This document shows positions 1 to 64,000 of a stretch of DNA of 64,000 nt, piece by piece. The notes below the pieces were generated by a model. It worked only from the letters and a program-made list of their open reading frames with translations. It did not search any database and was not told the origin of the DNA. Numbering within the stretch: position 1 is the stretch's first letter; each line of letters begins with the position of its first letter. The stretch lies in sequence record MW584180.1. One strand, 5' to 3'. This stretch comes from Mycobacterium phage prophiGD15-1. Position numbers and translations under genes: made by a program.

Positions 1-43
1 CCGGAGAGACCGCAGTAAACAACGTTATGCGAGGGAGAGGGTA

Positions 44-436
44 GTGAAGGGTCACGTGAAGCGCACACTGGAAGTGCTGGAGGCGCTGGGGTTCACGCGC
101 GAAGACGACATGTTCGGGCGGCGCAAGTGGACTTTCCATCATTCATTCGCCCCCGACGAACAGCTGAAAGTATGGGAGGGCCAATCCGAGGCGGCATGCA
201 TAGCCGTGCAACAGAAGGCGCATGCCATTTCCGAAACCGGATCTTCCGGCCCATCCATGCCGAAAACCGTTGGGCGGCGCAAGCATCGCGTCAAAGCGGC
301 GTCATCGGGGCCGACCATCATGGAACTTGCTCGACAGGACCGTGAAGCCGCGCGCAAGGAACGGGACGCTGCACGGATCGAGGCGCGCCACGATCGCGAG
401 ATCAAGTCGCTAATGCAACCCGGTTGGGGGAGGTGA
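44..436 (+). CDS. hypothetical protein (GTG start), basic Arg/Lys-rich C-terminus
   Basis: 130-aa ORF directly upstream of and co-oriented with the Xis-like gene; no recognisable motif. Confidence 0.3.
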   Translation: MKGHVKRTLEVLEALGFTREDDMFGRRKWTFHHSFAPDEQLKVWEGQSEAACIAVQQKAHAISETGSSGPSMPKTVGRRKHRVKAASSGPTIMELARQDREAARKERDAARIEARHDREIKSLMQPGWGR

Positions 437-440
437 CGGC

Positions 441-683
441 ATGAGCATCTCTGAATCCCGCCTACGGGAGATTGTTCGACAAGAGATAGAGCGGTCAGCC
501 GGCGGTGCGCTACCCGCAGATGAGGCAGCCAAGTATTGCGGCATCTCGAGGTCAACACTCGATAGGCATCGGCAGGCTGGACACGTGCTGCCGCGTCACC
601 CCGGAAGCCGACCCGTCTACCTCATCTCTGAGCTCAACCGATTTCTTGAAGACCTGCCGTCAGAACCCAAGGGGGCGGCATGA
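441..683 (+). CDS. xis: excisionase-like / MerR-type HTH DNA-binding protein
   Basis: 80 aa; segment AAKYCGISRSTLDRHRQAG is a classic helix-turn-helix; size and position typical of phage Xis/AlpA family. Confidence 0.5.
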   Translation: MSISESRLREIVRQEIERSAGGALPADEAAKYCGISRSTLDRHRQAGHVLPRHPGSRPVYLISELNRFLEDLPSEPKGAA

Positions 684-1369
684 CGACAAAGGGTGTGCCG
701 ACACCATTGGGTGTTCGCGTCCGCACGCTACGTAAACAGCGTGGGTGGAGTGCGCAGAAGTTGTCCGATGAGACTGGCGGCTCGGTAACCCGTTGCGTGA
801 TTGCGGATTTGGAACTAGGCCGTAAAAAAGATCTATCACTAACCGCGGGAGCGGCTATCGCCTCCGCGTTTGGGATGAGCGTAGATCAGCTGATCTACTA
901 CGCCGTACCTGCGGGGGCGTATGCGGCCGCGCGGGAAATCGTGGATACAAAGCTCCGACTGGAATCAATTCTCGCCCTCAAGGCTGTTGCTGTTTGGCCG
1001 AAAGAGCCGTGGCCGCCACCCGATCCAGCTTCATCAGCATCAATAGCCGACGGCCTAGCCGAGTACGGACGCAGTGAAAGTGTGTCTAGTGACTGGCTTG
1101 CGGTTCCAGAAGCGCCCCTGAGGCGTATCAAGGCTCTCCTACAGCGCAGCGTTCGCGCACTGAATGAGGCAACCAGCGACGGCTCCACGGTGGGTAGGAA
1201 CTACTGGAAGGGCGCGCATGACAGCCTGCGACAAGTGCTACTTGGTCTCGGTCTATCACACATAGACATCGCCGCAGTGGAAGAAGATTCTTACCCCGCA
1301 CGTCAGGCACAGCGACGCGCGTTCGATGAGTTGCGAGAACTAGACGAAGAGATCGGCCTGGAGCCATGA
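680..1369 (+). CDS. XRE-family helix-turn-helix DNA-binding protein
   Basis: N-terminal segment VRVRTLRKQRGWSAQKLSDETGGSVTRCVIADLELG is an XRE HTH; ATGA overlap with upstream gene. Confidence 0.55.
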   Translation: MTTKGVPTPLGVRVRTLRKQRGWSAQKLSDETGGSVTRCVIADLELGRKKDLSLTAGAAIASAFGMSVDQLIYYAVPAGAYAAAREIVDTKLRLESILALKAVAVWPKEPWPPPDPASSASIADGLAEYGRSESVSSDWLAVPEAPLRRIKALLQRSVRALNEATSDGSTVGRNYWKGAHDSLRQVLLGLGLSHIDIAAVEEDSYPARQAQRRAFDELRELDEEIGLEP

Positions 1370-1548
1370 AGGAATTTTCTGTGGATGATCAGGTTCGGCA
1401 GATGATCGAGCGCCTGACACGCGAGGCGGACCGCCTTGATGCGGACAGCTCTGCGCGGATAGCAGCGTTTCATCGCGACGAAACACGCCAGGCCAAGAAA
1501 CGTAGAGAAGCCCATCTCATTGCCGCCGGCCGACGAATACACAACTGA
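1366..1548 (+). CDS. hypothetical protein
   Basis: 60-aa ORF with 4-nt ATGA overlap to upstream gene. Confidence 0.35.
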   Translation: MKEFSVDDQVRQMIERLTREADRLDADSSARIAAFHRDETRQAKKRREAHLIAAGRRIHN

Positions 1549-1559
1549 ATAACCCCCGA

Positions 1560-1598
1560 ACGCTGGGGCGGGACATCTTGGCGGAAGACCGCCCCAGC
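1560..1598 (+). promoter_or_regulatory. perfect 11-bp inverted repeat (CGCTGGGGCGG ... CCGCCCCAGCG) stem-loop without U tract
   Basis: seen directly in intergenic sequence between two gene blocks; could be a U-tract-less terminator or an operator. Confidence 0.35.
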
Positions 1599-1629
1599 GC
1601 CACTGCAACCAACACCTTGGAGGTGTGGC

Positions 1630-1938
1630 GTGTTCAAGCATAGATCCATCACGGCGGTAGCCGTAACAGTCCTAGCGGTTTCATGTGCTCCACCAGCCCA
1701 CGCGGACTCGGCTCAAGACCTAGCCGAAAAGTACGGCATCTCGGTGTGCCGCAGTCTGGACGCTGATCCCACGATCGATGGGGTTCTCAACACCGGGATA
1801 TCACTCACCAAAAAAGCGAACATCGACCCGTATGTAGCGGGACAAGTGTTGGCATACAGCGCCATCTGGTTTTGCCCCACGCACATCACTCTCTTGAAGC
1901 GGTTCGCCGACTACTACAAGGGAGGGCGAGAAGCATGA
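1630..1938 (+). CDS. secreted DUF732-like protein (signal peptide, two conserved Cys)
   Basis: N-terminal hydrophobic signal AVAVTVLAVSCAPPAHA followed by mature domain with Cys...Cys-Pro architecture typical of mycobacterial DUF732; GGAGG RBS upstream of GTG. Confidence 0.55.
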   Translation: MFKHRSITAVAVTVLAVSCAPPAHADSAQDLAEKYGISVCRSLDADPTIDGVLNTGISLTKKANIDPYVAGQVLAYSAIWFCPTHITLLKRFADYYKGGREA

Positions 1939-2282
1939 ACCCCAGTGGTTTCCATCTTCATTGTGATGGTGCATATCCGTTGCCGCCGTTGAAGATTTAC
2001 GGGCCTAGAGCTGCTGGAACTCGCAACGTTCTTGACTGCATCGCAGAGATGGATTTGGAGGACATCGAGGAGATGTTGGCCTCTGTCCGTAGCCAACTAC
2101 CCAACCCGGAGTCGGTGTTGTGGCGGTACGACAAGTGCGAGTTGGAGACCTACACGGCGCTAAGCGCTGAACTCAAGGTCAACCCACGGGCATTGAATGC
2201 CGAACTCAAGCACGGATGCGAATTCAACTGGGACTCAGATGGCCCCGAGTATTCCGAAGATGAAGAAGGGGAGGCGGCGTGA
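1935..2282 (+). CDS. hypothetical protein, acidic C-terminus
   Basis: ATG overlapping upstream stop (ATGA); 115 aa. Confidence 0.4.
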   Translation: MNPSGFHLHCDGAYPLPPLKIYGPRAAGTRNVLDCIAEMDLEDIEEMLASVRSQLPNPESVLWRYDKCELETYTALSAELKVNPRALNAELKHGCEFNWDSDGPEYSEDEEGEAA

Positions 2283-2434
2283 TGTTCGCCCTACTCATAG
2301 CTGTATGCGCGATCGTCTTCCTTGCAGTCATTCTCGGCGGGCTTGGGCTTGGCGGGTGGGCGATGTGGGAGTGCTGGAAAACCGCACACCGTCCTGGCTA
2401 TCAGTCCCCGCTAGTGCACGGTTGGGAGGACTGA
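2282..2434 (+). CDS. small membrane protein (50 aa)
   Basis: single predicted TM helix FALLIAVCAIVFLAVILGGLGLGGW; below ORF-table cutoff, found by reading sequence. Confidence 0.3.
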   Translation: MFALLIAVCAIVFLAVILGGLGLGGWAMWECWKTAHRPGYQSPLVHGWED

Positions 2435-2610
2435 TGCGCGAGCTATTCACGTTCCCAATCTGCCACGCACACCAAGTGTTCCACCCATGTAGGCCGTGCG
2501 AGAGGGAGCAGGCCCGTAACCAGGTCAAGAACTGGACCGCTATCGGGTGGCTGCTCACGTTCTCGGTGTTTTTCATGGTCGTTCTATGGTACTCGGCAGG
2601 TGGGCGATGA
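2434..2610 (+). CDS. small membrane protein (58 aa)
   Basis: ATGA-coupled; C-terminal TM helix LLTFSVFFMVVLWY. Confidence 0.3.
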   Translation: MRELFTFPICHAHQVFHPCRPCEREQARNQVKNWTAIGWLLTFSVFFMVVLWYSAGGR

Positions 2611-2837
2611 ACATCCGAGAACTAGGCGCCGTGGACCAGCTGTTCGCGGCAGCCAACGACCACCTTTCCGAAGCGGTGATCACCGTGAAGGAAATGGTTG
2701 ATGCACATGGACCAGAAGAGGTGTGGGACAGATTCATCCGTGTGCTGACCGAACGTATTGAAGCAGGCGATTCGGATATCAAGACCATCGTCCATATTCA
2801 CGCTACAGCGTTGATCCGGTTAGCGAGGCAGTCATGA
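2607..2837 (+). CDS. hypothetical protein
   Basis: ATGA-coupled ORF, 76 aa. Confidence 0.35.
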   Translation: MNIRELGAVDQLFAAANDHLSEAVITVKEMVDAHGPEEVWDRFIRVLTERIEAGDSDIKTIVHIHATALIRLARQS

Positions 2838-2979
2838 GCCTGTATGAATTCCACTGGCGCAATGGTGTATCCGAAGAGCTGTATGGCGATAGTGCTGCCG
2901 ACGCTCTCGTCCGTGCTGGTTATGGAAGTGGCGCACTAGCCGCGCTCGACTACTACGAAGAGAAGCGGGGGGCGTCACA

Positions 2980-3177
2980 GTGAGGGATCAAATCATTGCC
3001 GTCATGGTTGTAGCTGTCCTCGCCCTGATGATCGCATGGCAGACATCCGATACTCGGGAGTGGCGTAAGGAAAACAAGGCCCTGCGCCGTGAAATCGCCC
3101 GCCTGTCAAAGCATCCCTCTACCTATGAGCCTGAACCACTCCCGTATATGCAGAGGTTGTATGCGGACGATGAGTAG
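2980..3177 (+). CDS. small membrane protein
   Basis: N-terminal TM helix IIAVMVVAVLALMIAW, then charged tail. Confidence 0.35.
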   Translation: MRDQIIAVMVVAVLALMIAWQTSDTREWRKENKALRREIARLSKHPSTYEPEPLPYMQRLYADDE

Positions 3178-3367
3178 GTACACGATCAATCATGACGAGG
3201 CCGATGCGCGGGTGTTGTTGATGTGCGCGGAAATGCTCAAGCACCTTGACCTAGCCGGCCGTGGCGGTGTTGATGTGTCCGCTTCTATTGCCGAGGTTAT
3301 GGCCAGGCGTGATGAAGTGTTGCGTTCCAGGGGTATTGAGCCGAACGGGCAGGGGACATGCAAATGA
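3167..3367 (+). CDS. hypothetical protein
   Basis: overlapping coupled ORF. Confidence 0.3.
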   Translation, partial: TMSRYTINHDEADARVLLMCAEMLKHLDLAGRGGVDVSASIAEVMARRDEVLRSRGIEPNGQGTCK

Positions 3368-3634
3368 GTGGGTTGAGTGATGCGCAGCGCGGGGCGCTCA
3401 AGAGTTGCTTGGAAGAGATCTATTTCGGGTACGGCGAGAAGGATTGGGAACGCCTCGCTGGTGAAGCTACTGATCGGATCGCGTCTGCGGTGAGGACGGC
3501 GTCATGAGCGACTACATCAAGGATGTTCTTAAAGACGCTATCGAGGAAGAGCTTTCGTTGGGTGGTGATGCGGGGACTGTGATGGCCCGTATCGGTGAGG
3601 TGTTGTCAGAAGAGGGCTACAGGGTGGTGGCGTT

Positions 3635-4837
3635 GTGAAGCTGGAACCGACCGAAGCGCAGCGGAAAGCCATGAGGCACATAGCGGGGATTCGGCTCGAT
3701 GCAGCCGCGCACCACCGCTTTAAGCCTGATCCTGAAGAGTTCCTTACTGAGCTAATCGCTGCCGCTAACAGCATCCCTGAGGGGCCACCTGTTGGCACCA
3801 TCGCACGACGACCAGACGGGGAGTGGATTGCATGGCGCACCGAAGACGGTTGGGGGTACCGGTTCATCGGGGATGAGGAACCGAACGAATGGCCTCCCGG
3901 TAGTAGCATCGCCGACTTTTGGCCGCAGATCCGCCCCGACGAGTGGCCCGAACAAGTAGGGTTGGATTGGTTCCCACCTGGCGAAGAGCCGATTGTGCCT
4001 CGGCCCGACCCAACAGCACAACAGGAACCGGGGGCGTTCAACCGCTTTCCGGGAATTGAGAATCCCACCACCTCCGACTACATCGGGGCGGCTGTTGCCG
4101 ATGAGCAGCTGAAGTTGGTGTTCGCTCTCCGCGATGTGCGTAAAGAGCGGGGTCTGGAAATAGCGGAAGTGGCAGAGGCCGCAGACGTGCCCGCCTCTGA
4201 GATCTCCATGTTTGAGAGCGGTTCGAGTAATCCGACTTTGTCGTTGGTTCGCCGTTACGCCAAGGCGGTGGGGGCGGTTTTCACGGTTGATGTGCGTAAG
4301 TGGGAAGACACTCAGCCACAACGGGAACCGGCGCTACGCGAACGGTTTCCCGAGCAGGCATCGGCTTACGTGGCCGACCCCGAGTTAGCCGAGGTTGACG
4401 ATGAACCACTCCCATCCGGGTCACTGATCACCCCCAAGCCCCGTACACCCCGTGTCGTTGACCGTCTAGGGGTAGACGAGCAGGGATCACGGTGGCGGGA
4501 TGAGAACGGATTAATCCACTCGTTCACGGAGGGTGCAGACGGTGGGCGATGGAAGACGCAGATTGGTGGGTCCTGGTACCCGTGGGCGAAGGGTGTAGTG
4601 CCGCATGGCGGCGAGTACACCGAAATCCTTGAGCCCCGTGTACTAGCCAGCCTGGCCTATAACGAGGCGCGCGAGGGCGCGGTGTGGAGCATCGTCACCA
4701 AAGCGGGGGTTAGGCGCCTGTTTCAGTGTCAATCCGACAGGTGGCACACGCGACTCGACCTTCCTGGTACGCACTGGACACTATGCGAGAACTTCGGTGA
4801 CGGCCCCTACACCGAAGTTCTCGGTGATCCCTCATGA
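3635..4837 (+). CDS. helix-turn-helix domain protein (400 aa)
   Basis: central segment LKLVFALRDVRKERGLEIAEVAEAADVPASEISMFESG...LSLVRRYAKAVG is an XRE-type HTH. Confidence 0.5.
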   Translation: MKLEPTEAQRKAMRHIAGIRLDAAAHHRFKPDPEEFLTELIAAANSIPEGPPVGTIARRPDGEWIAWRTEDGWGYRFIGDEEPNEWPPGSSIADFWPQIRPDEWPEQVGLDWFPPGEEPIVPRPDPTAQQEPGAFNRFPGIENPTTSDYIGAAVADEQLKLVFALRDVRKERGLEIAEVAEAADVPASEISMFESGSSNPTLSLVRRYAKAVGAVFTVDVRKWEDTQPQREPALRERFPEQASAYVADPELAEVDDEPLPSGSLITPKPRTPRVVDRLGVDEQGSRWRDENGLIHSFTEGADGGRWKTQIGGSWYPWAKGVVPHGGEYTEILEPRVLASLAYNEAREGAVWSIVTKAGVRRLFQCQSDRWHTRLDLPGTHWTLCENFGDGPYTEVLGDPS

Positions 4838-4958
4838 CTCGTGGTGTCCGTATGTCCGATTGGCTCGCAACCGATTACCGGCGTCTGTCTGATCCTGGTC
4901 CTGCTGTTCCTGACTGGTTTTGGGTTGATGACGAGTACGACGAGAAGGGGAACCCGCG

Positions 4959-5456
4959 GTGAGTGAGACGGCTAGAGCGGCGGTTGCTTATCTTGCCGCA
5001 CTGAACGTGTTGGGCAAGGCCGCGCCGGCCGCGAAAGAAGCAGTGAAGGCTGAGCTTGTCCAGGGCGACGGACTGGCCGGGTTTATTGACGGACACAAGG
5101 TCGGCACCGCCACATGGGTCACCTCGAACCGTGTCGCCACAGTCGCCGACGAAGCGGGATTTGTGCAGTGGGTCAAAGACCACTGCGGCGAAACCGAAAT
5201 CGTTGAGGTTGTGCGCGAAGCGTTCCGCAAGCACCTGTTAGTCAATGCCCTTGAGCAGGACGGCCAAGTGTGGCTGCGCGGCGAGGTATGCCCTTATGTG
5301 GTGTTCGAACAACTCAAAGAGCCCTACGTGAAGATCACCCCCACTAAGGATGCCGCCGAGATCGTGTCAAACGCACTCGCCAGTGGGCGGCTATCGCTTG
5401 ACGGAACCGTGAAAGCCCTGGAATCCAACATTATTGATGCGGAGGTTGAATCATGA
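4959..5456 (+). CDS. hypothetical protein
   Basis: 165-aa ORF, coupled to downstream ERF-like gene. Confidence 0.45.
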   Translation: MSETARAAVAYLAALNVLGKAAPAAKEAVKAELVQGDGLAGFIDGHKVGTATWVTSNRVATVADEAGFVQWVKDHCGETEIVEVVREAFRKHLLVNALEQDGQVWLRGEVCPYVVFEQLKEPYVKITPTKDAAEIVSNALASGRLSLDGTVKALESNIIDAEVES

Positions 5457-6091
5457 CCACCATCTACCAAGCGCTATCCGAGGTGATGAAGGATGTCGGA
5501 GCCGTCCGCAAGGGTGAGCGGAACCAGCAGCAAGGCTTCTCATTCCGCGGGATCGATGCAGTCACATCGGCGGTGTATCCAGCTCTCACGAAGCACGGCG
5601 TGATCGTTGTACCGAAGGTCTTGGACTACGAGTACGGGACTGTTGAGGTGGGCCGCAACCGCACCCTCATGGGGCATGCACGGCTGACAGTAGAGTTCAC
5701 CTGGTATGGACCAGATGGTGACTCGATCACCTCTGTCGCCGCAGCAGAGTCAATGGATGCCGGCGACAAAGCTACCGCTAAAGCGCACTCAGTGGCTTTC
5801 CGTACTGCAATGCTACAAACCCTCTGCCTACCAACGGATGAGCCGGACCCAGACTCACAGGTGTATGAGAGGTCATCGGCACCCCCAGAGCGCACCGACG
5901 TAGACGACGCACTCGACGAGCTCGCCGCGGCCTGCACCGAGAACGGGTGGGACCAACGTGAGACCGCAGGGAAGTTCTTCTCTGAGCATGGCAAGCCCCC
6001 GCGGCAGTGCACCGCAGATGTGATCCGCAAGTTCATTGGCGATTTGATCAAGCCTCACCCCGCGGAGCGAGCGGAGGCCGCTAGTGCCTAG
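5453..6091 (+). CDS. ERF-superfamily single-strand annealing protein (recombinase)
   Basis: N-terminal region ...KGERNQQQGFSFRGIDAVTSAVYPALTKHGVIVVP resembles the conserved ERF core (K..N..g.y.y.s.edi...v.p.L). Confidence 0.5.
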   Translation: MTTIYQALSEVMKDVGAVRKGERNQQQGFSFRGIDAVTSAVYPALTKHGVIVVPKVLDYEYGTVEVGRNRTLMGHARLTVEFTWYGPDGDSITSVAAAESMDAGDKATAKAHSVAFRTAMLQTLCLPTDEPDPDSQVYERSSAPPERTDVDDALDELAAACTENGWDQRETAGKFFSEHGKPPRQCTADVIRKFIGDLIKPHPAERAEAASA

Positions 6092-6509
6092 GCCGGATAT
6101 CGGGGATGTGCGCGCCGGCCTGCTAACAGTGAAGCAGGCGGCCAGGATCCGAGGATGTAAACCCAAATATCTTGAGCAGTTGGTATGGCAGGCGGTAAAG
6201 GCGGATGTCCTGGAACGGGATGGGGCCTGTGTTATCTGCTCCCGCCCGGACGGGGTGTTGGACGTTCACCACCGCATGGCCCGCGGGAGCGGCGGAACTT
6301 CCGTGGCCCATATCGCTTTCGGTATGGCCAATCTGATCACTTTATGCAGAGAGCACCACATGTGGGTGGAGGGTAACCCCGACGAGGCTCGCGAGCATGG
6401 CTGGAAGTTAGACCATGGCGACACCCTGCCGGCGGATCTTGAGGTTCTGAGGTTCGGCGCAACAGTCCGTCTCTTTGACGACGGCTCTTTCTTGGCGGTG
6501 GTGGCGTGA
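6084..6509 (+). CDS. HNH endonuclease
   Basis: CVIC...HH...N LITLCREHH motif (Cys pair, His-His, Asn, Cys/His). Confidence 0.6.
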   Translation: MPRPDIGDVRAGLLTVKQAARIRGCKPKYLEQLVWQAVKADVLERDGACVICSRPDGVLDVHHRMARGSGGTSVAHIAFGMANLITLCREHHMWVEGNPDEAREHGWKLDHGDTLPADLEVLRFGATVRLFDDGSFLAVVA

Positions 6510-6922
6510 TGGCAACGTTTGATCCGCTGAATGTGGAGGCCGCTCTTCAGGGATATCCGGTGTCGTTGTCAAAACCGGATCGTGTGGTGGCGGCGAAAGC
6601 CCTAACCGCTCAAGGGTTGTCCGGGACAGAGGTGGCGCGCCGACTGAATGTTACCGACCGCCAGATCGAGCGGTATAAGGCTGAGCCGATGCCTGAACCT
6701 GAAGGCCCTCCAGAGGTGGATTACGAGTTCTGCGGCAACGAAAACGTTTTGGTTCGTAAAGCCACCGAGTTGATCCGGTCTCTGCGAACCAAGGATCACT
6801 TGGAGGTGTTGGGGGATTGTGTGGACTTCTGTGCCTGGCATCCGGGTGTAGCGGCACAGGTTATGTGTGCGTTGGCGTTGTGGGCTGATTCGGGGGAGTG
6901 GGCGTTGGGGAGGTCGGCGTGA
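6506..6922 (+). CDS. HTH DNA-binding protein
   Basis: LTAQGLSGTEVARRLNVTDRQIERYKAE helix-turn-helix. Confidence 0.45.
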   Translation: MMATFDPLNVEAALQGYPVSLSKPDRVVAAKALTAQGLSGTEVARRLNVTDRQIERYKAEPMPEPEGPPEVDYEFCGNENVLVRKATELIRSLRTKDHLEVLGDCVDFCAWHPGVAAQVMCALALWADSGEWALGRSA

Positions 6923-7061
6923 CTGTTTGGCCTACCTACCACTTCTGCCGTTGTGGTCATCAGAGATACCAGCATAACGGTCAATCAGCTGAGTGTTACG
7001 GGGCTTTGGATGACGGTGTGACCCTTTGTGATTGCGGAGGGTTTGTTGAAGACAAGAAGGA

Positions 7062-7328
7062 ATGCGCATGAGCGAGCCTAAGAACGCCAATGAGATCATC
7101 ACGCAAGCCGCGATCAGATGGTACGGCCCCGCCTTCACCCTTGGCAGCGCCGGATTTGGTGGCTTCATCCTTGAAGAACTGAAGGCCAACGGATACGCAG
7201 TAGTAGAACTACCGAGATCCCTGCCGGTAACACCGGAGGTGCAATCCGGGTGTGAGCACACATGCCTTATTGGGTCTGATCTTCTCGCCGCTGCTGCTGC
7301 GGCTGCACGTGATTCGGAGGAGCGATGA
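7062..7328 (+). CDS. hypothetical protein
   Basis: 88-aa ORF, coupled to PAPS reductase-like gene. Confidence 0.35.
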   Translation: MRMSEPKNANEIITQAAIRWYGPAFTLGSAGFGGFILEELKANGYAVVELPRSLPVTPEVQSGCEHTCLIGSDLLAAAAAAARDSEER

Positions 7329-8428
7329 GCGACCTGCGGGAAGGGCTACTTTTTCCCAACCTCCTAACCCGTTCTGAACGTCGTGAATTGGATCGCGAAC
7401 CAGAGCCCAGATTCCTGTATCAGAGCATGGGCGCGGGGTGGCAGTCGACGGCTATAGCGCTCTTAGCGGCGCAGGGGGTCATTGAGAAGCCCCGGTTTGC
7501 GGTATTCGCCGATACCGGCTGGGAGCCACCGGAGGTATACGCGCATCTCGCTCGTCTAGATGAGGAGGTGTTGGCGCCGGCTGGGATAGCCCTGGTGCGC
7601 GTTCGGGCAGGGAGTATCTACGACGAGGCTTTGGACCCCCACTTTCCAAGATCCCTGCCGTTGTACACGAGGGACCCAAAGACTGGCGAGCCAGGCGGTA
7701 TTACCAGCCGGGCCTGCACAACCAACTTCAAGATGATCGCCATCTATCGGTGGTTGCGTGAGCAGTTGGGAGCCAAGGTAAGCGAGGGGTCCTGCACTTT
7801 CTGTAGCGGCGAGGGGCAGCGCAATGCCCCCTGGTTGGTGAAGTATGGACACGAAAAACCCTGGGGTATCTGCTCGGTCTGCCGGGGGACTGGCACTGTC
7901 CGGAAGGTTGGCGCGCCACCACAAGGGGTGTGGGCGCGCAGCTACGTGGGCTTCTCTGCTGATGAGATGGGCCGGATATCGCCGTCGCGCGTGTCCTACG
8001 CCTTCGACACTTTCCCTTTGGTTGGCAGGGATCAAAACGGCGAGGTTGTGCCGCCTGATCTTTCAATGTCTCGGCACGACTGCGGTGAGTACAACACGCG
8101 TCACGGATTCCCTGAGGTGATGAAGTCGGCGTGTATCGGCTGTCCGTGGCATTCGGACGCTGAGTGGATCCGCATCAAACAAGATGAGCGGCAGTGGCAG
8201 CAGGTTGTTGATCTGGACCGCAGTATCCGAAACACCCCCGGTTTAGACAACGAAGCCTTTCTCCATAAGAGCCGCATTCCTATTGAGGATGTGACTTTCG
8301 AGTCGGCGGATGACGTTGAGCGTCCCAGCTGCTCTCCGTACGGATGCCGTAGCGGGCTGGATACCGATTCCGTGGCACCGCCCTCGCTTTTCGATGACGA
8401 CTGGATCGATCTAGAGGAGACCGCATGA
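7325..8428 (+). CDS. phosphoadenosine phosphosulfate (PAPS) reductase-like protein
   Basis: N-terminal PP-loop-like segment FLYQSMGAGWQSTAIALL and overall similarity to the PAPS-reductase fold found in actinophages; C-terminal Cys cluster. Confidence 0.6.
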   Translation: MSDLREGLLFPNLLTRSERRELDREPEPRFLYQSMGAGWQSTAIALLAAQGVIEKPRFAVFADTGWEPPEVYAHLARLDEEVLAPAGIALVRVRAGSIYDEALDPHFPRSLPLYTRDPKTGEPGGITSRACTTNFKMIAIYRWLREQLGAKVSEGSCTFCSGEGQRNAPWLVKYGHEKPWGICSVCRGTGTVRKVGAPPQGVWARSYVGFSADEMGRISPSRVSYAFDTFPLVGRDQNGEVVPPDLSMSRHDCGEYNTRHGFPEVMKSACIGCPWHSDAEWIRIKQDERQWQQVVDLDRSIRNTPGLDNEAFLHKSRIPIEDVTFESADDVERPSCSPYGCRSGLDTDSVAPPSLFDDDWIDLEETA

Positions 8429-8560
8429 CCGACCTTTGTTCCTGCGGCCACGATCTCGATGAGCATCAACGTCACTACGGCACTTGTAAAGCCACTATCC
8501 CTGGTTCTTTTGAGCCTCTTTACCGGTACTGCCCTTGTGGGGGATTTGATAGGAGTGACG

Positions 8561-8713
8561 ATGAGTGACGAGCGTCTGGATTCCTTGGCGAAAGAACTCT
8601 GCGAGAAGCGTTCTGTGTCCGCGCCGCTGCGATGGGATTCGCTCACATCTGACCAGAAAGACACATGGCGGCGGATGGCTGCGCAGCGCCTCAACGACCA
8701 GGAGGCGGTGTAG
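8561..8713 (+). CDS. hypothetical protein
   Basis: small ORF with RBS-like GGAG upstream. Confidence 0.3.
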   Translation: MSDERLDSLAKELCEKRSVSAPLRWDSLTSDQKDTWRRMAAQRLNDQEAV

Positions 8714-9649
8714 ATGGGCTGGATACGCGTCTCTGATGACTTCTACGACAACGACAAGTTCAGTGAAGTCGGACCACTGGGGGTGGCGCTGCACTTCGCG
8801 GCGATGGGTTTCTGTAACCGGAACCTAACGGACGGATTCTTCAAAAAGAACAAGGCTCGACTTTTCCTTGACTTCGACGGCATCGGTATCACCACTAGTC
8901 AATCGGATTGCTTCGGTGTTGGCGTCGACGGTGATGACGCGGTGAAGTTGGTCATCGAATGGATGATGGCATCAGAGCTTTGGCACGAGTGTGGCCATGG
9001 GTGCGAGGAATGTCATTCCCGCGAAGACGGCGGCGAACCTGGCGGCGATGAGTACCTGATCCACGACTACCTGAAGTTCCAGTTTTCGCGTCAGGAAATC
9101 GAGGAGAAGGCCGAGAAAGCTAGGGCGCGCAAGGAGGCCTGGAAGGCTAGGCAGGCGGTAGAACGTAGTTCGGAACAGCGTTCGGAACGGGGGAAGAACG
9201 GCGTTCGGAACGCTGCAGGAACGCTGGCGGAACACGACAACCCAACCCCAACCCCAACCCCAACCCCAACCCCAACGAAAGATTCATTCTTCGTTCCTCA
9301 GAATGAATCTTTAGGGGGGTCACCAAAACCGGGAACCTCACCAGAGCCCGAGTCGGCGTCAGCCCCGCGCTGCGCGCGCCACCCCTACGGAAATCCCGAA
9401 GACGAAAACTGCCGGGGCTGCAAGCGAGTCAAAGACGCCGAGAAGGCACAGGAACTCCAGGCCGAAATCGCAGAGAAGGCGGCACGCACAGCAGCAGCCG
9501 AGCGGCGACGCAACTGCAAGCTCTGCGGCGGCAGCGGATGGATCGACCTCCCTGACGATTCCGGCGTCATCGACTGCGAATGCAAGACGCCCATCCCAAA
9601 TCTCCAGCTTGTCCATGACGCCACAAACCAAAGGAGGTCGGCATCGTGA
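8714..9649 (+). CDS. putative replication initiation / replisome-organiser-like protein with (PT)7 linker and C-terminal Cys4 zinc-finger motifs
   Basis: N-terminus MGWIRVSDDFYDNDKFSEVGPLGVALHFAAMGF resembles phage replisome organiser/DnaD-like N-termini; CRGCKRV and CKLCGGSG...CEC motifs. Confidence 0.4.
   Translation: MGWIRVSDDFYDNDKFSEVGPLGVALHFAAMGFCNRNLTDGFFKKNKARLFLDFDGIGITTSQSDCFGVGVDGDDAVKLVIEWMMASELWHECGHGCEECHSREDGGEPGGDEYLIHDYLKFQFSRQEIEEKAEKARARKEAWKARQAVERSSEQRSERGKNGVRNAAGTLAEHDNPTPTPTPTPTPTKDSFFVPQNESLGGSPKPGTSPEPESASAPRCARHPYGNPEDENCRGCKRVKDAEKAQELQAEIAEKAARTAAAERRRNCKLCGGSGWIDLPDDSGVIDCECKTPIPNLQLVHDATNQRRSAS
9240..9283 (+). repeat. hexanucleotide tandem repeat (CCAACC)x7 encoding PTPTPTPTPTPT
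   Basis: seen directly in sequence. Confidence 0.85.
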
Positions 9650-9933
9650 CTACCCAAGCCATAACAGACATCAAAGAACTCGTAGGAGAAATGCCAGCGA
9701 GGGGATGTGAGTGGCCCAGCCACGCGTGTGATTCGCAGGCGCACTGGATCGCTCGCTGTCATTGCATGCGCGGATGGGTCTGCGTGTCGCTCGTGCTGGA
9801 GTTATGCGACCGCCACAAAGATGAAGCCCTGTCTATTGCGACGGAGGCCGTCACCGAACGTCGTTTCTGCTACAGCTGCGGCGTCGCGGCATTGAGCTCG
9901 TCTGACGTGGTCGGTCCGGTGATGCCGCTATGA
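9646..9933 (+). CDS. Cys-rich hypothetical protein
   Basis: GTGA-coupled 95-aa ORF with many Cys/His. Confidence 0.4.
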   Translation: MTTQAITDIKELVGEMPARGCEWPSHACDSQAHWIARCHCMRGWVCVSLVLELCDRHKDEALSIATEAVTERRFCYSCGVAALSSSDVVGPVMPL

Positions 9934-10274
9934 CCGCCTGGTTTAAACGCACACAGCCCAAACCCCAACCAGTGGTGTCACTACAACCCCGAACCGGTGA
10001 AGAGACCCCTACGGCGTTCCTAGCCCGATTAAAGATCGAATGCACACCCCCATGCGAAGACTGCTACAGGCCCGCGGACTTCATGGTCACCATCCACCTC
10101 GTAGACCACTGCGACAGACCAGCCGTTGAAGTGTTCATCTGTGCTGCGCATGTATCCACGATCGGGAACTGGGTACAAGCCTCGATAGAGACAAGACGCA
10201 GAGGACGCTGCACCTGCTGCGGGCATGAAGTAACAGCACCACACGACCTCATAGAAGACGTGGTGAAGCTATGA
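9930..10274 (+). CDS. hypothetical protein, Cys-rich
   Basis: ATGA-coupled. Confidence 0.4.
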   Translation: MTAWFKRTQPKPQPVVSLQPRTGEETPTAFLARLKIECTPPCEDCYRPADFMVTIHLVDHCDRPAVEVFICAAHVSTIGNWVQASIETRRRGRCTCCGHEVTAPHDLIEDVVKL

Positions 10275-10453
10275 GCGATCACGTCGGGCGCGGTGGTGGC
10301 GGCCGGAACAAGTGGTGGAAGATTCGGAAGCTGGGAACCGGGTGGGAAATATGGCAATTCGAGACTGGAACATCCCGAATTCTCATGATATGCCAAGGGA
10401 TCTACCCCTCTGGTGCTGAGGCTATAGCAGCATTCGCGGCAGGTGGAAGATGA
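10271..10453 (+). CDS. hypothetical protein
   Basis: ATGA-coupled 60-aa ORF. Confidence 0.3.
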   Translation: MSDHVGRGGGGRNKWWKIRKLGTGWEIWQFETGTSRILMICQGIYPSGAEAIAAFAAGGR

Positions 10454-10585
10454 GCGACCCATCCGAATCCGCAGTGATAAAGCTCATGGGGTACGCCCAC
10501 GGCTTCATGAACCCCGAGTACATCCACCTGACGAGGGAAGAGGCGCAGGTGATTTTGCAGGCGCTGGAAAGGTTGGCTGATCTAA

Positions 10586-10891
10586 GTGTCTGATCCTGCA
10601 ATCGAAGCCGCACGCAAGGTATTCACCGAGTACTGGCCGGATCAAGGCGACTTTGAGTTCAACTACAGCAACGAGGGCCGCTTCGGTATCGAGGTCGCCC
10701 GTGAGATGGCTAAGTCGGTACAGGAACAACTGGCCGTCATCCGTGAACGCTACGAATTGGTACGTACGTGGATGCTCGCAGCTGAGACATCAGCGGAACT
10801 ATCCCGGCACTCAAGCGAAATGGCTGGTCTCAAGTACGCATACGACCTGATAGCACCCACGGTTTACCCAAGTGAGGAACTAGAGCGATGA
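10586..10891 (+). CDS. hypothetical protein
   Basis: 101-aa ORF. Confidence 0.4.
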   Translation: MSDPAIEAARKVFTEYWPDQGDFEFNYSNEGRFGIEVAREMAKSVQEQLAVIRERYELVRTWMLAAETSAELSRHSSEMAGLKYAYDLIAPTVYPSEELER

Positions 10892-11184
10892 GTGAGCTTG
10901 TAGACCGCGCTAAAGCATCCCTAGAAGGCGTAACCGGAGGACCGTGGGAGACCCGTCCTGGTGCTACCGGTGATCCGACGACGACAAGTGCATCGGTACA
11001 TTCCGGCCACCGTTCAATTCTCGTGTCTAGTGACGGCTACCACTACGGATATGCCGACAAGGCGGATGCCCGATTCATCGCCGCTGCAAGGCAGTTGGTT
11101 CCTGAACTCATCGCGGAAGTAGAGCGGCTGGAGGAACGTATCGCTGAGCAGGACCAAGAGCTTAGGTACTGGAGTAACCGATGA
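10888..11184 (+). CDS. hypothetical protein
   Basis: ATGA-coupled. Confidence 0.4.
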   Translation: MSELVDRAKASLEGVTGGPWETRPGATGDPTTTSASVHSGHRSILVSSDGYHYGYADKADARFIAAARQLVPELIAEVERLEERIAEQDQELRYWSNR

Positions 11185-11498
11185 GTGACGAACCTTCGGA
11201 CGCACAGAAGCTCATAGCGGAAGTGATAGCCACGCACCGCGCTTTATTCGATGGAGAGGCTTGCGACGCCTGCGACTGGAAGTTCACCAATGAGTATTAC
11301 GGGCACGACGAACACGTTGCCGTAGAGGTGGATAAAGCCCTTGGAGGACTCACGCGGAAGCGGCGGATTGACTATCAATGGCGCGAGACGGGCGAGGTGC
11401 ATCACGACCGATTCTTTGAAGGGAAGCCCGTCCCCAAGACGCGGCTGCACTATGTGCAGCAGTCCCGTTGGGCGTCTGGCTGGACGGTGACCGAATGA
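11181..11498 (+). CDS. hypothetical protein
   Basis: ATGA-coupled. Confidence 0.4.
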   Translation: MSDEPSDAQKLIAEVIATHRALFDGEACDACDWKFTNEYYGHDEHVAVEVDKALGGLTRKRRIDYQWRETGEVHHDRFFEGKPVPKTRLHYVQQSRWASGWTVTE

Positions 11499-11616
11499 GC
11501 TACATCGACATGTTCGGAATCGAGTATGGCGGCTGCGGTGACTGTGATTGTGATCATGGTTGTCAGGGCGTTGGCTCCGACGATGAGGCCAAGTTCTACC
11601 CCGAGGCTTCCGATGA

Positions 11617-11801
11617 CTGACTACCAAGACACCGGTAGCCGACGGAAACCTACGGCATACACCGAAACGGGGGCCGCTGAGCGGGTGTGCCCGGACTGTA
11701 GTGCCCCAGAAGGACATCCCTGTAGATGGATAGCCATGGATGGGCAGGGGGATTTAGGGAAACCAAGGCATTGGCCGCATGAGACACGTTGGAGGAAATG
11801 A
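11617..11801 (+). CDS. hypothetical protein
   Basis: small ORF. Confidence 0.3.
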
Positions 11802-11802
11802 A

Positions 11803-12120
11803 ATGCGTGACGATATTCACCCTGGACCGCGCATCATCTCCGGTAAAGCGGAACTACCCTGCCTGAAACCGGAGCCCTGGATGATCCAGGCGTCCTGCGC
11901 CACCGCAGACCCGGACGCGTTTTTCCCCCATAAGCGTGGCGACGGTGATAGCGAGTCGATCACCGTGCAGTACCAATACGCCAAGAAGATATGCCGCTCA
12001 TGCCCAGTCAGGGTTGAGTGTTTGACCTACGCGATCGTCAACGACGAACGCGACGGGATCTACGGCGGCTTAGGCCCTCGTGAGCGCGCGAAGATCATGC
12101 GTAACAGGGAGGCAAGCTGA
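11803..12120 (+). CDS. whiB: WhiB-family transcriptional regulator
   Basis: four-Cys Fe-S motif C..C-x2-C-x5-C (CATAD...CRSCPVRVEC) and G(I)YGG turn; GGAGG RBS upstream. Confidence 0.65.
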   Translation: MRDDIHPGPRIISGKAELPCLKPEPWMIQASCATADPDAFFPHKRGDGDSESITVQYQYAKKICRSCPVRVECLTYAIVNDERDGIYGGLGPRERAKIMRNREAS

Positions 12121-12434
12121 TGCCGCACTCAAGCCCTACCGACTGGATAGCCGGTGGAAGTGTCGCCGCAGACATCGTTGGATGCCTCACCGGTCTGGTC
12201 GCGGACCTGTCCTGGCAGGATAAAGCGGCGTGCCGTGGACTCCCTACGGAGTGGTGGTTCCCGGACCAAGGCGGCAGCCGGGAATGTAAGCGGGCCAAGG
12301 AAATCTGCCACGGCTGCCCAGTCAAACTCCAATGCCTCCAATTCGCGATAGAGGTACACGACCAGCACGGAATTTACGGGGAGCTGTCATTGAAGGACAG
12401 GCGCAGGTGGAACCAGGAAAGGAAAGCGGGCTAG
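12120..12434 (+). CDS. whiB: WhiB-family transcriptional regulator (second, tandem copy)
   Basis: CRGLPTEWWFPD...CHGCPVKLQC...GIYGE motif; ATGA overlap with upstream WhiB. Confidence 0.65.
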   Translation: MPHSSPTDWIAGGSVAADIVGCLTGLVADLSWQDKAACRGLPTEWWFPDQGGSRECKRAKEICHGCPVKLQCLQFAIEVHDQHGIYGELSLKDRRRWNQERKAG

Positions 12435-12475
12435 ACACCGCGAATGTCAGTGTATCGGAGGATAATTGAGGTATG
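12432..12475 (+). repeat. conserved stop-to-start intergenic motif copy 1 (TAGACACCGC-N-GATAATTGAGGTATG)
   Basis: seen in sequence; 41-nt stop-to-start spacing. Confidence 0.7.
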
Positions 12476-12904
12476 GGAATGACTGATTTACAGAACGTCC
12501 ACGAGCGCATTGCGGGCAAGCGTATAGCCTCCGTCGAGGCCGACGGTACGAGGCTGGTGCTAAACGATGGCACTGTGCTGCATCTCTACATGTCAGACAG
12601 TGACTGTTGTGCTTCCGCCGATGGGAAGTGGGTAATCCAGCCGGACGCGCTGGAGGCGATTATTACCGGCGTTCAGGTTACACCAGACGCGGATCGGAGC
12701 GGTTATGACGGTGACGGAAATACCAACTACGCCACCATCTCAATTCTGCACAACCAGAACCCCATTGCCCTTGCAGACTGCTATGCCAATGACGGTAATG
12801 GGGGCTACTACTTCTCCGTGCTATCCCTCCGTGTTGTCATGCCCGGTGACGAAGATGACGTCAAGGTGGAAGTCCTGAACTCTGACTCCTCGTCCAGCGA
12901 TTGA
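12473..12904 (+). CDS. hypothetical protein
   Basis: 143-aa ORF initiated from the conserved motif ATG. Confidence 0.45.
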   Translation: MGMTDLQNVHERIAGKRIASVEADGTRLVLNDGTVLHLYMSDSDCCASADGKWVIQPDALEAIITGVQVTPDADRSGYDGDGNTNYATISILHNQNPIALADCYANDGNGGYYFSVLSLRVVMPGDEDDVKVEVLNSDSSSSD

Positions 12905-12918
12905 GGAGGTAGTGAGAG

Positions 12919-13212
12919 TTGAGTGCTGAACCGCTGCAATGGGACCACAACCCAGATATTCGCGTCCCAAAGAATGGGTGCCGCGCCGAAGTTGACGGCG
13001 GTGCTTACATTCTGTTCAAGTACGGCGCTAGTTCGTGGCAGGTGCTTTTCAGCACTGGGTGGCATATACCCGATGAGGTCTATCTCGGCGACAGCGAATC
13101 AGACGCACTAGCCGCAGCAGAAGCTCACCATATCGCCATTAGGCAGAGAACGATCTACCGTCGAACGGGCAGGAGTGACGATGCCGCAGCGGATTCAGCG
13201 GAAGCGCACTAG
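12919..13212 (+). CDS. hypothetical protein
   Basis: 97-aa ORF. Confidence 0.35.
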   Translation: MSAEPLQWDHNPDIRVPKNGCRAEVDGGAYILFKYGASSWQVLFSTGWHIPDEVYLGDSESDALAAAEAHHIAIRQRTIYRRTGRSDDAAADSAEAH

Positions 13213-13549
13213 GGGTTGGCGAATGCCCGAGGGTGCTATCTACGTCGGGCGACCGAGCCAATGGGGCAACCCGTTTCGACCTGTTCTCGTCGGTGGCGAG
13301 TGGCTCATAGAGGATGACAACGGCGTCCAGTACGACGGGTTCGGGAGCAAGGTAAGCGCTATCGGTCGGTGCGTTGCGCTCTACCGGTCGCTCGATATGA
13401 CGTTCATGACAGACGCAGACCTAGACGAGTTCGTCGCGCCGCTACGGGGCCACGATCTCGCCTGCTGGTGCTCTCTCGATTCCCCTTGTCATGCAGACGT
13501 GCTGCTTGAACTCGCTAACGATCCACCGTCGAACGGAGAAGCTTTGTGA
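13175..13549 (+). CDS. DUF4326-domain protein
   Basis: N-terminal IQRKRTRGWRMPEGAIYVGRPSQWGNPF is the hallmark of DUF4326 found in many actinophages. Confidence 0.5.
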   Translation: MTMPQRIQRKRTRGWRMPEGAIYVGRPSQWGNPFRPVLVGGEWLIEDDNGVQYDGFGSKVSAIGRCVALYRSLDMTFMTDADLDEFVAPLRGHDLACWCSLDSPCHADVLLELANDPPSNGEAL

Positions 13550-13688
13550 GCGAACTACGTAGAGCACTGTTGGTAGCCAAAGCGGAAGCGGCACTTATCC
13601 CCACCGGCCGACGGGCTGAGCTCGACCGCAGATTCACTGCGGCCCAGAAGGCGGCACAGGCTCACGCCACGTACAGGAGGTCCGCTTA

Positions 13689-14366
13689 GTGTCCGTCTCC
13701 GACAGCTTCTTTCTCGATAAAGGCTCCCAACACAAGCTCCGTGAAGAGTTGGCCAGCATCCCCCGCATGATCGGGGAGCTGTCCGTCACCCTCACCCGCC
13801 AGGCTCGCATCCAGAGGCCAGGGTTGAGTATGTCCCGAAGGCCCAAGCCTGAGTCTCAGGTCCCCATCCATATCGGGGCACACAACGCCGCTGACGTACT
13901 GCACAACTGCCTAGGTACGTGGGTGAGGCTGGTATGCGAACAACGAGCGATCGTGTGGGATAAGGGCAACGACATCATCACGCTGGCCAAGTGGCTGCGA
14001 GTCAACATGATCGCCCTAGCCCTCACTGAAGGTTCAGAAGAAGCGTACGAGGACATCAAAGCCGCTATCGATGACTGCTGGCGACAGATAGACATCCCCG
14101 CCGACGATGACATTGTGATCGACCGAGGACGAGTACATGAAGCGAACAAACACATCGTCACCGCCGACACCATCGAACCTATCGCCCGCCGGATAGGGGA
14201 GATGGGAAAGAAGCTGAATGCGCAGCGGGTGCACTCGCTTACCCGTGGTGGGCATCTGCGTCCAGTCTCTAGCGACCCGGACACGGGTAAGAAGTTCTAC
14301 CGACTGGGGGATGTGCTGCACGCGCACAACAACTGCGAGAAACGAGACCGAAAGAAGGGCGCATGA
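13689..14366 (+). CDS. hypothetical protein (225 aa)
   Basis: GTG-start ORF. Confidence 0.45.
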   Translation: MSVSDSFFLDKGSQHKLREELASIPRMIGELSVTLTRQARIQRPGLSMSRRPKPESQVPIHIGAHNAADVLHNCLGTWVRLVCEQRAIVWDKGNDIITLAKWLRVNMIALALTEGSEEAYEDIKAAIDDCWRQIDIPADDDIVIDRGRVHEANKHIVTADTIEPIARRIGEMGKKLNAQRVHSLTRGGHLRPVSSDPDTGKKFYRLGDVLHAHNNCEKRDRKKGA

Positions 14367-14563
14367 GCGACGGACGCGGCATGTACATGAAGTACCGAGT
14401 TGAGCGGATGGACGGCAAGGATATGGGGCCATGTTTCATCCTTGAATACAAGAAGGATCGCCACGCGCGGGTGGCACTTGCGGCGTATGCCGACGCGTGC
14501 GCCGAGGACAATCCTGGACTAGCCCAAGACCTGCGGTGGACGCTAGAGGAGCTGGAGCGGTGA
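14363..14563 (+). CDS. hypothetical protein
   Basis: ATGA-coupled. Confidence 0.35.
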   Translation: MSDGRGMYMKYRVERMDGKDMGPCFILEYKKDRHARVALAAYADACAEDNPGLAQDLRWTLEELER

Positions 14564-14709
14564 GGGTCGGGACCTGTCCGAAGTGTAAGCACTTGGAAGG
14601 TCGACACATCCAGTCCACGTACTTCGATGAAGAGACGTGGACTGGCCGATTCGTGTACGCCAGGTGCGATTGTGGCTGCACCCACTACGTCGTAGTGGAG
14701 CCGGTCTAG
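14560..14709 (+). CDS. zinc-ribbon miniprotein
   Basis: CPKC ... CDCGC motifs. Confidence 0.35.
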   Translation: MRVGTCPKCKHLEGRHIQSTYFDEETWTGRFVYARCDCGCTHYVVVEPV

Positions 14710-14858
14710 TGTCGGCCCTCGACTGTGAGGGGAGTGACCTAGATCCTGGTTGGTGCTGCACCCATAGATGCGATTTCAGGGACCCTAGGCATCCGCACTG
14801 CTGGCAGAACTGTGACGAAGAAGATTGCGCCGCCCCTGAGTGTGATTGGGTTGAGTAG
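14709..14858 (+). CDS. Cys-rich miniprotein
   Basis: CC.H.C...HC...C...C...C pattern. Confidence 0.3.
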   Translation: MSALDCEGSDLDPGWCCTHRCDFRDPRHPHCWQNCDEEDCAAPECDWVE

Positions 14859-14859
14859 T

Positions 14860-15139
14860 TCACGCTGGTCGCACATACTGCGCAGGCCAAGGTATCTCAC
14901 GCATCTTCCACGCCTGCGTAGGGTTGGCCGCAGTGACCCAAACGATAGGCATATCGCGTCCGGGAACTACCCGAGTGGTAGTTAGACACTCAACTTCACC
15001 ACCGGTTGCGGTGGTTACGTAGACACGCATTCTAGCTTCAATACCCATACGTCTAGCGTCGGTCTTGCCAAAAGATCTGTAAAGAAAAATCTATGCGACA
15101 CCGCGTTATGGCAGTGCCTTATGGCAAGCCGCAAAGGGA
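14860..15139. promoter_or_regulatory. lower-GC intergenic region with direct CTTATGGCA repeats and a strong RBS; probable promoter/operator region upstream of the toxin-antitoxin moron
   Basis: AT-rich stretch ...aaaagatctgtaaagaaaaatctatg...ttatggcagtgccttatggcaag; 62-aa antisense ORF here judged unlikely to be coding. Confidence 0.3.
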
Positions 15140-15400
15140 GTGAAACTGATGAACGTATGGATAGTCTCTGCGCATCGGTCCTGGGGCGACAGGATTGAAT
15201 ACCACGGACACAGGGGGGATACCCACCGCTGGATGGGCTGGACGCGACCCATACCCAAGGTGGGGGAAGTTATTGAAACTGAATTGAAGTCCGGACGGGC
15301 GGCCCGCTTTCGGATAGTTGAGGTTGAGCGCGGGTACGGCACGGATGATATGTGGTGGGCCACAACCTCGGACGCGCCCATTTATGGAGCGACGACGTAA
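15140..15400 (+). CDS. hypothetical protein
   Basis: ATG with AAAGGGAG RBS; 86 aa. Confidence 0.4.
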   Translation: MKLMNVWIVSAHRSWGDRIEYHGHRGDTHRWMGWTRPIPKVGEVIETELKSGRAARFRIVEVERGYGTDDMWWATTSDAPIYGATT

Positions 15401-15446
15401 CTGCCTCCACCTTGCATAAGTATATCGGTTCTGATATATTAATGAG

Positions 15447-15779
15447 GTGACCGACGAAAAGCCTCTCCGCTGGATAGGTACCTCACTTGAGGACCTACGG
15501 GACTTCCCCGAAGCGGCACGGCAGGACGCCGGTTACCAACTGGATAGGGTTCAGCACGGCCTAGAGCCCCACGACTGGAAGCCAATGCCAACAGTCGGCA
15601 AGGGCTGCCGCGAGATACGCGTACGCACCGAAGACGGCGCGTACCGTGTGTTCTACGTAGCCACCCTTGGGGATGTGGTGTTCGTACTGCACAGCTTCGT
15701 CAAGAAGTCACAGAAGACTTCCCAGCAAGACATCAACACCGGTAAGGCTCGATACAAGAAAGCGCAGGAGGAACTATGA
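15447..15779 (+). CDS. higB: HigB/RelE-family (Gp49-like) toxin
   Basis: pattern KPL.W.G.S..DL..FP...R...G..L..VQ.G..P.D.KPM...G.G..E.R.....G.YRV.YV......VLH.F.KK.QKT matches Gp49-like/HigB toxins; upstream of HTH antitoxin with ATGA overlap. Confidence 0.6.
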   Translation: MTDEKPLRWIGTSLEDLRDFPEAARQDAGYQLDRVQHGLEPHDWKPMPTVGKGCREIRVRTEDGAYRVFYVATLGDVVFVLHSFVKKSQKTSQQDINTGKARYKKAQEEL

Positions 15780-16027
15780 GCGTATGGGACGACATCGCCG
15801 ACACCCCGCGCGAAGCGGAGAACCTTCGCGTGCGGTCTGAGCTGATGATGGCAATCGAAAAGAAGATCAACGAGCGCGAATGGACCCAGGTCCAGGCCGC
15901 CGAAGCACTCGGACTGACCCAGCCTCGGGTGTCGGATCTGCTGCGCGGCAAGATCTCCAAGTTCTCCTTGGATGCTCTCGTGGACATCGCTTCCGGGTTG
16001 GATGTGCACGTGAAGGTGTGCGTCTGA
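15776..16027 (+). CDS. higA: HigA-like XRE-HTH antitoxin
   Basis: QVQAAEALGLTQPRVSDLLRGKISKFSLDALVDIA is a typical HigA HTH; toxin-first gene order typical of HigBA. Confidence 0.6.
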   Translation: MSVWDDIADTPREAENLRVRSELMMAIEKKINEREWTQVQAAEALGLTQPRVSDLLRGKISKFSLDALVDIASGLDVHVKVCV

Positions 16028-16122
16028 TTGCGACACGCCGACCAGGGGATATACCCCTTAACCGCTGTCAAGTAGTAAACTGCGCATAGGCGCGACTTAC
16101 ACCCATTCTTTTAAACCCCCAT

Positions 16123-16157
16123 CGACATTTGTTCGGTGGGGGTTTTTCTATGCCCAA
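16123..16157 (+). terminator. rho-independent terminator (AACCCCC-loop-GGGGGTT + TTTTT)
   Basis: seen in sequence immediately downstream of higA. Confidence 0.6.
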
Positions 16158-16181
16158 ACGGAGGTTCCCTTATGCCTCTGT

Positions 16182-16322
16182 CTCGTGTCCGCTGCTGCAT
16201 CCCCTGTGGCCGTATCCGCTACGCCCCCTGCTCTGCAGGGTGTCGAGTAGATCCCGAGAACGACCCAACAAGCTGGACAGAACAGGTGCCGCCGAGCGAT
16301 GAAGCTGAGTAAGGAAGCGCGC
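16182..16322 (+). CDS. zinc-ribbon miniprotein (46 aa)
   Basis: CC.PCGRIRY..C..GC; GGAGG RBS. Confidence 0.35.
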
Positions 16323-16523
16323 AATACCGTCGCCGACTGCATCAGTAAGGGCATCCACCTGACGCTGGACGTTCAGTGCGATGGCGAGCCGATGGGCGGC
16401 TGGTGCGATAAGTGCGAGAAACCGTCGATGGTCGAAGTGCAACTGCGTGGCATCTCCACTGACGCCGTGTACGACCTCGGACCCGCCGTCGTATGTGCAA
16501 ACCATGAGGCTGGCGATGATTGA
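16299..16523 (+). CDS. Cys-rich hypothetical protein
   Basis: 74-aa ORF, CDGEPMGGWCDKCEK. Confidence 0.35.
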   Translation: MKLSKEARNTVADCISKGIHLTLDVQCDGEPMGGWCDKCEKPSMVEVQLRGISTDAVYDLGPAVVCANHEAGDD

Positions 16524-16767
16524 ATGTCTTGGTTGCGGCTCGACGGTGGGGCAAGACGGCGATTGCCCGCGCCCCGAACACTGCGGAAACTGCCCACCTT
16601 GGGACTGTGACGAATGCGGCCAGCAGTGCTCGATCAACACCCCTTGCGGGTGCTGGATTTTCCTTGAAGGCATGAACCTCGCCGACATCAAGGCGGTACT
16701 CGCCGCAGCCGATCTGAGTGTCAATGTGGAGGTGCCGCCATGCTCGACAGATTCTTCGCGGCACTAG
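16504..16767 (+). CDS. Cys-rich hypothetical protein
   Basis: CLGCGS...CPRPEHCGNCPPWDCDECGQQC...CGCW. Confidence 0.35.
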   Translation: MRLAMIECLGCGSTVGQDGDCPRPEHCGNCPPWDCDECGQQCSINTPCGCWIFLEGMNLADIKAVLAAADLSVNVEVPPCSTDSSRH

Positions 16768-17036
16768 CCGGCGCCATGGCCCCTCCACTCGTGGCCATGT
16801 GTGAGCGCATCGCGGATAAGAAGATCCCTGACGACACCGTGCCGAAGTTCATGGACGGCCTGCTGGATATCGCCCGCGACGGCGTTGACCGCGCCGTGAG
16901 TGTGGTGCAGACGTCCGCTGACGGTATTGCCGGTAGCGCGGAAGCTGAACTAGGTCAGCTCGGCTCGGAGATTAGGGGAGTGGTCAAAGCGGCCAACCCC
17001 ATAGATATTCTCGGCAGCCTGTTCGGGCGACGCTAG
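16740..17036 (+). CDS. hypothetical protein
   Basis: 98-aa ORF terminating in the conserved TAGACACCGC motif. Confidence 0.4.
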   Translation: MLDRFFAALAGAMAPPLVAMCERIADKKIPDDTVPKFMDGLLDIARDGVDRAVSVVQTSADGIAGSAEAELGQLGSEIRGVVKAANPIDILGSLFGRR

Positions 17037-17077
17037 ACACCGCTGATGTCGCTGCACCGCAGTAAAATTGAGGTATG
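17034..17077 (+). repeat. conserved stop-to-start intergenic motif copy 2
   Basis: TAGACACCGCTGATGTCGCTGCACCGCAGTAAAATTGAGGTATG. Confidence 0.7.
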
Positions 17078-17251
17078 AGCATTGAGACCGAGCGGCAGTT
17101 GAATCGCCGCTGCATTGAGCTGCAAGACGAGATAATCCGCTGGGGCGAGAAGGCGCAGTGGGCGCTTGAGCAAGATGACACCGGATGGTGGGGCGATGTC
17201 CTCGGTGGCATCGTCAAGCGCGGCAAGCTGATGGCAGAGAAGGGCACCTAA
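17075..17251 (+). CDS. hypothetical 58-aa protein
   Basis: ORF starting at motif ATG; below ORF-table cutoff. Confidence 0.35.
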   Translation: MSIETERQLNRRCIELQDEIIRWGEKAQWALEQDDTGWWGDVLGGIVKRGKLMAEKGT

Positions 17252-17253
17252 CG

Positions 17254-17361
17254 ATGTGCCCTCCACGCTGTCAGAACTGCATCCATCCGCAGCATGACCA
17301 CGAAGGCTGGTTTGGTCGCTGCACCCGCGACGACTGCGAATGTAAGGCAATGCAGGACTGA
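17254..17361 (+). CDS. Cys/His-rich miniprotein (35 aa)
   Basis: MCPPRCQNCIHPQHDHEGWFGRCTRDDCEC. Confidence 0.25.
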   Translation: MCPPRCQNCIHPQHDHEGWFGRCTRDDCECKAMQD

Positions 17362-17398
17362 CTTGCCCCTACAGCCTCTCCGTTCTACTATCGAACAC

Positions 17399-17644
17399 AT
17401 GTTCGACAAGGTGTCATACCGTATCGAAGGTGATGGACCCGTCACAGCGGTACTCACTTACCAAAACCGGGAGTACCGGCACACCTCCCGAACCATGTGG
17501 CTCGGACACGAAGACGGCATGCCCCAAGGCTCCATCCAACTCGACGAGCATGTGTGGGCGCGGCTACAGCGCATCAACGGAACCATAGAAGCCACCATCA
17601 CCGACTCTAAGACTGGTGAAAGCTACACCCTCACACCTGAATAG
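17399..17644 (+). CDS. hypothetical protein
   Basis: ends in TAGACACCGC motif. Confidence 0.35.
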   Translation: MFDKVSYRIEGDGPVTAVLTYQNREYRHTSRTMWLGHEDGMPQGSIQLDEHVWARLQRINGTIEATITDSKTGESYTLTPE

Positions 17645-17685
17645 ACACCGCGACTTACGCTGTAGCTCGGTAAAATTGAGGTATG
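17642..17685 (+). repeat. conserved stop-to-start intergenic motif copy 3
   Basis: TAGACACCGCGACTTACGCTGTAGCTCGGTAAAATTGAGGTATG. Confidence 0.7.
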
Positions 17686-17919
17686 GATGATCCCGAGATT
17701 GAAGTCGCTGAGGCGGTGTGTAAACGGCACAACTGGGACGGCATGATGTTTTGCGCTTGCACTGCCGCTGCTCGTGAAGCTTTGAAGCGAGTGGGCGCCG
17801 ATCTGCAATCCGTCGATGGCGTCTTAGGTCTGCTTCATCATCGAGGGCTTGTTGACTCCGAGCGCAATAGAGCTGATGTGAAAGCTGCCCTCGAAATCGT
17901 ACAGAGGTACACCCGATGA
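17683..17919 (+). CDS. hypothetical protein
   Basis: 78-aa ORF from motif ATG. Confidence 0.4.
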   Translation: MDDPEIEVAEAVCKRHNWDGMMFCACTAAAREALKRVGADLQSVDGVLGLLHHRGLVDSERNRADVKAALEIVQRYTR

Positions 17920-18191
17920 CTGAACCATCTCAAGCCCATATAGACCGGGCACGTGAACTCGGCCTCTCTTTCGATCCTTCTGATACATCGGATGAAGAGT
18001 TAAGCCGTGCTATCGCAACGTATGAGCGGGTTTACATCGAGGCGATGACCGAGAATGCTGGTAGGGACACTGATACTCCTACTGAGCGCCGCAAGATGCT
18101 GGGCGTATGGACTCAGCGCGATGAAGAAGAGGCCAAGGAAGCCGCTGAACGGCGGCGGATGTTCGGCTCCCGACGAATCCCACCCGCCTAG
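17916..18191 (+). CDS. hypothetical protein
   Basis: ATGA-coupled; ends in motif TAG. Confidence 0.4.
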   Translation: MTEPSQAHIDRARELGLSFDPSDTSDEELSRAIATYERVYIEAMTENAGRDTDTPTERRKMLGVWTQRDEEEAKEAAERRRMFGSRRIPPA

Positions 18192-18233
18192 ACACCGCTG
18201 ATTCCTCTGAAACGTCGGATAATTGAAGGTATG
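18189..18233 (+). repeat. conserved stop-to-start intergenic motif copy 4
   Basis: TAGACACCGCTGATTCCTCTGAAACGTCGGATAATTGAAGGTATG. Confidence 0.7.
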
Positions 18234-18503
18234 GACATCACCGAGAAGCCATTGACCAACCTGGCTGACACAATACATACAGCCCTGATCGGACACAGGC
18301 CGGACGACTACGCCTGCTACTACAAGCAGCTTTTCAATGTGTTTGGAGCGCCCGGCATCCCGAACACCTACGAGGCGGTACTCAAGCGTTACGGCAGGGT
18401 AATCCATCGAGAGACATTCTGGCGGCGCAAGAGCGCAGAGAAGCAATGCATCGCATGGAAGCGCTTGTATGACGCCGTCGTACTACCACCTCCACAGTCC
18501 TAG
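18231..18503 (+). CDS. hypothetical protein
   Basis: 90-aa ORF between two motif copies. Confidence 0.4.
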   Translation: MDITEKPLTNLADTIHTALIGHRPDDYACYYKQLFNVFGAPGIPNTYEAVLKRYGRVIHRETFWRRKSAEKQCIAWKRLYDAVVLPPPQS

Positions 18504-18544
18504 ACACCGCTGATCCCGTTGAAACGCGGGATAATTGAGGTATG
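18501..18544 (+). repeat. conserved stop-to-start intergenic motif copy 5
   Basis: TAGACACCGCTGATCCCGTTGAAACGCGGGATAATTGAGGTATG. Confidence 0.7.
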
Positions 18545-18709
18545 AACGACGAATTGAGCTTCCTGCTTGAGGCGTCGCCGGAAGAGTGGGATACCTTCAT
18601 TGGATGCCCACATACAGGCAAGTCCTACACGGAAGTGGGACGGCTAACCGGCGAGGTGTTCACGCGCTGCTGCGACTGTCACACGGCTTTGCCTAATCTC
18701 CCGTCCTAG
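18542..18709 (+). CDS. hypothetical 55-aa protein with C..C / C.C motifs
   Basis: ORF from motif ATG. Confidence 0.35.
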   Translation: MNDELSFLLEASPEEWDTFIGCPHTGKSYTEVGRLTGEVFTRCCDCHTALPNLPS

Positions 18710-18983
18710 CTGAATCCCTTTGGGAGGTAATCATGCTTGATGGTCAACCGTTGGGCGAGTACCCGGAACTGGGGCCGACGCACACCGCCGAGTATTTCGA
18801 GCTCCTAACACTGGCCTACTTAGCCAGGCTCATGGGTTACCACATCTAGTGCCATGCCCCTCACTGCTAACCAGCTCCGCATCCTAGAGGCGTTGCAGCG
18901 GTTACGTATAGCCCGTACTGAGGGCGATGTTGACGCCGAGCTCGTGGCCTACAGCCGCATGGATGAGCTACTGGATCGTGAAC

Positions 18984-19286
18984 CTAGGGGCATAGGTTCC
19001 GTTTCGCCGATCGCGCCATAGCCAACAGATTGGCTGGTGTCGCGTTCGGATAGTTGGAGTGCGAGGCGACCTGCTCGGGGGTTTCCCCGTTGCGCAAGTC
19101 ATTGCACATGCCGTTCCCGGCGGCCAGTAGGAACGGCCGGGACTGCCACATCACTTGAAAACCCTGCCCGGACAGTTCGTCCAGGTAGGCGTCATCGTCC
19201 GCGTACGCCGCGGGCGCGAAAACAATGCTGGCCGCTACGGCGGCTGCAGCTGCGATCTTGATCATTGGCGGATCGTAGACCTCCAC
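18984..19286 (-). CDS. secreted DUF732-like protein (minus strand)
   Basis: signal peptide IKIAAAAAVAASIVFAPAAYA, mature domain with Cys...Cys-Pro end; only confident minus-strand gene inside the phage body. Confidence 0.55.
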   Translation of the reverse strand: MEVYDPPMIKIAAAAAVAASIVFAPAAYADDDAYLDELSGQGFQVMWQSRPFLLAAGNGMCNDLRNGETPEQVASHSNYPNATPANLLAMARSAKRNLCP

Positions 19287-19394
19287 CCCGACGGGTACAG
19301 GCGAAACGGGAGATCAGATGGCCGTGCAGCACTGCGAGTACTGCGGCCGCCGCCTCCGGTACGACTGCTGCCCGCACTGTGAAGAGGGTGAGTA

Positions 19395-20657
19395 GTGCTC
19401 GGGGTAGCGATCACCACCCACAACCGCCGAGATGTCCTCCTCAACGCGTTAACGCACTGGATCGAGCACACCTCGGCTGATGTGCCAATTGTCGTTGTGG
19501 ACGACGGCAGCGACGAGCCCCTATGCCTTGAAGGCTGGCGCGGTATCCCGGTGCATCGAGTTCCTAGCGTGAGCGTTGTTCGCCATCCACAACCTATGGG
19601 GATAGCGGTGGCGAAAAACCGTTGCATCGCCGAGCTCATGGACTTGGGGTGCGACCACCTGTTTCTCGCTGACGACGATGTGTGGCCCACCGTAGACGAG
19701 TGGTGGAAGCCTTACGTTGAGTCGCCGGAACCGCATCTGTCGTTCCAGTGGCCCAGCGGCGGCCGACACAGCGTCACCCACCAAGACGAGCAGCATTTCG
19801 CCATCGGATTCCCCCGCGGAGTTCTCCTATACGCCGAACGCCGAGTGATCGACACGGTGGGCGGCATGGACACCGGATATGGGGCGCACGGCGGCGAACA
19901 CGTCGACTGGTCACAGAGAATCCACGACGCAGGGTTGACGCGATGGCCGTTCGCCGATGTCCGAGGATCACACAACTTGATCTACTCCCGCGACAAAGCC
20001 GAAGGAAACCGAACAGGTTCTTCCCGGTTTGAGCTTCCCGAGCGTGCCCGGATGTGTGAGGCCAATGGAAACCGTTGGGGCCACAAGCACCCAACATGGC
20101 CGTACTTTCCATTCCGGGGAGGCGAGGGCGTCCAGGACTACCAGTTAGGCCCGTACTTCCCGCCCGCGGAGCATTATTCGCTGCTGCGGCATGTGGTCGG
20201 TTTGAGACCTTCCGGTGTGGCTTTGGAGTTTGGGGTGGGTAAAGGCGAATCGACCCGCATCATTGCCGAGCACATGCCGGTGATCGGATTCGACAGCTTC
20301 ACCGGACTGCCTGAGGATTGGCGCGACGGATTCCCTAAGGGGTCGTTCGCGCATAAACCACCAGCCATCAACAACACTCGCCTAGTGATAGGTCGGTATG
20401 CCGACACCCTGCCAGGGTTCACGTTCCCTGAGTGTGGTTTGGTGCATATCGACTGCGACCTGTACTCGTCCACGGCAACAGCTCTGGAATATCTACAGCT
20501 CAAGCCTGGAACTTATGTCGTTTTTGATGAGTGGCACAGCTACGACGGCTGCGAAGACCACGAGATGAAAGCCTGGCGCGAATATGCCGACCGCACCGGC
20601 ATCAACTGGTGTGTGGTTGGGCATTCGCATGAGGCTTGGGCGATTCGGATCACCTAG
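19395..20657 (+). CDS. bifunctional family-2 glycosyltransferase / TylF-MycF-type SAM-dependent O-methyltransferase fusion
   Basis: N-terminus GVAITTHNRRDVLLNALTHWIEHTSADVPIVVVDDGSDEP (GT-A, DxD); C-terminal half LEFGVGKGESTRIIAEH...VHIDCDLYSSTATALEYL...LKPGTYVVFDEW (class I MT, macrocin-O-MT like). Confidence 0.65.
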   Translation: MLGVAITTHNRRDVLLNALTHWIEHTSADVPIVVVDDGSDEPLCLEGWRGIPVHRVPSVSVVRHPQPMGIAVAKNRCIAELMDLGCDHLFLADDDVWPTVDEWWKPYVESPEPHLSFQWPSGGRHSVTHQDEQHFAIGFPRGVLLYAERRVIDTVGGMDTGYGAHGGEHVDWSQRIHDAGLTRWPFADVRGSHNLIYSRDKAEGNRTGSSRFELPERARMCEANGNRWGHKHPTWPYFPFRGGEGVQDYQLGPYFPPAEHYSLLRHVVGLRPSGVALEFGVGKGESTRIIAEHMPVIGFDSFTGLPEDWRDGFPKGSFAHKPPAINNTRLVIGRYADTLPGFTFPECGLVHIDCDLYSSTATALEYLQLKPGTYVVFDEWHSYDGCEDHEMKAWREYADRTGINWCVVGHSHEAWAIRIT

Positions 20658-20663
20658 GGAGTT

Positions 20664-21485
20664 GTGTTGCGAGTCATCCTCTTTGTGTTCGCGGGCCGTA
20701 AAGCCAATATGCAACTCCAGGTACCGTACATCAAACGCATCCTGGCTGAGCATCCGAATGTTGAATACGACATCTGGAACCTCGCCCGCGACCCCAAGGA
20801 CGCGGAGTATCTGCAAACCATCACGGGCGAGCGGATCACCGTCCGTAACGACTTCCATGGCGGATGCCATTGGACCGGTTTCAACAAGGTGTGGTGGTAC
20901 TACGCCCAACCCGAGTATCGGGACTGTTTGTTCGTCAAGGTCGATGACGATGACGTGTTCTTCGAGACCGCACGCTTCGGTGAATACCTTGAGGCGATAG
21001 ACAACAACCGCGGCAGCGTTGTCTCCGCGCTGACCGTGAACAACGGCGCCTCAACATGGTTGGAGCCGCTGATTTGGCGCGGCTTCGAGAACCTGAACAT
21101 CCCTTTGTTGGATGTGCACATGTCCGGCGACTACGCCCACATGTCACACGAGCATTTCCTGACCAATTGGCGGGATGTGACTGGTCAACCCAACCAGGTC
21201 ATCCCGACGACGGACTGGTTGTCGATCAACTGCATCGGACTCGACCACCCCACCCTGAAACGCATCGCAGACCTACTGGACACCCCTTCGCCTGCCCATA
21301 TCGCAGGCAGGGATTGGCCGCACGGCTTCAAGATCGGTGACGAAGGTGCAGCCAATATGCAGCCCCGAGTCATCCATAGAGGGTTTGTGGTGTCGCACCT
21401 ATCGTTTGGACCTCAAGAACTCCCCGATGAGACGTGGGACCAGCTGCGCGCTGGTTATGCGAAGGTCGCAGGGGAGTACCTGTGA
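20664..21485 (+). CDS. putative glycosyltransferase
   Basis: 273-aa ORF in glycosylation cluster, DDDD acidic motif (KVDDDDVFF); family not assignable by eye. Confidence 0.4.
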   Translation: MLRVILFVFAGRKANMQLQVPYIKRILAEHPNVEYDIWNLARDPKDAEYLQTITGERITVRNDFHGGCHWTGFNKVWWYYAQPEYRDCLFVKVDDDDVFFETARFGEYLEAIDNNRGSVVSALTVNNGASTWLEPLIWRGFENLNIPLLDVHMSGDYAHMSHEHFLTNWRDVTGQPNQVIPTTDWLSINCIGLDHPTLKRIADLLDTPSPAHIAGRDWPHGFKIGDEGAANMQPRVIHRGFVVSHLSFGPQELPDETWDQLRAGYAKVAGEYL

Positions 21486-22177
21486 ACGTCGCCGTGATCA
21501 TCCCGTTCCGGGACCGCGGTAAGGACCCTCTAAGGCCCGCGAATCTGCGACGCGTCCTGATGGGCATGGAGGGGCTGTACCGCATCCATGTTGTTGATGA
21601 CGGCCGCTCAGGCTATGAGTCGTTCAATCGATCCGCCGCATATAACCGCGGTGCCGACATGGTTGACGCCGATGTACTTATCTACTGCGAATCAGATCTG
21701 CTGGTCGACCCTATCCAGATTCGGGAAGCGGTCGCGCTGGCTTCGTTGACACCAGGTTTAGTCGTTCCGTTCTCACGCTTCATGGCCATTGCCCCCGAGG
21801 ACTCGGTTCGCGTCCGAGACCTTGAGTTAGAGCCCGAAGAAGCTGTATCGCATCAGGTCCGAGGCGACCGTCAGTCGATCGGTGCCGTCAATGTCGTCTC
21901 CCGGGAATCACTCTCACTGATCGGTCAATACGACGAGTCGTTTGAGGGTGCTTGGTATGACGATGACGCGATGTGCCGAGCGTTTGAGGTGTGCTGCGGC
22001 CCAACCCGCTTCATAGACGGCCCCGGATATCACCTGTACCACCTACCCGGCGCCAGCGGCGATCATTTGACCGACGCTGATCGTGCCGCCACTGAACGCA
22101 ACAAGGCCCGCTACCAGCTGTACCGGCAGGCAACAACACCGGAACGTATCCGCGAACTCACCGCAGGGGGTGTGTGA
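21482..22177 (+). CDS. GT-A fold glycosyltransferase (family 2 / galactosyltransferase-like)
   Basis: VAVIIPFRDRG start and DxD-like HVVDDG; GTGA overlap with upstream gene. Confidence 0.55.
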   Translation: MNVAVIIPFRDRGKDPLRPANLRRVLMGMEGLYRIHVVDDGRSGYESFNRSAAYNRGADMVDADVLIYCESDLLVDPIQIREAVALASLTPGLVVPFSRFMAIAPEDSVRVRDLELEPEEAVSHQVRGDRQSIGAVNVVSRESLSLIGQYDESFEGAWYDDDAMCRAFEVCCGPTRFIDGPGYHLYHLPGASGDHLTDADRAATERNKARYQLYRQATTPERIRELTAGGV

Positions 22178-22422
22178 TGGCCGACCATCTCATCACCGGC
22201 CCTGACGGCATCCAGTACACCTTGGCGGAGTGGGTGAACTCCCACATCGTTGGAACTTTCGAGCAGATGCTCCCCGGCGGGAAGACCCGCAAGGGCGGTG
22301 CCTGCTCGTGTGGGTGGCGCACCCCGCCTTTCGATCCTGTCGGTGATCGCGCTAAAGCGATGGCCGATGAACATAAGCGTCTAGAAGACCTCGCTGATGA
22401 GATGCGAAGGGAGAATGGTTAA
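22174..22422 (+). CDS. hypothetical protein
   Basis: ATGA-coupled 82-aa ORF. Confidence 0.35.
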   Translation: MMADHLITGPDGIQYTLAEWVNSHIVGTFEQMLPGGKTRKGGACSCGWRTPPFDPVGDRAKAMADEHKRLEDLADEMRRENG

Positions 22423-22838
22423 TGGCAGCCTTCGTGTACTTCACTGTGGCCGACACCTATCAGGCCATCGTCTCTGATGGGTCTGATGAGGGTAGCGAGC
22501 CGGATCTGAAGATGATTTCCGGCACGGTCACTTTCACTCCGTCGGTGAAGGAAGTGCTGGCCACCATCTCCGATATCCCCACCACGGTGCGTTTGGAGCC
22601 GATCATTGGCCGCATCGAGGAAGACGGTGTGCTGAAGACTCTCGATTCCACACCAGGTGTGAAGCTGCTCGCCAACACCGAAGCAATCGGGCCACTGCCT
22701 GAGCTGACGTATCGGGTGGACTTCACGAACGTGGTCTACAACCGCAAGACCAACCAGCGCATCGAACCGTTCCGGTTCGCCGCTGCCACAAGCGCCACCA
22801 CGCTGCGCTTGTCTTCGGTTGAGCGCCTGCCGCTTTAG
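22422..22838 (+). CDS. hypothetical protein
   Basis: 138-aa ORF. Confidence 0.4.
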   Translation: MAAFVYFTVADTYQAIVSDGSDEGSEPDLKMISGTVTFTPSVKEVLATISDIPTTVRLEPIIGRIEEDGVLKTLDSTPGVKLLANTEAIGPLPELTYRVDFTNVVYNRKTNQRIEPFRFAAATSATTLRLSSVERLPL

Positions 22839-22912
22839 GCACACGTACTAGGCGCCCCTACCCGTCCAAAGGTAGGACCAGTTAAGTCAAGTCGAGAATT
22901 GAGGGAACAACT

Positions 22913-23281
22913 ATGTCTGTCGACGTGATCCATGTGCCAGGCGGTATCGGTGGCCGCTACGAGGATTACTACTTTCCTGTCCAAGCGGCGCAGGTCCGAA
23001 ACCTGCTAGGCAAGATCCTGACCCATATCGAGGCCATGAACCTTCCACCGCGCGTTGAGAAGGCCAACAAAGACCTGGTCCGCCAATCCATCTGGGACTG
23101 GTGGTCCGACGCCATGGAGAACTCCACCACCTCAGCGGGCGGATGCATTGGGCCGATCGAGAACATTCGGGAAGCCCGCACATCTGACGACAAGCCAAAC
23201 CGATATGTGTGGCACACGACGGTTGGAGAGCTGGCGCCCAAGGCGCCGAAGATGTTCGTCACATACAGAGACAAGCGCTGA
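22913..23281 (+). CDS. hypothetical protein
   Basis: 122-aa ORF with RBS. Confidence 0.4.
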   Translation: MSVDVIHVPGGIGGRYEDYYFPVQAAQVRNLLGKILTHIEAMNLPPRVEKANKDLVRQSIWDWWSDAMENSTTSAGGCIGPIENIREARTSDDKPNRYVWHTTVGELAPKAPKMFVTYRDKR

Positions 23282-23499
23282 TGAGCGACGAGCAGTACTT
23301 CGGCCCCTTCTGGGTCGGCATCAAGACTCGAGATTTCTGCGGTAAGCGCCTACCGAAGCGAGATCATAAGCCGTGGATCGACGACGGCGTCTATGGGGAG
23401 ATCTACTGGGGCGATAGCGCGGGGGCCCGCGAGCTCGCGCAACATCTACTCGACGCAGCGGACGCCTATGACGCACTCGCTTCGGAGTTCAACTCATGA
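23281..23499 (+). CDS. hypothetical protein
   Basis: TGATG-coupled. Confidence 0.35.
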   Translation: MSDEQYFGPFWVGIKTRDFCGKRLPKRDHKPWIDDGVYGEIYWGDSAGARELAQHLLDAADAYDALASEFNS

Positions 23500-23699
23500 G
23501 ACCCGACGAACGCATGAACCAGCTCCAGCGAAGAGTGGTTAACCATGCCCTGGCGGATCGGATGCTGAAAGTATCGCGGGGCGAGCCGATATCCGTTATG
23601 CGGGGATGGGCCAAGGATGGAAAGACCTTTCACTTCCTTGAGCCAGACCTATCTGGCGTGGATTGGCACCATGAGATGCAGAGGCTTTGGTGGGCTTGA
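23496..23699 (+). CDS. hypothetical protein
   Basis: ATGA-coupled. Confidence 0.35.
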   Translation: MRPDERMNQLQRRVVNHALADRMLKVSRGEPISVMRGWAKDGKTFHFLEPDLSGVDWHHEMQRLWWA

Positions 23700-24328
23700 C
23701 CTACCGCATCGGCATAGTTGGCCATAACAAGCGGGCCGCCGCGGCCCATAACCTGATGGAAGCTACTGGTGCAGCGTTCCTGTCGTTAGACAACGGATCT
23801 AAGGGCTGCAACGGCAACCACCGCCATGTACTCGAGTGGCTATCCACCAGCCCTACTGAGTGGGTAGTTGTCCTTGAGGATGACGCCCAACCCATAGACG
23901 ACTTCCGCACACAGCTCGATAAAGCGCTCACCGCGGCCCCTTGTGACATTGTGTCCCTGTATTTGGGGACCAACTATCCGCGTCTATGGCAGCGCGGCAT
24001 ACAACGCGCCACAACCCAAGCCGACCAAACTGATTCGCCCTGGCTGGTATCCGAGCATCTACTACACGCAGTGGGGTATTGCATCCGCACCACCCTGGTA
24101 CCTGATCTTCTCGACGCCCTACCTGAGATGCCCATTGACGACGCCATCACCACATGGGCCAGAGACCAAGAGCACCGCATCGCCTACACATGGCCAAGCC
24201 TCGTAGACCACGAGGATGCGGACACCTTGATCTCCAAGCGCCCCACACGTAACGCCCCACGCAAGGCCCACCGCACAGGCACACGCACCCAATGGGCTGG
24301 CCCCACCGTAGAACTGGAGTACTGCTGA
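23687..24328 (+). CDS. putative glycosyltransferase (GT-A-like)
   Basis: VVVLEDDAQP acidic motif after a Rossmann-like N-terminus; assignment tentative. Confidence 0.3.
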   Translation: MVGLTYRIGIVGHNKRAAAAHNLMEATGAAFLSLDNGSKGCNGNHRHVLEWLSTSPTEWVVVLEDDAQPIDDFRTQLDKALTAAPCDIVSLYLGTNYPRLWQRGIQRATTQADQTDSPWLVSEHLLHAVGYCIRTTLVPDLLDALPEMPIDDAITTWARDQEHRIAYTWPSLVDHEDADTLISKRPTRNAPRKAHRTGTRTQWAGPTVELEYC

Positions 24329-24469
24329 TGCCCGAAGAGATGACTACGGCCGCCTTTCATGTCGATGCGGGCACGTCCCGTACGGAGCGCACCACAGTAA
24401 GTGCAACGTTCGAAGTCGTGGGTTGCGAAGCCGTGATTGATCTAGGTACCTCCTAAGGGGGATTCACTA

Positions 24470-24754
24470 ATGCCCGTCCTAGTCTGCTCACGAGGCAAGG
24501 AATACGTACACCCATCAGGCACGCACTACCTGTCCAGTCCCACCAATGTGCTGCACATCTTCAATGGTGAAACCAACGTCGCGTCCTACCGCGAATGGGA
24601 CTATGCCTGGATACCCAACGGAGAACCCGGCACAGGCCAACACGTCGACAACTCGATCAACTTCAACAGGCCAGTCGGTGTCACCACCGTGGAGGAGCAG
24701 CAGAAGCGCGCGCGTCTGCAGTTGTCCCGAGATGGCCATGCCCCGCGCACCTAG
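24470..24754 (+). CDS. hypothetical protein
   Basis: 94-aa ORF with AAGGGGG RBS. Confidence 0.35.
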   Translation: MPVLVCSRGKEYVHPSGTHYLSSPTNVLHIFNGETNVASYREWDYAWIPNGEPGTGQHVDNSINFNRPVGVTTVEEQQKRARLQLSRDGHAPRT

Positions 24755-25085
24755 AGTCTGCGCACACCCTGACTGCACAGAGCTGGTGCATGGCGCTAGG
24801 CGCTGCCCCCAGCATCAGGTAAGCGGCTGGTCCTCTAGTCCACGCACCGCATCCGCAGGACGCACAGGAACCAGCGCATGGAGACGCACCAGAGCCTACG
24901 TCCTACACCGCGACAACCACACATGCCAGATACGCGGACCACGATGCACCACCCACGCCACCGAAGTCGACCACATCAAACCAGTCAGCCTCGGCGGCAC
25001 AGACTTCGCAATCAACTGCCAAGCAACCTGCCACACCTGCCACGCCTGGAAAACCGCACAGGAAGCCAACACGGCCCGGCAATGA
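24732..25085 (+). CDS. HNH endonuclease (terminase-associated)
   Basis: CAHPDC...C..H...HTC...THATEVDHIKPVSLGG...N.QATCHTCH; immediately upstream of terminase genes. Confidence 0.6.
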   Translation: MAMPRAPRVCAHPDCTELVHGARRCPQHQVSGWSSSPRTASAGRTGTSAWRRTRAYVLHRDNHTCQIRGPRCTTHATEVDHIKPVSLGGTDFAINCQATCHTCHAWKTAQEANTARQ

Positions 25086-25211
25086 CCCCCTGGGGACCAC
25101 CCCCACCCCACCCCACGCCCCGACATCGGCCAGACGCCGTCTTTTCGGCCTGTACGGGTTCCCCAGCTTTTCCGGCCCCGAAACGGGGCGTCCAAGTCCC
25201 GAAACGGGAGG

Positions 25212-25673
25212 TTGATGATGCCTGGACCCACCAAGAAAGATCCGAGTCTGGTTGCTCGGCGCAATAAGACGACGACCAGGGCTGTTTTGTCTGCCGATCA
25301 CGACATTGAAGCGCCCGAGCTCCCTGCGGAGATCGCGTGGCATTCGATGACGAAGCGTTGGTGGGCTGATATTTGGTCGTCTCCGATGGCTCCCGAGTAT
25401 GCGGAGTCGGACATCAACGGTTTGTTGCGTGTGGCGATGTTGTACAACGACTTTTGGTTGGCGGAGACAGCGAAAGAGCGGGCTGAGATTCAGGTTCGGC
25501 TCGAGAAGGCCGATGTCGACTACGGAACTAACCCGATGGCTCGGCGCCGGCTGGAATGGCAGATCGAGCAGTCGGAGGATTCGAAGGCAAAGGGACAGAA
25601 GCGCCGCGGCGTCCCCAACCCCGCCCCGATGCCAGAACCCGACTCCGATCCGCGGCTCAAGCTAGTCCAATAG
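25212..25673 (+). CDS. terS: terminase small subunit
   Basis: position directly upstream of TerL; size ~150 aa; W-rich DNA-binding region. Confidence 0.5.
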   Translation: MMMPGPTKKDPSLVARRNKTTTRAVLSADHDIEAPELPAEIAWHSMTKRWWADIWSSPMAPEYAESDINGLLRVAMLYNDFWLAETAKERAEIQVRLEKADVDYGTNPMARRRLEWQIEQSEDSKAKGQKRRGVPNPAPMPEPDSDPRLKLVQ

Positions 25674-25680
25674 TCCCGCC

Positions 25681-27333
25681 ATGGCGGTTCTGATTGTTCC
25701 GCCGCTCGACCTGTCCTACCCGACATTGGGGCCGCAGGTCTGCCAGTTCATCGAAGAGCGGATGGTGTTCGGCCCCGGATCCCTATCGGGGCAGCCGGCA
25801 CGCCTCGATGACGAGAAGCGCGGCATCATCTACCGCCTCTACGAGATCTACCCGCAAGGGCACCGGCTTGCGGGGCGGCGCAGGTTTCAGCGTGGAGCCA
25901 TTGAGGTCCGTAAGGGGCTGGCGAAAACCGAGCTCGCCGCTTGGATATCGGGTTGCGAGCTGCACCCCGAGGCTCCGGTTCGGTGCGACGGGTTCGACGC
26001 CAGCGGCAATCCGGTCGGCCGGCCCGTGGAGTCGCCCGTCATTCCGATGATGGCGGTCACCGAGGAGCAGGTGGAAGAGCTCGCGTACGGCGTGCTCAAG
26101 TATGTGCTCGAAAATGGGCCTGACGCGGAACTGTTCGTGATCACTAAAGAGAAGATCATCCGAAAGGGCTGGAACGGAACCGAAGACGGCTTTGTCGTCG
26201 CGGTATCCAACGCCCCCGGATCCCGAGACGGTGCACGAACCACCTTCCAGCACTTCGATGAACCACACCGATTGTTCATGCAGCGGATGCGGGACGCGCA
26301 CGAAACGATGCTCCAGAACATGCCGAAGCGGCCCCTCGAGGATCCGTGGACGCTGTACACCTCCACCGCGGGCCAGCCGGGGCAGAACAGCATCGAAGAG
26401 GATGTTCTCGCCGAAGCGGAAGCTATCGACAAAGGTGAGGTTGACGACCCCAGCCTGTTCTTCTTCCGCCGATGGGCCGGCGACGAGCACCGCGACCTAT
26501 CCACTGTGGAGAACCGGATCGCAGCCGTCGCAGACGCCACCGGCCCCGTAGGGGAGTGGGGCGTCGGCCAGTTTGAGCGGATCGCAAAGGACTACGACCG
26601 CAAGGGCATCGACAAAGCCTACTGGGAACGGGTGTGGCTGAATCGGTGGCGCAAATCTGGCTACCAAGCGTTCGACATGCTCAAAGTCGAATCCCTGCGC
26701 TTCGAGGACGAAGACAAACCGTGGGGTCCGATACCGGACGCCGCGTTCGTCACCGCAGGGTTTGACGGCGCGAGGTTCCGTGACGCCACTGCACTCACCA
26801 TCACGGATATCGAGACCGGACGGCAGATGCTTTTGGGCTGCTGGGAGCGCCCTGAAAACGCTGAGGACTGGGAAATCCCAGAGGATGAGGTCACGGACCT
26901 AGTCACGGACATGATGTCCCGGTATGAGGTGTGGCGCATGTACTGCGACCCGCCCCACTGGACAGAAACCGTTGCTTCATGGGCGGCCCGATTCCCCGAT
27001 CAAGTTGTCGAGTGGTTCACCCAACGCAAAACGCCTATGGCCGCCGCGGTTAGGGCGTATGTCGAGGCTATCGATTCCGGGATTGTCACTTATGGCGAAA
27101 ACGCCTGGCAAGAGACGCTGATCAAGCATATGGGAAACGCTGGCAGACACGAGTTGAAGCTCCTTGACGACCAGGGAGCGCCGCTGTGGATCCTCCAGAA
27201 GCAAGACGGGCGCCTCGAGGACAAGTTCGACGCAGCAATGTCCGCGGTCCTGTCCTGGACAGCCTGTGTCGATGCTCGACGATCCGGGGCTAAGCCGCGG
27301 CCGAAATCTTATGTGCCGAGGCGCATCTACTAA
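25681..27333 (+). CDS. terL: terminase large subunit
   Basis: 550 aa; Walker-like ATPase N-domain and acidic nuclease C-domain; canonical position. Confidence 0.8.
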   Translation: MAVLIVPPLDLSYPTLGPQVCQFIEERMVFGPGSLSGQPARLDDEKRGIIYRLYEIYPQGHRLAGRRRFQRGAIEVRKGLAKTELAAWISGCELHPEAPVRCDGFDASGNPVGRPVESPVIPMMAVTEEQVEELAYGVLKYVLENGPDAELFVITKEKIIRKGWNGTEDGFVVAVSNAPGSRDGARTTFQHFDEPHRLFMQRMRDAHETMLQNMPKRPLEDPWTLYTSTAGQPGQNSIEEDVLAEAEAIDKGEVDDPSLFFFRRWAGDEHRDLSTVENRIAAVADATGPVGEWGVGQFERIAKDYDRKGIDKAYWERVWLNRWRKSGYQAFDMLKVESLRFEDEDKPWGPIPDAAFVTAGFDGARFRDATALTITDIETGRQMLLGCWERPENAEDWEIPEDEVTDLVTDMMSRYEVWRMYCDPPHWTETVASWAARFPDQVVEWFTQRKTPMAAAVRAYVEAIDSGIVTYGENAWQETLIKHMGNAGRHELKLLDDQGAPLWILQKQDGRLEDKFDAAMSAVLSWTACVDARRSGAKPRPKSYVPRRIY

Positions 27334-27351
27334 ATGACAGAAGGGAGTCCC

Positions 27352-28716
27352 ATGGCGTCTACACCAGAAGAATGGCTCCCCATCCTGACCAAGCGCATCG
27401 ACGACAACATGCCGCGAGTCCGGCTCCTGGACCGGTATGTGTCCGGCGACGCACCGCTACCGGAGCAGTCGAAGAACACGAAAGCATCCTGGAAAGCGTT
27501 CCAGAAGATGTCCCGCACCAACTGGGGCATGCTGATACGAGACTCAGTTTCTGATCGCATCGTGCCGAACGGAATCACAGTCGACGGGTCCGCGGACTCG
27601 GAGACTGCTAAGCAGGCGCAACGCATCTACCGCGACAACCGCATGGATGCCGTTGTGCGGCAGTGGCTCGACTACGGGCTGACCTTCCGCGATTCATACC
27701 TGACTTGCTGGCAGGGAAATGACGGCCAGGCAATAATCACCGCCGATTCCCCCGAAACCATGTACGCCGCAGTAGATCCCCTGCAGCCTTGGCGAGTGCG
27801 TGCCGCGATCCGCTACTGGCGCGACATAGACGAAGAGAAAGACTTTGCGTTCGTTTGGGTGAACGGTGCGCGCCAGAAGTTCTCACGCCCCTGCTACGTG
27901 CAGAACATCAACTCCAAGCGCCTCATGACCAGAATCTCGGGCGGTTGGGAGCCTGAAACCGACCTGATCGAGACTGACGGCGCCCCACCTGTGGTTGTGT
28001 ACACCAACCCGGGCGGTGCTGGGGTTTTCGAGACCCATATAGATCTCATCAACCGCATCAACTCCGGCGTTCTGCAGCGCTTGTCGACGATGGCGATGCA
28101 AGCGTTCCGTCAGCGCGCTCTAAAGAAGGAGGGAGACAAGCCCCTACCGGCGGTCGATGACAAAGGCAACGCCATCGACTATGCGGCCATCTTTGAACCA
28201 GCCCCCGGAGCGCTGTGGGATCTCCCACCAGGTGTTGACATTTGGGAATCTGCCACAACCGATGCAAGCCCCATGCTCGCCGCGTCGAAAGAAGACATCC
28301 GGCATCTCTCGGCGGCCACGAAAACGCCCCTTCCCATGCTGATGCCCGATGGCGCAAATCAGACGGCGGAAGGCGCGATGAACACCGAGAAGGGCTTCAT
28401 TTTCAAGTGTGAAGCATGCCTAGCGGTAGTGAAACTCGGCCTCGAAGCCATCATCGTTAAGGCGCTAGAGACCGAAGGTGTCGCAGACGTAGGCAATGTT
28501 GAGGTGTCATTCGAGGCGCCAGCCCGTGTGACACTCTCTGAGAAGTACTCTGCCGCAGCACAAGCGGCGGCAGCAGGGGAGCCGTGGGGCTCAATTGCGC
28601 GGAACATCCTCAAGTACTCACCCGACCAGATTGCACAAGTCGAAAAGGATCGGGCCAAGGAAGAGGCGATGGCGCCACAAGTAGCGCCACCTGCTCCACA
28701 AGACTTCCCCCAGTAG
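27352..28716 (+). CDS. portal protein
   Basis: ~455 aa directly after TerL; GAAGGGAG RBS before ATG 27352. Confidence 0.75.
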   Translation: MASTPEEWLPILTKRIDDNMPRVRLLDRYVSGDAPLPEQSKNTKASWKAFQKMSRTNWGMLIRDSVSDRIVPNGITVDGSADSETAKQAQRIYRDNRMDAVVRQWLDYGLTFRDSYLTCWQGNDGQAIITADSPETMYAAVDPLQPWRVRAAIRYWRDIDEEKDFAFVWVNGARQKFSRPCYVQNINSKRLMTRISGGWEPETDLIETDGAPPVVVYTNPGGAGVFETHIDLINRINSGVLQRLSTMAMQAFRQRALKKEGDKPLPAVDDKGNAIDYAAIFEPAPGALWDLPPGVDIWESATTDASPMLAASKEDIRHLSAATKTPLPMLMPDGANQTAEGAMNTEKGFIFKCEACLAVVKLGLEAIIVKALETEGVADVGNVEVSFEAPARVTLSEKYSAAAQAAAAGEPWGSIARNILKYSPDQIAQVEKDRAKEEAMAPQVAPPAPQDFPQ

Positions 28717-28766
28717 GGGGTTCGCCCGTACGGGCGCCACCAATGCGAAACGCAAAGGAATTTCAC

Positions 28767-29381
28767 ATGTCTGATGTGACCCCGAATGACATGCCGGGAG
28801 CCGTAACGGAACCGGGCGAACCAGAAGGAACCGTAGACGCCATCAAGGCGCCGAAATCCGAAGCCAAAACCGATGGTTTGACCGCTGAGGAACGGCAAGA
28901 GCTGGACAGACTTCGCGCCACCCGCGTTGAGGAACGACGCTGGGAAAAGCGCGCGAAGGAAAACTACGACGACGCCACCAAGTGGCGTGAGCTCATCGAG
29001 AAGAGCGGCGGAGACAAGAAAGAGTTCGACCCAAGGGCCGAAATCGACAAGATCCGAGCCGAACTGACCACCGAACGCACCGAACGGTTGCGATCAGAGG
29101 TCGCCAGAACCACCGGAGTTGACCCTGAGGACATCAAGGGCGGCACCGAAGAAGAGATGCGCGAATCCGCCGAACGGTGGAAGGTGCGTTTCAACGCTCG
29201 ACTCGAAGAAGCGATCAAGTCGAAGTCCGCACCGGCCGCAGCGCCGGCAGCCGAGGTTACTTCAGACAAGAAAGTCACCGGTCCCAAGCAGTTGACCCGT
29301 GATGACCTCAAAAACATGTCCCCCAAGGCGATTCGAGAAGCCCGCGAGAGCGGGCAGCTCGACGAGCTGATGGGGAAGTAA
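28767..29381 (+). CDS. capsid scaffolding protein
   Basis: highly charged, helical, E/K/R-rich 204-aa protein between portal and major capsid. Confidence 0.6.
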   Translation: MSDVTPNDMPGAVTEPGEPEGTVDAIKAPKSEAKTDGLTAEERQELDRLRATRVEERRWEKRAKENYDDATKWRELIEKSGGDKKEFDPRAEIDKIRAELTTERTERLRSEVARTTGVDPEDIKGGTEEEMRESAERWKVRFNARLEEAIKSKSAPAAAPAAEVTSDKKVTGPKQLTRDDLKNMSPKAIREARESGQLDELMGK

Positions 29382-29402
29382 GCATAGGAAGGAGCCAGTC
29401 AG

Positions 29403-30233
29403 ATGGCTGTTACCCATTTCATCCCCGAAATCTGGTCGTCCTACATTCTTGAGCGCTACATGGCCAAGAATGTGTTCGCCTCCCTCGTTGACCGCAAGTA
29501 CGAAGGTGAAGCCCGCAAGGGCAACACCATCCACATCCCCGGTGTGGTCGCCCCGGCGGTCAAGGACTACAAGGCGGCTAGCCGCACCACGTCGGCAGAC
29601 GCCATCAGCGACACCGGAATCGACATCCTGATCGATCAGGAGAAGAACTTCGACTTCTACGTCGACGACATCGACAACGCGCAGTCGAACGAAAACCTGC
29701 TGCCGCTGTACACCGACGCCGCCGGTGACTCGCTGGCCACCGACGCCGACCAGTTCATCGCCAACCTGCTTGTCGCCAACGCCACCGGCATGCCATGGTC
29801 GTCCAACCCCACCACGGGAGATGGCGCGTTCAACGTCGTCAAGGACGCCCGCAAGCTGATGAACAAGGCCAACGTTCCTGACGACGATCTGCGTGTCGCG
29901 GTTGTGAACGCCGAGTTCGAAGCCTTGCTGGTCGGTGCTGATTCGAAGCTCACCAGCTTCGATTCGTCCGGCGACACCGCTGGTCTGCGCAACGCCACTG
30001 TTGGAAAGCTGCTCGGATTCCGTGTGGTTACCTCGAACAACCTGCCTGAGTCTGACTCGCCGCAGGCCGTGTTCTTCCACCAGCGTGCCGCAGCGTTCGT
30101 GTCTCAGATTGACGAGGTCGAAGGCATGCGCGCACAGGACAAGTTCGCCGACCGCATCCGCGGCCTGCATGTGTACGGCGGCAAGGTCGTTCAGGCCCCC
30201 GGCGTGCTCGTCTTCAACCGGGCCGGCAGCTAG
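29403..30233 (+). CDS. major capsid protein
   Basis: 276 aa following scaffold, GGAAGGAG RBS; canonical position. Confidence 0.75.
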   Translation: MAVTHFIPEIWSSYILERYMAKNVFASLVDRKYEGEARKGNTIHIPGVVAPAVKDYKAASRTTSADAISDTGIDILIDQEKNFDFYVDDIDNAQSNENLLPLYTDAAGDSLATDADQFIANLLVANATGMPWSSNPTTGDGAFNVVKDARKLMNKANVPDDDLRVAVVNAEFEALLVGADSKLTSFDSSGDTAGLRNATVGKLLGFRVVTSNNLPESDSPQAVFFHQRAAAFVSQIDEVEGMRAQDKFADRIRGLHVYGGKVVQAPGVLVFNRAGS

Positions 30234-30805
30234 TGCTGGCATCTCCCGCTGACGTCGCCCACGCCCTAGGGCTGGAAGACGAGAACGAGCTCACCGCCTC
30301 CCAGCAGGCCCGTGTCGAGGGCCTGCTGGAGAGGGTGTCTCGAAGGTTTCAGCGGGAGGCCGGACGAACCCTGACCGCAGGGGCGGTGACCGTGCGTGCA
30401 CTCACGGTGGAGGGCCGGGTACATCTACCGGACCCCCCGTCTGGAGACACTGTTACGGTCACCGACCTCTGTGGTAACACGCTCGAAGGTGTCATCGAGG
30501 GCGACTACGTTGATGTCACCCGCAACGGGTGCCCTGTCGCCACGGGTGAAATCCTTGTCGTCGAATACACCCGAGATGAGCCGCCCCAGGCCGCAATAGA
30601 TGCGGTAGCGGCGATGGTCGCGCGCCACCTCACGGTGGAACCCGGTTCACCCGAATCGAAGTCCACCGACCTCACCGCGGGCGCGGATTTTCGGCAGCGT
30701 CTTGCCGACTGGGTGTCTGACACATCCTTGTTCACCGACGAGGAACTAGCGGAGGCGAGAAGCTACCGCTACCCCGTCCCTAATGTGATCATCCACCGCC
30801 TGTGA
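30233..30805 (+). CDS. head-to-tail adaptor
   Basis: position and size. Confidence 0.45.
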   Translation: MLASPADVAHALGLEDENELTASQQARVEGLLERVSRRFQREAGRTLTAGAVTVRALTVEGRVHLPDPPSGDTVTVTDLCGNTLEGVIEGDYVDVTRNGCPVATGEILVVEYTRDEPPQAAIDAVAAMVARHLTVEPGSPESKSTDLTAGADFRQRLADWVSDTSLFTDEELAEARSYRYPVPNVIIHRL

Positions 30806-31137
30806 CCTTCGAATCACTGGCCAGGATCCCGGTCACGTACACCCCATACACGGGTGTCACTCAGGATTCCCTAGGGAACGATGTTCCCTCATTCGGCCCC
30901 ACAGTGGACCTGAAGGCGTACTCGTATGCCCCGCACCGGACTGAAGACACGGACGGGCACACCTCACGCGATATCGCAGAAGTCGATCTAGCCATGCCCC
31001 CCATGACCGTTGATCTGATGTCCCGATTCGGGATCAATGGGAAAACCTACGAGGTGGTGGGTGAACGCGACGAAACAGGCGGATTCCACGGCTGGAAGCC
31101 AGGAATCATCGTCGAGCTGAAAAGGGTGACCGGATAG
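30802..31137 (+). CDS. head-to-tail connector / stopper protein
   Basis: position, GTGA coupling. Confidence 0.4.
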   Translation: MTFESLARIPVTYTPYTGVTQDSLGNDVPSFGPTVDLKAYSYAPHRTEDTDGHTSRDIAEVDLAMPPMTVDLMSRFGINGKTYEVVGERDETGGFHGWKPGIIVELKRVTG

Positions 31138-31403
31138 TGGCCAAGTTCAGGCTGAATCGTAAGGCGCAGAGCGAATTGACGAAGGAAATCGTCGAGAAGG
31201 TCTGCGTTCCCATGATGCAGCGGGTCGCTGACGCCTGCAACCAAGAAGCGGGACTGGAAGACGGTTTCCGCGTCTCGGTAGAAGGCGATGATCCTTTGGA
31301 TAAGCGCGACTACCGGGCAACAGCTATCGCCGCAACGGCAGAGGCCATCCGGTACGACCACAAGCACGACGCACTGCTACACAACTTTGGCGAGGCTGGC
31401 TGA
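31137..31403 (+). CDS. head-tail joining protein
   Basis: position. Confidence 0.35.
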   Translation: MAKFRLNRKAQSELTKEIVEKVCVPMMQRVADACNQEAGLEDGFRVSVEGDDPLDKRDYRATAIAATAEAIRYDHKHDALLHNFGEAG

Positions 31404-31780
31404 TGTTCGCCTACCACGCCCAAGTGGTCAGGGACTGGCTGGACGAAAACATGCCGGTTCGGGTGTCCACTGACGTGCCGAAAACGCGCCCAGCGCAGCT
31501 GATCACAATCGATTCAGCGCCAATCTCTAGCGGATACTCGGGAACCAAAGCCCGCGTACTCGCACGGCGCCGACTGATCATCTACTCATGGGGCGCCAAC
31601 GAACTGGACGCATACAACCTGATCGAGCAGACGCGTGAATGGCTCCTCAAACTCCCCGGCAAGGGCCGCGGAGTGCACGCTGTAGACATCGCAGGGGAAC
31701 CTGCCCGCCGCGATGACATCGAAAGCGAAACGCGACGGTTCGTGATGACCGTCGATGTATTAATGCGTTCAAATCCCTGA
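31403..31780 (+). CDS. tail terminator protein
   Basis: position before major tail gene. Confidence 0.35.
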   Translation: MFAYHAQVVRDWLDENMPVRVSTDVPKTRPAQLITIDSAPISSGYSGTKARVLARRRLIIYSWGANELDAYNLIEQTREWLLKLPGKGRGVHAVDIAGEPARRDDIESETRRFVMTVDVLMRSNP

Positions 31781-31846
31781 ATTTACAACTAAATACACCC
31801 TTTCAAAGGCTCGGCTGCACCGATCTGCTTCTGAAAGGGGCACATC

Positions 31847-32434
31847 ATGGCTGAAGAAGTCGGCAACGTTTTCGCCGCAGAGCCGTCCGCCGCTGGGGCC
31901 GCGTTCGTCGCCCCGCTCGGAACTACCCTCCCAACCAGTGTCGACGGAGTGCTCGATGCCGCGTTCGTCGGTCTTGGGTATGTCGGCGAGGACGGTATCA
32001 CTGAAACATCGGAGCGGTCCACCGATGAGAAGAAAGACATGGGTGGCCGCATCGTCAAGGTGCTGCAGACCGAGTACAACCACTCGTTCAAATTCGTCCT
32101 CCTGGAATCGCTGAATGCCGATGTCCTCAAGGCGATCTACGGTGCTTCAAACGTCACCGTCACCCCCGCTGACGGTACTCACGGCACCCAGGTGAAGGTC
32201 CGCAAGACCAGCAAGAAGCTGCCCCACCAGACGTGGGTGTTCGACACCATCGACTCGGAGCTGTCCGCGAAGTACCGCAACTGCGTCGCAGACGGGCAGG
32301 TCATCTCTGTTGGTGATGTGACCTTGGCTAGCAAGGACACCATCGAATACGAGGTGGAACTGAAGGTCTTCGAGTCGTCCACCGGTGAATACGTGACCAC
32401 GTACACCGACGACGGGCGGATCGCGGGCTCCTAA
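31847..32434 (+). CDS. major tail protein
   Basis: 195 aa, strong RBS, position before chaperones/TMP. Confidence 0.65.
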   Translation: MAEEVGNVFAAEPSAAGAAFVAPLGTTLPTSVDGVLDAAFVGLGYVGEDGITETSERSTDEKKDMGGRIVKVLQTEYNHSFKFVLLESLNADVLKAIYGASNVTVTPADGTHGTQVKVRKTSKKLPHQTWVFDTIDSELSAKYRNCVADGQVISVGDVTLASKDTIEYEVELKVFESSTGEYVTTYTDDGRIAGS

Positions 32435-32438
32435 TAGA

Positions 32439-32482
32439 CGCGGCGGGGCCGAATTCCCCTGCAGCCGAGCGCGGCCCCGCCG
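32439..32482 (+). promoter_or_regulatory. perfect 12-bp inverted repeat stem-loop (GCGGCGGGGCCG...CGGCCCCGCCGC) after major tail gene
   Basis: seen in sequence; likely transcription attenuator / mRNA-stabilising hairpin. Confidence 0.45.
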
Positions 32483-32528
32483 CTCTCCAAGCGCTACGGC
32501 TGCACACAAACCCCTTGAAAGGGCGCTC

Positions 32529-32795
32529 ATGGCTGCAAAAAACGCAACACCCTACGTCCACATCGTGGAAATCGAAGGCGTCGAAAAGAAGATCAACCTC
32601 AAACCCTTCGGGTCCGTTCCATCCGGTGTCATTCGGCGAAACCGCAAGAACCCCGAAGAGGGTATGTGGGAAATCTTTGAGTGGGGCGCGGTCTCGGAAG
32701 CCGATCTTGCTGTGTTCGACGAGCTGCCCCTAACTGAGGTGGAAGACCTTTTCACCGCCTGGCAGGAGGCCGGACAGGTCACCGTGGGGGAATAG
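32529..32795 (+). CDS. tail assembly chaperone (G)
   Basis: 88 aa directly upstream of TMP. Confidence 0.55.
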   Translation: MAAKNATPYVHIVEIEGVEKKINLKPFGSVPSGVIRRNRKNPEEGMWEIFEWGAVSEADLAVFDELPLTEVEDLFTAWQEAGQVTVGE

Positions 32796-33223
32796 TCGCG
32801 CTTCTCGACCTCATCGAGAAGCATGGCACCGCACTAGAATACGACCTGATCAAAGACGGGCTACGCCTACGTGACTGCCCGTCTGACGAATTCAACTGGC
32901 GCGATCTGTGGGTGTATGTCAATCACCCGGAAGAGACAAGCGCGCTATGGAAGTCCAGGAACCCGAAGTATGCGGGCTGGACTCTGACTACCCGCCTTCT
33001 GGCGATTATCGCCAATGCGCTGCGCTGGCTGGTGTGGGCGAAAACCAAGGACGGACACCGTAACCGGAACCGTCCGGTGCCAATCGGCCCTGATATGGGC
33101 GATCAGCAGTCACGCCCCGGCCTGAAAGTCAAAGCCGCGCCCCTCTCGAAGGTCAAAGAGCTACTCGGCCTTTCAGGCGAAGAGCGGCGCGAGAAGAAAC
33201 TGCGAAACCTGTTCGGAAATTAG
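32529..33223 (+). CDS. tail assembly chaperone -1 frameshift fusion product (GT)
   Basis: frame -1 is open from ~32750 to 33223 and overlaps the end of G; run GTGGGGGAA at 32783-32791 is a plausible slippery site. Confidence 0.45.
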
Positions 33224-33233
33224 GAGGTGACAC

Positions 33234-36200
33234 ATGGCTGTTGAACTTTCATCGGGATATGTGTCTGCCACCGTCAGGTTCGATGGGGTCAACAGGGGCA
33301 TCAGCAAGCTCTTTGACAACGTCCAGAAGCAGGCAGTCAGCGCGGGAAAGAGGACCGGCTCCGCATACGCTAAAGCCCTTGCCGACGAGGCGAAAACCGC
33401 TGCGGATCAAGTTAAAAAGATCTCCGAAACGGTCGCTAAGTCTCGCGACAAAGAAGCTGACGCCGCGGGCAAGCTCAAGGTGGCCCTTGAGAAGCTGAAT
33501 GAGGCTCGCGAGGCGGGAACCAAGGGCTCGAAGCTCACCGCTTTGTCGGAAGCGCATGCGTCGGCGATGCGTAAGCAGCAGGCCGCGGCGAGTGAACTCG
33601 CCAAGGACTTGGATGCGGTAGCACGCGCCCAGAAGCGTGCCTCCGACGCGCAGTCCGCGATCGACAAGTCGTCCAAGCCGATACGTAACCAGGTATCCAA
33701 GCTCCTCTCTGGCTCATCTGACGCCGCAGGACGTGAAGGCGGACTTGCGGGGCGCAGGTTTGGCGATTCATTCTCCAGTGCGCTACGCACAACCGGGATT
33801 GTTGCTGCGGGTACCGCGGTAGGGAACCTGGCTGCTAATGCGATGACTAAGGCTGCGAGCCTGGCCACGAGCGGTGTTTCAGCGGTTGTCACCAAGGGCT
33901 TGGACTTCGAGAAGACCATGAACACCCTCTCGGGTGTCACAGGTGCTTCGGCAGACGTGATGCAGCGGTTCCGCGACACCGCCAAGGCCCTCGGTAACGA
34001 CATGACGTTGTCGAATACCTCGGCTGCTGATGCGGCGCAGGCCATGACGGAGCTTGCCAAAGCCGGTTTCTCGGTGGATGAGTCAATAACCGCGGCCAAG
34101 GGCACCCTGCAACTAGCCGCCGCCGCACAGGTGAGCGCCGGACAAGCTGCCGAGATCCAAGCCAACGCGCTACAGGCATTCGGATTGAAGGCCGACTACG
34201 CCTCTAAAGCTGCCGATGTGCTGTCCAATGCCGCCAATGCATCATCGGCAGAGATAACCGATGTCGCGTTCGCTCTTCAGGCTGGCGGTTCTGTCGCACG
34301 CCAGACGGGGGTGTCCCTCGAGGACACCGCGGCAAGTATCGCACTGTTGGCCAACAACGGAATTAAGGGTAGCGACGCTGGAACCCTGTTGAAGTCGGCG
34401 CTTTTGAAGCTCTCCGCCCCGAGTGATCAAGCCTCGGGGGCGCTGCAAGAACTGGGCGTGAGCGCTTTCGATGCGCAGGGCAACTTCGTTGGCATGGAAG
34501 CCCTGTTCGGGCAGCTGCAGGCCGCATCCAAGCGCATGACGCCCGAAATGTATGCGATGAACACCGCCCTCGCGTTCGGATCGGATGCCGCACGTCTGGC
34601 AGGTGTGGCGGCCAAGGACGGCGCAGCAGGATTCGACAAGATGCGCGACGCCATGAACCAGGAAGGTTCAGCGTCGAAGCTGGCGGCAGCCCAAAATCAG
34701 GGCCTACCTGGCGTAATTGAGCGGCTGAAGAACGCTGCGGAAACCCTCGCCATCACGTTGTTCGAGAAGATCCAAGGCCCCCTGTCAAGCATCGGCGATG
34801 GACTGACCGGATTCACGAACAAGATGCAGGACGCTTTCGAGAACCCTGCCGTGAGCCAAGCCGCGGGGAATATCGGTTCAGCTCTGTCGACCATCGGAAC
34901 CGCCTTCGGAAACGTCCTGTCTGCGGTCGGTCCGTCGTTGGTGAGCGGACTATCCGATGCGGTCAACCTGATCGTCCGGTTCAAAGATTTCCTCATCCCA
35001 CTAGTGGCCGGTTTGGCCGCCTACAAGACGGTGATGCTCGCCATCACTGTCGCCACTAAGGCGTGGGCTGCCGTGCAAGCACTGTTGAATATTGCACTCA
35101 CAGCCAACCCGATCGGCCTGATAATCGCCGCAATCGCCGGTTTGGTCGCCGGAATTGTGGTGCTGTACAAGCGCAACGAGACATTCAGAAACATCGTCCA
35201 GGCCACGTGGACCGCCATCAAGAACGTTATCGGGGCGGTGTGGGGCTGGCTATCCACCACCGTATTCCCGGCACTGAAAACCGCGTTCACCGCCATCGGC
35301 ACAGGGGCGATGTGGCTGTGGAACAACGCCATTAAGCCAGCTTGGAACGGAATCAAGGAAGTTATCGGCCTCGCGTGGGAGGTCGCCTCCGATCTGTTCG
35401 CGAACTGGAAGCGCGCAATGGACCTGCTGGGTCAGGGCGCATTGTGGCTGTGGAATAACGCGATTTCCCCGGCATGGGAAGGCATCAAGACCGCTATCAG
35501 TGCGGCCTGGAGATTCGTGTCACCAATCTTGGATAAGTTCTCCGAGGGGTGGGACGCGCTCAAGTCCGGCATCTCTGGCGCTTCAAGCGCGATTAAAGAC
35601 GCTGTTACCTCGGCATTCTCGGGTCTCGCAGCGGTCATCAAGGCACCCCTGAAAGTCCTAGGAACGTTCCTCGCCGCAATCCCATCCGAGGTGTTCGGAT
35701 TCCAGATTCCCGGCGCAGACAAACTCAACTCGTGGGGTAAGTCGCTACAAGGCTTCGCTGCGGGTGGCATGGTCCGCGGCGCCGGCACGGGCACAAGCGA
35801 CTCCATCTTGGCGTGGCTGTCTAACGGTGAGGGTGTTGTCACTGCCAAGGGGATGAAGAACGGCGGCGCGGGCATCGTCGCTGCCCTCAACTCAGGCTGG
35901 GTGCCATCTGCCGCATATCTGCACGACATGATGCGTGCCCCCGGATACGCCCAGGGCCTCAACCCTGGCGCCGACTATCTGCGGTCACTGGTCATGAAGA
36001 TGTGGCCCCAGATCAAAGACATTGGCGGCCGACGGGCTGAAGATGGCTTCGGGGAGCACTCATCCGGCAACGCCATCGACATCATGATCCCCGGCTGGGA
36101 CACGCCCCAAGGCAAGGCGCTGGGTGACGCGGTCGCGGCGTTCATCGCCAAGAACGCGTCAGCGCTGGGGCTTGACGGATTCATTTGGCGTCAGCAGAGC

Positions 36201-37247
36201 TACGGATATGGCGGCTCGCTCACCTCCGGTAAGCAGATGCCCGACCGGGGTAGCAGCACCCAGAACCACATGGATCACGTGCACGTGATGCTAGGCAAGG
36301 GCCGGGGTGCCGGCGCCGCGGCTGTGGGGCTCCCGACAAGCAGCATCTCCCTTCCCTCAGGTGGTGGTTCGGTATCCGCTTTGGGATTCGGGGGCTCATC
36401 GGGATCTGCGGGGTCCTCGGGTGCCAGCCCGAAGCAGGTGCGCGAAGCCGACGACCGTATCAATGATCTGTCCAACCGCCTGGACGTGACCGAGCAGGAG
36501 CTAGCCGACCTCGAGTCCAATCCTAAGGCGAAAGAAACGACCAAGCAGCGTAAACGCGACATGGTCGACAAGCTCAAGCGGGATCTTCAGCAGGCGAAAG
36601 ACGACCGAAATGCCCTCGGTTCAAGCGGGTCTGGCGGTGGATTCGGGGGCGGCAACAACCCGTACGCCAAGATCGCCGAAGGACTAGCTGAAATCATGCC
36701 GGATGCCGGGGGCCTCGCTGACATCGGCATCGGCGGACTCAAAGAGTCCCTTCTGCCGCCAGGATTCTCCGACCCCACCCAATGGGGATTGGTACAAGCG
36801 GGCTCAACTCTGCTGAAGTTCTTTGGCGGGCTGCGCAATAACTCGGATGGAAAACCGCTACTAGGTGAGGGCGGGGCGCTGTTCGCCAATATCGCCGGAT
36901 CTGCCATGACTGGATCTGGCAGCGGAATCGTCGACGCGATCAAGACAATCATTCCGGCCCCGTTCGGGAGCATGGATGCTGCGCAACTCCAAGGCGCCCC
37001 AGGGGACATCAACCCCGTCATTGCAGGTGCTCAAATCCCAGGCACCGGCTTCGGCGATATGGGCTCCGCTTTCTCCAGCGGCAGCGCCGGTCCCGCACAG
37101 GGCGGAAATGGCGCAAACGTCGACCAGTCCATCAACTTCAACGCCCCCGTAGGAACCGGCGTCGATCAGGCGATGCAGAAGTCGCAATCCGCCCAAAACC
37201 AACAGTGGCGCCAGAACTTCGGAACACGAACCGGACCGGTGGGGTAG
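33234..37247 (+). CDS. tape measure protein
   Basis: 1337 aa, Ala/Gly-rich helical with W-rich internal repeats; embedded SxHxxGxAxD ... HVHV zinc-peptidase-like motif. Confidence 0.85.
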   Translation: MAVELSSGYVSATVRFDGVNRGISKLFDNVQKQAVSAGKRTGSAYAKALADEAKTAADQVKKISETVAKSRDKEADAAGKLKVALEKLNEAREAGTKGSKLTALSEAHASAMRKQQAAASELAKDLDAVARAQKRASDAQSAIDKSSKPIRNQVSKLLSGSSDAAGREGGLAGRRFGDSFSSALRTTGIVAAGTAVGNLAANAMTKAASLATSGVSAVVTKGLDFEKTMNTLSGVTGASADVMQRFRDTAKALGNDMTLSNTSAADAAQAMTELAKAGFSVDESITAAKGTLQLAAAAQVSAGQAAEIQANALQAFGLKADYASKAADVLSNAANASSAEITDVAFALQAGGSVARQTGVSLEDTAASIALLANNGIKGSDAGTLLKSALLKLSAPSDQASGALQELGVSAFDAQGNFVGMEALFGQLQAASKRMTPEMYAMNTALAFGSDAARLAGVAAKDGAAGFDKMRDAMNQEGSASKLAAAQNQGLPGVIERLKNAAETLAITLFEKIQGPLSSIGDGLTGFTNKMQDAFENPAVSQAAGNIGSALSTIGTAFGNVLSAVGPSLVSGLSDAVNLIVRFKDFLIPLVAGLAAYKTVMLAITVATKAWAAVQALLNIALTANPIGLIIAAIAGLVAGIVVLYKRNETFRNIVQATWTAIKNVIGAVWGWLSTTVFPALKTAFTAIGTGAMWLWNNAIKPAWNGIKEVIGLAWEVASDLFANWKRAMDLLGQGALWLWNNAISPAWEGIKTAISAAWRFVSPILDKFSEGWDALKSGISGASSAIKDAVTSAFSGLAAVIKAPLKVLGTFLAAIPSEVFGFQIPGADKLNSWGKSLQGFAAGGMVRGAGTGTSDSILAWLSNGEGVVTAKGMKNGGAGIVAALNSGWVPSAAYLHDMMRAPGYAQGLNPGADYLRSLVMKMWPQIKDIGGRRAEDGFGEHSSGNAIDIMIPGWDTPQGKALGDAVAAFIAKNASALGLDGFIWRQQSYGYGGSLTSGKQMPDRGSSTQNHMDHVHVMLGKGRGAGAAAVGLPTSSISLPSGGGSVSALGFGGSSGSAGSSGASPKQVREADDRINDLSNRLDVTEQELADLESNPKAKETTKQRKRDMVDKLKRDLQQAKDDRNALGSSGSGGGFGGGNNPYAKIAEGLAEIMPDAGGLADIGIGGLKESLLPPGFSDPTQWGLVQAGSTLLKFFGGLRNNSDGKPLLGEGGALFANIAGSAMTGSGSGIVDAIKTIIPAPFGSMDAAQLQGAPGDINPVIAGAQIPGTGFGDMGSAFSSGSAGPAQGGNGANVDQSINFNAPVGTGVDQAMQKSQSAQNQQWRQNFGTRTGPVG

Positions 37248-37250
37248 TAG

Positions 37251-38360
37251 ATGGCTCTGTCTAACCCTTGGATCCACGGCCCGGAAACCGGCGAAGACTT
37301 CACACAGCTCCCGCCGCACCTGCAAGGCGTGGAAACGAAGATCGTCTACATCGGCGTCGTGCATCCGATCCACAAGAAGCGGTTCACCTGGAACCTCTTG
37401 GGTTCACACAAGGGCCGCGAGGGCATTGTGATGGCGCCCGTCGCCACCGGGTTGTTCCACACCCCGTTCGAAACTCTCATGTCCGAGGGCCCGTACCAGA
37501 TCGGTGCCGAACCAGAGCGCACCGACTGGAAGAAGCGCATGATTTCCATCGGCGTTCACGTGAATCCCGATATCGCCCCCTGGATAAGCGGCAGTAGTAG
37601 CAGGGTCATTGACACCCCGTTCCGGTATCGGATGATTGAGGAACGCTGGTGGGGTTCATGGTCGGCCACCGAAGACGGCTACCTGGGAGTGTTTACCCGC
37701 ACCCATGGGTGGCGGTGGCTGCGGGTCAGGCTCGCTGAAGAGCCCAAAGACCCGTGGGAACTCGACCCGGTGGCATTCGGCAACAACTTCATGACCTGGA
37801 GCATGAACATCGTTGCCACGCAGCCCTATTTCGCTAAGCGAACCGAGTTCAAGACGTGGCAGAACGATGTCGAAACCTCCACCCTGTGGGACAAGATTGA
37901 GGACCTGCTCAACGAGTTCATTCCCGGGCTGGATGTGGGTGAAGGCGCCATTCGTGTGCCGAACCGCGGAGACATCGCCGTCTACCCGAAGTTCTTGGTG
38001 TCCTCGCCAGGCAAATGCTGGATTCAAGAGGGTGACCGGTGGGTCCAGCTGCCGCTACTGAGCCCGCAAGACGGCTACGTGATGGTAGATACCGACCCGA
38101 ACGCGCAAACACTCACCGCAACAACAGATCCAGTGGACCCGCTGTTCATGCGGATCCTGCGAAACTCTCAACTCCTAGATGTCCTTCTGCATGACCTGCT
38201 TTCCATCACCCTGCCGGTGTGGAGGCGTATGGAGGACCGATTCACCGAAGCATCCAAGATCCCGCCACGCACGCTCGCGGCGGTCAAGGTGCGCCACTCC
38301 AACGCTGACGGGCGGGTCACCATGTTTGTTCCCCAACGCTATTCGAAGGGCTTCGCGTAG
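37251..38360 (+). CDS. distal tail protein (Dit-like minor tail protein)
   Basis: position immediately after TMP. Confidence 0.55.
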   Translation: MALSNPWIHGPETGEDFTQLPPHLQGVETKIVYIGVVHPIHKKRFTWNLLGSHKGREGIVMAPVATGLFHTPFETLMSEGPYQIGAEPERTDWKKRMISIGVHVNPDIAPWISGSSSRVIDTPFRYRMIEERWWGSWSATEDGYLGVFTRTHGWRWLRVRLAEEPKDPWELDPVAFGNNFMTWSMNIVATQPYFAKRTEFKTWQNDVETSTLWDKIEDLLNEFIPGLDVGEGAIRVPNRGDIAVYPKFLVSSPGKCWIQEGDRWVQLPLLSPQDGYVMVDTDPNAQTLTATTDPVDPLFMRILRNSQLLDVLLHDLLSITLPVWRRMEDRFTEASKIPPRTLAAVKVRHSNADGRVTMFVPQRYSKGFA

Positions 38361-38362
38361 CA

Positions 38363-40159
38363 GTGTCGGGTGATTGGTCGGTCGATCTGACCGACTTCAC
38401 AAGCCTGCAAGGAATCCTGGACCGGCTGCTCCGCGAGACGCAGACCACCCCAGACCTTGGCGACCCCATGGTGGCGTACCGCTACCTCAATGCGCGCCGC
38501 AAGGCCATGCGGGACGCCTACAAGCAGCGACCTTTGCTGAGGATCTGGGACAAGCACCACCGCCCGATCGCCGACCTAGCGGGCGAGAAATCGGTTGTTG
38601 TAGAGGAAGTCATGGCGGACTCAGGTACCGCCACGGTGGTCATCAGGCATTCGAACTGGCTGTCAAAGTTCCTTCTCTATGACCGCCGCGCTGAAGAAGA
38701 TATCCAGTTCACGCTAGATCCGAACCCTACTGATCGGTCTTGGAAAACCCGTTGGGGCGGAAAGATCGTGAACGTCAACGCAGTGCGCGACAAAGACGGG
38801 TTGCACACCGTTGAGCTCGAGATGATGCACAACCGGGAGCACGCCAAACACATCCTGGGTGGCGCGAATCCTCTGTTACCGCCTGAAATTCAGTTCCCGA
38901 AGATGTTCTTCCTTCCCTGGAACATGCGCACTGCCGGTTCGATCATCATGTTCTTGAACCTGGCTCGCCAGTTCTTTCCGCTATTGAGTATCCCCACGAA
39001 CATTTTCAACCCTGGCGCCTGGCTAGGGGTTCGGGACATCATCGGCGGCCTGAACCCGTTGGCGTGGCCTATCCAGGTCCAATTCGTCAACCCACTGTTC
39101 GATCAGTCTCGTACCACGATCCTGTCGTCCCGCTGGCAAGACCTGCACACCGTTTTGGCTGCACCGATGCAGGACGCCGGCTGCATGCTGCGCGCCTACA
39201 CCTGGCTGACCGAAGATGACACCTCGCCGCACCCAGAACTGGGGGCACTCGGGGATGCGCTGGCGCGCCCCACCCGCAACTGCGTGGTCTTCGCATTCGA
39301 AGACAAGTCCGGGGTTACTGGACCCACGGGGACCTTAATTGACGGTCCTCTCCGCCTAATCGCTGAGACCGCCGACGATTTGATCACCAACGCCATCGTC
39401 CCGCCCGACATGTACGACGAAGACGGCGACGGCAAAACCGATCCACTGATCAGGAAGTGGTTGGGATTCGCCCCCGCTAAGCCCAAGGTTGTTTTCCGCG
39501 AGGGTGAATACACCGGGATCATCGACGCTAAACGGTCCATGAAGGGCTCAACAGCGAAGACCGTGATGACGGGCTCCCGGTCACCGGCCTGGCTGAATCA
39601 ACTCCAAACATTCGGCATCAAGTACGGGCTGTCCCAGCTATCCGCTGTCATTTCATACGGTTTGGGTGCTTACCAGCAGCCGGGAACCCCCGGTTTGGAG
39701 GAGCTGTACCAAGGGCAGCTGGATAACACGCTGTTCGCATGGCAACGATTCACCGATCCGCGCCGCGTACTTCTCATGGGCGATCTGGGGTATCTGGAGC
39801 ATTTCGAACAAGGTCAAGGGACCGCCTACACGTCAGCGGGAATCCTGGATCTACGGAACGGGCATTGGAAGACAAGGGCGTTCGTCAGCTTCAAGACAAG
39901 CATCCGCAACGGGATGCCTTGGATAGCCGATGAGCATTTCACCCTCGGCGACAGGGTGGCCTTCCAGTTGGGAAGCGTCCTGCACGTCGACCAAGTGTCG
40001 GCGATCCGCCGCTCCTACGATGCGGACTCGCCACTACTGGTTGAACTATCGCTCGGCCAGGACTTGGACGAAGAAGACCCAGTAGCCAAGTCGATGCGCA
40101 CCCTCGCGGGCTTCTGGAACCTCGCCGGAACCTTCTTCGGTTCCGACTCAATGTTCTGA
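38363..40159 (+). CDS. minor tail protein (Tal-like)
   Basis: 598 aa after Dit. Confidence 0.5.
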   Translation: MSGDWSVDLTDFTSLQGILDRLLRETQTTPDLGDPMVAYRYLNARRKAMRDAYKQRPLLRIWDKHHRPIADLAGEKSVVVEEVMADSGTATVVIRHSNWLSKFLLYDRRAEEDIQFTLDPNPTDRSWKTRWGGKIVNVNAVRDKDGLHTVELEMMHNREHAKHILGGANPLLPPEIQFPKMFFLPWNMRTAGSIIMFLNLARQFFPLLSIPTNIFNPGAWLGVRDIIGGLNPLAWPIQVQFVNPLFDQSRTTILSSRWQDLHTVLAAPMQDAGCMLRAYTWLTEDDTSPHPELGALGDALARPTRNCVVFAFEDKSGVTGPTGTLIDGPLRLIAETADDLITNAIVPPDMYDEDGDGKTDPLIRKWLGFAPAKPKVVFREGEYTGIIDAKRSMKGSTAKTVMTGSRSPAWLNQLQTFGIKYGLSQLSAVISYGLGAYQQPGTPGLEELYQGQLDNTLFAWQRFTDPRRVLLMGDLGYLEHFEQGQGTAYTSAGILDLRNGHWKTRAFVSFKTSIRNGMPWIADEHFTLGDRVAFQLGSVLHVDQVSAIRRSYDADSPLLVELSLGQDLDEEDPVAKSMRTLAGFWNLAGTFFGSDSMF

Positions 40160-40173
40160 GTAAAGGAACGAAA

Positions 40174-40692
40174 TTGGCTGCAGATAAGTACGTTCCGCGT
40201 GCCTTACAAGCCTATGCGGAGAAGCAGAAGGCCCAGGACGCGCAGAAAGCGGAGATGGAAAGCGCCTATCAGGACTTTCTGACGGACTGCCACTACCCGC
40301 AGGACAAAGACGGAAACCGCATGGACTCGGCGCATTTCGTGTGGCTTGTGGGTTACCACATGATCAGGTGCGGGTGGCGGCGCTCGGCGCAACCCCTCAT
40401 CAAACCGCGGGCCGTTGAAGCGCCCGGGGTAGTCGAAGGCGCAATCGAATGGGTTCCTATCGACGCACCCGACGACCCCTTAGAGGGCGTCGAGAACATG
40501 ACGTTCGCACAGATCAACGCCCTACCGGAGTGGCTGAAACGCAAAGCGATACAGCGACTCAACGGCAACCAAGACGCAGATGACGACCTACCCGAAATGG
40601 CCGAACCGGCATGGCGGGTGACTCCGAACATCGCCATCAAGGATGAGCGACCCATCGGGGATGACTTCGTGAAGGGAATCGAGAATGGCTGA
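40174..40692 (+). CDS. minor tail protein
   Basis: position. Confidence 0.4.
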   Translation: MAADKYVPRALQAYAEKQKAQDAQKAEMESAYQDFLTDCHYPQDKDGNRMDSAHFVWLVGYHMIRCGWRRSAQPLIKPRAVEAPGVVEGAIEWVPIDAPDDPLEGVENMTFAQINALPEWLKRKAIQRLNGNQDADDDLPEMAEPAWRVTPNIAIKDERPIGDDFVKGIENG

Positions 40693-41770
40693 ACCGGGCG
40701 ATACCCCCTACCTTGGGTCGATCCTTGCGCGCCTGCACTTCTGGGGTGTCGTCTCCGATATGGACGTACCTGGCGGCGTCACAGGCACATTCGAGCTCGC
40801 CGACCAAGACGGCGCAGTCACCATGGACGCCCTCGTAGGGCCTCCTGGTCCCGCTGGTGAGAATGCCCCCATCGTCAAGATGCAGTACCAGTCCAGCATC
40901 GACGACCCCGCCGATCTTCCCCAAAACCTCACCGACGATCCGATCGATATCGGAAAAGCCTGGTGGGTAGGCAACATCGTCTACCTGTGGGACGGCGAAC
41001 ACTACGTCCAGAAGCAGATGGGCACACAAGGCCCCCCGGGACCGCTGCCGAACATCACTCCCACGGTCCAACTGCTGGACCCGGACAACCCCAGTTTGAC
41101 CTCGGAGATCATCGTTTCGGGTACCTCCGCCAACCCGACATGGCTCCTGAAGCTCAAAGCACCGCGGGGTCCGCAGGGCGATAACGCCACCATCCGAGAC
41201 GCAACCGACTATGACGACTCGGTCGCGCCCGCCGCGGGACAGGTCATTGCCTGGAACGGTGTCGACTACGCGCCAGCCGACTTCAACCCCTTGGCGACAA
41301 GGTTCTACACCGTCCCCGAGTCTGCGTTCACCGACTTCACGGGTCTAGCCACGCGACAGACGATCGGCTCATTCATCATCCCGCCGATGCCGTTCGACTA
41401 CGTACCCGTAGTGCACGGGCATTTCAAGGCCAACGGCATCGAACTCGACGCCGACCCATTCATCATCGGCTCCGAGGTCCGCATAGGGAATGCCACAAGC
41501 GGCCAGCTGATCGCCAAGGGCGCCGGCAACATGTCCTCCTGGTCCGCCCTGTTCCCGCACGCCTCATCCACGGGCTCCCCGAACACCGCTATCACCCCCG
41601 ACAACGGGATAGGCATGATCCCGGCATACAGCACCGGTACAACGTCAACTTTGTACGTGAACCTCGTCAACGAGGGCATGGCGGGCTTCTACTCCTTCAA
41701 CAAAGCAGGCGCACAGCTCTCAATCCTCATCGTCCCCGTCTCTCCGTTGAAGCCTGAGGACGGCTCCTAG
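40685..41770 (+). CDS. minor tail protein with collagen-like G-P-P/G-P-A triplets
   Basis: VGPPGPAGENAP and GTQGPPGPLP segments. Confidence 0.5.
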   Translation: MAEPGDTPYLGSILARLHFWGVVSDMDVPGGVTGTFELADQDGAVTMDALVGPPGPAGENAPIVKMQYQSSIDDPADLPQNLTDDPIDIGKAWWVGNIVYLWDGEHYVQKQMGTQGPPGPLPNITPTVQLLDPDNPSLTSEIIVSGTSANPTWLLKLKAPRGPQGDNATIRDATDYDDSVAPAAGQVIAWNGVDYAPADFNPLATRFYTVPESAFTDFTGLATRQTIGSFIIPPMPFDYVPVVHGHFKANGIELDADPFIIGSEVRIGNATSGQLIAKGAGNMSSWSALFPHASSTGSPNTAITPDNGIGMIPAYSTGTTSTLYVNLVNEGMAGFYSFNKAGAQLSILIVPVSPLKPEDGS

Positions 41771-44700
41771 TGCCACGGTCTTTCGACCGAATCCCGCTGC
41801 CGTTCAACGACCCTAACCAGGGGCTCGAGTTCCATATCGGCACCGCTTTCCAGCAAGGGCTGGAAATGTGGAAGGCAATCATCGATGGAATCATCGAGTA
41901 CGCCGAAAGCCTGATCAAGGAACTCATCCAGAAACTCCTGGGCTTGGATGTTGACCCGGAGCAGGCGCTCGAGGATCTGTGGAATCTACTCACCGGCTGG
42001 GTAGATGACATCCCGATCATCGGCGACATCATCGAGATCATCAAGGACTTCCTGAACGGGAACCTGTTCGGGCGTGACGGATTCATTCTGTCGAACCTGA
42101 TCCCGGCGTTGTCGTTCAGCTGGATCACTGATGAGCAGCCGAACCTGTTGGTGGCGGGCAATTTCCAGGACGGCTCCAGCATCGCCGACAACCCGTACTG
42201 GACCTGGGAATCCGGGGTTACGCATAGTGCGGACAGTTCCGGCAGTGTGAAAGTCACCGCGAATGGTGTCACGAAAGCGTTGCGGTCCAACGAGATCCTT
42301 GCCAATCCTGGCCAAACCATGTCGCTGGAGATGTGGGTTAAGTGGTCCGGGTACGCGGGCACTAATTCGCCGATCAAGTTGCAGATGGTCGAGTTCTCCG
42401 GTCGCGGGGATAGCGCTGTACAGGTTGGGGTTGAGGACGTTGCGACGCTGAACCCGAACACGTCAACGGGGGATTGGCGTCAAATGGTCGGGAACTACAC
42501 GGTTCCCGACGGTGTGCATGCGGTGCGTGTGCGGATCCTGGTGACCAAGGACGCCACCTCGGGTGTTTTCAACTTTGATGACGGTGTTGGTAAGAAGACC
42601 AACAAGATTCAGCAGGGCTGGATCGACGGGTTGTCGAACACGTTCCAGGAAGTTCTGTCTCGGTGGCAGTTGATCATCGACACCGTAGTCAACGGGATCA
42701 CGGGATCCAACAACGCGTTACACACCCTGGAAGATCTGTTCGACGCTGTCACTCATATCCCGTTGTTCAAGATCCTCGGCTTCGGTGGCCCGGGGGATGC
42801 GAACACAACTTTCGAGGAGTTCCTTTCACATCTTCTCGGGGGAATGTCGGGATCGACTGACCCGAACTCCAATGGCGGTTTCGCTGACCTGTTCAACGTT
42901 GCCAAGCTGCTACAGACCGCGGCGGCGATGGGGGAGAGCGCCTTCCAGATCCTCTCTATCCGCAACAACACCCCCGTCAACACCGGTTTGTTGCCGTCGG
43001 GTAGGTCGAACTACGGCCTGACCAGCGTCAACACCACCCTGTCTGCCACACAGAGTGCGTCACTGATCGCGACAATGCGCGTGGAGCAAGACATCGCTTT
43101 GGGCGTGGTGTCGTGGCTGGGCTGCGGCACCAGCGGCATCACAGCGTTCTACGTCAACATCTGGAAACTCGACGGGGTTTCCGGGGACTGGGCTTTGGTG
43201 CATCACTCCCCGAACATCCTGTCCGAGCTGACCGCCGGTACTACACCGAACTGGACGTTCTACCAGCTCGACACCCCAGTTGATCAGAAGGCGGGGGAAA
43301 TCTACGCCTACGAACTCGTCCCCGTCGGCGGAACCCACAGTGTCCGCGGCATTTCCACCACGGACGATATTCCTGATCACCCGTTCGCGCAGGTCGTTGG
43401 CTTGGCCGCGACACGGGATAACTCGTCGTCCCCGAACACACCTCCCTCGACCATCGCCAAGGCGAGCGTTGTTCGGTCCGGGAACATCCCGTGGATTGAA
43501 ACAGCTATCGACACCGGAAACGGTGTGGGCTACTACGACCCCATCTCGGTGTATGCCGTTGACGATGGCACGATTCCGATCCCGTCGTGGTGCAACTTCG
43601 TTGATGTTGTAGCAGTAGGTGGTGCCGGTGGCGGCCAGATGGGGTTCACCGTCGGATTCCACGGAGAACCGGGATCTCCGGGTCTCTACAAGGCCGCAAC
43701 GTGGCAACGGGGCGTGCACTTCGCCGACGACACGGTTCTCACGTTCACCAAGGGTCCCGGCGGACTAGGTGGACGCCTCGGCCACGATGACGGCGAAGAC
43801 GGCACGGCTACTAGTTGGTCAATTCCTGACTACAGCATCACGGCGGAACCCGGAATCGGCGGTACTGAACTACAGCTGGGCTACAACCCCATTGGTCGCG
43901 GTCCCGGGAATTTCGAGTACAAGGGCGAGAACCATGTCGGTGGCGCGGACCAAAAGATACCCGGCCGCGACGGTGTATCCCCGGGCGGTGGCGGTAACGG
44001 CGGCAATGGGCTGACGTTCCAGAACGGCGGTAAGGGGGCCGACGGCGCAGGCTGGGTGAGATTCCGGCAGAACCCACTCGAGGGGGAAGAGGTCATCGGC
44101 GGCCCCGGCCAAGTCTTGGTCCCCAGCATCGAATCCACCGCATCGCTGGGCACACCGACCGTCTCGGGTGGGTTGTCGCTGCTTCCGCTGGAGGATCAGG
44201 CCGCTATCGACGCGATCGTGGCCGCGAACATGACCGCCCCGGGTGGGGTGTTGGCCATCCAGTCCCCAGACGGGTACTACACGAAGGCGTACGGCAAGGT
44301 CTCCACCGCCGCAGGGGCGCGGAACGTGATCCCGGAGGACCACTTCCGTATCGGTTCCTGCACCAAGTCGTTCACCGCAACCATGATCTTGCAGGCAGTT
44401 GATCGTGGCTTGTTGTCGTTGGACGATCCGCTGGAGAAGTTCCTTCCCGGCGTTCCGGGCGGCACCAAGATAACGGTCCGCCACATGATGTGTCTGCGGT
44501 CGGGTCTGTTCAACGAACAAACCGACCTCGGCATGATGATGCGCTACTTCCTGATGCCGACCTCTGACTGGACGGACGAAGAAACACTCGCGATCGTCAA
44601 ACAGCACGAACCGTCATTCGAACCCGGCCAAGGTTGGGCGTACGTCAACTCCAACTACTTCCTGCTGGGGATGATCGTTTCGATCGTCAACGGCCGCCCC

Positions 44701-45894
44701 ACGAGAGACGTGCTACAGACGGACATTCTGGATCCGCTGGGTTTGACGCAAACCAGCTGGCCCACCACCGCGAAGATGCCCGAACCGTATGCGAACGGAC
44801 ACGCCTGGGCCACCGGAATTTTCGGTGGCGGGGCCTGGCAGGATGCCACCGAAACCGGGCCGGGATATGCGAGCGCCGCCGGTGTCATGATTTCCACCGC
44901 CCACGATCTGCTGCTGTGGGCCAAGGAATTACGCGACGGCACCCTATTGAGTCCTGAGCTGCATGAGCTGAGAACCAAATGCTACTGGCCTGTCCCGTGG
45001 GGCAATGATGACCAGCTGACCTATTTCGGGTACGGGCACGGCATGTTCGAGCTTGGGCAGTGGCGCGGCCATGGCGGGTCGTGGCGCGGGTACGAAGTCT
45101 CGGTCTACTACCTGCCGAACGGCACCTTGTTCGCGATGTGTGAGAACGCCCAGACACCGACCGTTGAGGTTGAGGTGTCGATGATGTTCAAAATCGGCAA
45201 GTACCTTTACCCGGATTCTCTGACGGTCCCTGATTATCAGGCGAATCGGGTGTTCGGTATCCCATCGAAAGCCTCGGTCGGTAAACCGATCGTCGGCAGT
45301 ATTGATGTCAAGTTCGACAACAAGAGCACCTTGGGTACAAGTCAGGCGACGATCCCGGAATTCACGCTGGACCCCGAAGCGAACATTGTGTTCGCCTATC
45401 TGGCAACGCAATCCGGCATTGATCTGTCTGTAGTGACGGCGAAAATCGGCGGCGTCACCATGAACAGGCTACCGATTATGTCCAATGGGTCGAACCAACT
45501 GGTGGTGTGGTGGCTGCTCGATCCGCCCACAGGGGCTAGGTCGATCAACCTGCTCAATGCCCCGTATGGGTCGAACTATGCAACCGGTGCGGCGTCCTAC
45601 AAACTCGCCGCACCTGCAGGGATTGAAACACCCGTGATCACTCAGGGCTACAGCGCGTCCCCATCGGTCAGTGCTACCACCAATAGCCACGGCAGGATCG
45701 TCAACGCCTTCCTGTATGGGGGACAGACCAGCGCCTACAACCAAACCGAGCGTGGACATTTGGATGCCGTCGCGTTCGGTGCCGGACTGATATTCGGCGA
45801 CGCACCAGGCGGTTCGGTGACGTTCACCCAAACCCTCACAGCTGCCGCCCCATGGATCGGTATCGCGATCCCCATCGTCTCCAACGCGGAATAG
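41770..45894 (+). CDS. large minor tail protein with C-terminal serine beta-lactamase / DD-peptidase (S12-like) domain
   Basis: 1374 aa; SCTKSFTAT (SxxK) motif in a ~350-aa region with the overall pattern of class C beta-lactamase/D-Ala-D-Ala carboxypeptidases (..YVNSNYFLLG.., ..GYGHG..). Confidence 0.65.
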   Translation: MPRSFDRIPLPFNDPNQGLEFHIGTAFQQGLEMWKAIIDGIIEYAESLIKELIQKLLGLDVDPEQALEDLWNLLTGWVDDIPIIGDIIEIIKDFLNGNLFGRDGFILSNLIPALSFSWITDEQPNLLVAGNFQDGSSIADNPYWTWESGVTHSADSSGSVKVTANGVTKALRSNEILANPGQTMSLEMWVKWSGYAGTNSPIKLQMVEFSGRGDSAVQVGVEDVATLNPNTSTGDWRQMVGNYTVPDGVHAVRVRILVTKDATSGVFNFDDGVGKKTNKIQQGWIDGLSNTFQEVLSRWQLIIDTVVNGITGSNNALHTLEDLFDAVTHIPLFKILGFGGPGDANTTFEEFLSHLLGGMSGSTDPNSNGGFADLFNVAKLLQTAAAMGESAFQILSIRNNTPVNTGLLPSGRSNYGLTSVNTTLSATQSASLIATMRVEQDIALGVVSWLGCGTSGITAFYVNIWKLDGVSGDWALVHHSPNILSELTAGTTPNWTFYQLDTPVDQKAGEIYAYELVPVGGTHSVRGISTTDDIPDHPFAQVVGLAATRDNSSSPNTPPSTIAKASVVRSGNIPWIETAIDTGNGVGYYDPISVYAVDDGTIPIPSWCNFVDVVAVGGAGGGQMGFTVGFHGEPGSPGLYKAATWQRGVHFADDTVLTFTKGPGGLGGRLGHDDGEDGTATSWSIPDYSITAEPGIGGTELQLGYNPIGRGPGNFEYKGENHVGGADQKIPGRDGVSPGGGGNGGNGLTFQNGGKGADGAGWVRFRQNPLEGEEVIGGPGQVLVPSIESTASLGTPTVSGGLSLLPLEDQAAIDAIVAANMTAPGGVLAIQSPDGYYTKAYGKVSTAAGARNVIPEDHFRIGSCTKSFTATMILQAVDRGLLSLDDPLEKFLPGVPGGTKITVRHMMCLRSGLFNEQTDLGMMMRYFLMPTSDWTDEETLAIVKQHEPSFEPGQGWAYVNSNYFLLGMIVSIVNGRPTRDVLQTDILDPLGLTQTSWPTTAKMPEPYANGHAWATGIFGGGAWQDATETGPGYASAAGVMISTAHDLLLWAKELRDGTLLSPELHELRTKCYWPVPWGNDDQLTYFGYGHGMFELGQWRGHGGSWRGYEVSVYYLPNGTLFAMCENAQTPTVEVEVSMMFKIGKYLYPDSLTVPDYQANRVFGIPSKASVGKPIVGSIDVKFDNKSTLGTSQATIPEFTLDPEANIVFAYLATQSGIDLSVVTAKIGGVTMNRLPIMSNGSNQLVVWWLLDPPTGARSINLLNAPYGSNYATGAASYKLAAPAGIETPVITQGYSASPSVSATTNSHGRIVNAFLYGGQTSAYNQTERGHLDAVAFGAGLIFGDAPGGSVTFTQTLTAAAPWIGIAIPIVSNAE

Positions 45895-45905
45895 GGAGAA
45901 CCTTA

Positions 45906-46304
45906 ATGGTAAACGCTTTGTACGATCACGCCCGAGAAGCATTCCTTAAGGGCGACCTCGACTGGGAAGTGCACAACTTCAAAGTCTGCGGAGTGGACGC
46001 CACATACACACCCAATATCGCAACCCACCAGTATCTTTCGCACATCACGGGAATTGTGTGCACATCCTCGAACCTGTCCGGTAAGTCATGGACCGCCGGT
46101 GTCGCAGATGCCGCTGATGTCGTATTCCCGACAGTCACGGGTGCAACGATCGTGCGCTGGATCATCTACCAAGACACCGGCACCGCGGGCACATCGCAGC
46201 TTGTCGCGTTATACGACACAGCATCCGGGCTGCCGGTGATCCCCGATGGCACCAATATAACGGTCACCTGGGACAACGGGGCTAGTCGGATCCTCCGCAT
46301 CTAG
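45906..46304 (+). CDS. minor tail protein
   Basis: position. Confidence 0.4.
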   Translation: MVNALYDHAREAFLKGDLDWEVHNFKVCGVDATYTPNIATHQYLSHITGIVCTSSNLSGKSWTAGVADAADVVFPTVTGATIVRWIIYQDTGTAGTSQLVALYDTASGLPVIPDGTNITVTWDNGASRILRI

Positions 46305-46306
46305 CT

Positions 46307-47704
46307 ATGGCTGGTGTAACCGGCTGGTGGGCTGAAACATTCAGTGAACCGGCCCCTAAAGTGCTCGCCCTAGCCGGGGGCGTTCCTGGGGTTGCGGTGA
46401 CGCACGACGTATACGCGTTCACGACCGGGGCAACCTTGACCCTGACGGGATCTGAGCCACCCGTCATTGGTCCACCACTGCGGCCGGGTTCGCCGGAACT
46501 CACCCTTACAGGCGGGGTCCCTGGCATTCGGGTCGGCAACGTTCTGTCGCCGGACGACGGCGAGATGGCATTGGCTGGCGATATCCCCACGATCGTTCAG
46601 TCCAACAACAACCTTGTATTCCCCACGGCAGCTGCGGGTTCACTCACCGGGGGAACGCCGACGATCATCACCGGCCCAATCCTTATCCCGACCGCCGCCA
46701 CACCGTCGCTTACCGGCGGAACTCCCGCGTTGGCGCATCGTTTGGTGCCCACCGCTGCCACACCGACACTCACTGGTGTACGCCCGCTGATCAACGTGAC
46801 CTACCCGCCACCCACGGTGCAGCTCACCCTCACGGGCGGCACCCCACGGATTGCCATCACAGTCACCCCGACTGGCGCAGCCCCAACCGTCACGGGCGGT
46901 ATACCGTCCATAGCCCTGTCACTGGCCCCCACAGCTTCGCTGACTATTACCGGTGGGACGCCGCGCATAGTGCAGACCCTCGCACCGCCAGCAGCAGCAC
47001 CGACGCTTACCGGCGGGGCTCCGCTGATTGCCGCGAAGGTAGCACCCACAGGTGCGACCCCATCCTTGACTGGCGGCACACCGGTAGTCACCACCATCCA
47101 CACAGTCTCTTTCGTTGCCGCCAACGGGAACGCGAGCAGTTCTGTCACCATCCCCACTCATCAAATCGGGGATCTGATCGTCCTGTTCGCGTACAACCCG
47201 TTCTCAACCTCCGCGCCCACCAAGCCGTCGGCGGGCGGCACGGTCCCGGACTACACCTATATCGACAACGCCAACAGCGGAAGCGGATCAGGCTGCACCA
47301 CCGCGTATTTCAAGGCGACAGCTACTAACACGACATCGGGGACTTGGGGCAGTGCGTCCCACATGATCGCGGTCATTGTGCGTGACCAGAACACAAGCTC
47401 GCCGATCGGTGGTCATGGCCAAGCTGCGGGAACGAGCGCCTCGTCCACTGCGCCGTCGGTGACGTTGACCCACACCGACGGGTCCTCGGTACTGCTGCAT
47501 TTCCACGGCCACTCCAGCTTGGGTGCGAGCGGATGGGATGCCGCGCCAGCCGGTTACACACGCCAAGCCTCATCGGGCGCGGCGTTCGGTTCAGCGACCG
47601 CCCTCAACACCAAGAACATCACCACCACCGATGGATCTGTAGCCCAGACGGGCGGCCAGTCCGGCCAAAGCTACGCGGCAGCCACTGTCGAAATCATCAA
47701 CTAA
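46307..47704 (+). CDS. minor tail protein with ~10 tandem ~14-aa P.A..P(S/T)LTGGTP repeats
   Basis: repeats read directly from translation. Confidence 0.5.
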   Translation: MAGVTGWWAETFSEPAPKVLALAGGVPGVAVTHDVYAFTTGATLTLTGSEPPVIGPPLRPGSPELTLTGGVPGIRVGNVLSPDDGEMALAGDIPTIVQSNNNLVFPTAAAGSLTGGTPTIITGPILIPTAATPSLTGGTPALAHRLVPTAATPTLTGVRPLINVTYPPPTVQLTLTGGTPRIAITVTPTGAAPTVTGGIPSIALSLAPTASLTITGGTPRIVQTLAPPAAAPTLTGGAPLIAAKVAPTGATPSLTGGTPVVTTIHTVSFVAANGNASSSVTIPTHQIGDLIVLFAYNPFSTSAPTKPSAGGTVPDYTYIDNANSGSGSGCTTAYFKATATNTTSGTWGSASHMIAVIVRDQNTSSPIGGHGQAAGTSASSTAPSVTLTHTDGSSVLLHFHGHSSLGASGWDAAPAGYTRQASSGAAFGSATALNTKNITTTDGSVAQTGGQSGQSYAAATVEIIN

Positions 47705-47719
47705 CGAAAGGGCACTACC

Positions 47720-48151
47720 TTGACCGCAGGCACATGGACGTTCCCCAATGGGGCACGCACCAATCTACTTAACGGAACGTTCGACATCGACTCCGACACC
47801 TGGCGGGTCGCCCTCGTCACTTCGTCATCCAATATCGGTTCCTCCACCACCACTTGGGCTGGTGTCACCAATGAGGTTGCTCAGGCGAACGGCTACACCA
47901 CGGGCGGTGTGGCTGTGACCCTCACCCTTTCGGGCACCACGAGTGTTACGGCGTCGTTCTCCACGAACCCAACCTGGACCGCATCAGGCGGCAGCATCAC
48001 CGCAAGGTGGGCCGTCCTTTACGAGCTCGGCGGAAACGTGCTGTGCTACGTGCTCCTGGACAACACCCCAGCCGATGTGACAACCACCAACGGCAACAGT
48101 TTGACGATTGACAGCGATGGGGCACCGGCTCCCGTCTTCACCTTGTCGTAG
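47720..48151 (+). CDS. minor tail protein
   Basis: position. Confidence 0.4.
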   Translation: MTAGTWTFPNGARTNLLNGTFDIDSDTWRVALVTSSSNIGSSTTTWAGVTNEVAQANGYTTGGVAVTLTLSGTTSVTASFSTNPTWTASGGSITARWAVLYELGGNVLCYVLLDNTPADVTTTNGNSLTIDSDGAPAPVFTLS

Positions 48152-48171
48152 CACTCTCACCTCCTTGTGGG

Positions 48172-48196
48172 CCTCGCTAGTGCGGGGTCTTTTTTA
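48172..48196 (+). terminator. rho-independent terminator (CCTCGC-TAGT-GCGGGG + TCTTTTTT)
   Basis: seen in sequence at the end of the tail gene block. Confidence 0.45.
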
Positions 48197-48214
48197 ATGC
48201 CCGAAAGAGGTCGC

Positions 48215-48355
48215 ATGTTCTCTCAACTGCTGCGTTACCCCGCCTACTACGCCGTTATCGGGTTGGCGGGGTTCGGGTTCGGAGTGTGGTTCCGGCGCTC
48301 CCGCTGGGTGACGGCGGGTCGACCAGGGCTCGATCCCCGGATCGGAGGCATCTAG
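48215..48355 (+). CDS. small membrane protein (46 aa)
   Basis: TM helix AYYAVIGLAGFGFGVWF; AAAGAGG RBS. Confidence 0.3.
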   Translation: MFSQLLRYPAYYAVIGLAGFGFGVWFRRSRWVTAGRPGLDPRIGGI

Positions 48356-48413
48356 TGAATTGGTTGCGCCGCAAGATCAATGAGTGGCTGGCCGCGATCT
48401 GGTGGTCGTACTA

Positions 48414-49787
48414 ATGGCCGTCCTACGCGCGAATGTTGAGTTCGCGAAGCGGATTTTCCAGGACCGCGTCGGCAACGACTACGTGTACGGCGGCAACTGG
48501 AATCCGTTCAACCTCAAGGTCGGTACCGACTGCTCCGGTCTGGTCATTGACATCTGCGACGCTGTGCGCAACGGGACCGCGATGGCCTGGACCCGGCATG
48601 GGATGTCCACCGAGAGCTGGCGTCCGATCGAGGTAGGTCAGACCGGAACGATCTTCAACACCATATGCGTGGCGTCGCCGAATGACTTCCCGGCTGATGC
48701 TGCGGTGAAGATCGCCATCCATCACGGCCCCGGCGGTGGGGCGAACAGTCACATGTGGTGTGAGGTTGAGGGAATCCGCATGGAGTCCAACGGCTCCGAT
48801 GGGTGTGTGACCGGGAACCAGGCGCGGTCCGTGTACGACACGAGCTATGCGAACGACTGGCACTACCTGCCCGGACCCATCACAGGCCAGGTAGGTGTCG
48901 ATCCCGCAGGAGTGCTGGCACGTGCCACCGGGCTAAGTGTCGCGAGGGCTTCGCAGATCCTACCCGCGGTGTCGGACGGGCTCAAGGCTAGTCAGTGCAC
49001 GAACGTCAATCGGATCGCGATGTGGCTGGCGCAGGTCGGCCACGAGTCAGCCGGCTTCAATGCCACCGAAGAGTATGCCTCCGGTGCCGCCTATGAAGGG
49101 CGTGCAGATCTGGGTAACACCCAACCCGGGGATGGGGTGCGGTTCAAGGGCCGCAGCTGGATTCAGATCACCGGCCGCAACAACTACGCAGCGTTCTCGC
49201 GGTGGTGTTCGGGTAAAGGACTCGTTCTGTCGCCAACGGAATTCGTTGATAACCCGAACCGACTGGCCGAACTGCGGTGGGCCGGTATAGGTGCGGCTTG
49301 GTACTGGACGGTCGCCCGCCCGGACATCAACGCCCTGTCGGATCGGCAGGACTTAGAGACCGTCACGCGCCGAATCAACGGCGGCACCAACGGCTTGGCT
49401 GATCGTCGCGACCGATACAACCGCGCCCTACTCCAGGGCGATGCGCTTCTGCAACTACTCACTGAACCGCTGGACCCGATTGAGGAGCTACTGATGTCAG
49501 ACCTTCAGGTCGAATCCCTATCCATCTACGCCACCCCAGGTGAGCCGTTGATCCCGATTGTTCGCATGGTGCAGGCCATCGACGCCGCGGAGCACCGCAA
49601 GCTCGTCGAGGACTGGGCGCGCACCGGGGATGCAGACGCACTATCCCGTATCGCCCGCACCGCGGCGGGGCAAGGGAAGTTCCGTGACGCCGCCACCATC
49701 GCACACGCCAAAGCCGTGCTCGCTGACATTGAAGCCACTAACCCTGCAGTCCTGCAGGAGTTCATCTCTCAGAAGGGACAATCATGA
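48414..49787 (+). CDS. lysA: endolysin LysA (N-terminal cysteine peptidase, central GH19-like glycosidase, C-terminal domain)
   Basis: GTDCSGLV catalytic Cys motif; WLAQVGHESAGFNATEEYASG resembles GH19 catalytic region. Confidence 0.75.
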   Translation: MAVLRANVEFAKRIFQDRVGNDYVYGGNWNPFNLKVGTDCSGLVIDICDAVRNGTAMAWTRHGMSTESWRPIEVGQTGTIFNTICVASPNDFPADAAVKIAIHHGPGGGANSHMWCEVEGIRMESNGSDGCVTGNQARSVYDTSYANDWHYLPGPITGQVGVDPAGVLARATGLSVARASQILPAVSDGLKASQCTNVNRIAMWLAQVGHESAGFNATEEYASGAAYEGRADLGNTQPGDGVRFKGRSWIQITGRNNYAAFSRWCSGKGLVLSPTEFVDNPNRLAELRWAGIGAAWYWTVARPDINALSDRQDLETVTRRINGGTNGLADRRDRYNRALLQGDALLQLLTEPLDPIEELLMSDLQVESLSIYATPGEPLIPIVRMVQAIDAAEHRKLVEDWARTGDADALSRIARTAAGQGKFRDAATIAHAKAVLADIEATNPAVLQEFISQKGQS

Positions 49788-50200
49788 CCGCCCAGATTCG
49801 CAAGTGGTACTACCTCATCGGCGCACTGGTGACAGCGCTCGTGCCGATTCTGGTGACCTCCGGTGTCGTCAGTGACACCCAGGGCAATGCGTGGATCAAC
49901 GCCGTTGTAGCTATCGGTGGCGTTCTGGGTGCTGCGGGTCTCGGCACTGCCGGTGTGGTCTTGGGCAAGCAGATCAAGGGAGCCCCCGGTGCCGCAGCGG
50001 ACAAGGCCGTCACAAGCCTGCAGGACATCCAGGCTCAGCTGAACTCCACCGCGCAGGCCGCGCAGGACCAGCTTGCCGCCGCCACCCAGGTTGCCGTGGA
50101 CAGCATCACCAAGATTCAGGCCACCGTAGGCAATGTCGTCGGCCCGCAGGTTTCCCTCGGCCCGCTGGCTGCCGAGGTCATCAAGAGCGTGACTGAGTGA
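49784..50200 (+). CDS. holin-like membrane protein
   Basis: 138 aa, 2 TM helices, between LysA and LysB. Confidence 0.4.
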   Translation: MTAQIRKWYYLIGALVTALVPILVTSGVVSDTQGNAWINAVVAIGGVLGAAGLGTAGVVLGKQIKGAPGAAADKAVTSLQDIQAQLNSTAQAAQDQLAAATQVAVDSITKIQATVGNVVGPQVSLGPLAAEVIKSVTE

Positions 50201-51165
50201 TCCTCACCCTCGGTTCTCACGGGGAGGTAGTAGCGAGGTGGCAGCGGGTCATGTTGGCCCGCTTCGCCTCCTACGCCAAAGCCGCCGATGGGGGACCACT
50301 GAAGGTCGACTCGTATTTCGGGTACGACGACCAAGCCGTCCAGAAGGAATATCAGCGCCGCACGAACCAACCTCAGACGGGTGAGGTCTCGCAAGCGGAT
50401 CTGGTGAAGCTGGGTTTGACGCCGCTGTTCTTCACGGTCGAGGGACACCTGTCCGACATGTACCAGGGGCCTTGTGCTTTCGTGGCCTCTACTTTGGAGC
50501 GTGAAGGGCGGGCGGTGTGGCGGCCCACCGGCTATGACAACGTGCGGTTGCCGTTCAACAACCAGTCCGGTGTGGACGAACTCGTCAACCGTCTGGATAC
50601 CAAGCTGTTCGACGACGGCACACCCTTCCCTGAAGGAACACCCTGGAATCTGGCGATCTTCAGCCAGGGCGCGATGGTCGGCTGCGAGGTCATGGAAAAG
50701 CACGTCCTACCGACTAATGGCAGGTTGCATTACCGGCTCAAGGACTTCCGCAAGGGTATTGCATTTGGGAACCCCTACCGCCTGATCAACCAGTGCGCCC
50801 CTTGGGTTCCCGACCCGCCCCAGCCCAACACGCAGGGAATCATGGACTGGCACTTTGACTTCCTGAAATACCCCGAGCTGGCGGGGAAGTGGCAAGAGCA
50901 TGCCCGCACCCGCGACTGGTACGCCGAGAACCGGTTGGACGAGGCAGGTCAGAACATGACCGCGATCGCAAAGATCATCACCCAATCCTCCTGGACCGGT
51001 GGGGCTTCCTCGATAGTTGCCCGAATCATGGACCTATTCATCAACCCATTCGACGGGTTGATCGACATCGTGTGGGCGATCGTCCGAACCTTCCAGGGCA
51101 TCGCCCACTTGGAGGCCCACGGCACGTACGACCTGAATCCAGTCCTTGACTGGTTCCGTGCTTAA
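50197..51165 (+). CDS. lysB: LysB mycolylarabinogalactan esterase
   Basis: G-x-S-x-G lipase motif (IFSQGAM) in an alpha/beta-hydrolase-sized protein after LysA. Confidence 0.7.
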   Translation: MILTLGSHGEVVARWQRVMLARFASYAKAADGGPLKVDSYFGYDDQAVQKEYQRRTNQPQTGEVSQADLVKLGLTPLFFTVEGHLSDMYQGPCAFVASTLEREGRAVWRPTGYDNVRLPFNNQSGVDELVNRLDTKLFDDGTPFPEGTPWNLAIFSQGAMVGCEVMEKHVLPTNGRLHYRLKDFRKGIAFGNPYRLINQCAPWVPDPPQPNTQGIMDWHFDFLKYPELAGKWQEHARTRDWYAENRLDEAGQNMTAIAKIITQSSWTGGASSIVARIMDLFINPFDGLIDIVWAIVRTFQGIAHLEAHGTYDLNPVLDWFRA

Positions 51166-51213
51166 CAACTGAATAGAGCCCTCGAAGCGCCCCATGAAAG
51201 GCGGTTCAAACAA

Positions 51214-51435
51214 ATGTCCATCCGGGAACAACTGGCCGAGGCCGCCAAGCCGAAGCAGCGCTGCACATGCTGTGCATGGGTCGCTACGCAGAGTGCAGAT
51301 GACCGTAAGGCTATTGAGGAATGGGTAGCCGAAGGGAAGTCGATTGAGGCGCTTGTCCGCGTGCTGCGGAATGAGGGTCTTCCGGTGGGGCCGGTGCAGT
51401 TCCGGCGTCACGTGCGAGAGTGTGTGCGCTCTTGA
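51214..51435 (+). CDS. hypothetical protein (CTCC ... HVREC)
   Basis: 73-aa ORF. Confidence 0.35.
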   Translation: MSIREQLAEAAKPKQRCTCCAWVATQSADDRKAIEEWVAEGKSIEALVRVLRNEGLPVGPVQFRRHVRECVRS

Positions 51436-52628
51436 GTATCCGTGACAGCCTCAATAGTCGCCGCCCCGTGCCGGAAGAGTCGGCACCAGAGCAGGCGAAA
51501 ATGCGCGCGGAGTGGGACGGCACCGCAGGTTTTATTCAGACGGGCAAGGTCTCAGATGACTTCGATGAGCAGGACTTCGAGGGCATCCTTCGCGAGTTCG
51601 CCGACGAACTGCACTACGACCCAGCCAAGGTTGAGATTGCCGGTAACCCACAGGTCGTGGTGTGGGAGACGGGCTTCCGCAACAAGGAGGGGGAGTGGGA
51701 GAAGCATAAGCACCACTCCTGGCGGTATCACCTCGCCGTCCGGCGTTGGGCTATAGACCTACCCGCCTTGTATGCGGAGGTCCGCAAGACGAGGCCGGTG
51801 CAGCCGAAGAAACCCACAGGGGAGTCGACGGTTGTGGTGTGCTGGGCAGACATTCAAACCGGGAAGGTCGACCACCTCGGCGGCGTCAAAGAGTTATTAC
51901 TGCGCCTTCAGGAAAAGCGGGAAAACCTGAACGCCTACCTGAAACGTTCAAGGTTTGATCGCATCATCATCGCGGACGTGGGCGACATTGTGGAGGGCTT
52001 CGACAACGTCACAGCCCAAACCCGCACCAACGGCCTATCTCTCATGGATCAGGTCGAGGTTGCCGCCACGGAGTTCTGGAAGACCATCACCCTGTGCGCC
52101 AAGCACGCCCCGGTGGATGTGCTGTCCATCCCGTCCAATCACGGCCAGTGGCGCCGCGGGAAGGATCTAATCGGGAAGCCCACCGACGACTGGGGATTGG
52201 CTATCTCGAAACGTCTTGAATGGCACAACAACCCCGACAACCAAGGCCCGAACCTGCCGGTAGATTTCCACCGGCCGCCCGAGTGGTGCGAGACACTGCA
52301 GTTCGATGTACGCGGCACCAGGTTGGGGTTGGCGCATGGCCACCAAGCCTCCGGCGCTGACCGGGTTAAGACGTGGTGGGAGAAGATGACCCACGGCGGC
52401 GTCATGGACTGCCACGTCCTCTTGACTGGACATTTCCACTACGCCAGCCTGCGCCCCCATGGGCGGGATCAAGTAACGGGTAAGGCGCGCTGGCACATCC
52501 AAGCCTCAACCCTGGACAACGGCTCCGCATGGGTGATGAACAAGATGGGCGAAGACGGAGATCCGGCACTGACGGTGTTCCAGATCAACAACGACGGCTT
52601 CGACGTACAGAGCTTCGCCCTCCTATGA
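51420..52628 (+). CDS. calcineurin-like metallophosphoesterase
   Basis: IIIADVGDIVEG and GHFH motifs. Confidence 0.55.
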   Translation: MCALLSIRDSLNSRRPVPEESAPEQAKMRAEWDGTAGFIQTGKVSDDFDEQDFEGILREFADELHYDPAKVEIAGNPQVVVWETGFRNKEGEWEKHKHHSWRYHLAVRRWAIDLPALYAEVRKTRPVQPKKPTGESTVVVCWADIQTGKVDHLGGVKELLLRLQEKRENLNAYLKRSRFDRIIIADVGDIVEGFDNVTAQTRTNGLSLMDQVEVAATEFWKTITLCAKHAPVDVLSIPSNHGQWRRGKDLIGKPTDDWGLAISKRLEWHNNPDNQGPNLPVDFHRPPEWCETLQFDVRGTRLGLAHGHQASGADRVKTWWEKMTHGGVMDCHVLLTGHFHYASLRPHGRDQVTGKARWHIQASTLDNGSAWVMNKMGEDGDPALTVFQINNDGFDVQSFALL

Positions 52629-52706
52629 AACGTCACGATACGATTCAAGTAGGCGCCAACGCTGAAAAGCGCTGCCCGAGATGCGAAACCGTCAAGCCCG
52701 TCACGG
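52625..52706 (+). pseudogene. 5' portion of HNH endonuclease gene disrupted by transposon insertion
   Basis: MKRHDTIQVGANAEKRCPRCETVKPVTAFS... reads through to 61497-62057 in frame once the element and one TSD copy are removed. Confidence 0.7.
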
Positions 52707-52710
52707 CATT

Positions 52711-52780
52711 CTCGGTTGTCAGTTCTCAAATGACCTGTCGCATTCTCATCTAATCTGTCGCAACCGCGTGTCGTTCTCAT
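52711..52780 (+). repeat. three direct 20-bp subterminal repeats (GTTCTCAAATGACCTGTCGC / ATTCTCATCTAATCTGTCGC / GTTCTCATTTGATCTGTCGT), putative TnsB binding sites, tnsA-proximal end
   Basis: seen in sequence. Confidence 0.75.
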
Positions 52781-52806
52781 TTGATCTGTCGTACGCCTCT
52801 TAACAT

Positions 52807-53565
52807 TTGGGTGTGCAAGCGTCTCGGGCGCTGGTTGCGCCGCAGATTGCTAGTGACGTTGACGTGGAGTTCGTCGCCGATGGTCAACGCCACAGAGTAC
52901 CGCTGGTTGAGTGCGCGATGCTCAGATTTGATTTGGATTGCTCACCTGCCCGCAACTTCCCGAATTTTAGAGGTCAAAGCAACTACCCAGGCCTGTGGTG
53001 GTTTGCTACGACTGGCCAGCATGTAGGTCATGAATCCTGGCTGGAACGTGATCATCTGATGCTGCTCGATGCTGATCCGCACGTTGTGGGTGTGGCGTCG
53101 CAGCCATTTCGGCTGCATTGGCCTGGTGGCACTCACCATGTCCCGGACTACTTTGCTAGATATGCCGATGGCGGTGTGACGGTTCTTGACGTGCGCGATG
53201 ACAAGCGCATCACTGAGGATGATCAGCTCAAGTTTGATCTTTCGGAAATTGCTTGTCGCACAGTGGGTTGGGGTTACCGCCAGTTAGGTGTGCCTGATCA
53301 GGTGTTGGTGGCGAACATTCGGTGGCTATCGGGGTATAGACACCCCCGAGTGTGCCGCGAGGATGTGGCGGAGTCGTTGCTCGCGGTGTTCGCCGAACCG
53401 GCGCGGCTATTGTCTGGCGCTCAAATCGTCGGTGATCGGCTGCATGTGTTGCCGGTGCTGTTTCATTTGTTGTGGCACAGGCAGTTGTCGACAGATTTGG
53501 CTGGCGCGTTGCTATCGGAGTCGGCGGTGGTCGGCCCTGCCGGATGGTGGGCGCATTCGTGTTGA
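52807..53565 (+). CDS. tnsA: TnsA-like endonuclease
   Basis: restriction-endonuclease-like E...D...(V/L)DVRDDK signature, gene position next to the transposon end and upstream of tnsB. Confidence 0.55.
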   Translation: MGVQASRALVAPQIASDVDVEFVADGQRHRVPLVECAMLRFDLDCSPARNFPNFRGQSNYPGLWWFATTGQHVGHESWLERDHLMLLDADPHVVGVASQPFRLHWPGGTHHVPDYFARYADGGVTVLDVRDDKRITEDDQLKFDLSEIACRTVGWGYRQLGVPDQVLVANIRWLSGYRHPRVCREDVAESLLAVFAEPARLLSGAQIVGDRLHVLPVLFHLLWHRQLSTDLAGALLSESAVVGPAGWWAHSC

Positions 53566-55634
53566 GGGCAGCTGCGGTACGCGTGGGTGATGAGATCCGT
53601 TTAGCTGGTGAACGTTTCACGGTCTTATCGATCACCGATGGTGCGGCGCGATTAATCAGTGCTGTCGGCGAGCGCAGTTCGGTGCCACTGCCGGCGTTGT
53701 GCACGGACCCGTCGTTGGAATTGGTGGCAACGTCATGGCCGCCATTGTGCTCCGAAGAGGCTTTGACTGGCGTACCCCAAGAGGTGGTGGAACGGGCACG
53801 CTGGTGGGAACAGCATCTGCTTGACGTGATCACCGGCCGCTCCGGGACCGGCATGGACACTGACAGTGCTGATTTCGACCCCGCGGTGACGACGCTGCGC
53901 CGCCGGGAGATGGCCAAGCTCGCCGAACTTGCCGATGAAGGTCATGTTTTGACGTTGCGGACGCTGCAGCGCCAACGCAAGGCCTACCAGCGTGACGGGC
54001 TGCTGGGTGTGCTGGATGGGCGTTACCGGCCGAACCGGCCCGTGCATGGGCGAGTCGATCCGCGGGTGAGCGAGACGGTAGTTGGTCTTATCGAGGCCGA
54101 AACTGAGTTGTCGACGGGCACGGTGCGCCGCATGCAGCGCAAGACCGCACGGGCGTTGAAGGCTCAGTACGGCGATGAGGCACCGCAAATGCCCTCGAAG
54201 GCAACATTTTATCGTCTGGTGGGCCGATTATCTGCGGGCAAGCACACGTTCGGGTCAGCCCGCACGCGCAGGTCGTTGGCCAAGCAGCCAGACAAACCGT
54301 TCGGGACGTTGACAGTGGCCCGCCCCGGCGAGGTGGTGGAGGTCGATTCCACACCCCTGGATGTAGCGGTGCGCTTCGATGACGGCACCGTTGGCCGGGT
54401 CGAGTTGATTGGGATGGTCGACTGTGCCACCCGCACGATCGCCGCAGCGGTATTGCGGCCAACAACCACGGCGGTGGATGCGGCGCTGCTGTTGGCGCGA
54501 TCGTTGACCCCGGAGCCGATGCGCCCAGGCTGGTCTGATGCGGTGCGGATGACGGCCTCAGTGCTACCCCATCACAGTTTGACCACTCTGGATCAGCGGT
54601 TCGCGGCCGCCGCTGCCCGGCCCGTGATCGCCCCAGAAACCATTGTGATCGATCACGGCAAAGCGTATCTGTCGCAGACATTTTCGCAGGCCTGCTGCAC
54701 GCTGGGGATCAATTTGCAGCCCGCGCACCCGGATGAGCCGACGGACAAACCGAAGATCGAACGCACTATCGAGTCGGTCGGCACGATGTTCGCCTCCGAG
54801 GTGGCCGGATATCTGGGGTCCTCGGTGGAGCGGCGCGGCAAGCACGCCGAAAAACGTGCCGTGTGGTCGATCGTGCAGTTGCAAGCGCTACTGGATGAAT
54901 GGATTGTCACCGCCTGGCAGAACCGGCCCCACGACGGGCTGCGCGACCCCTTAACTCCGGGAAAGACGTTGACTCCCAATGAGAAATACGCAGCCCTGGT
55001 CGAGGTGGCCGGGTATGTGCCGGTGGCCTTGAGCGGTGATGACTACATCGAACTGCTGCCGACGCGGTGGCGCAAGATCAACTCCTACGGGGTGCGGATC
55101 AACAATCGCCACTACGACGCCAAAGCCTTCAACCCCTACCGCGGCCAATCTTCGGGGGTCGGTAAGAAGAACAATAGGTGGGAAGTGCATTTCGACCCGT
55201 GCGATGTGTCCCGGGTTTGGGTGCGCAATCACCACGAATCGGGCTGGATCCAGGCCAACTGGACGCACCTGCGGACCGCGCCGGTGCCGTTCGGGGAAAC
55301 GATCTGGAAGCAGAGCCAACAGATCCTGGCCGAGCGCGGCCAGCGTGCCGCGACGCAAGCCGAGATCGCCGAAGCGGCCGAAGAATTGCTGACTCGGGCC
55401 GCTGCCGGGCCGCCAGAGCAGCTCGTGGACAAGAAGATCCGCCGGAAGCTGGTTCGCGCCCAGCACTCCACCGTGACACCGCTGTGGCCACGCCCAGCAC
55501 CCGATTTACCCGCCGACGGCCCTGTGGTGGCCGATCGCGGCGATAGGGACAACGACGATGTGATTGATGTGGCGGCAGTGGTGCCGCTTCCGGTGTTCGA
55601 TGCCCGCAAGGAGGCCAAATTGTGGCGACTGTAA
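53545..55634 (+). CDS. tnsB: TnsB/TniA-like DDE transposase (Mu-type, rve core)
   Basis: VVEVDSTPLDV (D) ... VIDHGKAYLS (D) ... E; ~700 aa. Confidence 0.75.
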
Positions 55635-56671
55635 ATAGATTCGAGGCCGTCAACCCGCTCGATGATCGCCGCCAGCCCACCACCACCTTGGAGGGCTGGC
55701 GGCGTTTCGTTGAGGCCGATCCACCCGAGTTCACGCTCCTGGACGATACGCAGTGGCGCAGTCTGGATGTGCGGGACCGGATGCTCTACGACGAGGCCCG
55801 AATCGCCCATCACTCCGAACTGGTCGTGGTCACCACGTCGGCGATCGCCCGGATCAACAACGAAGGCCGGCTGCTGACCCTGCTCAATCAGTGCGAGATC
55901 GGAGCCCGCCGCGGTTTGATCATTTCCGGGGATGCGGCCACCGGGAAGACCACGGCCATCAAACAGATGGGCCGCACCCATGAACTGCGGGTGCGGGGAC
56001 GCCTGACCTACGACGCCACGTACGACGCCGTCGCGGGCCGTATCCCGGTGGTATACGTGACGGCCCCGCCCAAGGGCTCACCACGCAAACTGGCGATGGA
56101 ATTCGCCCGTTTCCTGGGGCTGCCGATGACTATGAACGCCCGTGCGAACGTCACCGACATCGCCGACGCGGTCTGCCAAGTCCTCATCGATGCCCGCACC
56201 GACATCGTGGTTGTCGACGAGATCCACAACCTGAACCTGGAAACCCGCGCCGGAGAAGACCTCTCGGATCATCTCAAATATTTCACCGAACACCTGCCCG
56301 CTACGTTCATCTACGCCGGCATCGACGTCGAACGTTCCGGGGTATTCACAGGTACCCGCGGAAAACAACTCGCTGGACGCTGCGGAGTTATCCACACCCA
56401 GGCCTTCCCCTACAACGAGGAATGGATCTCGCTGGTGGCAGGGATGGAGAACACGTTGCGACTGCACCACCACGAACCCGGAACCCTTGTCGCCGACGCC
56501 AAATACTTGCATCGGCGCACCAACGGCATGATCGGCTCGCTGGCGCACCTGATCCGCTCAGCAGCTATCCGTTCCATCATCGACGAGACCGAAGCCGTCA
56601 CCCGGGCACTGATGGATGCCACCCTGCTCGACTACGCCGCGCAAAGCGCTGCGGCCCGAACCGCCAGCTGA
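55622..56671 (+). CDS. tnsC: TnsC/TniB-like AAA+ ATPase
   Basis: Walker A LIISGDAATGKTTAI, Walker B VVVDEIHNL. Confidence 0.7.
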   Translation: MATVNRFEAVNPLDDRRQPTTTLEGWRRFVEADPPEFTLLDDTQWRSLDVRDRMLYDEARIAHHSELVVVTTSAIARINNEGRLLTLLNQCEIGARRGLIISGDAATGKTTAIKQMGRTHELRVRGRLTYDATYDAVAGRIPVVYVTAPPKGSPRKLAMEFARFLGLPMTMNARANVTDIADAVCQVLIDARTDIVVVDEIHNLNLETRAGEDLSDHLKYFTEHLPATFIYAGIDVERSGVFTGTRGKQLAGRCGVIHTQAFPYNEEWISLVAGMENTLRLHHHEPGTLVADAKYLHRRTNGMIGSLAHLIRSAAIRSIIDETEAVTRALMDATLLDYAAQSAAARTAS

Positions 56672-57510
56672 TGAACACCGCCACCGCCGCAGGACGCGCC
56701 TGGCCGGCCGGGCCGCGTCAACGCTTACCACGTGTAGTGACCCCATTCCGCACCGAGACAGTGAGTTCGTATATCGACCGGCTAGCCCACGCCAACCACC
56801 TCACCCGAGGCCGGTTGCAGTACCACGTCGCCGCAGGCACCTACCAGACCCGCGCCGACTGGCTCGCCGTCGCCACCGGAATCGCCGAAAACATCCTGCG
56901 CGAACGGCTCATTGGGTTCGGAGCGGCCAACGGCACCAACGCCAAACAACAAGCCCGGGTACGGCCCGCCTGCCGGCTGTGCATGGCCCGTCGCGGTGTC
57001 TACGAGCCCGTCCACTGCTGGCTGCCCGCGTACGAAACTGTATGTTTTCGCCACTTACGCTGGATCGGCCCCGGCGCGGCCACCTGGGAAGACCAACACG
57101 ACCTGAGCAATCACCCCGATATCGTGGTCGCCGCCCGCCGCCACCGCCAGCTGATCCGAGCCCACCGCGACCTCGCCGGCAGCGCCTTGTCCGAGGCCCG
57201 CCACATCCTGACCTGGTGGTCCCGGGTCAACCAAGACAGCGGCGACGACCAGACAGACCCGACCACGTATCTGCAGGCCTACCCAGACCTGATCACGATC
57301 GCTACCGTGCTGGCCGATCACCGCCACCAAGTCGCCGCCGGTCCCTGCACCAGGCATCCGATCTGGTCTGAGCACCTGCTGGGTTTGATCAACACACACG
57401 CAACCACCATCCGCGACGACCCCCGGCCTCTACAGCACTGGATCGACGACCAACGCATCATCGCCCGCATCCGGCCACCACGGCACAAATCCGCCTGGTC
57501 AGCACCCTGA
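56671..57510 (+). CDS. tniQ: TniQ/TnsD-like target-selection protein
   Basis: N-terminal PFRTETVSSYIDRLAHANHL is the TniQ signature; followed by Cys/His cluster (CRLC...C...H). Confidence 0.55.
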   Translation: MNTATAAGRAWPAGPRQRLPRVVTPFRTETVSSYIDRLAHANHLTRGRLQYHVAAGTYQTRADWLAVATGIAENILRERLIGFGAANGTNAKQQARVRPACRLCMARRGVYEPVHCWLPAYETVCFRHLRWIGPGAATWEDQHDLSNHPDIVVAARRHRQLIRAHRDLAGSALSEARHILTWWSRVNQDSGDDQTDPTTYLQAYPDLITIATVLADHRHQVAAGPCTRHPIWSEHLLGLINTHATTIRDDPRPLQHWIDDQRIIARIRPPRHKSAWSAP

Positions 57511-58051
57511 TTTCCGCCTCGAGCACCTGCTGGCAACGACACGCGACCTGAGGAAGCACAAGCTGATTTCTCTTTTCTTCCTATTACCAGCCGAAGAAGG
57601 GTACGGCGGCACCCGCAACTGGGGAGAGTGATGTGCCGCTTGTTGTGTCGCCCCGCTGCTATCTGCTGGCCTGCTTGTAGGGAGCCGCATCGGGTCGCCG
57701 CTGATGCCAGATCGGTGGGATCGATCGGGTTCTTTTCAGTGTGCCGGGATGCTTCTGAGGTTCTCGTGAGGCTGTTTCTGTAGCTGTTGACGCTGTTGAG
57801 TGTGTCCGGTTAGGGAGGTCCGTCAGTAGTGCGTGGCATGCGCAAAATCGTTCCAAGGACTCTCAATCACCCAAGTGATGTTGTCGCCGCGATTCGTGCA
57901 CGGTGAGAGCGCCTGAAACCGCGCTACCCGACCTGGGCTGTCCAAGCCGGAGTATCCTGGACGTAGACGGATATCTAGTACCTGCCTACTCATAGGCGCG
58001 GCACCGTCGAACTATTCGGCACCGATTACGGGCCGAGGCTAGGAGCGTCTC
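57511..58051 (+). other. 540-bp non-coding region inside transposon (lower GC), candidate promoter/ncRNA region upstream of cargo operon
   Basis: no ORF with codon bias; T-rich patches. Confidence 0.3.
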
Positions 58052-58477
58052 ATGGCGCATCAGATATTTTGTCCACAACCACTCCAGTCGGCTCTGCGCC
58101 TTCATCTGGATCCGAAAACTGGATACGCCGATGGAGCTTGGTGCCCACGATCGAAGGATCTATCGGTCGAGGTTCTGCCGTTGCTTACGCGACTTAGCCT
58201 CGATTTGGGTCCCATTGATCGGATTACCTATCGAGCTGGGGAGTGGGCACCCTCCTCGCGGAGGGTACTTTTCCTCAACCGTCTGGTTCACCTGGGTTGG
58301 TCACTTCTGCAGCCCGCCAGCACCATTAGCGTTCGAGGGACGAACGGCGCACATTTGACCCTGCTGATTGTCCCCCCTTCCAGGAAATCGCATTCGGAAG
58401 CAGAGGATCAATGCGATTTTGGCGGTAGATCCGACCGGGTGCCTAAGTCGCAATCAGCCGGACCGACAACATCATGA
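58052..58477 (+). CDS. DUF5994-like protein, paralogue A (DGAWCPRS motif)
   Basis: shares LRL.L.P...DGAWWPRS.DL...LP.LL..L...LG.I.R..YR..EW ... LLV.PP with three neighbours. Confidence 0.55.
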   Translation: MAHQIFCPQPLQSALRLHLDPKTGYADGAWCPRSKDLSVEVLPLLTRLSLDLGPIDRITYRAGEWAPSSRRVLFLNRLVHLGWSLLQPASTISVRGTNGAHLTLLIVPPSRKSHSEAEDQCDFGGRSDRVPKSQSAGPTTS

Positions 58478-58944
58478 TCAGCGCGGTCACATCGGCGGTA
58501 GAGACACTCGACTGCGACTGCGACGACTCGATTCGTCTTCGACTAAAGCCCGATGGTGACTGGAGCGGACATATCGACGGCGCATGGTGGCCGCGCTCAC
58601 AGGACCTAAATCAAGACTTACCAGCAGTTTTGGATGCTGTAGCTTCCCGGTTAGGGACCATCAAGCGCGTGATCTACCGCATCACCGAATGGGACACAGC
58701 GCCGAAACAACTGTGCTACTGGGGTCGTATGGTGTCGTTAGACGGGTACCGTTACCAGAGGCCAGACACCATCTACATCAGCGATCTAGACCATCGTCGA
58801 CTGGTACTGCTGGTTGTCCCTCCGATGACCGACCCGCATCATGCCCACGACGTGATGACTAGAGCTGCCGAACCGGGCAGCACATGTAGCCCAACAGCAT
58901 TGCTGTCAATCGAACCATTGGCGGCAGCACGCAGAACAGGGTGA
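58474..58944 (+). CDS. DUF5994-like protein, paralogue B (DGAWWPRS motif)
   Basis: ATGA-coupled to A; same family motif. Confidence 0.55.
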   Translation: MISAVTSAVETLDCDCDDSIRLRLKPDGDWSGHIDGAWWPRSQDLNQDLPAVLDAVASRLGTIKRVIYRITEWDTAPKQLCYWGRMVSLDGYRYQRPDTIYISDLDHRRLVLLVVPPMTDPHHAHDVMTRAAEPGSTCSPTALLSIEPLAAARRTG

Positions 58945-59014
58945 TGACCTTCACGGGCTGCCTGGATCGCAGACCCGGGATCGAAAGTCGACCCCGGCTT
59001 TGAGTAGTTATCGC

Positions 59015-59095
59015 ATGGCACAAGGCACCGTGGAGTGGTTCAACGCCGAAAGGGATTCGGGTTCATCACTCCCTGACAGTGGCAGTCAGCTTTGA
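59015..59095 (+). pseudogene. remnant of cold-shock protein gene (CspA N-terminus MAQGTVEWFNAE then 1-bp deletion)
   Basis: atggcacaaggcaccgtggagtggttcaacgccgaa matches the conserved csp 5' end; frame breaks in the A-run. Confidence 0.5.
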
Positions 59096-59415
59096 CGAAC
59101 AAGCCGGTGATCGTGGCCCGCAGGCTGTTTTCAGTGCAAACTGTCTAAATCGTCGGCACGAATCGAGCTGGCTGTTCCAGTGGCAGCCAGCTCGATCGCG
59201 GAGCATCGTTAATACCGTTGCCCGATCGCGACCCTTTGGGCGCGGCCCCGCCGCGCGAATCCCATCATGAAATTGGCACAGTTGGCGAACTTTGTTGTGG
59301 TCAAACGCATATGCCAGCTGGTCCCATCTGAGCTTGGCGGCACCTATCGATAGTCGTCGCGTCCGGGACTAACTAAGAATCTGGCATTGAGTAACCGTCA
59401 CGAGGGTTGAATCCC

Positions 59416-59862
59416 TCAAGCAGCCAAGATTATTCGTAGGGCCGCAGTCACCTGGTCCTGACTGGAGGAATCAAGTAGGGGCATCTGTGCAGTCAGACGC
59501 ATGATCCTTCGAGCGAGGAGCTTGTTGGTGCGTGCCGGCACCATGAGCATGCGGACCGTTCGATACTCGCCCCGGAGCGTGACCACCCAATGGAACGGCC
59601 GATTTGCGAGGTACTGAGGCATCGCAACCGACCTCATGCAGGAACGCGACGAGCCCGGCTTCCAGTTCAGTGAGACCTGACTGACAGTGCCAATGTGCTC
59701 GAATAGCTCGTCGATCAGGGGCGACAACTCCCGGGCAATCAGTCCGTCGTCCTGGGGCCACCAAGCCCCGTCCATTCTGCCGGTCCTGCTCGGCCCTAAC
59801 GTGAAGCGAACCGGTGAACCAGCATATTCAGCCTGCATCATACGTACTTCCCTGTCGCTCAA
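59416..59862 (-). CDS. DUF5994-like protein, paralogue C (DGAWWPQD motif)
   Basis: same family pattern, minus strand. Confidence 0.5.
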   Translation of the reverse strand: MSDREVRMMQAEYAGSPVRFTLGPSRTGRMDGAWWPQDDGLIARELSPLIDELFEHIGTVSQVSLNWKPGSSRSCMRSVAMPQYLANRPFHWVVTLRGEYRTVRMLMVPARTNKLLARRIMRLTAQMPLLDSSSQDQVTAALRIILAA

Positions 59863-59968
59863 CGGGACTCAGACAACGGACCTCAAACGCACCGCACCGC
59901 GATAGGATCGCTAACGGCACGGTTGGTGAATGGTTGACACTTTCAACAGATTCAAATCACAGCGCGGG

Positions 59969-60160
59969 TCATCGGATCTTCTCCGGAACCGAGTCCAGCG
60001 CGTGCAACACCTGGACTGCAGCGATCTGGGCAACATCGTTGTCAAGCGTTGACGATGCCATCAGCGCCTGGACCACCAATTCAACGCGCTTCTCGTAGGG
60101 AGTCTGGAACGTGATCGTAGAGTCCATGACCTTTGTCCTGTTCAGTCGGAACGGTTTCAA
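59969..60160 (-). CDS. hypothetical 63-aa protein between paralogues C and D
   Basis: ORF co-oriented with C and D. Confidence 0.3.
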   Translation of the reverse strand: MKPFRLNRTKVMDSTITFQTPYEKRVELVVQALMASSTLDNDVAQIAAVQVLHALDSVPEKIR

Positions 60161-60196
60161 GTACCGCGATGGTGCGGTTGTTGTGACTGCCGCGCA

Positions 60197-60736
60197 TTAT
60201 CGGCGCCTGGTGCTCACAGAGCGATTGGTTCGATGTTCAGCGCCTAACGTCCCACCTTCGGTGTCCCATCGGTCTTGCGCCTCAAACATGTCGGTACAGA
60301 CGGGCATGTCGTGAGCTGGTAGCAGCTGAGCGACAGTTGCGCAGCTGCCCGGTGCTGCCGCAGCCATCATGGCGCTGTGAGCACCACTTGCCTGGGCATC
60401 GGGGGCGATTACCAAGAGGTTCAGATGGATCCCATGAGCACCTTGGATACTGATTGTGTTAGCTGGCTGAATGAGTGACCAGTTCAAATGTGCGAGGCGA
60501 TCCCGAAACAGCATGCGCCGCGAGCTCGATGTCCACTCTGACACTCGGTAAACCACGCGGTCAATGGTGCCCAAGCGAACAGTAAGTACCCGGAGCAGCG
60601 ATGGCAGCTCGATCATCAAGTCTTTCGAGTAAGGCCACCAGGCGCCGTCGACATATCCACTAGGTGACGCTTTTGGCTTTAACCGAAGACGCACGGCAGG
60701 CCCGCATCGTGGTTTTGAAAACAGCTGACGCGTCAT
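60197..60736 (-). CDS. DUF5994-like protein, paralogue D (DGAWWPYS motif)
   Basis: closest paralogue of A (VRLRLKP...DGAWWP.SKDL...LP.LL..L...LG.IDR..YR..EW.SSSRR.LF..RL.HL.WSL.QPA.TISI.G..G.HL.LLVI.P). Confidence 0.55.
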   Translation of the reverse strand: MTRQLFSKPRCGPAVRLRLKPKASPSGYVDGAWWPYSKDLMIELPSLLRVLTVRLGTIDRVVYRVSEWTSSSRRMLFRDRLAHLNWSLIQPANTISIQGAHGIHLNLLVIAPDAQASGAHSAMMAAAAPGSCATVAQLLPAHDMPVCTDMFEAQDRWDTEGGTLGAEHRTNRSVSTRRR

Positions 60737-61371
60737 CGGACGCTCCTTGCTTTGGCTCCGCGCACGGGGCCGAATCGTCGGCACGGTCACACCCATGGAT
60801 GAGCGGGCACCAAATATCTCGCCGTACCCTCACCCTACCCCCATTCCTCTGGAAGGAGCACATAAGCAGCGGACTAGTTTCGGGCAGCACTTGCGGATTG
60901 CACCTTGTGCCGCTGACAATTTACGGTCAGGGCCCCGCTGACCCGGTCGGGTGCGTCTCGGCTGGCCTGTATGGGCTGCGATGCGTGGACGGTTGCTTGT
61001 TTTCCACCGACGACAGCCCAGGACACAACGATTAGTTCAAAATCGAGTACGCAAGATTATTCGTACACGAATGGCAAACGGACAACAGATCAAGTCAAGC
61101 TGCCTTAGATCAAACTGATCAAGGAACCAAGCGCCAATATCTTCAATCGATCTGCGGTACCGCAGGTCAAGTACCGACAGCACCTGCCTTGGCCGTAGCC
61201 TTGGCAGGAAACTGACTGGTTCAACGTCAATCCGAGGTCACCGCTGGTTTCAAACACCCGACACAAGACCCTCGCCTCAGGTGCGCTCCACCGCAACACC
61301 ACCGGATTGCGCGGAACCGTTCTGGCATCAAGCCAGTGACGTTGGCGACGCGAGCCCGCTCGAGTGGACTT

Positions 61372-61491
61372 GTGACAGATCAAATGAGAACCACTGGGCC
61401 ATCAACGGTGAAATGAGTTCTCGCTTAATCTGTCGCAACCCTGTTCAGTAGCGGCTTTTGTCGAATAATCTGCGACAGATCATTTGAGAAC
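61372..61491 (+). repeat. three 20-bp subterminal repeats at the distal transposon end (61372-61391 inverted, 61417-61436 direct, 61472-61491 inverted), spaced ~45-55 bp
   Basis: seen in sequence: reverse complements match GTTCTCATTTGATCTGTCAC and GTTCTCAAATGATCTGTCGC. Confidence 0.7.
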
Positions 61492-61496
61492 GGACA

Positions 61497-62057
61497 TCGG
61501 TTGACCGTAACCGAAAAAGCGGCCGAAACTGTTACTGCCTCGAATGTACGCGTAGGACCAACCGGGCGTCGTATAGCCGGAACTTCGAGGGTGGGAAAGC
61601 CCGGAAGGCGGCAGCCTACAAGCGTGACCGTGAGAAGTTTTTGGCGCGAAACAGGCGCTGGCGGGCTGATAATTACGAACGCGAGCTGGAAACGAACCGT
61701 AAGTACTACCACGATAACAAGGCTCAAGTTCGGGCCTGGCACAAGCGCTACTACGAAGCTAATAAGGATGCAGCTTTCGCGGCAAGTCAGCGGCGGCGAG
61801 CTCGCATGCGGTCCGCTGCTACCGCCCCGTTCTCCATGGACGATCTGCGGATGAAGTGGCGCTACTGGGGTAATAGGTGCTGGATCTGCGGCGGGAATCC
61901 CACTGCGACTGATCACGTCAAGCCACTGAGCAAAGGCGGTGCCCATATGCTGTGCAACCTCAGGCCGATCTGCAAACCTTGCAACTCGGCAAAGCATGAC
62001 AAGTGGCCGTATCAGCGTCCGATACCCGCTGATACTTCCGAAGATGTCGCGAGCTAG
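61497..62057 (+). pseudogene. 3' portion of the disrupted HNH endonuclease gene
   Basis: ...RWRYWGNRCWICGGNPTATDHVKPLSKGGAHMLCNLRPICKPCNSAKHD is the HNH motif; in frame with 52625-52706. Confidence 0.7.
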
Positions 62058-62059
62058 CT

Positions 62060-62284
62060 ATGAGTGAACACCCTGACGAACTCATACAGAAGTACGTCGA
62101 AGCAATGGATCAAGAACCGGGCTGGCGGGTATCAGATTTCGTGCTCATGGTCGGGTTCGAGAGAGTCCAAGCGGACGGCACCATAGAGCACACTTACGGC
62201 GTGCATGAAGGTGAGAACCAATCGCCCTGGGCTACACACGGTTTAGTCGCCAACGGTATAGAACACCTAGAACGAACTGAGTGA
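62060..62284 (+). CDS. hypothetical protein
   Basis: 74-aa ORF after HNH gene. Confidence 0.35.
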   Translation: MSEHPDELIQKYVEAMDQEPGWRVSDFVLMVGFERVQADGTIEHTYGVHEGENQSPWATHGLVANGIEHLERTE

Positions 62285-62605
62285 CTACGGCTGGCTGTTC
62301 CAATGGGCTAGGTCTTCATCGTCGATCAGTGTGACGACTATCTGGGCGATCCGCTCATCACTCTCGTCAGTGCCGTAGTCCACGATCCACGCCCAGATGT
62401 CGTAGCCGCCGTCGCCGAATCCTGCCGAAAACTGCACCCCGGACCCGTACTTACTGAATAGGTTGTGACCACTACCGATTCCTGGATACTTGGCTGGGGC
62501 AAAAGCGGGGTCGGTGATCGCGGCCATGGCCGAGTCGACCGAGACGCCGCCGATGCGTTCCCATCGACCGTTGCGGCCTGGGGCTGGTGTTGGTGGTTCA
62601 CCCAT
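62285..62605 (-). CDS. hypothetical protein (minus strand)
   Basis: 106-aa ORF, convergent with upstream + genes. Confidence 0.35.
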   Translation of the reverse strand: MGEPPTPAPGRNGRWERIGGVSVDSAMAAITDPAFAPAKYPGIGSGHNLFSKYGSGVQFSAGFGDGGYDIWAWIVDYGTDESDERIAQIVVTLIDDEDLAHWNSQP

Positions 62606-62659
62606 CCCTCAATTTTACGCCGTTGCAGTCGAAGTCGCGGTGTCTAGGCCCCGCGCGAG

Positions 62660-62702
62660 GAGAGCGCGCAGGGAACTAGCTCACCGTACCGCGCTCTTTT
62701 TT
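62660..62702 (+). terminator. candidate bidirectional terminator / boundary hairpin (GAGAGCGCG ... CGCGCTCT + TTTTTT)
   Basis: seen in sequence; long loop lowers confidence. Confidence 0.35.
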
Positions 62703-62785
62703 AGATGTATCTGGTGTTGCGTCGAAAAATAGCCCGCTGCCTGCATGTTTCTTTTTTATCCACAACCTAATCGGGGAGGGTTCCC

Positions 62786-63028
62786 ATGGCCTTACATCCA
62801 TCTGATTGGGCGTGGATCACTATGGCTGCTGGGATCGTCGCCTACGAGATAGCTTGCCCACCCGGGGAACTGCTATCGGACGCCACTGCACGGTACGGGC
62901 AGTCCCACATGTTCCTCAGCTCCGCCGTGATCGGGGTAGTGGCCGTTCATCTGCTGCGCACCACCGGACTGCTGCGGTTCATCCCCGAACAGCTCGACCT
63001 AATCCATTTGTTGGCTTCACTGAAATGA
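62786..63028 (+). CDS. small membrane protein
   Basis: 2 TM helices; GGGGAGG RBS. Confidence 0.4.
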   Translation: MALHPSDWAWITMAAGIVAYEIACPPGELLSDATARYGQSHMFLSSAVIGVVAVHLLRTTGLLRFIPEQLDLIHLLASLK

Positions 63029-63090
63029 GAGGACACCGCTATGTGCAGAGTTGAGACCTGGAAGTGTGAGCCGACAGTGGAGACTTCGCG

Positions 63091-63438
63091 GTGAACATGG
63101 CCGACTGGCAGCTGCCGCCACTTGCTCAAGACGGCTGGGGCCTAGCGACCTGGGTAGTAATAGCATTCGTCGTCATGTGTTTCCTCGGCATCCTGTGGAC
63201 GCTGCAACACTTCGACCTCAAAGCCATCCGGCACCAAACAGAGAACTCCCACGACACCAACCTGCGTGACGACATCGACGAGATACGCGAGATGGTCCGC
63301 GACGGAATGGCCGACATCCGCAGCGATATCTCCGGTATCCGAAAAGACATCGGAGGACTGCGCGGAGAGCTGCGCACCGAACGCGAAGAACGCATCGAAT
63401 CCGACGCCCGCATATGGCGGGGACCCTGGAAGGCTTAG
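63091..63438 (+). CDS. membrane protein with coiled-coil tail
   Basis: N-terminal TM helix WGLATWVVIAFVVMCFLGILW; heptad-like DI..I repeats. Confidence 0.4.
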   Translation: MNMADWQLPPLAQDGWGLATWVVIAFVVMCFLGILWTLQHFDLKAIRHQTENSHDTNLRDDIDEIREMVRDGMADIRSDISGIRKDIGGLRGELRTEREERIESDARIWRGPWKA

Positions 63439-63476
63439 ACCCCGCCGTTAGCGCTTACCGCCAATAGAATTGGGGT

Positions 63477-63731
63477 ATGACAGCGGGGCAATGGTTTGGA
63501 ACCGTTCTTATGATCGTGTTCGGAGTGTGGTTCGTTGGATTCAATATCCTCCTTTGGGTAGGCGACCGCATAGATAAACGGAACCGCGCCGAACTGGCAG
63601 ACATCAGTCGGGACTTCGACGCGCTAGGCCCAAATCCGAGCCTTGAGGAGATGCAGCCAGCGCTAGATCGTCTCGCCGCCTACCGAATCAGGTTTGAGAA
63701 CTGGCGCTCGCCCACCAGTAATCCGACCTGA
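63477..63731 (+). CDS. small membrane protein
   Basis: 2 TM helices at N-terminus. Confidence 0.4.
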   Translation: MTAGQWFGTVLMIVFGVWFVGFNILLWVGDRIDKRNRAELADISRDFDALGPNPSLEEMQPALDRLAAYRIRFENWRSPTSNPT

Positions 63732-63750
63732 GCCCCCTCGCTTCACAGCC

Positions 63751-63801
63751 GCCCCCGGCTCCCGTGCTTCCCCCCAGCATGGTTGAGCCGGGGGCTTTTT
63801 T
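63751..63801 (+). terminator. strong rho-independent terminator (GCCCCCGGCTC ... GAGCCGGGGGC + TTTTTT)
   Basis: perfect 11-bp stem then T6. Confidence 0.7.
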
Positions 63802-63958
63802 GCGTTGTGGACCTGCGGCGATGCTTCCCAGCAACGGGGTGCGGTGGCCCGTAAGGGCTCTCGGTATGCTCTCTAGGCTCGGAGCGAAAACCGTTAGGCT
63901 ACAGTCTAGGCTACAGTTGGCTTAGGATTTAGTCAGGAAATACGCCCTGAGCAGCGAT

Positions 63959-64000
63959 GGGGCGGTAGCTCAGTTGGTTAGAGCCGTGGACTCATAATCC
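63959..64000 (+). tRNA. tRNA-Met (CAT anticodon), 5' part only (runs off window end)
   Basis: GGGGCGG-TA-GCTC-AGTTGGTTA-GAGC-C-GTGGA-CTCATAA: acceptor, D-arm and anticodon stem-loop with CAT readable. Confidence 0.7.

Follow-up and report, generated by a model that had tools for sequence, protein, structure and literature searches.

A repeated stop-to-start module of MabA prophages as a probable promoter cassette for leaderless small genes

Why does the same element of about 44 bp recur between the stop codon of one gene and the start codon of the next? In the window, the 64,000-nucleotide stretch of Mycobacterium phage prophiGD15-1 analysed here (MW584180.1), the original prediction had placed five such copies, at 12432, 17034, 17642, 18189 and 18501, and had offered a protein or ribosome recognition element or a gene-cassette junction as explanations; it considered neither a promoter nor leaderless mRNA. 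The module is real and all five copies lie at these coordinates, but the count was incomplete, since the window holds seven. An eighth copy lies in the left arm of the prophage, outside the window.

12432..12475, + strand: module copy 1, after the second whiB gene; box 12432-12441, -10 GATAAT 12461-12466, transcription start and ATG 12473
17034..17077, + strand: module copy 2; box 17034-17043, -10 TAAAAT 17063-17068, transcription start and ATG 17075
17642..17685, + strand: module copy 3; -10 TAAAAT 17671-17676, transcription start and ATG 17683
18189..18233, + strand: module copy 4; -10 GATAAT 18218-18223, transcription start and ATG 18231
18501..18544, + strand: module copy 5; -10 GATAAT 18530-18535, transcription start and ATG 18542
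62603..62646, - strand: module copy 6 (added); -10 TAAAAT, transcription start and ATG 62605
63436..63479, + strand: module copy 7 (added), diverged, TAGACCCCGC-N19-TAGAAT-TGGGGT-ATG; transcription start and ATG 63477

A weight-matrix scan of the window scored exactly these seven at 31-60 bits, with no other site exceeding 12 bits, and it found neither half-site in this form without its partner. Shuffled sequence is expected to give 0.00 matches to the full pattern; the left box TAGACACCGC occurs 12 times with at most one mismatch (4.2 expected) and ATTGAGGTATG 7 times (0.58 expected). Copy 7 carries the half-sites TAGACCCCGC...TAGAATTGGGGTATG, while copy 4, with the sequence ATTGAAGGTATG, has a 7-nt discriminator (TGAAGGT) and is therefore one base longer, at 45 nt.

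The stop-to-start layout is the rule across relatives. Of 38 distinct contexts, 33 have a frame open for at least 40 codons that ends at the TAG of the box (7 and 9 for the other two frames), as in copy 1, where this TAG is the stop of the whiB gene, and in all 38 an ORF of at least 54 codons follows the module. An exception in the window is copy 6, which heads a leftward transcription unit in a divergent intergenic region and whose TAG closes no long ORF. As a cluster MabA1 prophage of Mycobacterium abscessus, the window shares at least 99% identity over 12-19 kb with other MabA1 prophages; strain ATCC 19977 also carries a MabA1 prophage (1754373-1816169). A search of phage genomes, as had been suggested, recovered the module in the relatives (MabA1-A3), where it is used 7-9 times per genome, and in none of 50,697 phage records beyond 16 MabA records. 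The distance from box to hexamer is exactly 19 nt in each of 33 distinct copies taken from MabA1, A2 and A3; positions 2, 4, 5 and 6 of the hexamer are invariant, and all length variation falls within the discriminator.

Published dRNA-seq data from ATCC 19977, which carries the same prophage sequence although it is not the window's own strain, show what the right half-site does under the one growth condition covered. We predicted the genome positions of the seven ATGs from the prophage coordinates before looking them up in the table of transcription start sites (TSSs). In all seven copies, a TSS coincides with the A of the ATG (5'UTR 0): copy 1 at 1773427 (window 12473; depth 165.5), copy 2 at 1778029 (1887.5), copy 3 at 1778637 (1808), copy 4 at 1779185 (508), copy 5 at 1779496 (266), copy 6 at 1814774 (MAB_1812c; 733.5) and copy 7 at 1815646 (MAB_1815; 736, with a promoter string identical to the window). 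The left-arm copy has its own TSS at 1756936 (depth 497). For six of the seven copies, the 52-nt promoter string given in the table matches the window exactly; copy 6 is supported by its coordinate alone, as the sequence column of the table is corrupted there. Coincidence is excluded because only 7,218 starts were mapped in 5 Mb.

The right half-site thus combines a -10 hexamer (TAAAAT, GATAAT or TAGAAT at -12 to -7) with a 6-7 nt discriminator (TGAGGT) and a leaderless start, and is no Shine-Dalgarno site; the depth tracks the quality of the hexamer (1887, 1808 and 733 for TAAAAT against 165, 508, 266 and 497 for GATAAT). ATTGAGGT comprises the -10 hexamer and the discriminator, so it is RNA polymerase that recognises it, starting on the A of the ATG. 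With high confidence, we read the module as a compact promoter cassette, spanning the entire gap between two genes, in which the box, the hairpin and the conserved ends would have additional roles.

These promoters are active in the lysogen: the small genes they drive are both transcribed and translated, amid lytic genes that remain silent.

12473..12904, + strand: first gene behind copy 1, 143 aa, DUF7448
17075..18709, + strand: cassette array driven by copies 2-5; annotated small ORFs 17075-17251, 17294-17644, 17683-17919, 17916-18191, 18231-18503 and 18542-18709
62285..62605, - strand: gene behind copy 6, 106 aa, no assigned function
63477..63731, + strand: gene behind copy 7, 84 aa, no assigned function
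63751..63801, + strand: intrinsic terminator, GC-rich hairpin followed by T6

In the ATCC 19977 lysogen, the module-driven genes show 9-94 RPKM of RNA and 2-47 RPKM of ribosome footprints, against ~0-4 RPKM for neighbouring phage genes, and they appear in the published study's sheet of leaderless mRNAs. The gene behind copy 1 reaches 13.9 (RNA) and 25.3 RPKM (footprints), compared with 2.1 and 0 for the whiB gene upstream, and RNA rises from 0.9 to 46 RPKM across copy 2. The cassette array has 46-94 RPKM of RNA and 20-47 RPKM of footprints, with 1-4 peptides for four of its ORFs; peptides were detected for MAB_1767-1770. The genes behind copies 6 and 7 have 36 and 9.1 RPKM of RNA and 14 and 7.9 RPKM of footprints, respectively. 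A Pfam search of the array ORFs gave no family, and their PHROGs matches are of unknown function. Across a published series of conditions, the module-driven genes are not uniformly co-regulated. The terminator at 63751..63801 (-37.4 kcal/mol, z = -5.5) closes the copy-7 unit, which is thus a promoter-gene-terminator arrangement adjoining attR.

The module could instead be conserved chiefly as a recombination linker, its ends being homology patches for the exchange of ORF cassettes and its promoter incidental. Comparison among MabA relatives, which are not independent samples, bears on this directly: 12 of 64 homology-block ends fall at module edges where 2.0 are expected (p = 7e-7), a 6-fold excess over random positions and a ~2.5-fold excess over ordinary gene junctions, which also carry breakpoints (2.4 ends per module junction, 0.95 per ordinary one). 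Several pairs of relatives have only the 44-bp module in common, with different flanks on both sides. The genes behind modules are mostly missing from relatives, as the original prediction had anticipated in naming variable presence as a check, and two have homologues behind a different module, in CCUG48898T-2 and prophiGD91-2; a gene-cassette junction is thus borne out. The TAG acting as the upstream stop in most contexts is likewise as expected for cassettes cut at the box. However, a pure linker would work without invariance at A-11 and T-7, without a spacing of exactly 19 nt and without a start codon placed exactly 6-7 nt past the hexamer; it leaves the TSS at every copy unexplained, and copy 6 heads a unit without a gene upstream. 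We therefore consider this reading possible rather than probable as a full account, and it fits best as a second role of the promoter cassette and not as an alternative to it. Because both of its ends are conserved, the module may also be a homology patch, as judged from sequence comparison, and recombination there would exchange whole cassettes from ATG to TAG.

The variable centre raises a different option, that the module is chiefly a terminator or insulator whose core is the hairpin, with the conserved ends as context. A hairpin had been proposed for every copy. In the GATAAT class it is borne out by covariation: 79% of cells are paired compared with 35-55% in slid controls, both sides change in four of seven pairs, and the observed pairing was reached by 1 of 500 shuffles. 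RNA falls from 81 to 12 RPKM across copy 5, which has the strongest stem (ATCCCGT / GCGGGAT, loop TGAAAC), and a terminating ribosome would not melt the stem because the stop codon lies ~12 nt before it. The TAAAAT class, in contrast, has no consistent hairpin, the stabilities of the module hairpins are unremarkable (mean z = -0.9), and a scan for a hairpin followed by a T-run matched none of the modules. Moreover, RNA is held at 75-94 RPKM across copies 3 and 4, and the sequence conservation lies in the ends rather than in the stem. A terminator as the main function is therefore unlikely. Within the promoter cassette, the centre of GATAAT-type copies would fold, in read-through RNA from upstream, into a short hairpin overlapping the -10 element, which may stop or destabilise the upstream transcript.

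The RNA levels across copies 3 and 4 show that transcripts from an upstream module run through downstream ones, so that module sequence is present within some mRNAs. This speaks for a translation signal, as proposed for the start-associated sequences of cluster K, with ribosomes that finish at the TAG re-initiating 41 nt further on in a polycistronic RNA. GAGGT is complementary to the 3' end of 16S rRNA, and the gap from stop to start does not vary in length. Primary transcripts as mapped, however, have a 5'UTR of 0 and do not include the sequence; with the TSS at the A of the ATG, ATTGAGGT lies outside the mapped mRNA, and a ribosome recognition element is wrong for these transcripts. GAGG also stops 1-2 nt short of the ATG, much too close for a Shine-Dalgarno site, which needs roughly 5-9 nt; copy 6 offers no upstream ORF at which ribosomes could terminate; and the invariant positions are those of the -10 hexamer and not of a ribosome site. 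We regard this reading as improbable.

The box TAGACACCGC spans -41 to -32, which is too distant by 6 bp for a normal -35 element. A box that the prophage repressor binds to block transcription from upstream, the stoperator analogy of the original prediction, is very improbable. Like stoperators, the box is a short asymmetric site that always points in the direction of transcription and sits in short gaps at stop codons, but it is invariant across MabA prophages with at least three unrelated repressor types (others being only 32% identical), the repressor/early-promoter intergenic regions of these prophages have no box (best matches with 2-4 mismatches), and the genes immediately behind it belong to the small set that the lysogen expresses. 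The box is therefore not the operator of the immunity repressor, nor is that repressor its reader. Its fixed distance from the -10 element suggests a second promoter element, the reader of which would be a factor common to all MabA phages or supplied by the host. The strong host promoter of MAB_2162, which encodes an mpa-like ATPase (depth 6200), shows the same register, with TAGACCCCGC-N19-TAGCGT-TGAAGC-A(+1); it is the one such case, and the probability of that register arising by chance is ~0.01. Its box is unchanged in M. chelonae while the flanks differ. Any contribution of the box to promoter activity is putative, as the toxin gene promoter of the same prophage, which has no box, is equally strong (depth 978).

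Among known systems, the module most closely resembles the extended start-associated sequences (ESAS), a promoter motif that recurs in cluster K mycobacteriophages (Pope 2011, PMC3203893; Adephagia study 2024, PMC11373665). Both are ~45-bp motifs repeated at least seven times, found only between non-structural genes, in a single orientation and directly 5' of ATG starts; both are kept across subclusters despite different downstream genes, and in both the stop codon of the preceding gene sometimes falls within the motif. The current interpretation of ESAS is that it contains a promoter, with some downstream genes expressed in lysogens; it has SigA-like -35 and -10 hexamers 17-18 bp apart and a sequence-conserved 15-17-bp inverted repeat, while SAS is a separate ribosome-site-like element 3-9 bp from the start (PMC3203893, PMC11373665). 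The MabA module has no sequence similarity to ESAS, no -35 element at the ESAS spacing and no leader; it has the box instead, its stem covaries rather than being conserved in sequence, and its start sites are measured whereas those of ESAS are predicted.

The morons of temperate phages, described by Hendrix and colleagues, are promoter-gene-terminator units expressed from the prophage, and they normally carry unrelated promoters. MabA units likewise consist of small accessory genes that have a promoter of their own, are active in the lysogen amid silent neighbours and vary between relatives, and copy 7 with its gene and terminator is a textbook unit. They differ in reusing one standardised promoter module, fused to the preceding stop codon, and most have no canonical terminator.

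Cluster A stoperators share with the box their form, their position and their large number per genome, but they are silencing repressor sites, one of which is the early promoter operator, whereas the MabA box is common to phages with unrelated repressors, is missing at the early promoter and precedes expressed genes. In mycobacteria, the 'sigma adaptation' promoters that depend on PafBC combine a canonical -10 with an additional upstream element in place of a -35, and this element is read by a factor that bridges to SigA (PMC8635444). By motif fit, copies 1 and 2 hold tGTCgg(N10)tA(N3)T in the correct register (TGTCAG-N10-GATAAT and TGTCGC-N10-TAAAAT), and any PafBC dependence of theirs is putative; the PafBC element lies at -28 to -23, however, the MabA box has another position and sequence, and the GTC triplet is missing in five of the seven window copies.

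Integron attC sites are also short, with conserved ends and a variable hairpin-forming centre, and they too separate small ORFs in arrays that differ in content from one relative to another. The conserved ends of the module, however, lack complementarity to one another, and no integron integrase is involved; integron cassettes come without promoters of their own, whereas every MabA junction is a promoter.

The five copies of the ~44-bp stop-to-start module that the original prediction had placed at 12432, 17034, 17642, 18189 and 18501 were all found there, the one at 18189 carrying one additional base (ATTGAAGGTATG). The weight-matrix search proposed with that prediction, run with a matrix built from relatives, recovered them together with two additional copies, a minus-strand one (62603-62646) and a diverged one (63436-63479). 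These seven window copies score 31-60 bits and all else at most 12 bits; 0.00 chance matches to the full module pattern are expected, and in the same scan the half-sites in module form were never found singly within the window. An eighth copy lies in the left arm of the prophage, beyond the window. The first five copies are in the early, non-structural arm, just 3' of two tandem whiB genes. Over this region (12-19 kb), eleven M. abscessus phages and prophages of cluster MabA1 (including phiGD23-1, prophiGD20-1 and prophiGD22-1) share 99-100% identity with the window, and five further MabA members match it partially.

With modules from MabA2 (prophiGD02-2), MabA3 (prophiGD91-2) and two divergent MabA1 members added to those of the window, we obtained 33 distinct module sequences, with 7-9 per genome among the genomes obtained in full. 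The box, which is the conserved left half-site containing the TAG stop codon, is nearly invariant among them, its distance to the hexamer is 19 nt in 33 of 33, and the extra base of the five longer modules always falls in the discriminator. The hexamer is GATAAT (16), TAAAAT (12), TAGAAT (3), AATAAT (1) or GACAAT (1) and is followed by 6 or 7 nt and then the start codon; its positions 2, 4, 5 and 6 are invariant, where the hexamer scan demanded A2 and T6 and the matrix scan found no copy without them. The predicted stop-to-start layout also holds across relatives. Of 38 distinct contexts, 33 have a frame of 40 or more open codons that ends at the TAG, compared with 7 and 9 for the other two frames, and an ORF of at least 54 codons follows the module in all 38. 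The copy at 62646 (minus) heads a unit in a divergent intergenic region and has no gene upstream, indicating that the module works without a preceding cistron. The modules are confined to the non-structural region, in one orientation and before ATG starts, and are kept across subclusters despite different downstream genes. In prophiGD02-2 (L006 27593-27868, minus strand), two modules lie 230 bp apart and the first has no annotated gene behind it; a 61-codon ORF that begins at its ATG is probably an unannotated small gene.

In the window, the hexamer (TAAAAT, GATAAT or TAGAAT) ends 6 nt 5' of the A of the ATG, where a mycobacterial -10 element would be expected for transcription that begins on that A. 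We computed the genome coordinates of the ATGs in ATCC 19977, the M. abscessus type strain with the same MabA1 prophage (1754373-1816169), as the window position + 1,760,954 for the first five copies and + 1,752,169 for the other two, and compared them with the log-phase dRNA-seq start-site table of Miranda-CasoLuengo et al. 2016 (Dataset S1, PMC4974804). A published start with a 5'UTR length of 0 is present at all seven predicted ATG positions.

Published transcription starts on the module ATGs (window copy; ATCC 19977 start site; gene; read depth)
12432; 1773427; MAB_1757; 165.5
17034; 1778029; MAB_1766; 1887.5
17642; 1778637; MAB_1768; 1808
18189; 1779185; MAB_1770; 508
18501; 1779496; MAB_1771; 266
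62646 (minus); 1814774; MAB_1812c; 733.5
63436; 1815646; MAB_1815; 736

Transcription starts on the module ATGs, and chance agreement is excluded because the table holds 7,218 starts in a 5-Mb genome. The 52-nt promoter string in the published table is identical to the window sequence for six of the seven copies; for MAB_1812c the sequence cell is a spreadsheet artefact and the coordinate alone counts. A start is also mapped to the left-arm module of ATCC 19977 (1756936, depth 497). By read depth, the TAAAAT copies come out strongest (1887, 1808 and 733) and the GATAAT copies weakest (165-508), as expected if the hexamer is a -10 element. The modules thus show all the marks of leaderless -10-type promoters, namely a 5' end on the start codon, a TANNNT-like hexamer and a translated ORF. 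A Shine-Dalgarno role for the GAGG of the right half was rejected, as transcripts begin at the ATG and this GAGG ends 1-2 nt from it, too close for a Shine-Dalgarno site. We also considered TAGACA as a -35 element, but its spacer to the -10 element, 23 bp, is too long, and a consensus scan of 12000-19300 found no sigma-70 -35/-10 pair.

Two other leaderless starts were observed in this prophage type. In the left arm of ATCC 19977, beyond the window, a decayed relative of the module with a shortened centre, TAGAGGCTCA-N14-GATAGT-TGAAGT-ATG, has a mapped start on its own ATG (1756656, depth 143.5). At window 15447-16027 there is a RelE-like toxin/antitoxin pair, whose GTG at 15447 is the site of a published leaderless start (1776401, depth 978); the promoter there has no box and ends in ...TATTAATGAGGTG, with GAGGT directly before the start codon.

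The expression data of the same study (Dataset S2, PMC4974804; columns confirmed) provide values for the genes behind the modules, which also appear in its leaderless-mRNA sheet.

Expression in the ATCC 19977 lysogen (gene; RNA, RPKM; ribosome footprints, RPKM; peptides, where listed)
MAB_1765, upstream of the copy at 17034; 0.9
MAB_1766; 46; 28; 0
MAB_1767; 90; 20; 3
MAB_1768; 75; 21; 4
MAB_1769; 94; 20; 2
MAB_1770; 81; 47; 1
MAB_1771; 12; 2; 0
MAB_1757; 14; 25
MAB_1812c; 36; 14
MAB_1815; 9; 8

Structural and most early phage genes are at about 0-4 RPKM. These values indicate that the module promoters are active in the lysogen and that the leaderless messages are translated; the module genes are expressed and translated in a lysogen. 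For the commonest type of M. abscessus prophage, found in ATCC 19977 and in many clinical isolates, this accounts for which genes are on in lysogens and for the way in which they are turned on. The cassette genes comprise one with a DUF7448 domain and otherwise belong to PHROGs of unknown function, and small ORFs of this kind are typically suspected of roles in phage defence or host modulation. The modules also constitute a measured, portable 44-bp leaderless promoter series for M. abscessus, with read depths from ~165 to 1900.

The original prediction had a short hairpin in every module centre, and this stands for only one of the two main classes. In the GATAAT class, the centre forms a stem of up to 7 pairs with a TGAAAC loop, and its 3' arm takes in the first three bases of the -10 element. 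Over 15 distinct copies, 79% of the cells are paired versus 35-55% with slid partners, a contrast that is somewhat inflated since the stem model was derived from the same 15 sequences. The stem covaries: four of its seven pairs are changed on both sides (e.g. C-G in five, G-C in five and U-A in one), and the observed score was reached by only 1 of 500 shuffles. In contrast, the TAAAAT-type copies have no consistent stem, and the stem stabilities of the modules are modest (mean z = -0.9). Pairing of a box variant, ACCCC, with GGGG of the right half in the TAGAAT class was rejected as covariation, since other copies carry one of the two changes alone.

As the stem is 5' of the start site, only read-through RNA from upstream could contain it. 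The copy at 18501, which has the best stem, coincides with a fall in RNA from 81 to 12 RPKM, with no fall across the copies at 17642 and 18189, where stems are weak or absent; this single drop would fit a stem that ends or destabilises read-through RNA. A terminator scan found no hairpin-plus-T-run at the modules, where the stems are followed by AATTGAGG, and no Rfam family was found in 11-20 kb at E <= 1. A strong intrinsic terminator at window 63751-63801 follows the last prophage gene (-37.4 kcal/mol, z = -5.5, then T6) and would halt transcripts of the module at 63436 short of attR.

The exact spacing between the box and the -10 element across a variable centre suggests that the two are read together, the box, at -41 to -32, being a putative promoter element. 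MAB_2162, an mpa-like AAA ATPase gene of ATCC 19977, has a strong promoter (start site 2175950, depth 6200) of the form TAGACCCCGC-N19-TAGCGT-TGAAGC-A(+1), in the same register as the prophage module. In its M. chelonae counterpart (L016 1569-1609, minus strand), the box is unchanged while the flanks differ, with changes at 3 of the 9 upstream bases and at 3 of the 19 central ones. The chance of a host box match in the same register is ~0.01 by estimate, and we regard the MAB_2162 box as a lead to a host factor rather than as proof. An invariant box 19 nt from the -10 element that recurs at one strong host promoter offers a testable route to a promoter-recognition factor. The box does not appear to be a general host promoter word, since in the part of the start-site table covered its occurrences are confined to prophage promoters and MAB_2162. 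In a list that is probably that of genes up-regulated in sputum medium, MAB_2162 appears together with MAB_1766, 1767, 1769, 1770 and 1771 (five of the six array genes), and MAB_1757, 1768, 1812c and 1815 are missing from it; this list of 1,116 genes is uninformative on common regulation.

The PafBC ('sigma adaptation') motif, tGTCgg(N10)tA(N3)T with GTC at -27 to -25, is fitted by the centres of the copies at 12432 and 17034 and is missing from the other five window copies.

Centres fitting the PafBC motif (window; sequence)
12445-12466, copy at 12432; TGTCAG-N10-GATAAT
17047-17068, copy at 17034; TGTCGC-N10-TAAAAT

The MabA2 orthologue of the copy at 12432 has TGTCGG and fits as well, and the copies at 12432 and 17034 may be under DNA-damage control. 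An immunity repressor as reader of the box is poorly compatible with the comparison of six prophages, which share the same box although their repressors are of at least three types, either unrelated or just 32% identical to one another, and which have no box in their repressor/early-gene intergenic regions; as far as the sequences tell, the box reader is not the immunity repressor.

The module had also been predicted to be a gene-cassette junction that lets small genes shuffle, and a second role of this kind is supported by the comparison of window 11.0-19.3 kb with four relatives (homology blocks of at least 100 nt). Block ends are in excess at the modules, with 12 of 64 versus 2.0 expected (p = 7e-7), or 2.4 per module junction versus 0.95 per ordinary gene junction; these breakpoint statistics are indicative only because the relatives are not independent samples. 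Several pairs share nothing but the 44-bp module, with both flanks different. The genes directly behind the modules, whose variable presence had been proposed as a check, are mostly absent from each relative, and homologues of two of them reappear elsewhere: directly behind the post-whiB module, CCUG48898T-2 has the homologue of the gene at 17075, and prophiGD91-2 one that is 45% identical to the gene at 18231. These observations suggest that the module promotes cassette exchange. Linker-based exchange of phage modules is an old proposal, for which these modules offer a concrete example: mosaic breakpoints coincide here with a conserved intergenic linker.

The module is restricted to MabA: among 50,697 phage records, BLAST with two module types as queries matched only the 16 MabA records, and an IMG/VR pattern scan gave one match, by chance, in an unrelated contig. 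Species-representative genomes gave 0 matches, but M. abscessus itself seems absent or masked there, and as a looser scan missed M. abscessus even for a host core promoter, absence from that collection says little. We found no description of the repeat in papers on these M. abscessus prophages or, among the papers listed, by full-text search for motif strings; the start sites have been public since 2016, as table rows only.

At its right end, the window matches prophiGD20-1 and shares with it a transposon insertion not found in the other members. This Tn7-like insertion (TnsA, transposase, DNA-binding and other genes; right arm, about 53200-58000) is found, among the MabA1 records, only in prophiGD20-1, and a chance TAGACACCGC match lies inside it at 56993 on the minus strand. 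Between 19 kb and 52 kb, the coordinate offset of the window to prophiGD20-1 changes by about 1.6-1.9 kb, with another 0.3 kb past 52 kb; this indicates that the source of the window is closely related to prophiGD20-1 but is not that record itself. At 63958-64000 lies the start of a tRNA-Met gene (anticodon CAT; 5' part), cut by the window end; this is the attR core, and MabA1 phages are reported to rebuild the 5' end of that tRNA-Met. Repeated TAGGCTACAGT words just upstream, at 63898-63925, look like integrase arm-type sites.

Among known systems, the ESAS/SAS elements of cluster K are the nearest analogue. ESAS, an intergenic motif of 46-47 bp of which Adephagia has 7 copies, is now read as bearing SigA-like promoters, with some lysogenic expression (PMC11373665). 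Like the MabA module, it is a repeat of the non-structural region only, in one orientation, before ATG and kept across subclusters. However, ESAS has SigA-like -35 and -10 hexamers 17-18 bp apart and a conserved 15-17-bp imperfect inverted repeat, whereas the MabA module has no -35 element, a box at -41 to -32 and stem arms that covary. The SAS consensus GGGATAGGAGCCC stands 3-9 bp before the start, whereas no spacer separates GAGGT from the ATG in MabA, and the absence of a leader and the measured start sites are both unlike ESAS/SAS. For the mapped transcripts, the earlier proposal of a ribosome or start-associated element fails, as the module sequence is unrelated to SAS and the transcripts begin on the ATG.

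The module units also resemble morons in having their own promoter and being expressed from the prophage. Only the copy at 63436 has a clear terminator, the other units having just the weak stem of the next module and no canonical terminator in the scan, and this copy with its gene and the terminator at 63751-63801 is a complete moron beside attR. The likeness to stoperators, likewise proposed earlier, is one of layout: the module is short and asymmetric and lies in short intergenic gaps in one orientation with transcription, all copies pointing with the downstream gene and filling stop-to-start gaps. In function the analogy breaks down, since the downstream genes are at 9-94 RPKM in the lysogen versus about 0-4 for the flanks. 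The stoperator of cluster A phages is, moreover, an operator of the phage's own repressor at the early promoter, whereas the MabA box occurs alongside unrelated repressors and is absent from that position.

A further comparison is with the integron attC site, whose ends pair as inverted repeats; in the common module classes, no more than 3 bp can form between the box and the right half, and the right half nowhere contains GCGGTGTCTA, the box's reverse complement. It is conceivable, if rather unlikely, that the module is a standardised, self-contained expression and exchange unit like attC but with a promoter, its box read by a host factor that also acts, from the same -41 to -32 position, at the promoter of mpa (proteasome ATPase). 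The 44 bp would then hold, besides a stop codon, a box bound by a factor, a hairpin that serves as insulator and a promoter for leaderless mRNA, and MabA prophages would plug in accessory ORFs, express them in the lysogen and shuffle them by homologous recombination. If true, the box would represent a new upstream promoter element class, or a sigma-adaptor site, in Mycobacteroides.

Follow-up and report, generated by a model that had tools for sequence, protein, structure and literature searches.

A probable type II toxin-antitoxin operon of the Tad-Ata/Gp49-type HigBA kind with a leaderless toxin gene in a MabA1 prophage of Mycobacterium abscessus

Two overlapping genes sit as an accessory cassette among the early genes of a Mycobacterium abscessus prophage of cluster MabA1 (MAB_1762/MAB_1763 in ATCC 19977). 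Probably they make up a complete type II toxin-antitoxin operon, transcribed on its own and of the Tad-Ata/Gp49-type HigBA kind, with an activity to which the fold and the conserved residues of the toxin point. All positions refer to the window, the whole stretch of 64,000 nt from Mycobacterium phage prophiGD15-1 (MW584180.1) that was analysed; MabA1 prophages of M. abscessus match it at 100% identity, and the pair is annotated as toxin/antitoxin there. The discovery of the pair is not new because it is annotated in GenBank, its lysogenic expression was reported by Dedrick et al. 2021, and transcription start site (TSS), Ribo-seq and proteome data were published in 2016. New in this contribution are an AlphaFold model with its structural matches, the conservation of the catalytic pocket, the synteny in relatives and a recurring promoter-operator layout. 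The pair is ordinary for its family, and its promoter layout is unusually well conserved. A literature search found no toxicity, neutralisation, DNA-binding or phage-defence experiments on it. The features discussed below are:

15149-15400, + strand: gp57, the upstream ORF (annotated start ATG at 15149, 83 aa, phrog_8812)
15412-15417, + strand: -35 element TTGCAT, separated by 17 nt from the -10; it forms part of the promoter string published for the mapped TSS
15421-15438, + strand: putative operator, inverted repeat TATATCGG-tt-CTGATATA, 7/8 complementary, overlapping the -10 (read from the sequence)
15432-15440, + strand: extended -10 TGaTATATT (hexamer TATATT at 15435-15440), a TANNNT that ends 6 nt before the toxin start codon
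15447, + strand: primary TSS, the first base of the toxin GTG (PMC4974804 Dataset S1)
15447-15779, + strand: toxin gene, GTG start, 110 aa, Gp49-type HigB/Tad of the RelE/ParE superfamily (MAB_1762; prophiGD11-1 gp58)
15655, + strand: internal TSS, within the toxin gene, of a transcript that carries only the antitoxin after a leader of 121 nt (PMC4974804 Dataset S1); TACCGT (TANNNT) upstream at 15642-15647
15766-15771, + strand: antitoxin Shine-Dalgarno AGGAGG in the 3' end of the toxin gene, 4 nt 5' of the antitoxin ATG (likewise read)
15776-16027, + strand: antitoxin gene, ATG start, 83 aa, XRE-type HTH, HTH_37/COG5606-like Ata/HigA (MAB_1763; gp59)
16088-16147, + strand: possible terminated transcript of ~60 nt (uncertain), from a mapped TSS at 16088; its fold is mostly the terminator hairpin
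16113-16147, + strand: intrinsic terminator, stem 16113-16125/16133-16145, core C16116-G16142, 7-nt loop, TTTTT at 16143-16147
16172-16312, + strand: conserved Cys-rich ORF of 46 aa, the right boundary of the toxin-antitoxin slot, outside the pair

A preliminary description of this locus had proposed two ATGA-coupled ORFs at exactly these coordinates, and the two genes indeed share a 4-nt ATGA overlap. Its assignment of the first ORF to the Gp49-like RelE/HigB toxins is borne out by HMM searches, the predicted fold, conserved catalytic residues and a two-gene synteny in 80/80 loci. The toxin matches Pfam Gp49 (PF05973) over profile positions 1-90 of 90 (E 1.7e-24, 86.1 bits, cut-off 23.9) and phrog_2523 (E 1.4e-37); the check for a non-toxin family by HMM thus ended in PF05973, above the curated threshold. 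At 28.3 bits, far below the cut-off of 62.85, the protein lies outside the NCBIfam equivalog TIGR02683. HigB_toxin (PF05015), the classical HigB of the Proteus vulgaris Rts1 type, is absent among its Pfam matches with E up to 0.1, so that the term HigB-like holds for this toxin only in the Gp49 sense. The gyrase poison ParE (PF05016) scored 18.1 bits, below its cut-off of 23, and ParE2 structures ranked under the HigB matches.

Similarity of the toxin to solved HigB sequences is weak (E 0.06-0.2 in single-sequence or profile searches). A single-sequence search of the PDB was nearly empty, with HigB 6af3 at E 0.22, and profile and fold searches were required. The AF2 model (predicted, not solved; pLDDT 90.7, pTM 0.82) shows a RelE-like beta-alpha-alpha-beta4-alpha topology with the long C-terminal helix of Gp49-like toxins (elements E7-9, H13-18, H22-36, E44-46, E54-60, E66-74, E77-86 and H93-109). 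Its top Foldseek matches were M. tuberculosis HigB1 (7nbu_Y, TM 0.71; 7awk), Vibrio cholerae HigB2 (5ja8, 8a0x) and Streptococcus pneumoniae HigB (6af4). The closest structure is that of HigB1 (Rv1955), the toxin of a toxin-antitoxin-chaperone (TAC) system, which has the long C-terminal helix as well; identity is 20%, and sequence similarity is marginal (E 0.06). Seven pocket residues of HigB1, E66, R68, R77, F93, K95, Q98 and K99, have equivalents in E56, R58, R67, F84, K86, Q89 and K90 of the toxin (profile alignment and PMC9098466). Five of them (E56, R58, R67, F84 and K86) do not vary among 55 homologues that span several phyla, which suggests that the active site is under purifying selection; K90 is outside the invariant or nearly invariant columns. 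Two further HigB1 residues, N73 and K58, are also needed for toxicity, and the alanine mutant of N73 lost much of it (PMC9098466). N73 aligns to Asp63 in a variable column, and K58 is outside the aligned stretch, with the invariant toxin residue K45 as a possible equivalent. The likeness in fold and conserved residues suggests that the toxin would enter the ribosomal A site and cleave mRNA on the ribosome as HigB1 does, with K86 as the presumable counterpart of the catalytic K95.

The second ORF had been described as a HigA-like antitoxin with an XRE-type HTH, and this stands: it matches HTH_37 (PF13744; E 9.8e-24, 83.4 bits, cut-off 27), and in 80/80 relatives examined the gene that immediately follows the toxin gene encodes a homologue. 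Its closest solved sequence in a PDB search was 2a6c (E 7e-15). No gene for a SecB-like chaperone follows the antitoxin gene; the terminator comes next, then the Cys-rich ORF, which has no Pfam match. The antitoxin likewise has no C-terminal chaperone-addiction extension, being 83 aa long and ending with the HTH. The HigB1 system, by contrast, has both the chaperone and the antitoxin tail. The antitoxin would be translated from AGGAGG, a strong site whose use is coupled to the stop of the toxin gene, and the weak internal promoter at 15655 may supply additional antitoxin transcript. From what is known of the family, the antitoxin is expected to neutralise the toxin and, given the conserved palindrome, to bind the inverted repeat at 15421-15438 and thereby repress the promoter whose -10 it overlaps.

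The 46-nt spacer just before the toxin gene (15401-15446) holds both promoter and palindrome. In ATCC 19977 the primary TSS of MAB_1762 was mapped to 1776401 (read depth 978, 5'UTR length 0; PMC4974804 Dataset S1), and the published promoter string of this gene is identical to positions 15397-15448 of the window. The first transcribed base is thus the G of the toxin's GTG, and the toxin mRNA is leaderless. A Shine-Dalgarno-like motif before the toxin gene was found neither here nor in 80 relatives. The internal start corresponds to the TSS of MAB_1763 at 1776609 (read depth 92; PMC4974804 Dataset S1). A consensus promoter/terminator scan recovered neither the promoter nor the terminator of the pair; this negative result was set aside because both were recovered by reading, folding and the published TSS data.

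The terminator has arms of 13 nt with 92% complementarity and a free energy of -21.3 kcal/mol (z = -4.2), and 0/200 shuffles fold as well. A terminator had been proposed at 16123-16157; the hairpin is real, but its true site is ~10 nt to the left, at 16113-16147. The consensus scanner probably missed it because the stem, extended by A/U pairs, uses up the T tract. Across the terminator RNA-seq falls from 84.5 to 1.8 RPKM. A further TSS, 1777042 (window 16088; depth 540.5), was assigned by the authors of PMC4974804 to MAB_1764, which is silent (1.8 RPKM). We considered the region of the 16088 start as a conserved small RNA of the cassette and rejected it, since the segment is not conserved in L086. 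An Rfam search of 14400-16400 returned nothing meaningful, only a chance snoRNA match (E 0.96).

Expression of the pair from the lysogen, raised as a possibility in the preliminary description together with an RNA-seq check, had already been published. In the lysogens GD22, GD17 and GD43A the MabA1 pair is strongly transcribed (Dedrick et al. 2021, PMC8092301), and the prophages of these strains are 100% identical to the window here. In ATCC 19977 the toxin has 96/1177/2 and the antitoxin 84/1658/1 (RNA RPKM, Ribo-seq RPKM and peptide count), compared with 13-16/0.6-3.2/0 and 1.8/0/0 for the immediate neighbours (PMC4974804). The pair is by far the most ribosome-occupied part of the region during ordinary growth. 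A TSS of its own at the toxin start codon, a terminator of its own and the fall from 84-96 to 1.8 RPKM in the next gene agree with its designation as a self-contained moron. Ribosome density of toxin and antitoxin stands at 1:1.4. We had considered that the leaderless start keeps toxin translation low in M. abscessus; the Ribo-seq values speak against it, as a toxin density near that of the antitoxin means that leaderless initiation does not visibly limit toxin synthesis in this host. That it lowers toxin translation is a hypothesis that we keep for Proteobacteria.

The layout of the promoter region recurs across phyla: a TTG, 16-17 nt, the palindrome TATATCC-N4-GGATATA over the -10, and a start codon 5-7 nt further on with no Shine-Dalgarno motif. 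Most of the 80 relatives have the palindrome consensus upstream, the TTG stands at the matching 16-17 nt spacing from the -10 in 58/65 related loci, and a TANNNT ends 5-7 nt before the start codon in 61/80 relatives, compared with 3% of control ATGs. A sigma-70-type promoter with its -10 inside the putative antitoxin operator is kept in about three quarters of the 80 relatives, mostly Proteobacteria. A Gordonia pair carries the palindrome in perfect form, TTATATCGGTTCCGATATAA, and it is also found upstream of the 86%-identical pair in L086; the promoter-operator architecture as a whole is kept in Gordonia, L086 and most proteobacterial relatives. In a genome-collection scan the nearest matches were 50-62% identical and mostly proteobacterial, with M. 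abscessus itself not among them; the close relatives were taken from a phage collection and the protein database. Cultivable proteobacterial relatives include Extensimonas vulgaris DSM 100911, Legionella maceachernii, Collimonas sp. OK242 and Cupriavidus sp. YAF13. Automatic detection of antitoxin starts and Shine-Dalgarno motifs in the relatives was unreliable (35 loci resolved), and no conclusion was drawn from it. Leaderless mRNAs are rare in Proteobacteria. The shared layout suggests that toxin mRNAs may be leaderless throughout the family, and we hold it to be an evenly balanced question whether a leaderless toxin start is a defining, phylum-spanning feature of this Gp49/HTH_37 subfamily and not a mycobacterial quirk. 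If transcripts do start at the ATG, the arrangement would be a built-in setting of the toxin-to-antitoxin translation ratio in reverse-order operons, and toxin synthesis could be tied to conditions that favour 70S/leaderless initiation. The conserved promoter-operator-leaderless layout bears on the toxin:antitoxin ratio in toxin-first operons, the control of which is an acknowledged open question (PMC5906591).

Among known systems, the Tad-Ata pairs (RelE-COG5606; pAMI2 of Paracoccus aminophilus, gp49/gp48 of N15, SXT) share with the present pair the DUF891/Gp49 toxin (Makarova 2009, PMC2701414), a small antitoxin with Xre/Cro-type HTH, the toxin gene in first position and the location on mobile elements including prophages. 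The likeness is one of family. Tests of the Tad-Ata pairs concerned the stabilisation of plasmids or ICEs; the pair described here, by contrast, resides in an integrated mycobacterial prophage. HigB2-HigA2 of V. cholerae and HigBA of S. pneumoniae have the same toxin fold (Foldseek probability 1.00, TM 0.54-0.62, at 14-19% identity) and the same order of toxin before antitoxin, and their HTH antitoxin binds the operator (8a0x). The KxxQKT motif of S. pneumoniae HigB is also present in our toxin. The antitoxin described here is an HTH_37 protein, for which the PDB search detected no sequence similarity to HigA2. HigBA2 of Acinetobacter baumannii (PMC5906591) likewise combines a Gp49-domain toxin with the reverse gene order; there, antitoxin and complex autorepress and a plasmid is stabilised (PMC5906591), and the present pair may be alike in this. 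The predicted internal antitoxin promoter of A. baumannii HigBA2 is inactive, whereas the internal TSS of our pair has been mapped experimentally.

The pair interrupts the coupled early genes, as had been noticed before: the flanking early genes mostly overlap by 1-4 nt, and non-coding gaps flank the pair. The interval 15140-15400, previously counted as part of the module, is occupied by a separate ORF, gp57. The low-GC region with direct repeats that had been placed before the pair exists (GC about 0.51-0.52 compared with about 0.58-0.60; repeats at 15103-15126 and 14983/15020), but it lies upstream of gp57 and does not adjoin the toxin gene. In MabA1 phages gp57 is co-inherited with the pair; it has no match in Pfam, NCBIfam or PADLOC. 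Neither gp57 nor the low-GC gap was accepted as belonging to the system, as no family, defence or synteny tie connects them to it and the L086 and Gordonia pairs have other upstream genes. On the right side, the DNA of the Cys-rich ORF is 92-97% identical in MabA prophages that carry other pairs, with homology starting at 16138-16160. Every one of the 16 MabA records has a toxin-antitoxin cassette in this slot, 11 of them this pair and 5 others, namely HicAB, a reversed HicAB with an HNH gene, or a BrnT-like pair. HicAB (prophiGD102-1, prophiGD91-2; HicA and HicB supported by Pfam) and the BrnT-like pair (prophiGD02-2, prophiGD90-1, CCUG48898T-2; BrnT-like by GenBank annotation only) belong to protein families unrelated to those of our pair, yet like it they sit directly upstream of the Cys-rich ORF, and each is closed by a terminator-like hairpin of its own. 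Such swapping of cassettes is typical of accessory or defence hotspots, and unrelated cassettes at one slot of nearly identical prophages offer a natural set of isogenic comparisons.

The biological role is the least certain step. Our best guess, and a tentative one that falls somewhat short of even, is an abortive-infection-type defence against other phages that benefits both lysogen and prophage. Few prophages are commoner in clinical M. abscessus than those of MabA1. Since unexplained resistance limits phage therapy, a prophage pair with constitutive expression makes a reasonable candidate for testing in this connection. No catalogued defence system was matched in PADLOC-DB 2.0, where the search gave only weak partial matches to the C-terminus of NsnC (E 1e-4) and to generic HTH models (E above 1e-3). 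After defence, we rank post-segregational stabilisation of the prophage as the most likely role. That addiction is the main function, killing cells that lose the prophage by excision, with defence not primary, seems to us unlikely though well worth weighing. Dziewit 2007, as cited in PMC2701414, described the founding Tad-Ata members, tad-ata of pAMI2, gp49/gp48 of the linear prophage N15 and the SXT pair, as stabilising systems. In A. baumannii, HigBA2 lends stability to a plasmid that is otherwise unstable (PMC5906591); MabA1 prophages spontaneously excise and release virions (PMC9934374), and the pair is constitutively expressed in the lysogen. Set against this, the exchange of unrelated toxin-antitoxin types between near-identical prophages suggests diversifying selection, which is commoner for defence but also fits addiction.

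M. tuberculosis HigB2 and HigB3, which share the Pfam family of the toxin, show no toxicity in either E. coli or M. smegmatis, the latter being a host with no endogenous HigA according to the HigB1 study, and have no equivalents of F93 and K99 (PMC9098466). An attenuated or catalytically dead toxin of this type would make the pair mainly an autoregulated DNA-binding module or a harmless selfish passenger that does not arrest growth, which we consider improbable. The Asp63 in place of N73, the ambiguous equivalent of K58 and the very high ribosome density in growing cells with no apparent harm would fit such a toxin; however, F84 and K90, the positions missing in HigB2/HigB3, are kept along with E56, R58, R67, K86 and Q89, the strict co-inheritance of the antitoxin in 80/80 loci is what is expected for a dangerous toxin, and high toxin translation is normal in type II pairs with a slight antitoxin excess. 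More remote still, and in our view very improbable, is a part in the lytic programme of the phage, for example in the shutdown of host translation after induction, with lysogenic transcription being incidental. The pair does lie among early lytic genes of the same strand, and in cultures of ATCC 19977 leaderless promoters are likewise active at neighbouring early genes downstream. Nevertheless, its terminator and its promoter, the latter with an operator-like palindrome, are private, and it is the most ribosome-occupied locus in ordinary growth while its immediate neighbours are silent. Near-identical phages lack it and carry other pairs instead, and its promoter-operator cassette is found in non-phage chromosomal contexts of many bacteria as well.

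What goes beyond the searched literature is only the putative promoter-operator-leaderless architecture shared by the family of this toxin-antitoxin pair and the slot in which such cassettes are swapped, both of modest interest. The existence, annotation, lysogenic transcription, translation and leaderless start of the pair itself are already in the literature. The features discussed first are the following.

Features of the pair and its upstream neighbour (all on the plus strand)
15149-15400, +: upstream ORF (gp57), annotated start 15149, phrog_8812
15412-15417, +: -35 element TTGCAT, in the 46-nt spacer before the toxin, then 17-nt spacing to the -10
15421-15438, +: inverted repeat TATATCGG-tt-CTGATATA, straddling the -10
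15432-15440, +: extended -10 element TGaTATATT, with the toxin GTG (15447) six nt downstream
15447-15779, +: toxin ORF, GTG start, 110 aa
15766-15771, +: antitoxin Shine-Dalgarno AGGAGG, four nt 5' of the antitoxin ATG
15776-16027, +: antitoxin ORF, ATG start, 83 aa
16113-16147, +: terminator of the pair, hairpin with 13-bp arms followed by TTTTT, downstream of the antitoxin

The two ORFs overlap in an ATGA, exactly where the preliminary description had placed a Gp49-like toxin coupled to an HTH antitoxin, and both exceed the Pfam cut-offs: the toxin matches Gp49 (PF05973) over its full length with 86.1 bits (cut-off 23.9) and the antitoxin matches HTH_37 (PF13744) with 83.4 bits (cut-off 27). 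PHROGs searches returned the corresponding phage families for both. The predicted toxin structure (mean pLDDT 90.7, pTM 0.82) begins with a strand and two helices, continues with a four-stranded antiparallel sheet and ends in a long C-terminal helix. Its top Foldseek matches in the PDB are M. tuberculosis HigB1 on the ribosome (7nbu_Y, TM 0.71) and the HigB1 crystal structure (7awk); V. cholerae HigB2 (5ja8, 8a0x) and S. pneumoniae HigB (6af4) are the other leading matches, and ParE2 and RelE proteins rank below the HigB proteins. By profile search, HigB1 aligns to the C-terminal half of the toxin, where HigB1 E66, R68, R77, F93, K95, Q98 and K99 (roles according to PMC9098466) correspond to E56, R58, R67, F84, K86, Q89 and K90. 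E56, R58, R67, F84 and K86 are invariant in the 55 homologues aligned from those collected.

A scan with one genome per species yielded 241 relatives, of which 80 were kept and examined. They are 50-62% identical and nearly all proteobacterial, with one from Gordonia, and an antitoxin homologue (48-63% identity) directly follows the toxin in every one of the 80. The first descriptions of this Tad-Ata/Gp49 family came from plasmid pAMI2, prophage N15 and SXT, and N15 gp49 is the origin of the Pfam name (PMC2701414). As far as sequence analysis reaches, Pfam, fold, catalytic residues and synteny support the reading as a toxin-antitoxin pair. By homology it is reasonably secure that the toxin would be a ribosome-dependent mRNase and the antitoxin an autorepressing HTH protein that neutralises it.

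The 1.5 kb around the pair match 11 M. abscessus phage or prophage records at 100% identity (prophiGD11-1, 17-2, 20-1, 21-2, 22-1, 43A-1 and 57-2; phiGD20-1, 22-1 and 23-1; 27-1 at 99.9%), all of which, like the prophage of type strain ATCC 19977, belong to cluster MabA1. GenBank labels in these records are 'toxin' or 'RelE-like toxin' and 'antitoxin' or 'HTH DNA binding domain protein'. At least nine toxin-antitoxin systems were reported in 19 M. abscessus prophages, mostly inside early lytic genes, and RNA-seq of the MabA1 lysogens GD22, GD17 and GD43A showed transcription of the pair to be strong, unlike that of the phage genes on either side (Dedrick et al. 2021, PMC8092301). The toxin start predicted in ATCC 19977 from prophage coordinates (1,776,401) equals the published start of MAB_1762 (1776401-1776733, 'Phage-related protein'), which is followed by MAB_1763 (1776730-1776981; Miranda-CasoLuengo et al. 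2016, PMC4974804, supplementary tables). The primary transcription start of MAB_1762 is also 1776401 (read depth 978, 5'UTR length 0; PMC4974804), and the promoter string published for it is identical to 15397-15448. The expression from the lysogen foreseen in the preliminary description had thus already been published, with a positive outcome (PMC8092301; PMC4974804).

Published expression of the pair and its neighbours (PMC4974804)
MAB_1759-1761 (upstream): RNA-seq 13-16 RPKM, Ribo-seq 0.6-3.2 RPKM, 0 peptides
MAB_1762 (toxin): RNA-seq 96 RPKM, Ribo-seq 1177 RPKM, 2 peptides
MAB_1763 (antitoxin): RNA-seq 84 RPKM, Ribo-seq 1658 RPKM, 1 peptide
MAB_1764 (downstream): RNA-seq 1.8 RPKM, Ribo-seq 0, 0 peptides
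MAB_1765 (downstream): RNA-seq 0.9 RPKM, Ribo-seq 0.3 RPKM, 0 peptides

The Ribo-seq/RNA-seq ratio is ~12 for the toxin and ~20 for the antitoxin versus ~0.9 for dnaN in the same table (PMC4974804); a bias towards small ORFs, highly efficient translation or ribosome stalling could each be the cause.

No Shine-Dalgarno sequence is possible for the toxin. When upstream regions of the relatives were aligned on the toxin start codon, 58 of 65 loci showed a TTG 16-17 nt upstream of a TANNNT hexamer, and this hexamer forms part of an inverted repeat (consensus TATATCC-N4-GGATATA). A distance of 5-7 nt separates the end of the hexamer from the start codon in 61 of 80 loci, a spacing seen at 3% of all ATG triplets of these loci, and a Shine-Dalgarno-like motif precedes the toxin in none of the 80. 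The six bases from the -10 to the start codon are constant in number and variable in sequence, and the palindrome is kept nearly letter for letter in the Gordonia locus and in L086, another actinobacterial contig with an 86%-identical pair. This shared layout, with the M. abscessus transcription start as its experimental anchor, is most simply read as transcription of the subfamily into leaderless mRNA, repressed at a putative operator that overlaps the -10; in the proteobacterial members a leaderless start is predicted from sequence. A literature search found no published description of such a family-wide layout. A weaker internal start (1776609, read depth 92; PMC4974804), equivalent to 15655, would yield a transcript of the antitoxin alone. 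How toxin-first operons control the ratio of their products is not understood (Armalyte et al. 2018, PMC5906591); for M. abscessus, leaderless initiation as a limit on toxin synthesis is unsupported, the toxin having ~70% of the antitoxin's ribosome density.

The terminator is stable (-21.3 kcal/mol, z = -4.2, matched by 0 of 200 shuffles). The preliminary description had placed it ~10 bases too far right, at 16123-16157. On the other side, 15140-15400 had been counted with the pair and instead holds a separate ORF, gp57, without a match in Pfam, NCBIfam or PADLOC. The low-GC region with direct repeats described before the toxin exists as a mild GC dip and short repeats (15103-15126; 14983/15020), but these precede gp57. 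The direct repeat GCGTTATGGCA / GCCTTATGGCA (15103-15126, 13-nt spacing) lies just before the Shine-Dalgarno and ATG (15149) of gp57, and an inverted TTGCCA (15066-15071) also lies ahead of this Shine-Dalgarno, within 15064-15128 (+); judged by sequence, both may form a regulator binding site.

In five other MabA records, homology to the query is limited to ~150 bp from 16138-16160 onward, which take in the terminator's 3' side and a Cys-rich ORF of 46 aa (ATG 16172); directly upstream of this ORF the five records carry different cassettes.

Cassettes in the slot of other MabA records
prophiGD102-1 (MabA1): HicA/HicB
prophiGD91-2 (MabA3): reversed HicA/HicB (opposite strand) with an HNH gene
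prophiGD02-2 and prophiGD90-1 (MabA2): BrnT-like pair
CCUG48898T-2 (MabA1): unannotated pair, sizes as in the BrnT-like pair

HicA and HicB were confirmed by Pfam; the BrnT-like label comes from the deposited annotation alone. Comparison of ~14331-16137 with the corresponding loci (L002, L003, L004, L085) gives four arrangements at one position in MabA1, MabA2 and MabA3, namely the Gp49/HTH_37 pair, HicAB, reversed HicAB with HNH, and the BrnT-like pair. Against prophiGD102-1, ~14331-16137 is non-homologous between flanks of 92% and 96% identical DNA; the conserved Cys-rich ORF forms the right border of the slot and a phrog_908 gene, in this prophage, the left. In each of the 16 records with a near-identical Cys-rich ORF, the slot is occupied by some toxin-antitoxin cassette. 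The pattern fits the view of mycobacteriophage genomes as mosaics of modules and suggests selection for carrying a pair here, giving no indication of the benefit.

Regarding that benefit, abortive-infection-type defence is a possible reading that we hold tentatively; Dedrick et al. word it only as 'implicate' (PMC8092301), no PADLOC model covers the pair, and a literature search found no published experiments on it. Prophage addiction, for which the founding family members provide a precedent as stabilisers (PMC2701414), appears somewhat less likely. It is improbable that the toxin is attenuated or the pair a mere passenger: HigB1 N73 aligns with D63, at a position that varies, the counterpart of K58 is ambiguous, and two M. 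tuberculosis paralogues lacking K58, N73, F93 and K99, HigB2 and HigB3, are non-toxic (PMC9098466), but the equivalents of F93 and K99 lost there are kept here. To a function in the phage's own lytic cycle we give hardly any weight.

The 86%-identical pair in L086 (1-8333; Logan ERR363426 contig) stands in a different context, next to a PhdYeFM/PIN pair and NTPase-like genes (AAA_28; a faint nSTAND match), a setting like that of an accessory or defence island; the pair there keeps its promoter palindrome and the distance of 6 nt between -10 and GTG. The Cys-rich ORF (MPLSRVRCCIPCGRIRYAPCSAGC...; 16136-16312, +) is near-identical in 16 of 16 MabA records; relatives at 51% identity occur in ~190 M. 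smegmatis phages. Its annotated GTG start (16136) overlaps the terminator, and conservation across phages, which begins at GGAGG and ATG 16172, points to a product of probably 46 aa.

A 62-aa ORF (14860-15048, -) in the unannotated gap 14710-15148 is identical to MAB_4999c, a newly called CDS with 56 RPKM in RNA-seq and 61 RPKM in Ribo-seq in ATCC 19977 (PMC4974804) whose equivalent is absent from the annotation of GenBank prophage records; by this identity and expression it may be a second lysogen-expressed gene just upstream of the pair. A transcription start at 1777042 (read depth 540; PMC4974804), equivalent to 16088 and 25 nt upstream of the terminator hairpin, was assigned to MAB_1764. 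Since that gene is silent, a ~60-nt terminated RNA (16088-16147, +) may originate here; the segment shows no conservation in L086. Just upstream, an imperfect GGGGATATACCCC hairpin contains an operator-like half-site GGATATA (16045-16057). The motif TAGACACCGC has 12 matches with at most one mismatch versus 4.2 expected, with sites at 12432, 17034, 17642, 18189 and 18501 (+) and also at 56993 and 62637 (-), and makes up the -35 part of promoters built as TAGACACCGC...(G/T)A(T/A)AAT-6 nt-ATG. From these promoters, ATCC 19977 produces leaderless transcripts (MAB_1757, 1766, 1768, 1770; TSS depths 165-1887; PMC4974804), so the early region is partly transcribed in log-phase cultures. Among the early genes, 13175-13549 (+) encodes a DUF4326 protein (PF14216, E 8e-20).

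Follow-up and report, generated by a model that had tools for sequence, protein, structure and literature searches.

What four glycosyltransferase-like genes, one of them fused to a methyltransferase, do beside the packaging genes of a temperate mycobacteriophage is the question raised by this locus, and the phage particle, the host envelope and phage DNA are all candidate targets. We analyzed a 64,000-nucleotide stretch of prophage prophiGD15-1 (MW584180.1; the window), which is 100% identical to prophiGD17-2 (= prophiATCC19977-1), a MabA1 prophage of Mycobacterium abscessus whose relatives include the viable phages phiGD20-1, phiGD22-1, and phiGD23-1. The cluster is likely a system by which the phage glycosylates its own virions, similar to those of Che8 and Corndog, that would operate in the cytoplasm late in lytic growth and include O-methylation. 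The prophage had been sequenced and annotated before, with genes 69, 70, 71, and 77 already labeled "glycosyltransferase" in GenBank; the gene set is of a known type and the finding is largely ordinary.

Position of the transferase cluster

The four open reading frames proposed in the initial annotation are real, lie on the + strand, and match the positions it gave exactly or to within 9 bases, with GenBank starts at window positions 19395, 20667, 21482, and 23696. Their placement upstream of the packaging genes also holds: an HNH gene (24738-25085) and the small (25218-25673) and large (25681-27333) terminase genes lie downstream, and the cluster adjoins the cos site at the right-hand end of the virion genome, right before the HNH gene and the point where the phiGD23-1 record stops. 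Genes of the operon have overlapping stop and start codons, and the sequence of the locus revealed no promoter or terminator signal that would time its expression.

A GT2-methyltransferase fusion and three further transferases

Gene 69 (19395..20657, + strand) encodes a 420-aa bifunctional enzyme. The initial annotation had read it as a family-2 glycosyltransferase (GT2) fused to a TylF/MycF-type methyltransferase, and Pfam, AlphaFold2, Foldseek, and conserved motifs bear this out. Judged against curated Pfam cut-offs, residues 4-109 match PF00535 (Glycos_transf_2; 33.9 bits, cut-off 23.3), residues 277-379 match PF13578 (Methyltransf_24; 30.0 bits, cut-off 26.3), and residues 327-404 match PF05711 (TylF; 37.8 bits, cut-off 23). 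The AlphaFold2 model (pLDDT 94, pTM 0.92) was compared with the PDB using Foldseek, where the N-domain resembles ppGalNAc-T and K4CP and the C-domain MycF, CalS11, SpnH, and NovP, so that the C-terminal half is indeed modeled with a SAM-binding fold. From sequence and model together, residues ~1-240 are assigned to a GT-A/GT2 glycosyltransferase and residues ~249-420 to a sugar O-methyltransferase of the TylF/MycF/NovP type that depends on SAM and a metal. The motifs LEFGVGKGES, VHIDCDLY, and VVFDEW are all found in the product; across 53 homologues, D36, D37, D93, and D95 (DXD motif) and D378/E379 are invariant, and D353-x-D355-LYSST is near-invariant.

The C-domain shares its fold with TylF, MycF, NovP, CalS11, and SpnH (Foldseek probability 1.00, 21-24% identity over ~190 aligned columns), together with the metal-binding D-x-D-LY-x-ST and D-[DE] motifs and the GxGxG SAM loop. 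These antibiotic-biosynthesis enzymes stand alone and act on macrolide, aminocoumarin, or enediyne deoxysugars or on TDP-rhamnose, whereas the gp69 domain, which is shorter than theirs (~170 aa), forms part of a fusion with a glycosyltransferase and presumably has a glycan linked to protein as its substrate. The fusion is not the uncommon arrangement it was first taken for. It belongs to a recognized family: Che8 gp108, Avani gp105, and Jinglebell gp108 are GT2+TylF fusions, PHROG 8858 spans the entire gp69-type protein, and at least 70 protein clusters match gp69 over its full length (46-94% identity).

What is specific to the window is the GT2 partner and the complement of four transferases. 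The gp69 C-domain shares 61% identity with Corndog gp35 and 52% with the C-terminus of Che8 gp108, but BLASTP finds no similarity between the N-terminal GT2 domains of gp69 and Che8 gp108; the gp69 domain instead resembles that of Che9c- and Wee-type transferases (~38-39% identity). Wee gp104-type proteins of other cluster F phages (phrog_1579) are homologous to gp69 residues 2-244 (38% identity) and continue into a different ~240-aa region in which Pfam finds no methyltransferase domain; one GT2 module has therefore been joined to different partners.

The remaining three genes are glycosyltransferase-like, as had been suggested, on the strength of a GT-A model for gp70 and of orthology for gp71 and gp77. 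Gene 70 (20667..21485, + strand) is an orthologue of Corndog gp36 (47% identity); its product returned no match in a Pfam search, and its structure model, very confident like that of gp69 (pLDDT 96), is a GT-A fold. Gene 71 (21482..22177, + strand) is the orthologue of Che8 gp109 (66% identity) and Corndog gp37 (60%) and matches phrog_1721, with sub-threshold Pfam GT2/GT7N matches and a weak profile match to beta-1,4-galactosyltransferase (E 0.03). Gene 77 (23696..24328, + strand) encodes a GT25-like enzyme orthologous to Che8 gp110 (52%) and Corndog gp38 (44%). It matches phrog_854, and its E61-D62-D63 motif is invariant among homologues; its Pfam GT25 score is 19.4 bits, under the cut-off of 24, and its orthologues score 28.9 and 31.5. 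The gp77 family, with 734 phage records, is the most widely conserved of any cluster member. Pfam and PDB sequence matches of gp71 and gp77 are all sub-threshold. Catalytic motifs of the cluster enzymes are intact and invariant across at least 50 homologues.

Related clusters and candidate acceptor proteins

The initial annotation had likened the locus to those of virion-glycosylating mycobacteriophages, and one-to-one orthology to Che8 gp108-110 and Corndog gp35-38 upholds the comparison. According to three papers that cite Freeman et al. 2023 (PMC12363180, PMC11600133, PMC11256854), enzymes of this kind glycosylate the capsid and tail tube of Che8, Corndog, and Myrna virions, and the first of the three describes Che8 gp110 and Corndog gp38 as essential for glycosylation of the capsid. 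In Che8 (cluster F1), gp108-gp110 occupy the same place, at the far right of the virion genome directly before HNH and cos. The window differs in its extra gene 70, absent from Che8, in five unrelated small genes inserted into the cluster, and in host (M. abscessus, versus M. smegmatis for Che8). Corndog (cluster O) encodes the same four activities, likewise arranged as methyltransferase, gp36-type GT-A enzyme, gp37-type transferase, and gp38-type transferase. Its methyltransferase is a stand-alone 194-aa protein, whereas gp69 carries the added N-terminal GT2 as a fifth catalytic domain; the window genes, in contrast to those of Corndog, lie upstream of the terminase genes and in a temperate phage.

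The proteins predicted to be modified share acceptor-like C-termini. The major capsid protein (gene 85, 29403..30233, + strand) ends ...VFNRAGS and is the sole GS-ending product among the 48 annotated CDS of a 21-kb stretch; the major tail (tail tube) protein (gene 90, 31847..32434, + strand; phrog_117 "major tail protein") ends ...DDGRIAGS. A possible third substrate is the minor tail protein of gene 97 (40685..41770, + strand; phrog_1565 "minor tail protein"), which ends ...KPEDGS and is the only further GS-ending product among 71 annotated products examined. By way of background, 7 of 588 ORF segments of the window end in GS. Freeman et al. 2023 reportedly placed the glycan at the C-terminus.

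Capsid and tail tube end -GS in Che8 as well, where the capsid gp6, homologous to that of gene 85, ends ...NKTGS; the tail tubes (195 aa in the window, 269 aa in Che8) were found with different tblastn queries. Just 2 of 22 Che8 structural and packaging proteins have this end, gp6 and gp11, which are the two reported to be glycosylated. Corndog capsid and tail tube end -GS and -DS, and those of three more cluster-bearing prophages (Nocardia, M. sphagni, M. houstonense) end -AS/-GS. Tail-tube proteins that tblastn with a Che8-type query did not link to gene 90 also end GS/DS in cluster-bearing genomes. L025, a distantly related metagenomic phage, has four successive virion genes immediately upstream of its fusion gene (major head, unknown protein, major tail, adaptor) whose products all end -GS; its tail tube belongs to another PHROG family (phrog_792). 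None of 10 capsid homologues without nearby transferase genes ends in Ser, a correlation confounded by phylogeny, since capsids from cluster-bearing genomes share 63-86% identity with the query, as against at most 55% for the others. A -GS end is not sufficient, because the HK97 capsid ends -SGS like that of HK633 and HK97 has no match to the HK633 transferase.

By homology, we infer glycosylation in this phage as well. During lytic growth of a MabA1 phage, four soluble GT-A-fold domains (gp77, gp71, gp70, and the gp69 N-domain) would use host nucleotide-sugars in the cytoplasm to assemble an O-linked oligosaccharide at the C-terminal serine of capsid gp85 and tail-tube gp90, both ending -Ala-Gly-Ser, and possibly on gp97, ending -Asp-Gly-Ser. 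The proposed initiating protein O-glycosyltransferase is gp77. The gp69 C-domain, with SAM and a divalent metal, would O-methylate a sugar hydroxyl, most likely on the sugar added by its fused GT2 partner or on one adjacent to it. By analogy with Che8, the outcome would be a sugar coat on the virion surface that blunts antibody binding.

Host envelope, phage DNA, or a mosaic remnant

The initial annotation also offered an alternative, in which the cluster modifies host envelope glycolipids or receptors as superinfection exclusion. Put more broadly, enzymes acting on host envelope glycoconjugates would change receptors and thereby exclude superinfecting phages or alter the host surface. M. abscessus glycopeptidolipid contains O-methylated rhamnose (PMC10400925) and is therefore a plausible host substrate for a TylF-type sugar methyltransferase, and the same prophage does remodel the envelope: its lysogenically expressed Atf-like acetyltransferase, MAB_1725c, O-acetylates glycopeptidolipid (PMC10400925). 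However, atf is a reverse-strand membrane-protein gene beside the integrase (record positions 2603-3724, outside the window), ~22 kb from the transferase genes, which sit in a rightward early-lytic/virion gene array abutting the packaging genes. RNAseq of MabA1 lysogens found a toxin-antitoxin pair strongly transcribed, in contrast to flanking phage genes (PMC8092301). No transmembrane segment or signal peptide was detected in gp69, gp70, gp71, or gp77 (maximum Kyte-Doolittle 19-residue window ≤1.41). Orthologues are found in Corndog, a phage that lacks an integrase and for which no lysogens are reported (PMC4351075), and within virion structural modules (Corndog, L025), settings to which exclusion by a lysogen does not apply. 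Solubility, the gene array, and the Corndog orthologues thus disfavor an envelope role, which would also leave the -GS tags of virion proteins unexplained, and we regard it as very unlikely. Glycosylation of phage DNA to evade restriction, as by T4 glucosyltransferases or TET-associated glycosyltransferases, is likewise disfavored and strikes us as extremely improbable. A weak PF20691 TAGT match on the gp69 N-domain (E 0.0015) and the "glucosyltransferase" annotation of several homologues point that way, but the match, at 18.9 bits, falls short of the 27.5-bit cut-off and lies over a stronger match to GT2, and the annotation of the entire prophage contains no hydroxymethylase or TET/JBP-type gene. 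Substrates of the TylF/MycF-type enzymes matched by Foldseek are sugar hydroxyls of small molecules or glycans, and the targets reported for the orthologous Che8 and Corndog genes are proteins.

We give very little credence to a mosaic remnant, inactive or partly active here, in which, for example, only gp77 works or the methyltransferase domain is dead. The sub-threshold GT25 score of gp77 would fit such decay, as would the five unrelated small genes, 72-76 (22177..23699, + strand), that split genes 71 and 77. Against it stand the invariant catalytic motifs, the two very confident models, and the fact that 13 MabA1 prophages and phages keep all four transferase genes, at 93-100% identity, despite variation in the interposed genes. 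Virion glycosylation by an intact cluster remains the reading that we favor. Genes 72-76 have no homologues in any other cluster-bearing locus fetched and are not conserved components of the system; among MabA1 prophages the stretch is variable, with a match in two pieces at 82% coverage. Contig L024, which is Tsukamurella-like, likewise has several genes between its gp77 homologue and the other transferases. Gene 73 (22422-22838, + strand) resembles the N-terminus of a tail protein and matches phrog_11690 "tail protein."

Domain architecture of the transferase cluster

The gene at 19395-20657 (+; gene 69) encodes a 420-aa protein that, as the initial annotation proposed, fuses a GT2 glycosyltransferase to a TylF/MycF-type O-methyltransferase, an assignment borne out by Pfam matches above cut-off, a confident structural model, and fold matches in the PDB. 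Residues 4-109 of gp69 match Pfam PF00535 Glycos_transf_2 (33.9 bits versus a cut-off of 23.3), and residues 277-404 match both PF05711 TylF (37.8 versus 23) and PF13578 Methyltransf_24 (30.0 versus 26.3). AlphaFold2, supplied with 53 homologues, produced a very confident model (pLDDT 94, pTM 0.92), and a Foldseek search against the PDB matched two separate regions of it, the N-terminal domain to GT-A enzymes (ppGalNAc-transferases, the chondroitin polymerase K4CP, and heparosan synthase) and the C-terminal domain to the sugar O-methyltransferases MycF, CalS11, SpnH, and NovP. Homologues all keep D93 and D95 of the DXD motif and nearly all keep D94; the nucleotide-binding D36/D37 are likewise invariant. 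The SAM loop GxGxG (residues 280-284) lies in a near-invariant E278-F-G-V-G-x-G284 stretch, the metal-binding residues are near-invariant (D353/D355) or invariant (D378/E379), and the protein could be aligned with SpnH-like 4cdz/5i10 over the DxDLYxST motif. Pfam score, predicted fold, and DXD motif thus place the N-terminal domain among the GT-A/Glycos_transf_2 enzymes, and Pfam scores, a modeled SAM-binding Rossmann fold, and an acidic metal triad place the C-terminal domain in the TylF/MycF/NovP family. A C-terminal half without a SAM-binding fold, the outcome that would have spoken against the fusion, was checked for and can be set aside because of these Pfam, model, Foldseek, and motif results.

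The initial annotation had further transferase-like ORFs downstream of gene 69, and these are present as described: gene 70 (20667-21485), gene 71 (21482-22177), and gene 77 (23696-24328), all on the + strand; stop/start overlaps couple the genes translationally. Pfam matches of gp71 (GT2/GT7N) and gp77 (GT25) are sub-threshold, the latter scoring 19.4 bits against Glyco_transf_25 (cut-off 24) where its orthologues Avani gp107 and Jinglebell gp110 reach 28.9 and 31.5; both proteins have strong PHROG matches (phrog_1721 and phrog_854, respectively) and conserved acidic motifs. Single-sequence PDB searches with gp70, gp71, and gp77 gave no meaningful match, and small-profile PDB searches with gp71 and gp77 returned weak GT25 and GT7 matches only, those of gp77 being to GT25 structures and mimivirus R655 (E 0.008-0.36). 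All four genes are already labeled "glycosyltransferase" in GenBank; the methyltransferase domain of gene 69 carries no name in that record, and an M. franklinii homologue of gp69 is named "TylF/MycF/NovP-related O-methyltransferase." At the level of "glycosyltransferase" the system is already annotated, and our finding mostly confirms that annotation; it adds a combination of domains that is distinctive locally, and predicted substrates that are clear.

The five small ORFs between genes 71 and 77 (genes 72-76) were considered as pathway members and rejected, being variable among MabA1 prophages, without enzyme-family matches, and without homologues in any other cluster-bearing locus. One of them, gene 73 (22422-22838), matches the "tail protein" family phrog_11690 (E 6e-52) as well as phrog_10433 (minor tail N-terminus), and lacks a paralogue in the rest of the window.

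The fusion is more widespread than the "uncommon arrangement" initially supposed. Che8 gp108, Avani gp105, and Jinglebell gp108 are likewise GT2-TylF fusions, full-length fusions of the Che8 type occur in 33 phage records and those of the window type in 13, and the PHROG 8858 profile (395 positions) spans the whole fusion (E 9e-157). In a large protein collection, at least 70 clusters, from sources including M. chelonae, M. franklinii, Tsukamurella, and many phage-size metagenomic contigs, cover 100% of the query at 46-94% identity. The Che8-type and window-type fusions have the methyltransferase in common but not the GT2 domain: BLASTP found no similarity between the N-terminal half of gp69 and that of the Che8-type fusion, and the gp69 N-terminal half instead shares ∼38-39% identity with the GT2 module found in Che9c- and Wee-type proteins. 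Wee gp104 carries the same GT2 module as gp69 but another C-terminal region, and in Corndog, Courthouse, and MosMoris the methyltransferase stands alone, unlike its fused counterpart in gp69. With the methyltransferase shared and the GT2 domain differing, it follows that the methyltransferase was joined to a GT2 at least twice, or that one partner was swapped.

Relation to virion glycosylation clusters and alternative roles

Window positions 19395-24328 recur with 100% identity in prophiGD17-2 (MW584161) and in two further M. abscessus prophages, and with 99.5% identity in the released phages phiGD20-1, phiGD22-1, and phiGD23-1. ProphiGD17-2 is a 61,797-bp MabA1 prophage with the same length and gene count as the type-strain prophage prophiATCC19977-1 (Dedrick et al., PMC8092301). 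Because coordinates in the MW584161 record equal window coordinates plus 6582, the right limit of the prophage falls at about window position 55215, with host flank beyond. On the + strand genes 69-77 are followed by HNH, TerS, and TerL genes, and they stop ∼800 bp short of the end of the phiGD23-1 virion record; the likeness to Che8 is close, as in both the cluster occupies the right end of the virion genome, with a small ORF and an HNH gene between it and the genome end. With 3.7 promoter-like and 6.6 terminator-like sites expected, a scan of 16-26 kb found 0 and 8, respectively, and is uninformative on expression timing.

BLASTP demonstrated one-to-one orthology of the window genes with the reference clusters of Che8 and Corndog. 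The methyltransferase domain of gp69 (residues 249-420) is 61% identical to Corndog gp35 and 52% identical to the C terminus of Che8 gp108; gp70 is 47% identical to Corndog gp36 and has no Che8 counterpart; and the full-length matches of gp71 (60% to Corndog gp37, 66% to Che8 gp109) and gp77 (44% to Corndog gp38, 52% to Che8 gp110) complete the set. With gene 70 included, the four transferase domains plus methyltransferase are the largest complement among the genomes compared. Three papers that cite Freeman et al. 2023 (PMC12363180, PMC11600133, PMC11256854) state that these phage enzymes glycosylate Che8, Corndog, and Myrna virions on both capsid and tail tube, that Che8 gp110 and Corndog gp38 are essential for the modification, and that the glycans lower antibody recognition; those of Che8-type phages reportedly shield the particles. 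The proposal that the cluster glycosylates the virion is strengthened by the Che8 and Corndog orthologues, the packaging-side position, and a C-terminal Ser on both capsid and tail tube, and the comparison as a whole supports assigning genes 69, 70, 71, and 77 to a Che8/Corndog-type virion glycosylation system.

The initial annotation offered modification of host envelope glycoconjugates, as a form of superinfection exclusion, as an alternative. There is precedent for it within this prophage, whose Atf-like membrane acetyltransferase MAB_1725c (MW584161 record positions 2603-3724, left of the window start) is reportedly expressed in lysogens and O-acetylates the host glycopeptidolipid (PMC10400925). 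Its gene, however, lies outside the window next to the integrase, on the reverse strand, and encodes a membrane protein, whereas gp69, gp70, gp71, and gp77 are soluble, with no transmembrane-grade hydrophobic segment in any of the four, and genes 69-77 lie ∼26 kb from attL, contiguous with the early-lytic and virion genes around them, running in the same direction and abutting the packaging genes. Gtr-type and other prophage-moron envelope systems are marked by a membrane-embedded transferase or flippase and by lysogenic expression near the attachment site or from the opposite strand, and the window genes do not resemble them in membrane features or placement. Orthologues moreover sit inside structural modules, and Corndog, which also has them, lacks an integrase and is not reported to form lysogens (PMC4351075); in RNAseq of MabA1 lysogens it is a toxin-antitoxin pair that stands out against silent flanking genes (PMC8092301). 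Soluble products, virion-side location, and the Corndog orthologues leave the envelope role disfavored. Taken with MAB_1725c, the cluster therefore makes it appear that the prophage carries two glycan functions, one shown at the host surface and one predicted for the virion.

Glycosylation of phage DNA is likewise disfavored, since the match to the PF20691 TAGT family that hints at it reaches 18.9 bits where the cut-off is 27.5, and a check of the 113 annotated genes found no hydroxymethylase or TET gene; neither the family match nor an annotated base-hydroxymethylation partner of the T4 alpha/beta-gt and TAGT enzymes is present. That the cluster has simply decayed is unlikely because its catalytic motifs are intact and its genes are conserved in 13 MabA1 genomes, whereas the interposed genes 72-76 vary.

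C-terminal Gly-Ser ends and predicted substrates

For a virion glycosylation system the capsid (gp85) and tail tube (gp90) are the expected substrates, and in seven cluster-bearing genomes (the window, two reference phages, one metagenomic contig, and three GTDB loci) both proteins end in Ser, usually Gly-Ser. The capsid and tail tube end, respectively, in ...VFNRAGS and ...DDGRIAGS in the window, ...NKTGS and ...YSDGS in Che8, ...PLVGS and ...IKGDS in Corndog, ...GANAS and ...EETGS in the Nocardia locus (L009), ...NKGGS and ...KTTGS in that of M. sphagni (L010), ...NRAGS and ...APAGS (a Che8-type tail) in that of M. houstonense (L011), and ...PAVGS and ...AVTGS in the metagenomic contig (L025). 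The pattern spans capsids of 273-276 aa (Che8, window), 410 aa (Corndog), and 524 aa (L025) and the tail-tube families phrog_117 and phrog_792; tblastn with the window tail and with the Che8-type tail picked up different loci. Scanning GTDB genomes with the capsid gave 13 prophage loci, 3 of which (L009-L011) have a gp77 homologue upstream; capsids of the other 10 end in A, P, T, or E and never S, a contrast confounded by relatedness, capsid identity being 63-86% in cluster-bearing loci and 55% or lower in those without the cluster.

Gly-Ser ends are otherwise scarce. They occur in 2 of 22 structural and packaging proteins of Che8, only the capsid and tail tube, and in 7 of 588 ORF segments of the window. 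Among the 71 annotated window products examined, the only other such end is that of gp97, a minor tail protein (40685-41770) ending in ...KPEDGS, which is therefore a candidate third substrate; its weak Che8 homologue gp17 ends in ...LPLS. L025 (scaffold ERZ28614917, 98.9 kb) carries the fusion (50% identical) and homologues of gp71 and gp77 within its structural module, as Corndog does, and directly upstream of them four consecutive virion genes (5732-9454) all end in -GS: major head (phrog_777), an unknown protein (phrog_779), major tail (phrog_792), and head-tail adaptor (phrog_783).

The glycans published by Freeman and colleagues are reportedly carried on C termini. We found no description of the exact attachment site in the secondary literature, so C-terminal attachment is predicted from that work and from the pattern described here. 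We infer from the protein ends that the extreme C-terminal Ser, usually Gly-Ser, of capsid and tail tube is the predicted acceptor tag. That transferases of the gp77/Che8 gp110 family recognize the extreme C-terminal Gly-Ser-COOH as a short tag, portable between proteins, is a tentative extension that we consider less likely than not.

Transferases resembling gp77 also occur in HK97-like coliphages (HK633, HK542, ECP1, mEp390, and others), in some Cronobacter, Salmonella, and Aeromonas phages, and in Klebsiella and Serratia jumbo phages. The gene adjoins an HNH endonuclease gene in the coliphages named and in Cronobacter ENT39118, and in HK633 (40296-40862; 33% identity to gp77) it lies at the right genome end; the HK633 capsid ends in -SGS and its adaptor in -EGS. 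Virion glycosylation may occur in enterobacterial phages. A -GS end was rejected as a sufficient marker, as the ends in HK97 are identical to those of HK633, yet HK97 has no match to the HK633 transferase.

Should the tag reading be true, the glycoproteome of any phage with the gp77 family could be read from its genome. The MabA1 phage would then glycosylate gp97 besides capsid and tail tube, in some phages (L025) at least four virion proteins, the adaptor among them, would be modified, and the system would reach HK633, ECP1, and HK542, in which a gp77-like gene precedes HNH/cos and capsid and adaptor end in -GS; the methyltransferase, fused independently to two unrelated GT2 domains, would mark placement of a methylated sugar in the glycan. 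Current mycobacteriophage therapy is directed mainly at M. abscessus and is limited by neutralizing antibodies. If the common MabA1 prophage of this species, including that of type strain ATCC 19977, does encode the fullest machinery, MabA1-derived phages would be natural test cases, and therapeutic phages might obtain a "stealth coat" cassette from them. Of most use are this relevance to therapy and the tag prediction itself; a C-terminal -Gly-Ser signature would be a cheap, testable predictor of modified virion proteins.

Genes flanking the cluster

Directly upstream of the transferase cluster, gene 68 (18984-19286, -) is the sole reverse-strand gene of this stretch. Its 100-aa product belongs to DUF732 (Pfam E 1.9e-9) and begins with a hydrophobic segment resembling a signal sequence; the orientation of the gene suggests a moron whose expression is separate from that of its rightward neighbors. 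In phiGD23-1 and close relatives the fusion gene is annotated four codons longer than in the window and is directly preceded by an additional HNH endonuclease gene (gene 108, positions 2549-2983 of the phiGD23-1 locus L002) that the window lacks, a small case of mosaicism at the cluster boundary. Farther upstream, in the early region, gene 32 (7325-8428) encodes a protein with a PAPS reductase-like domain.
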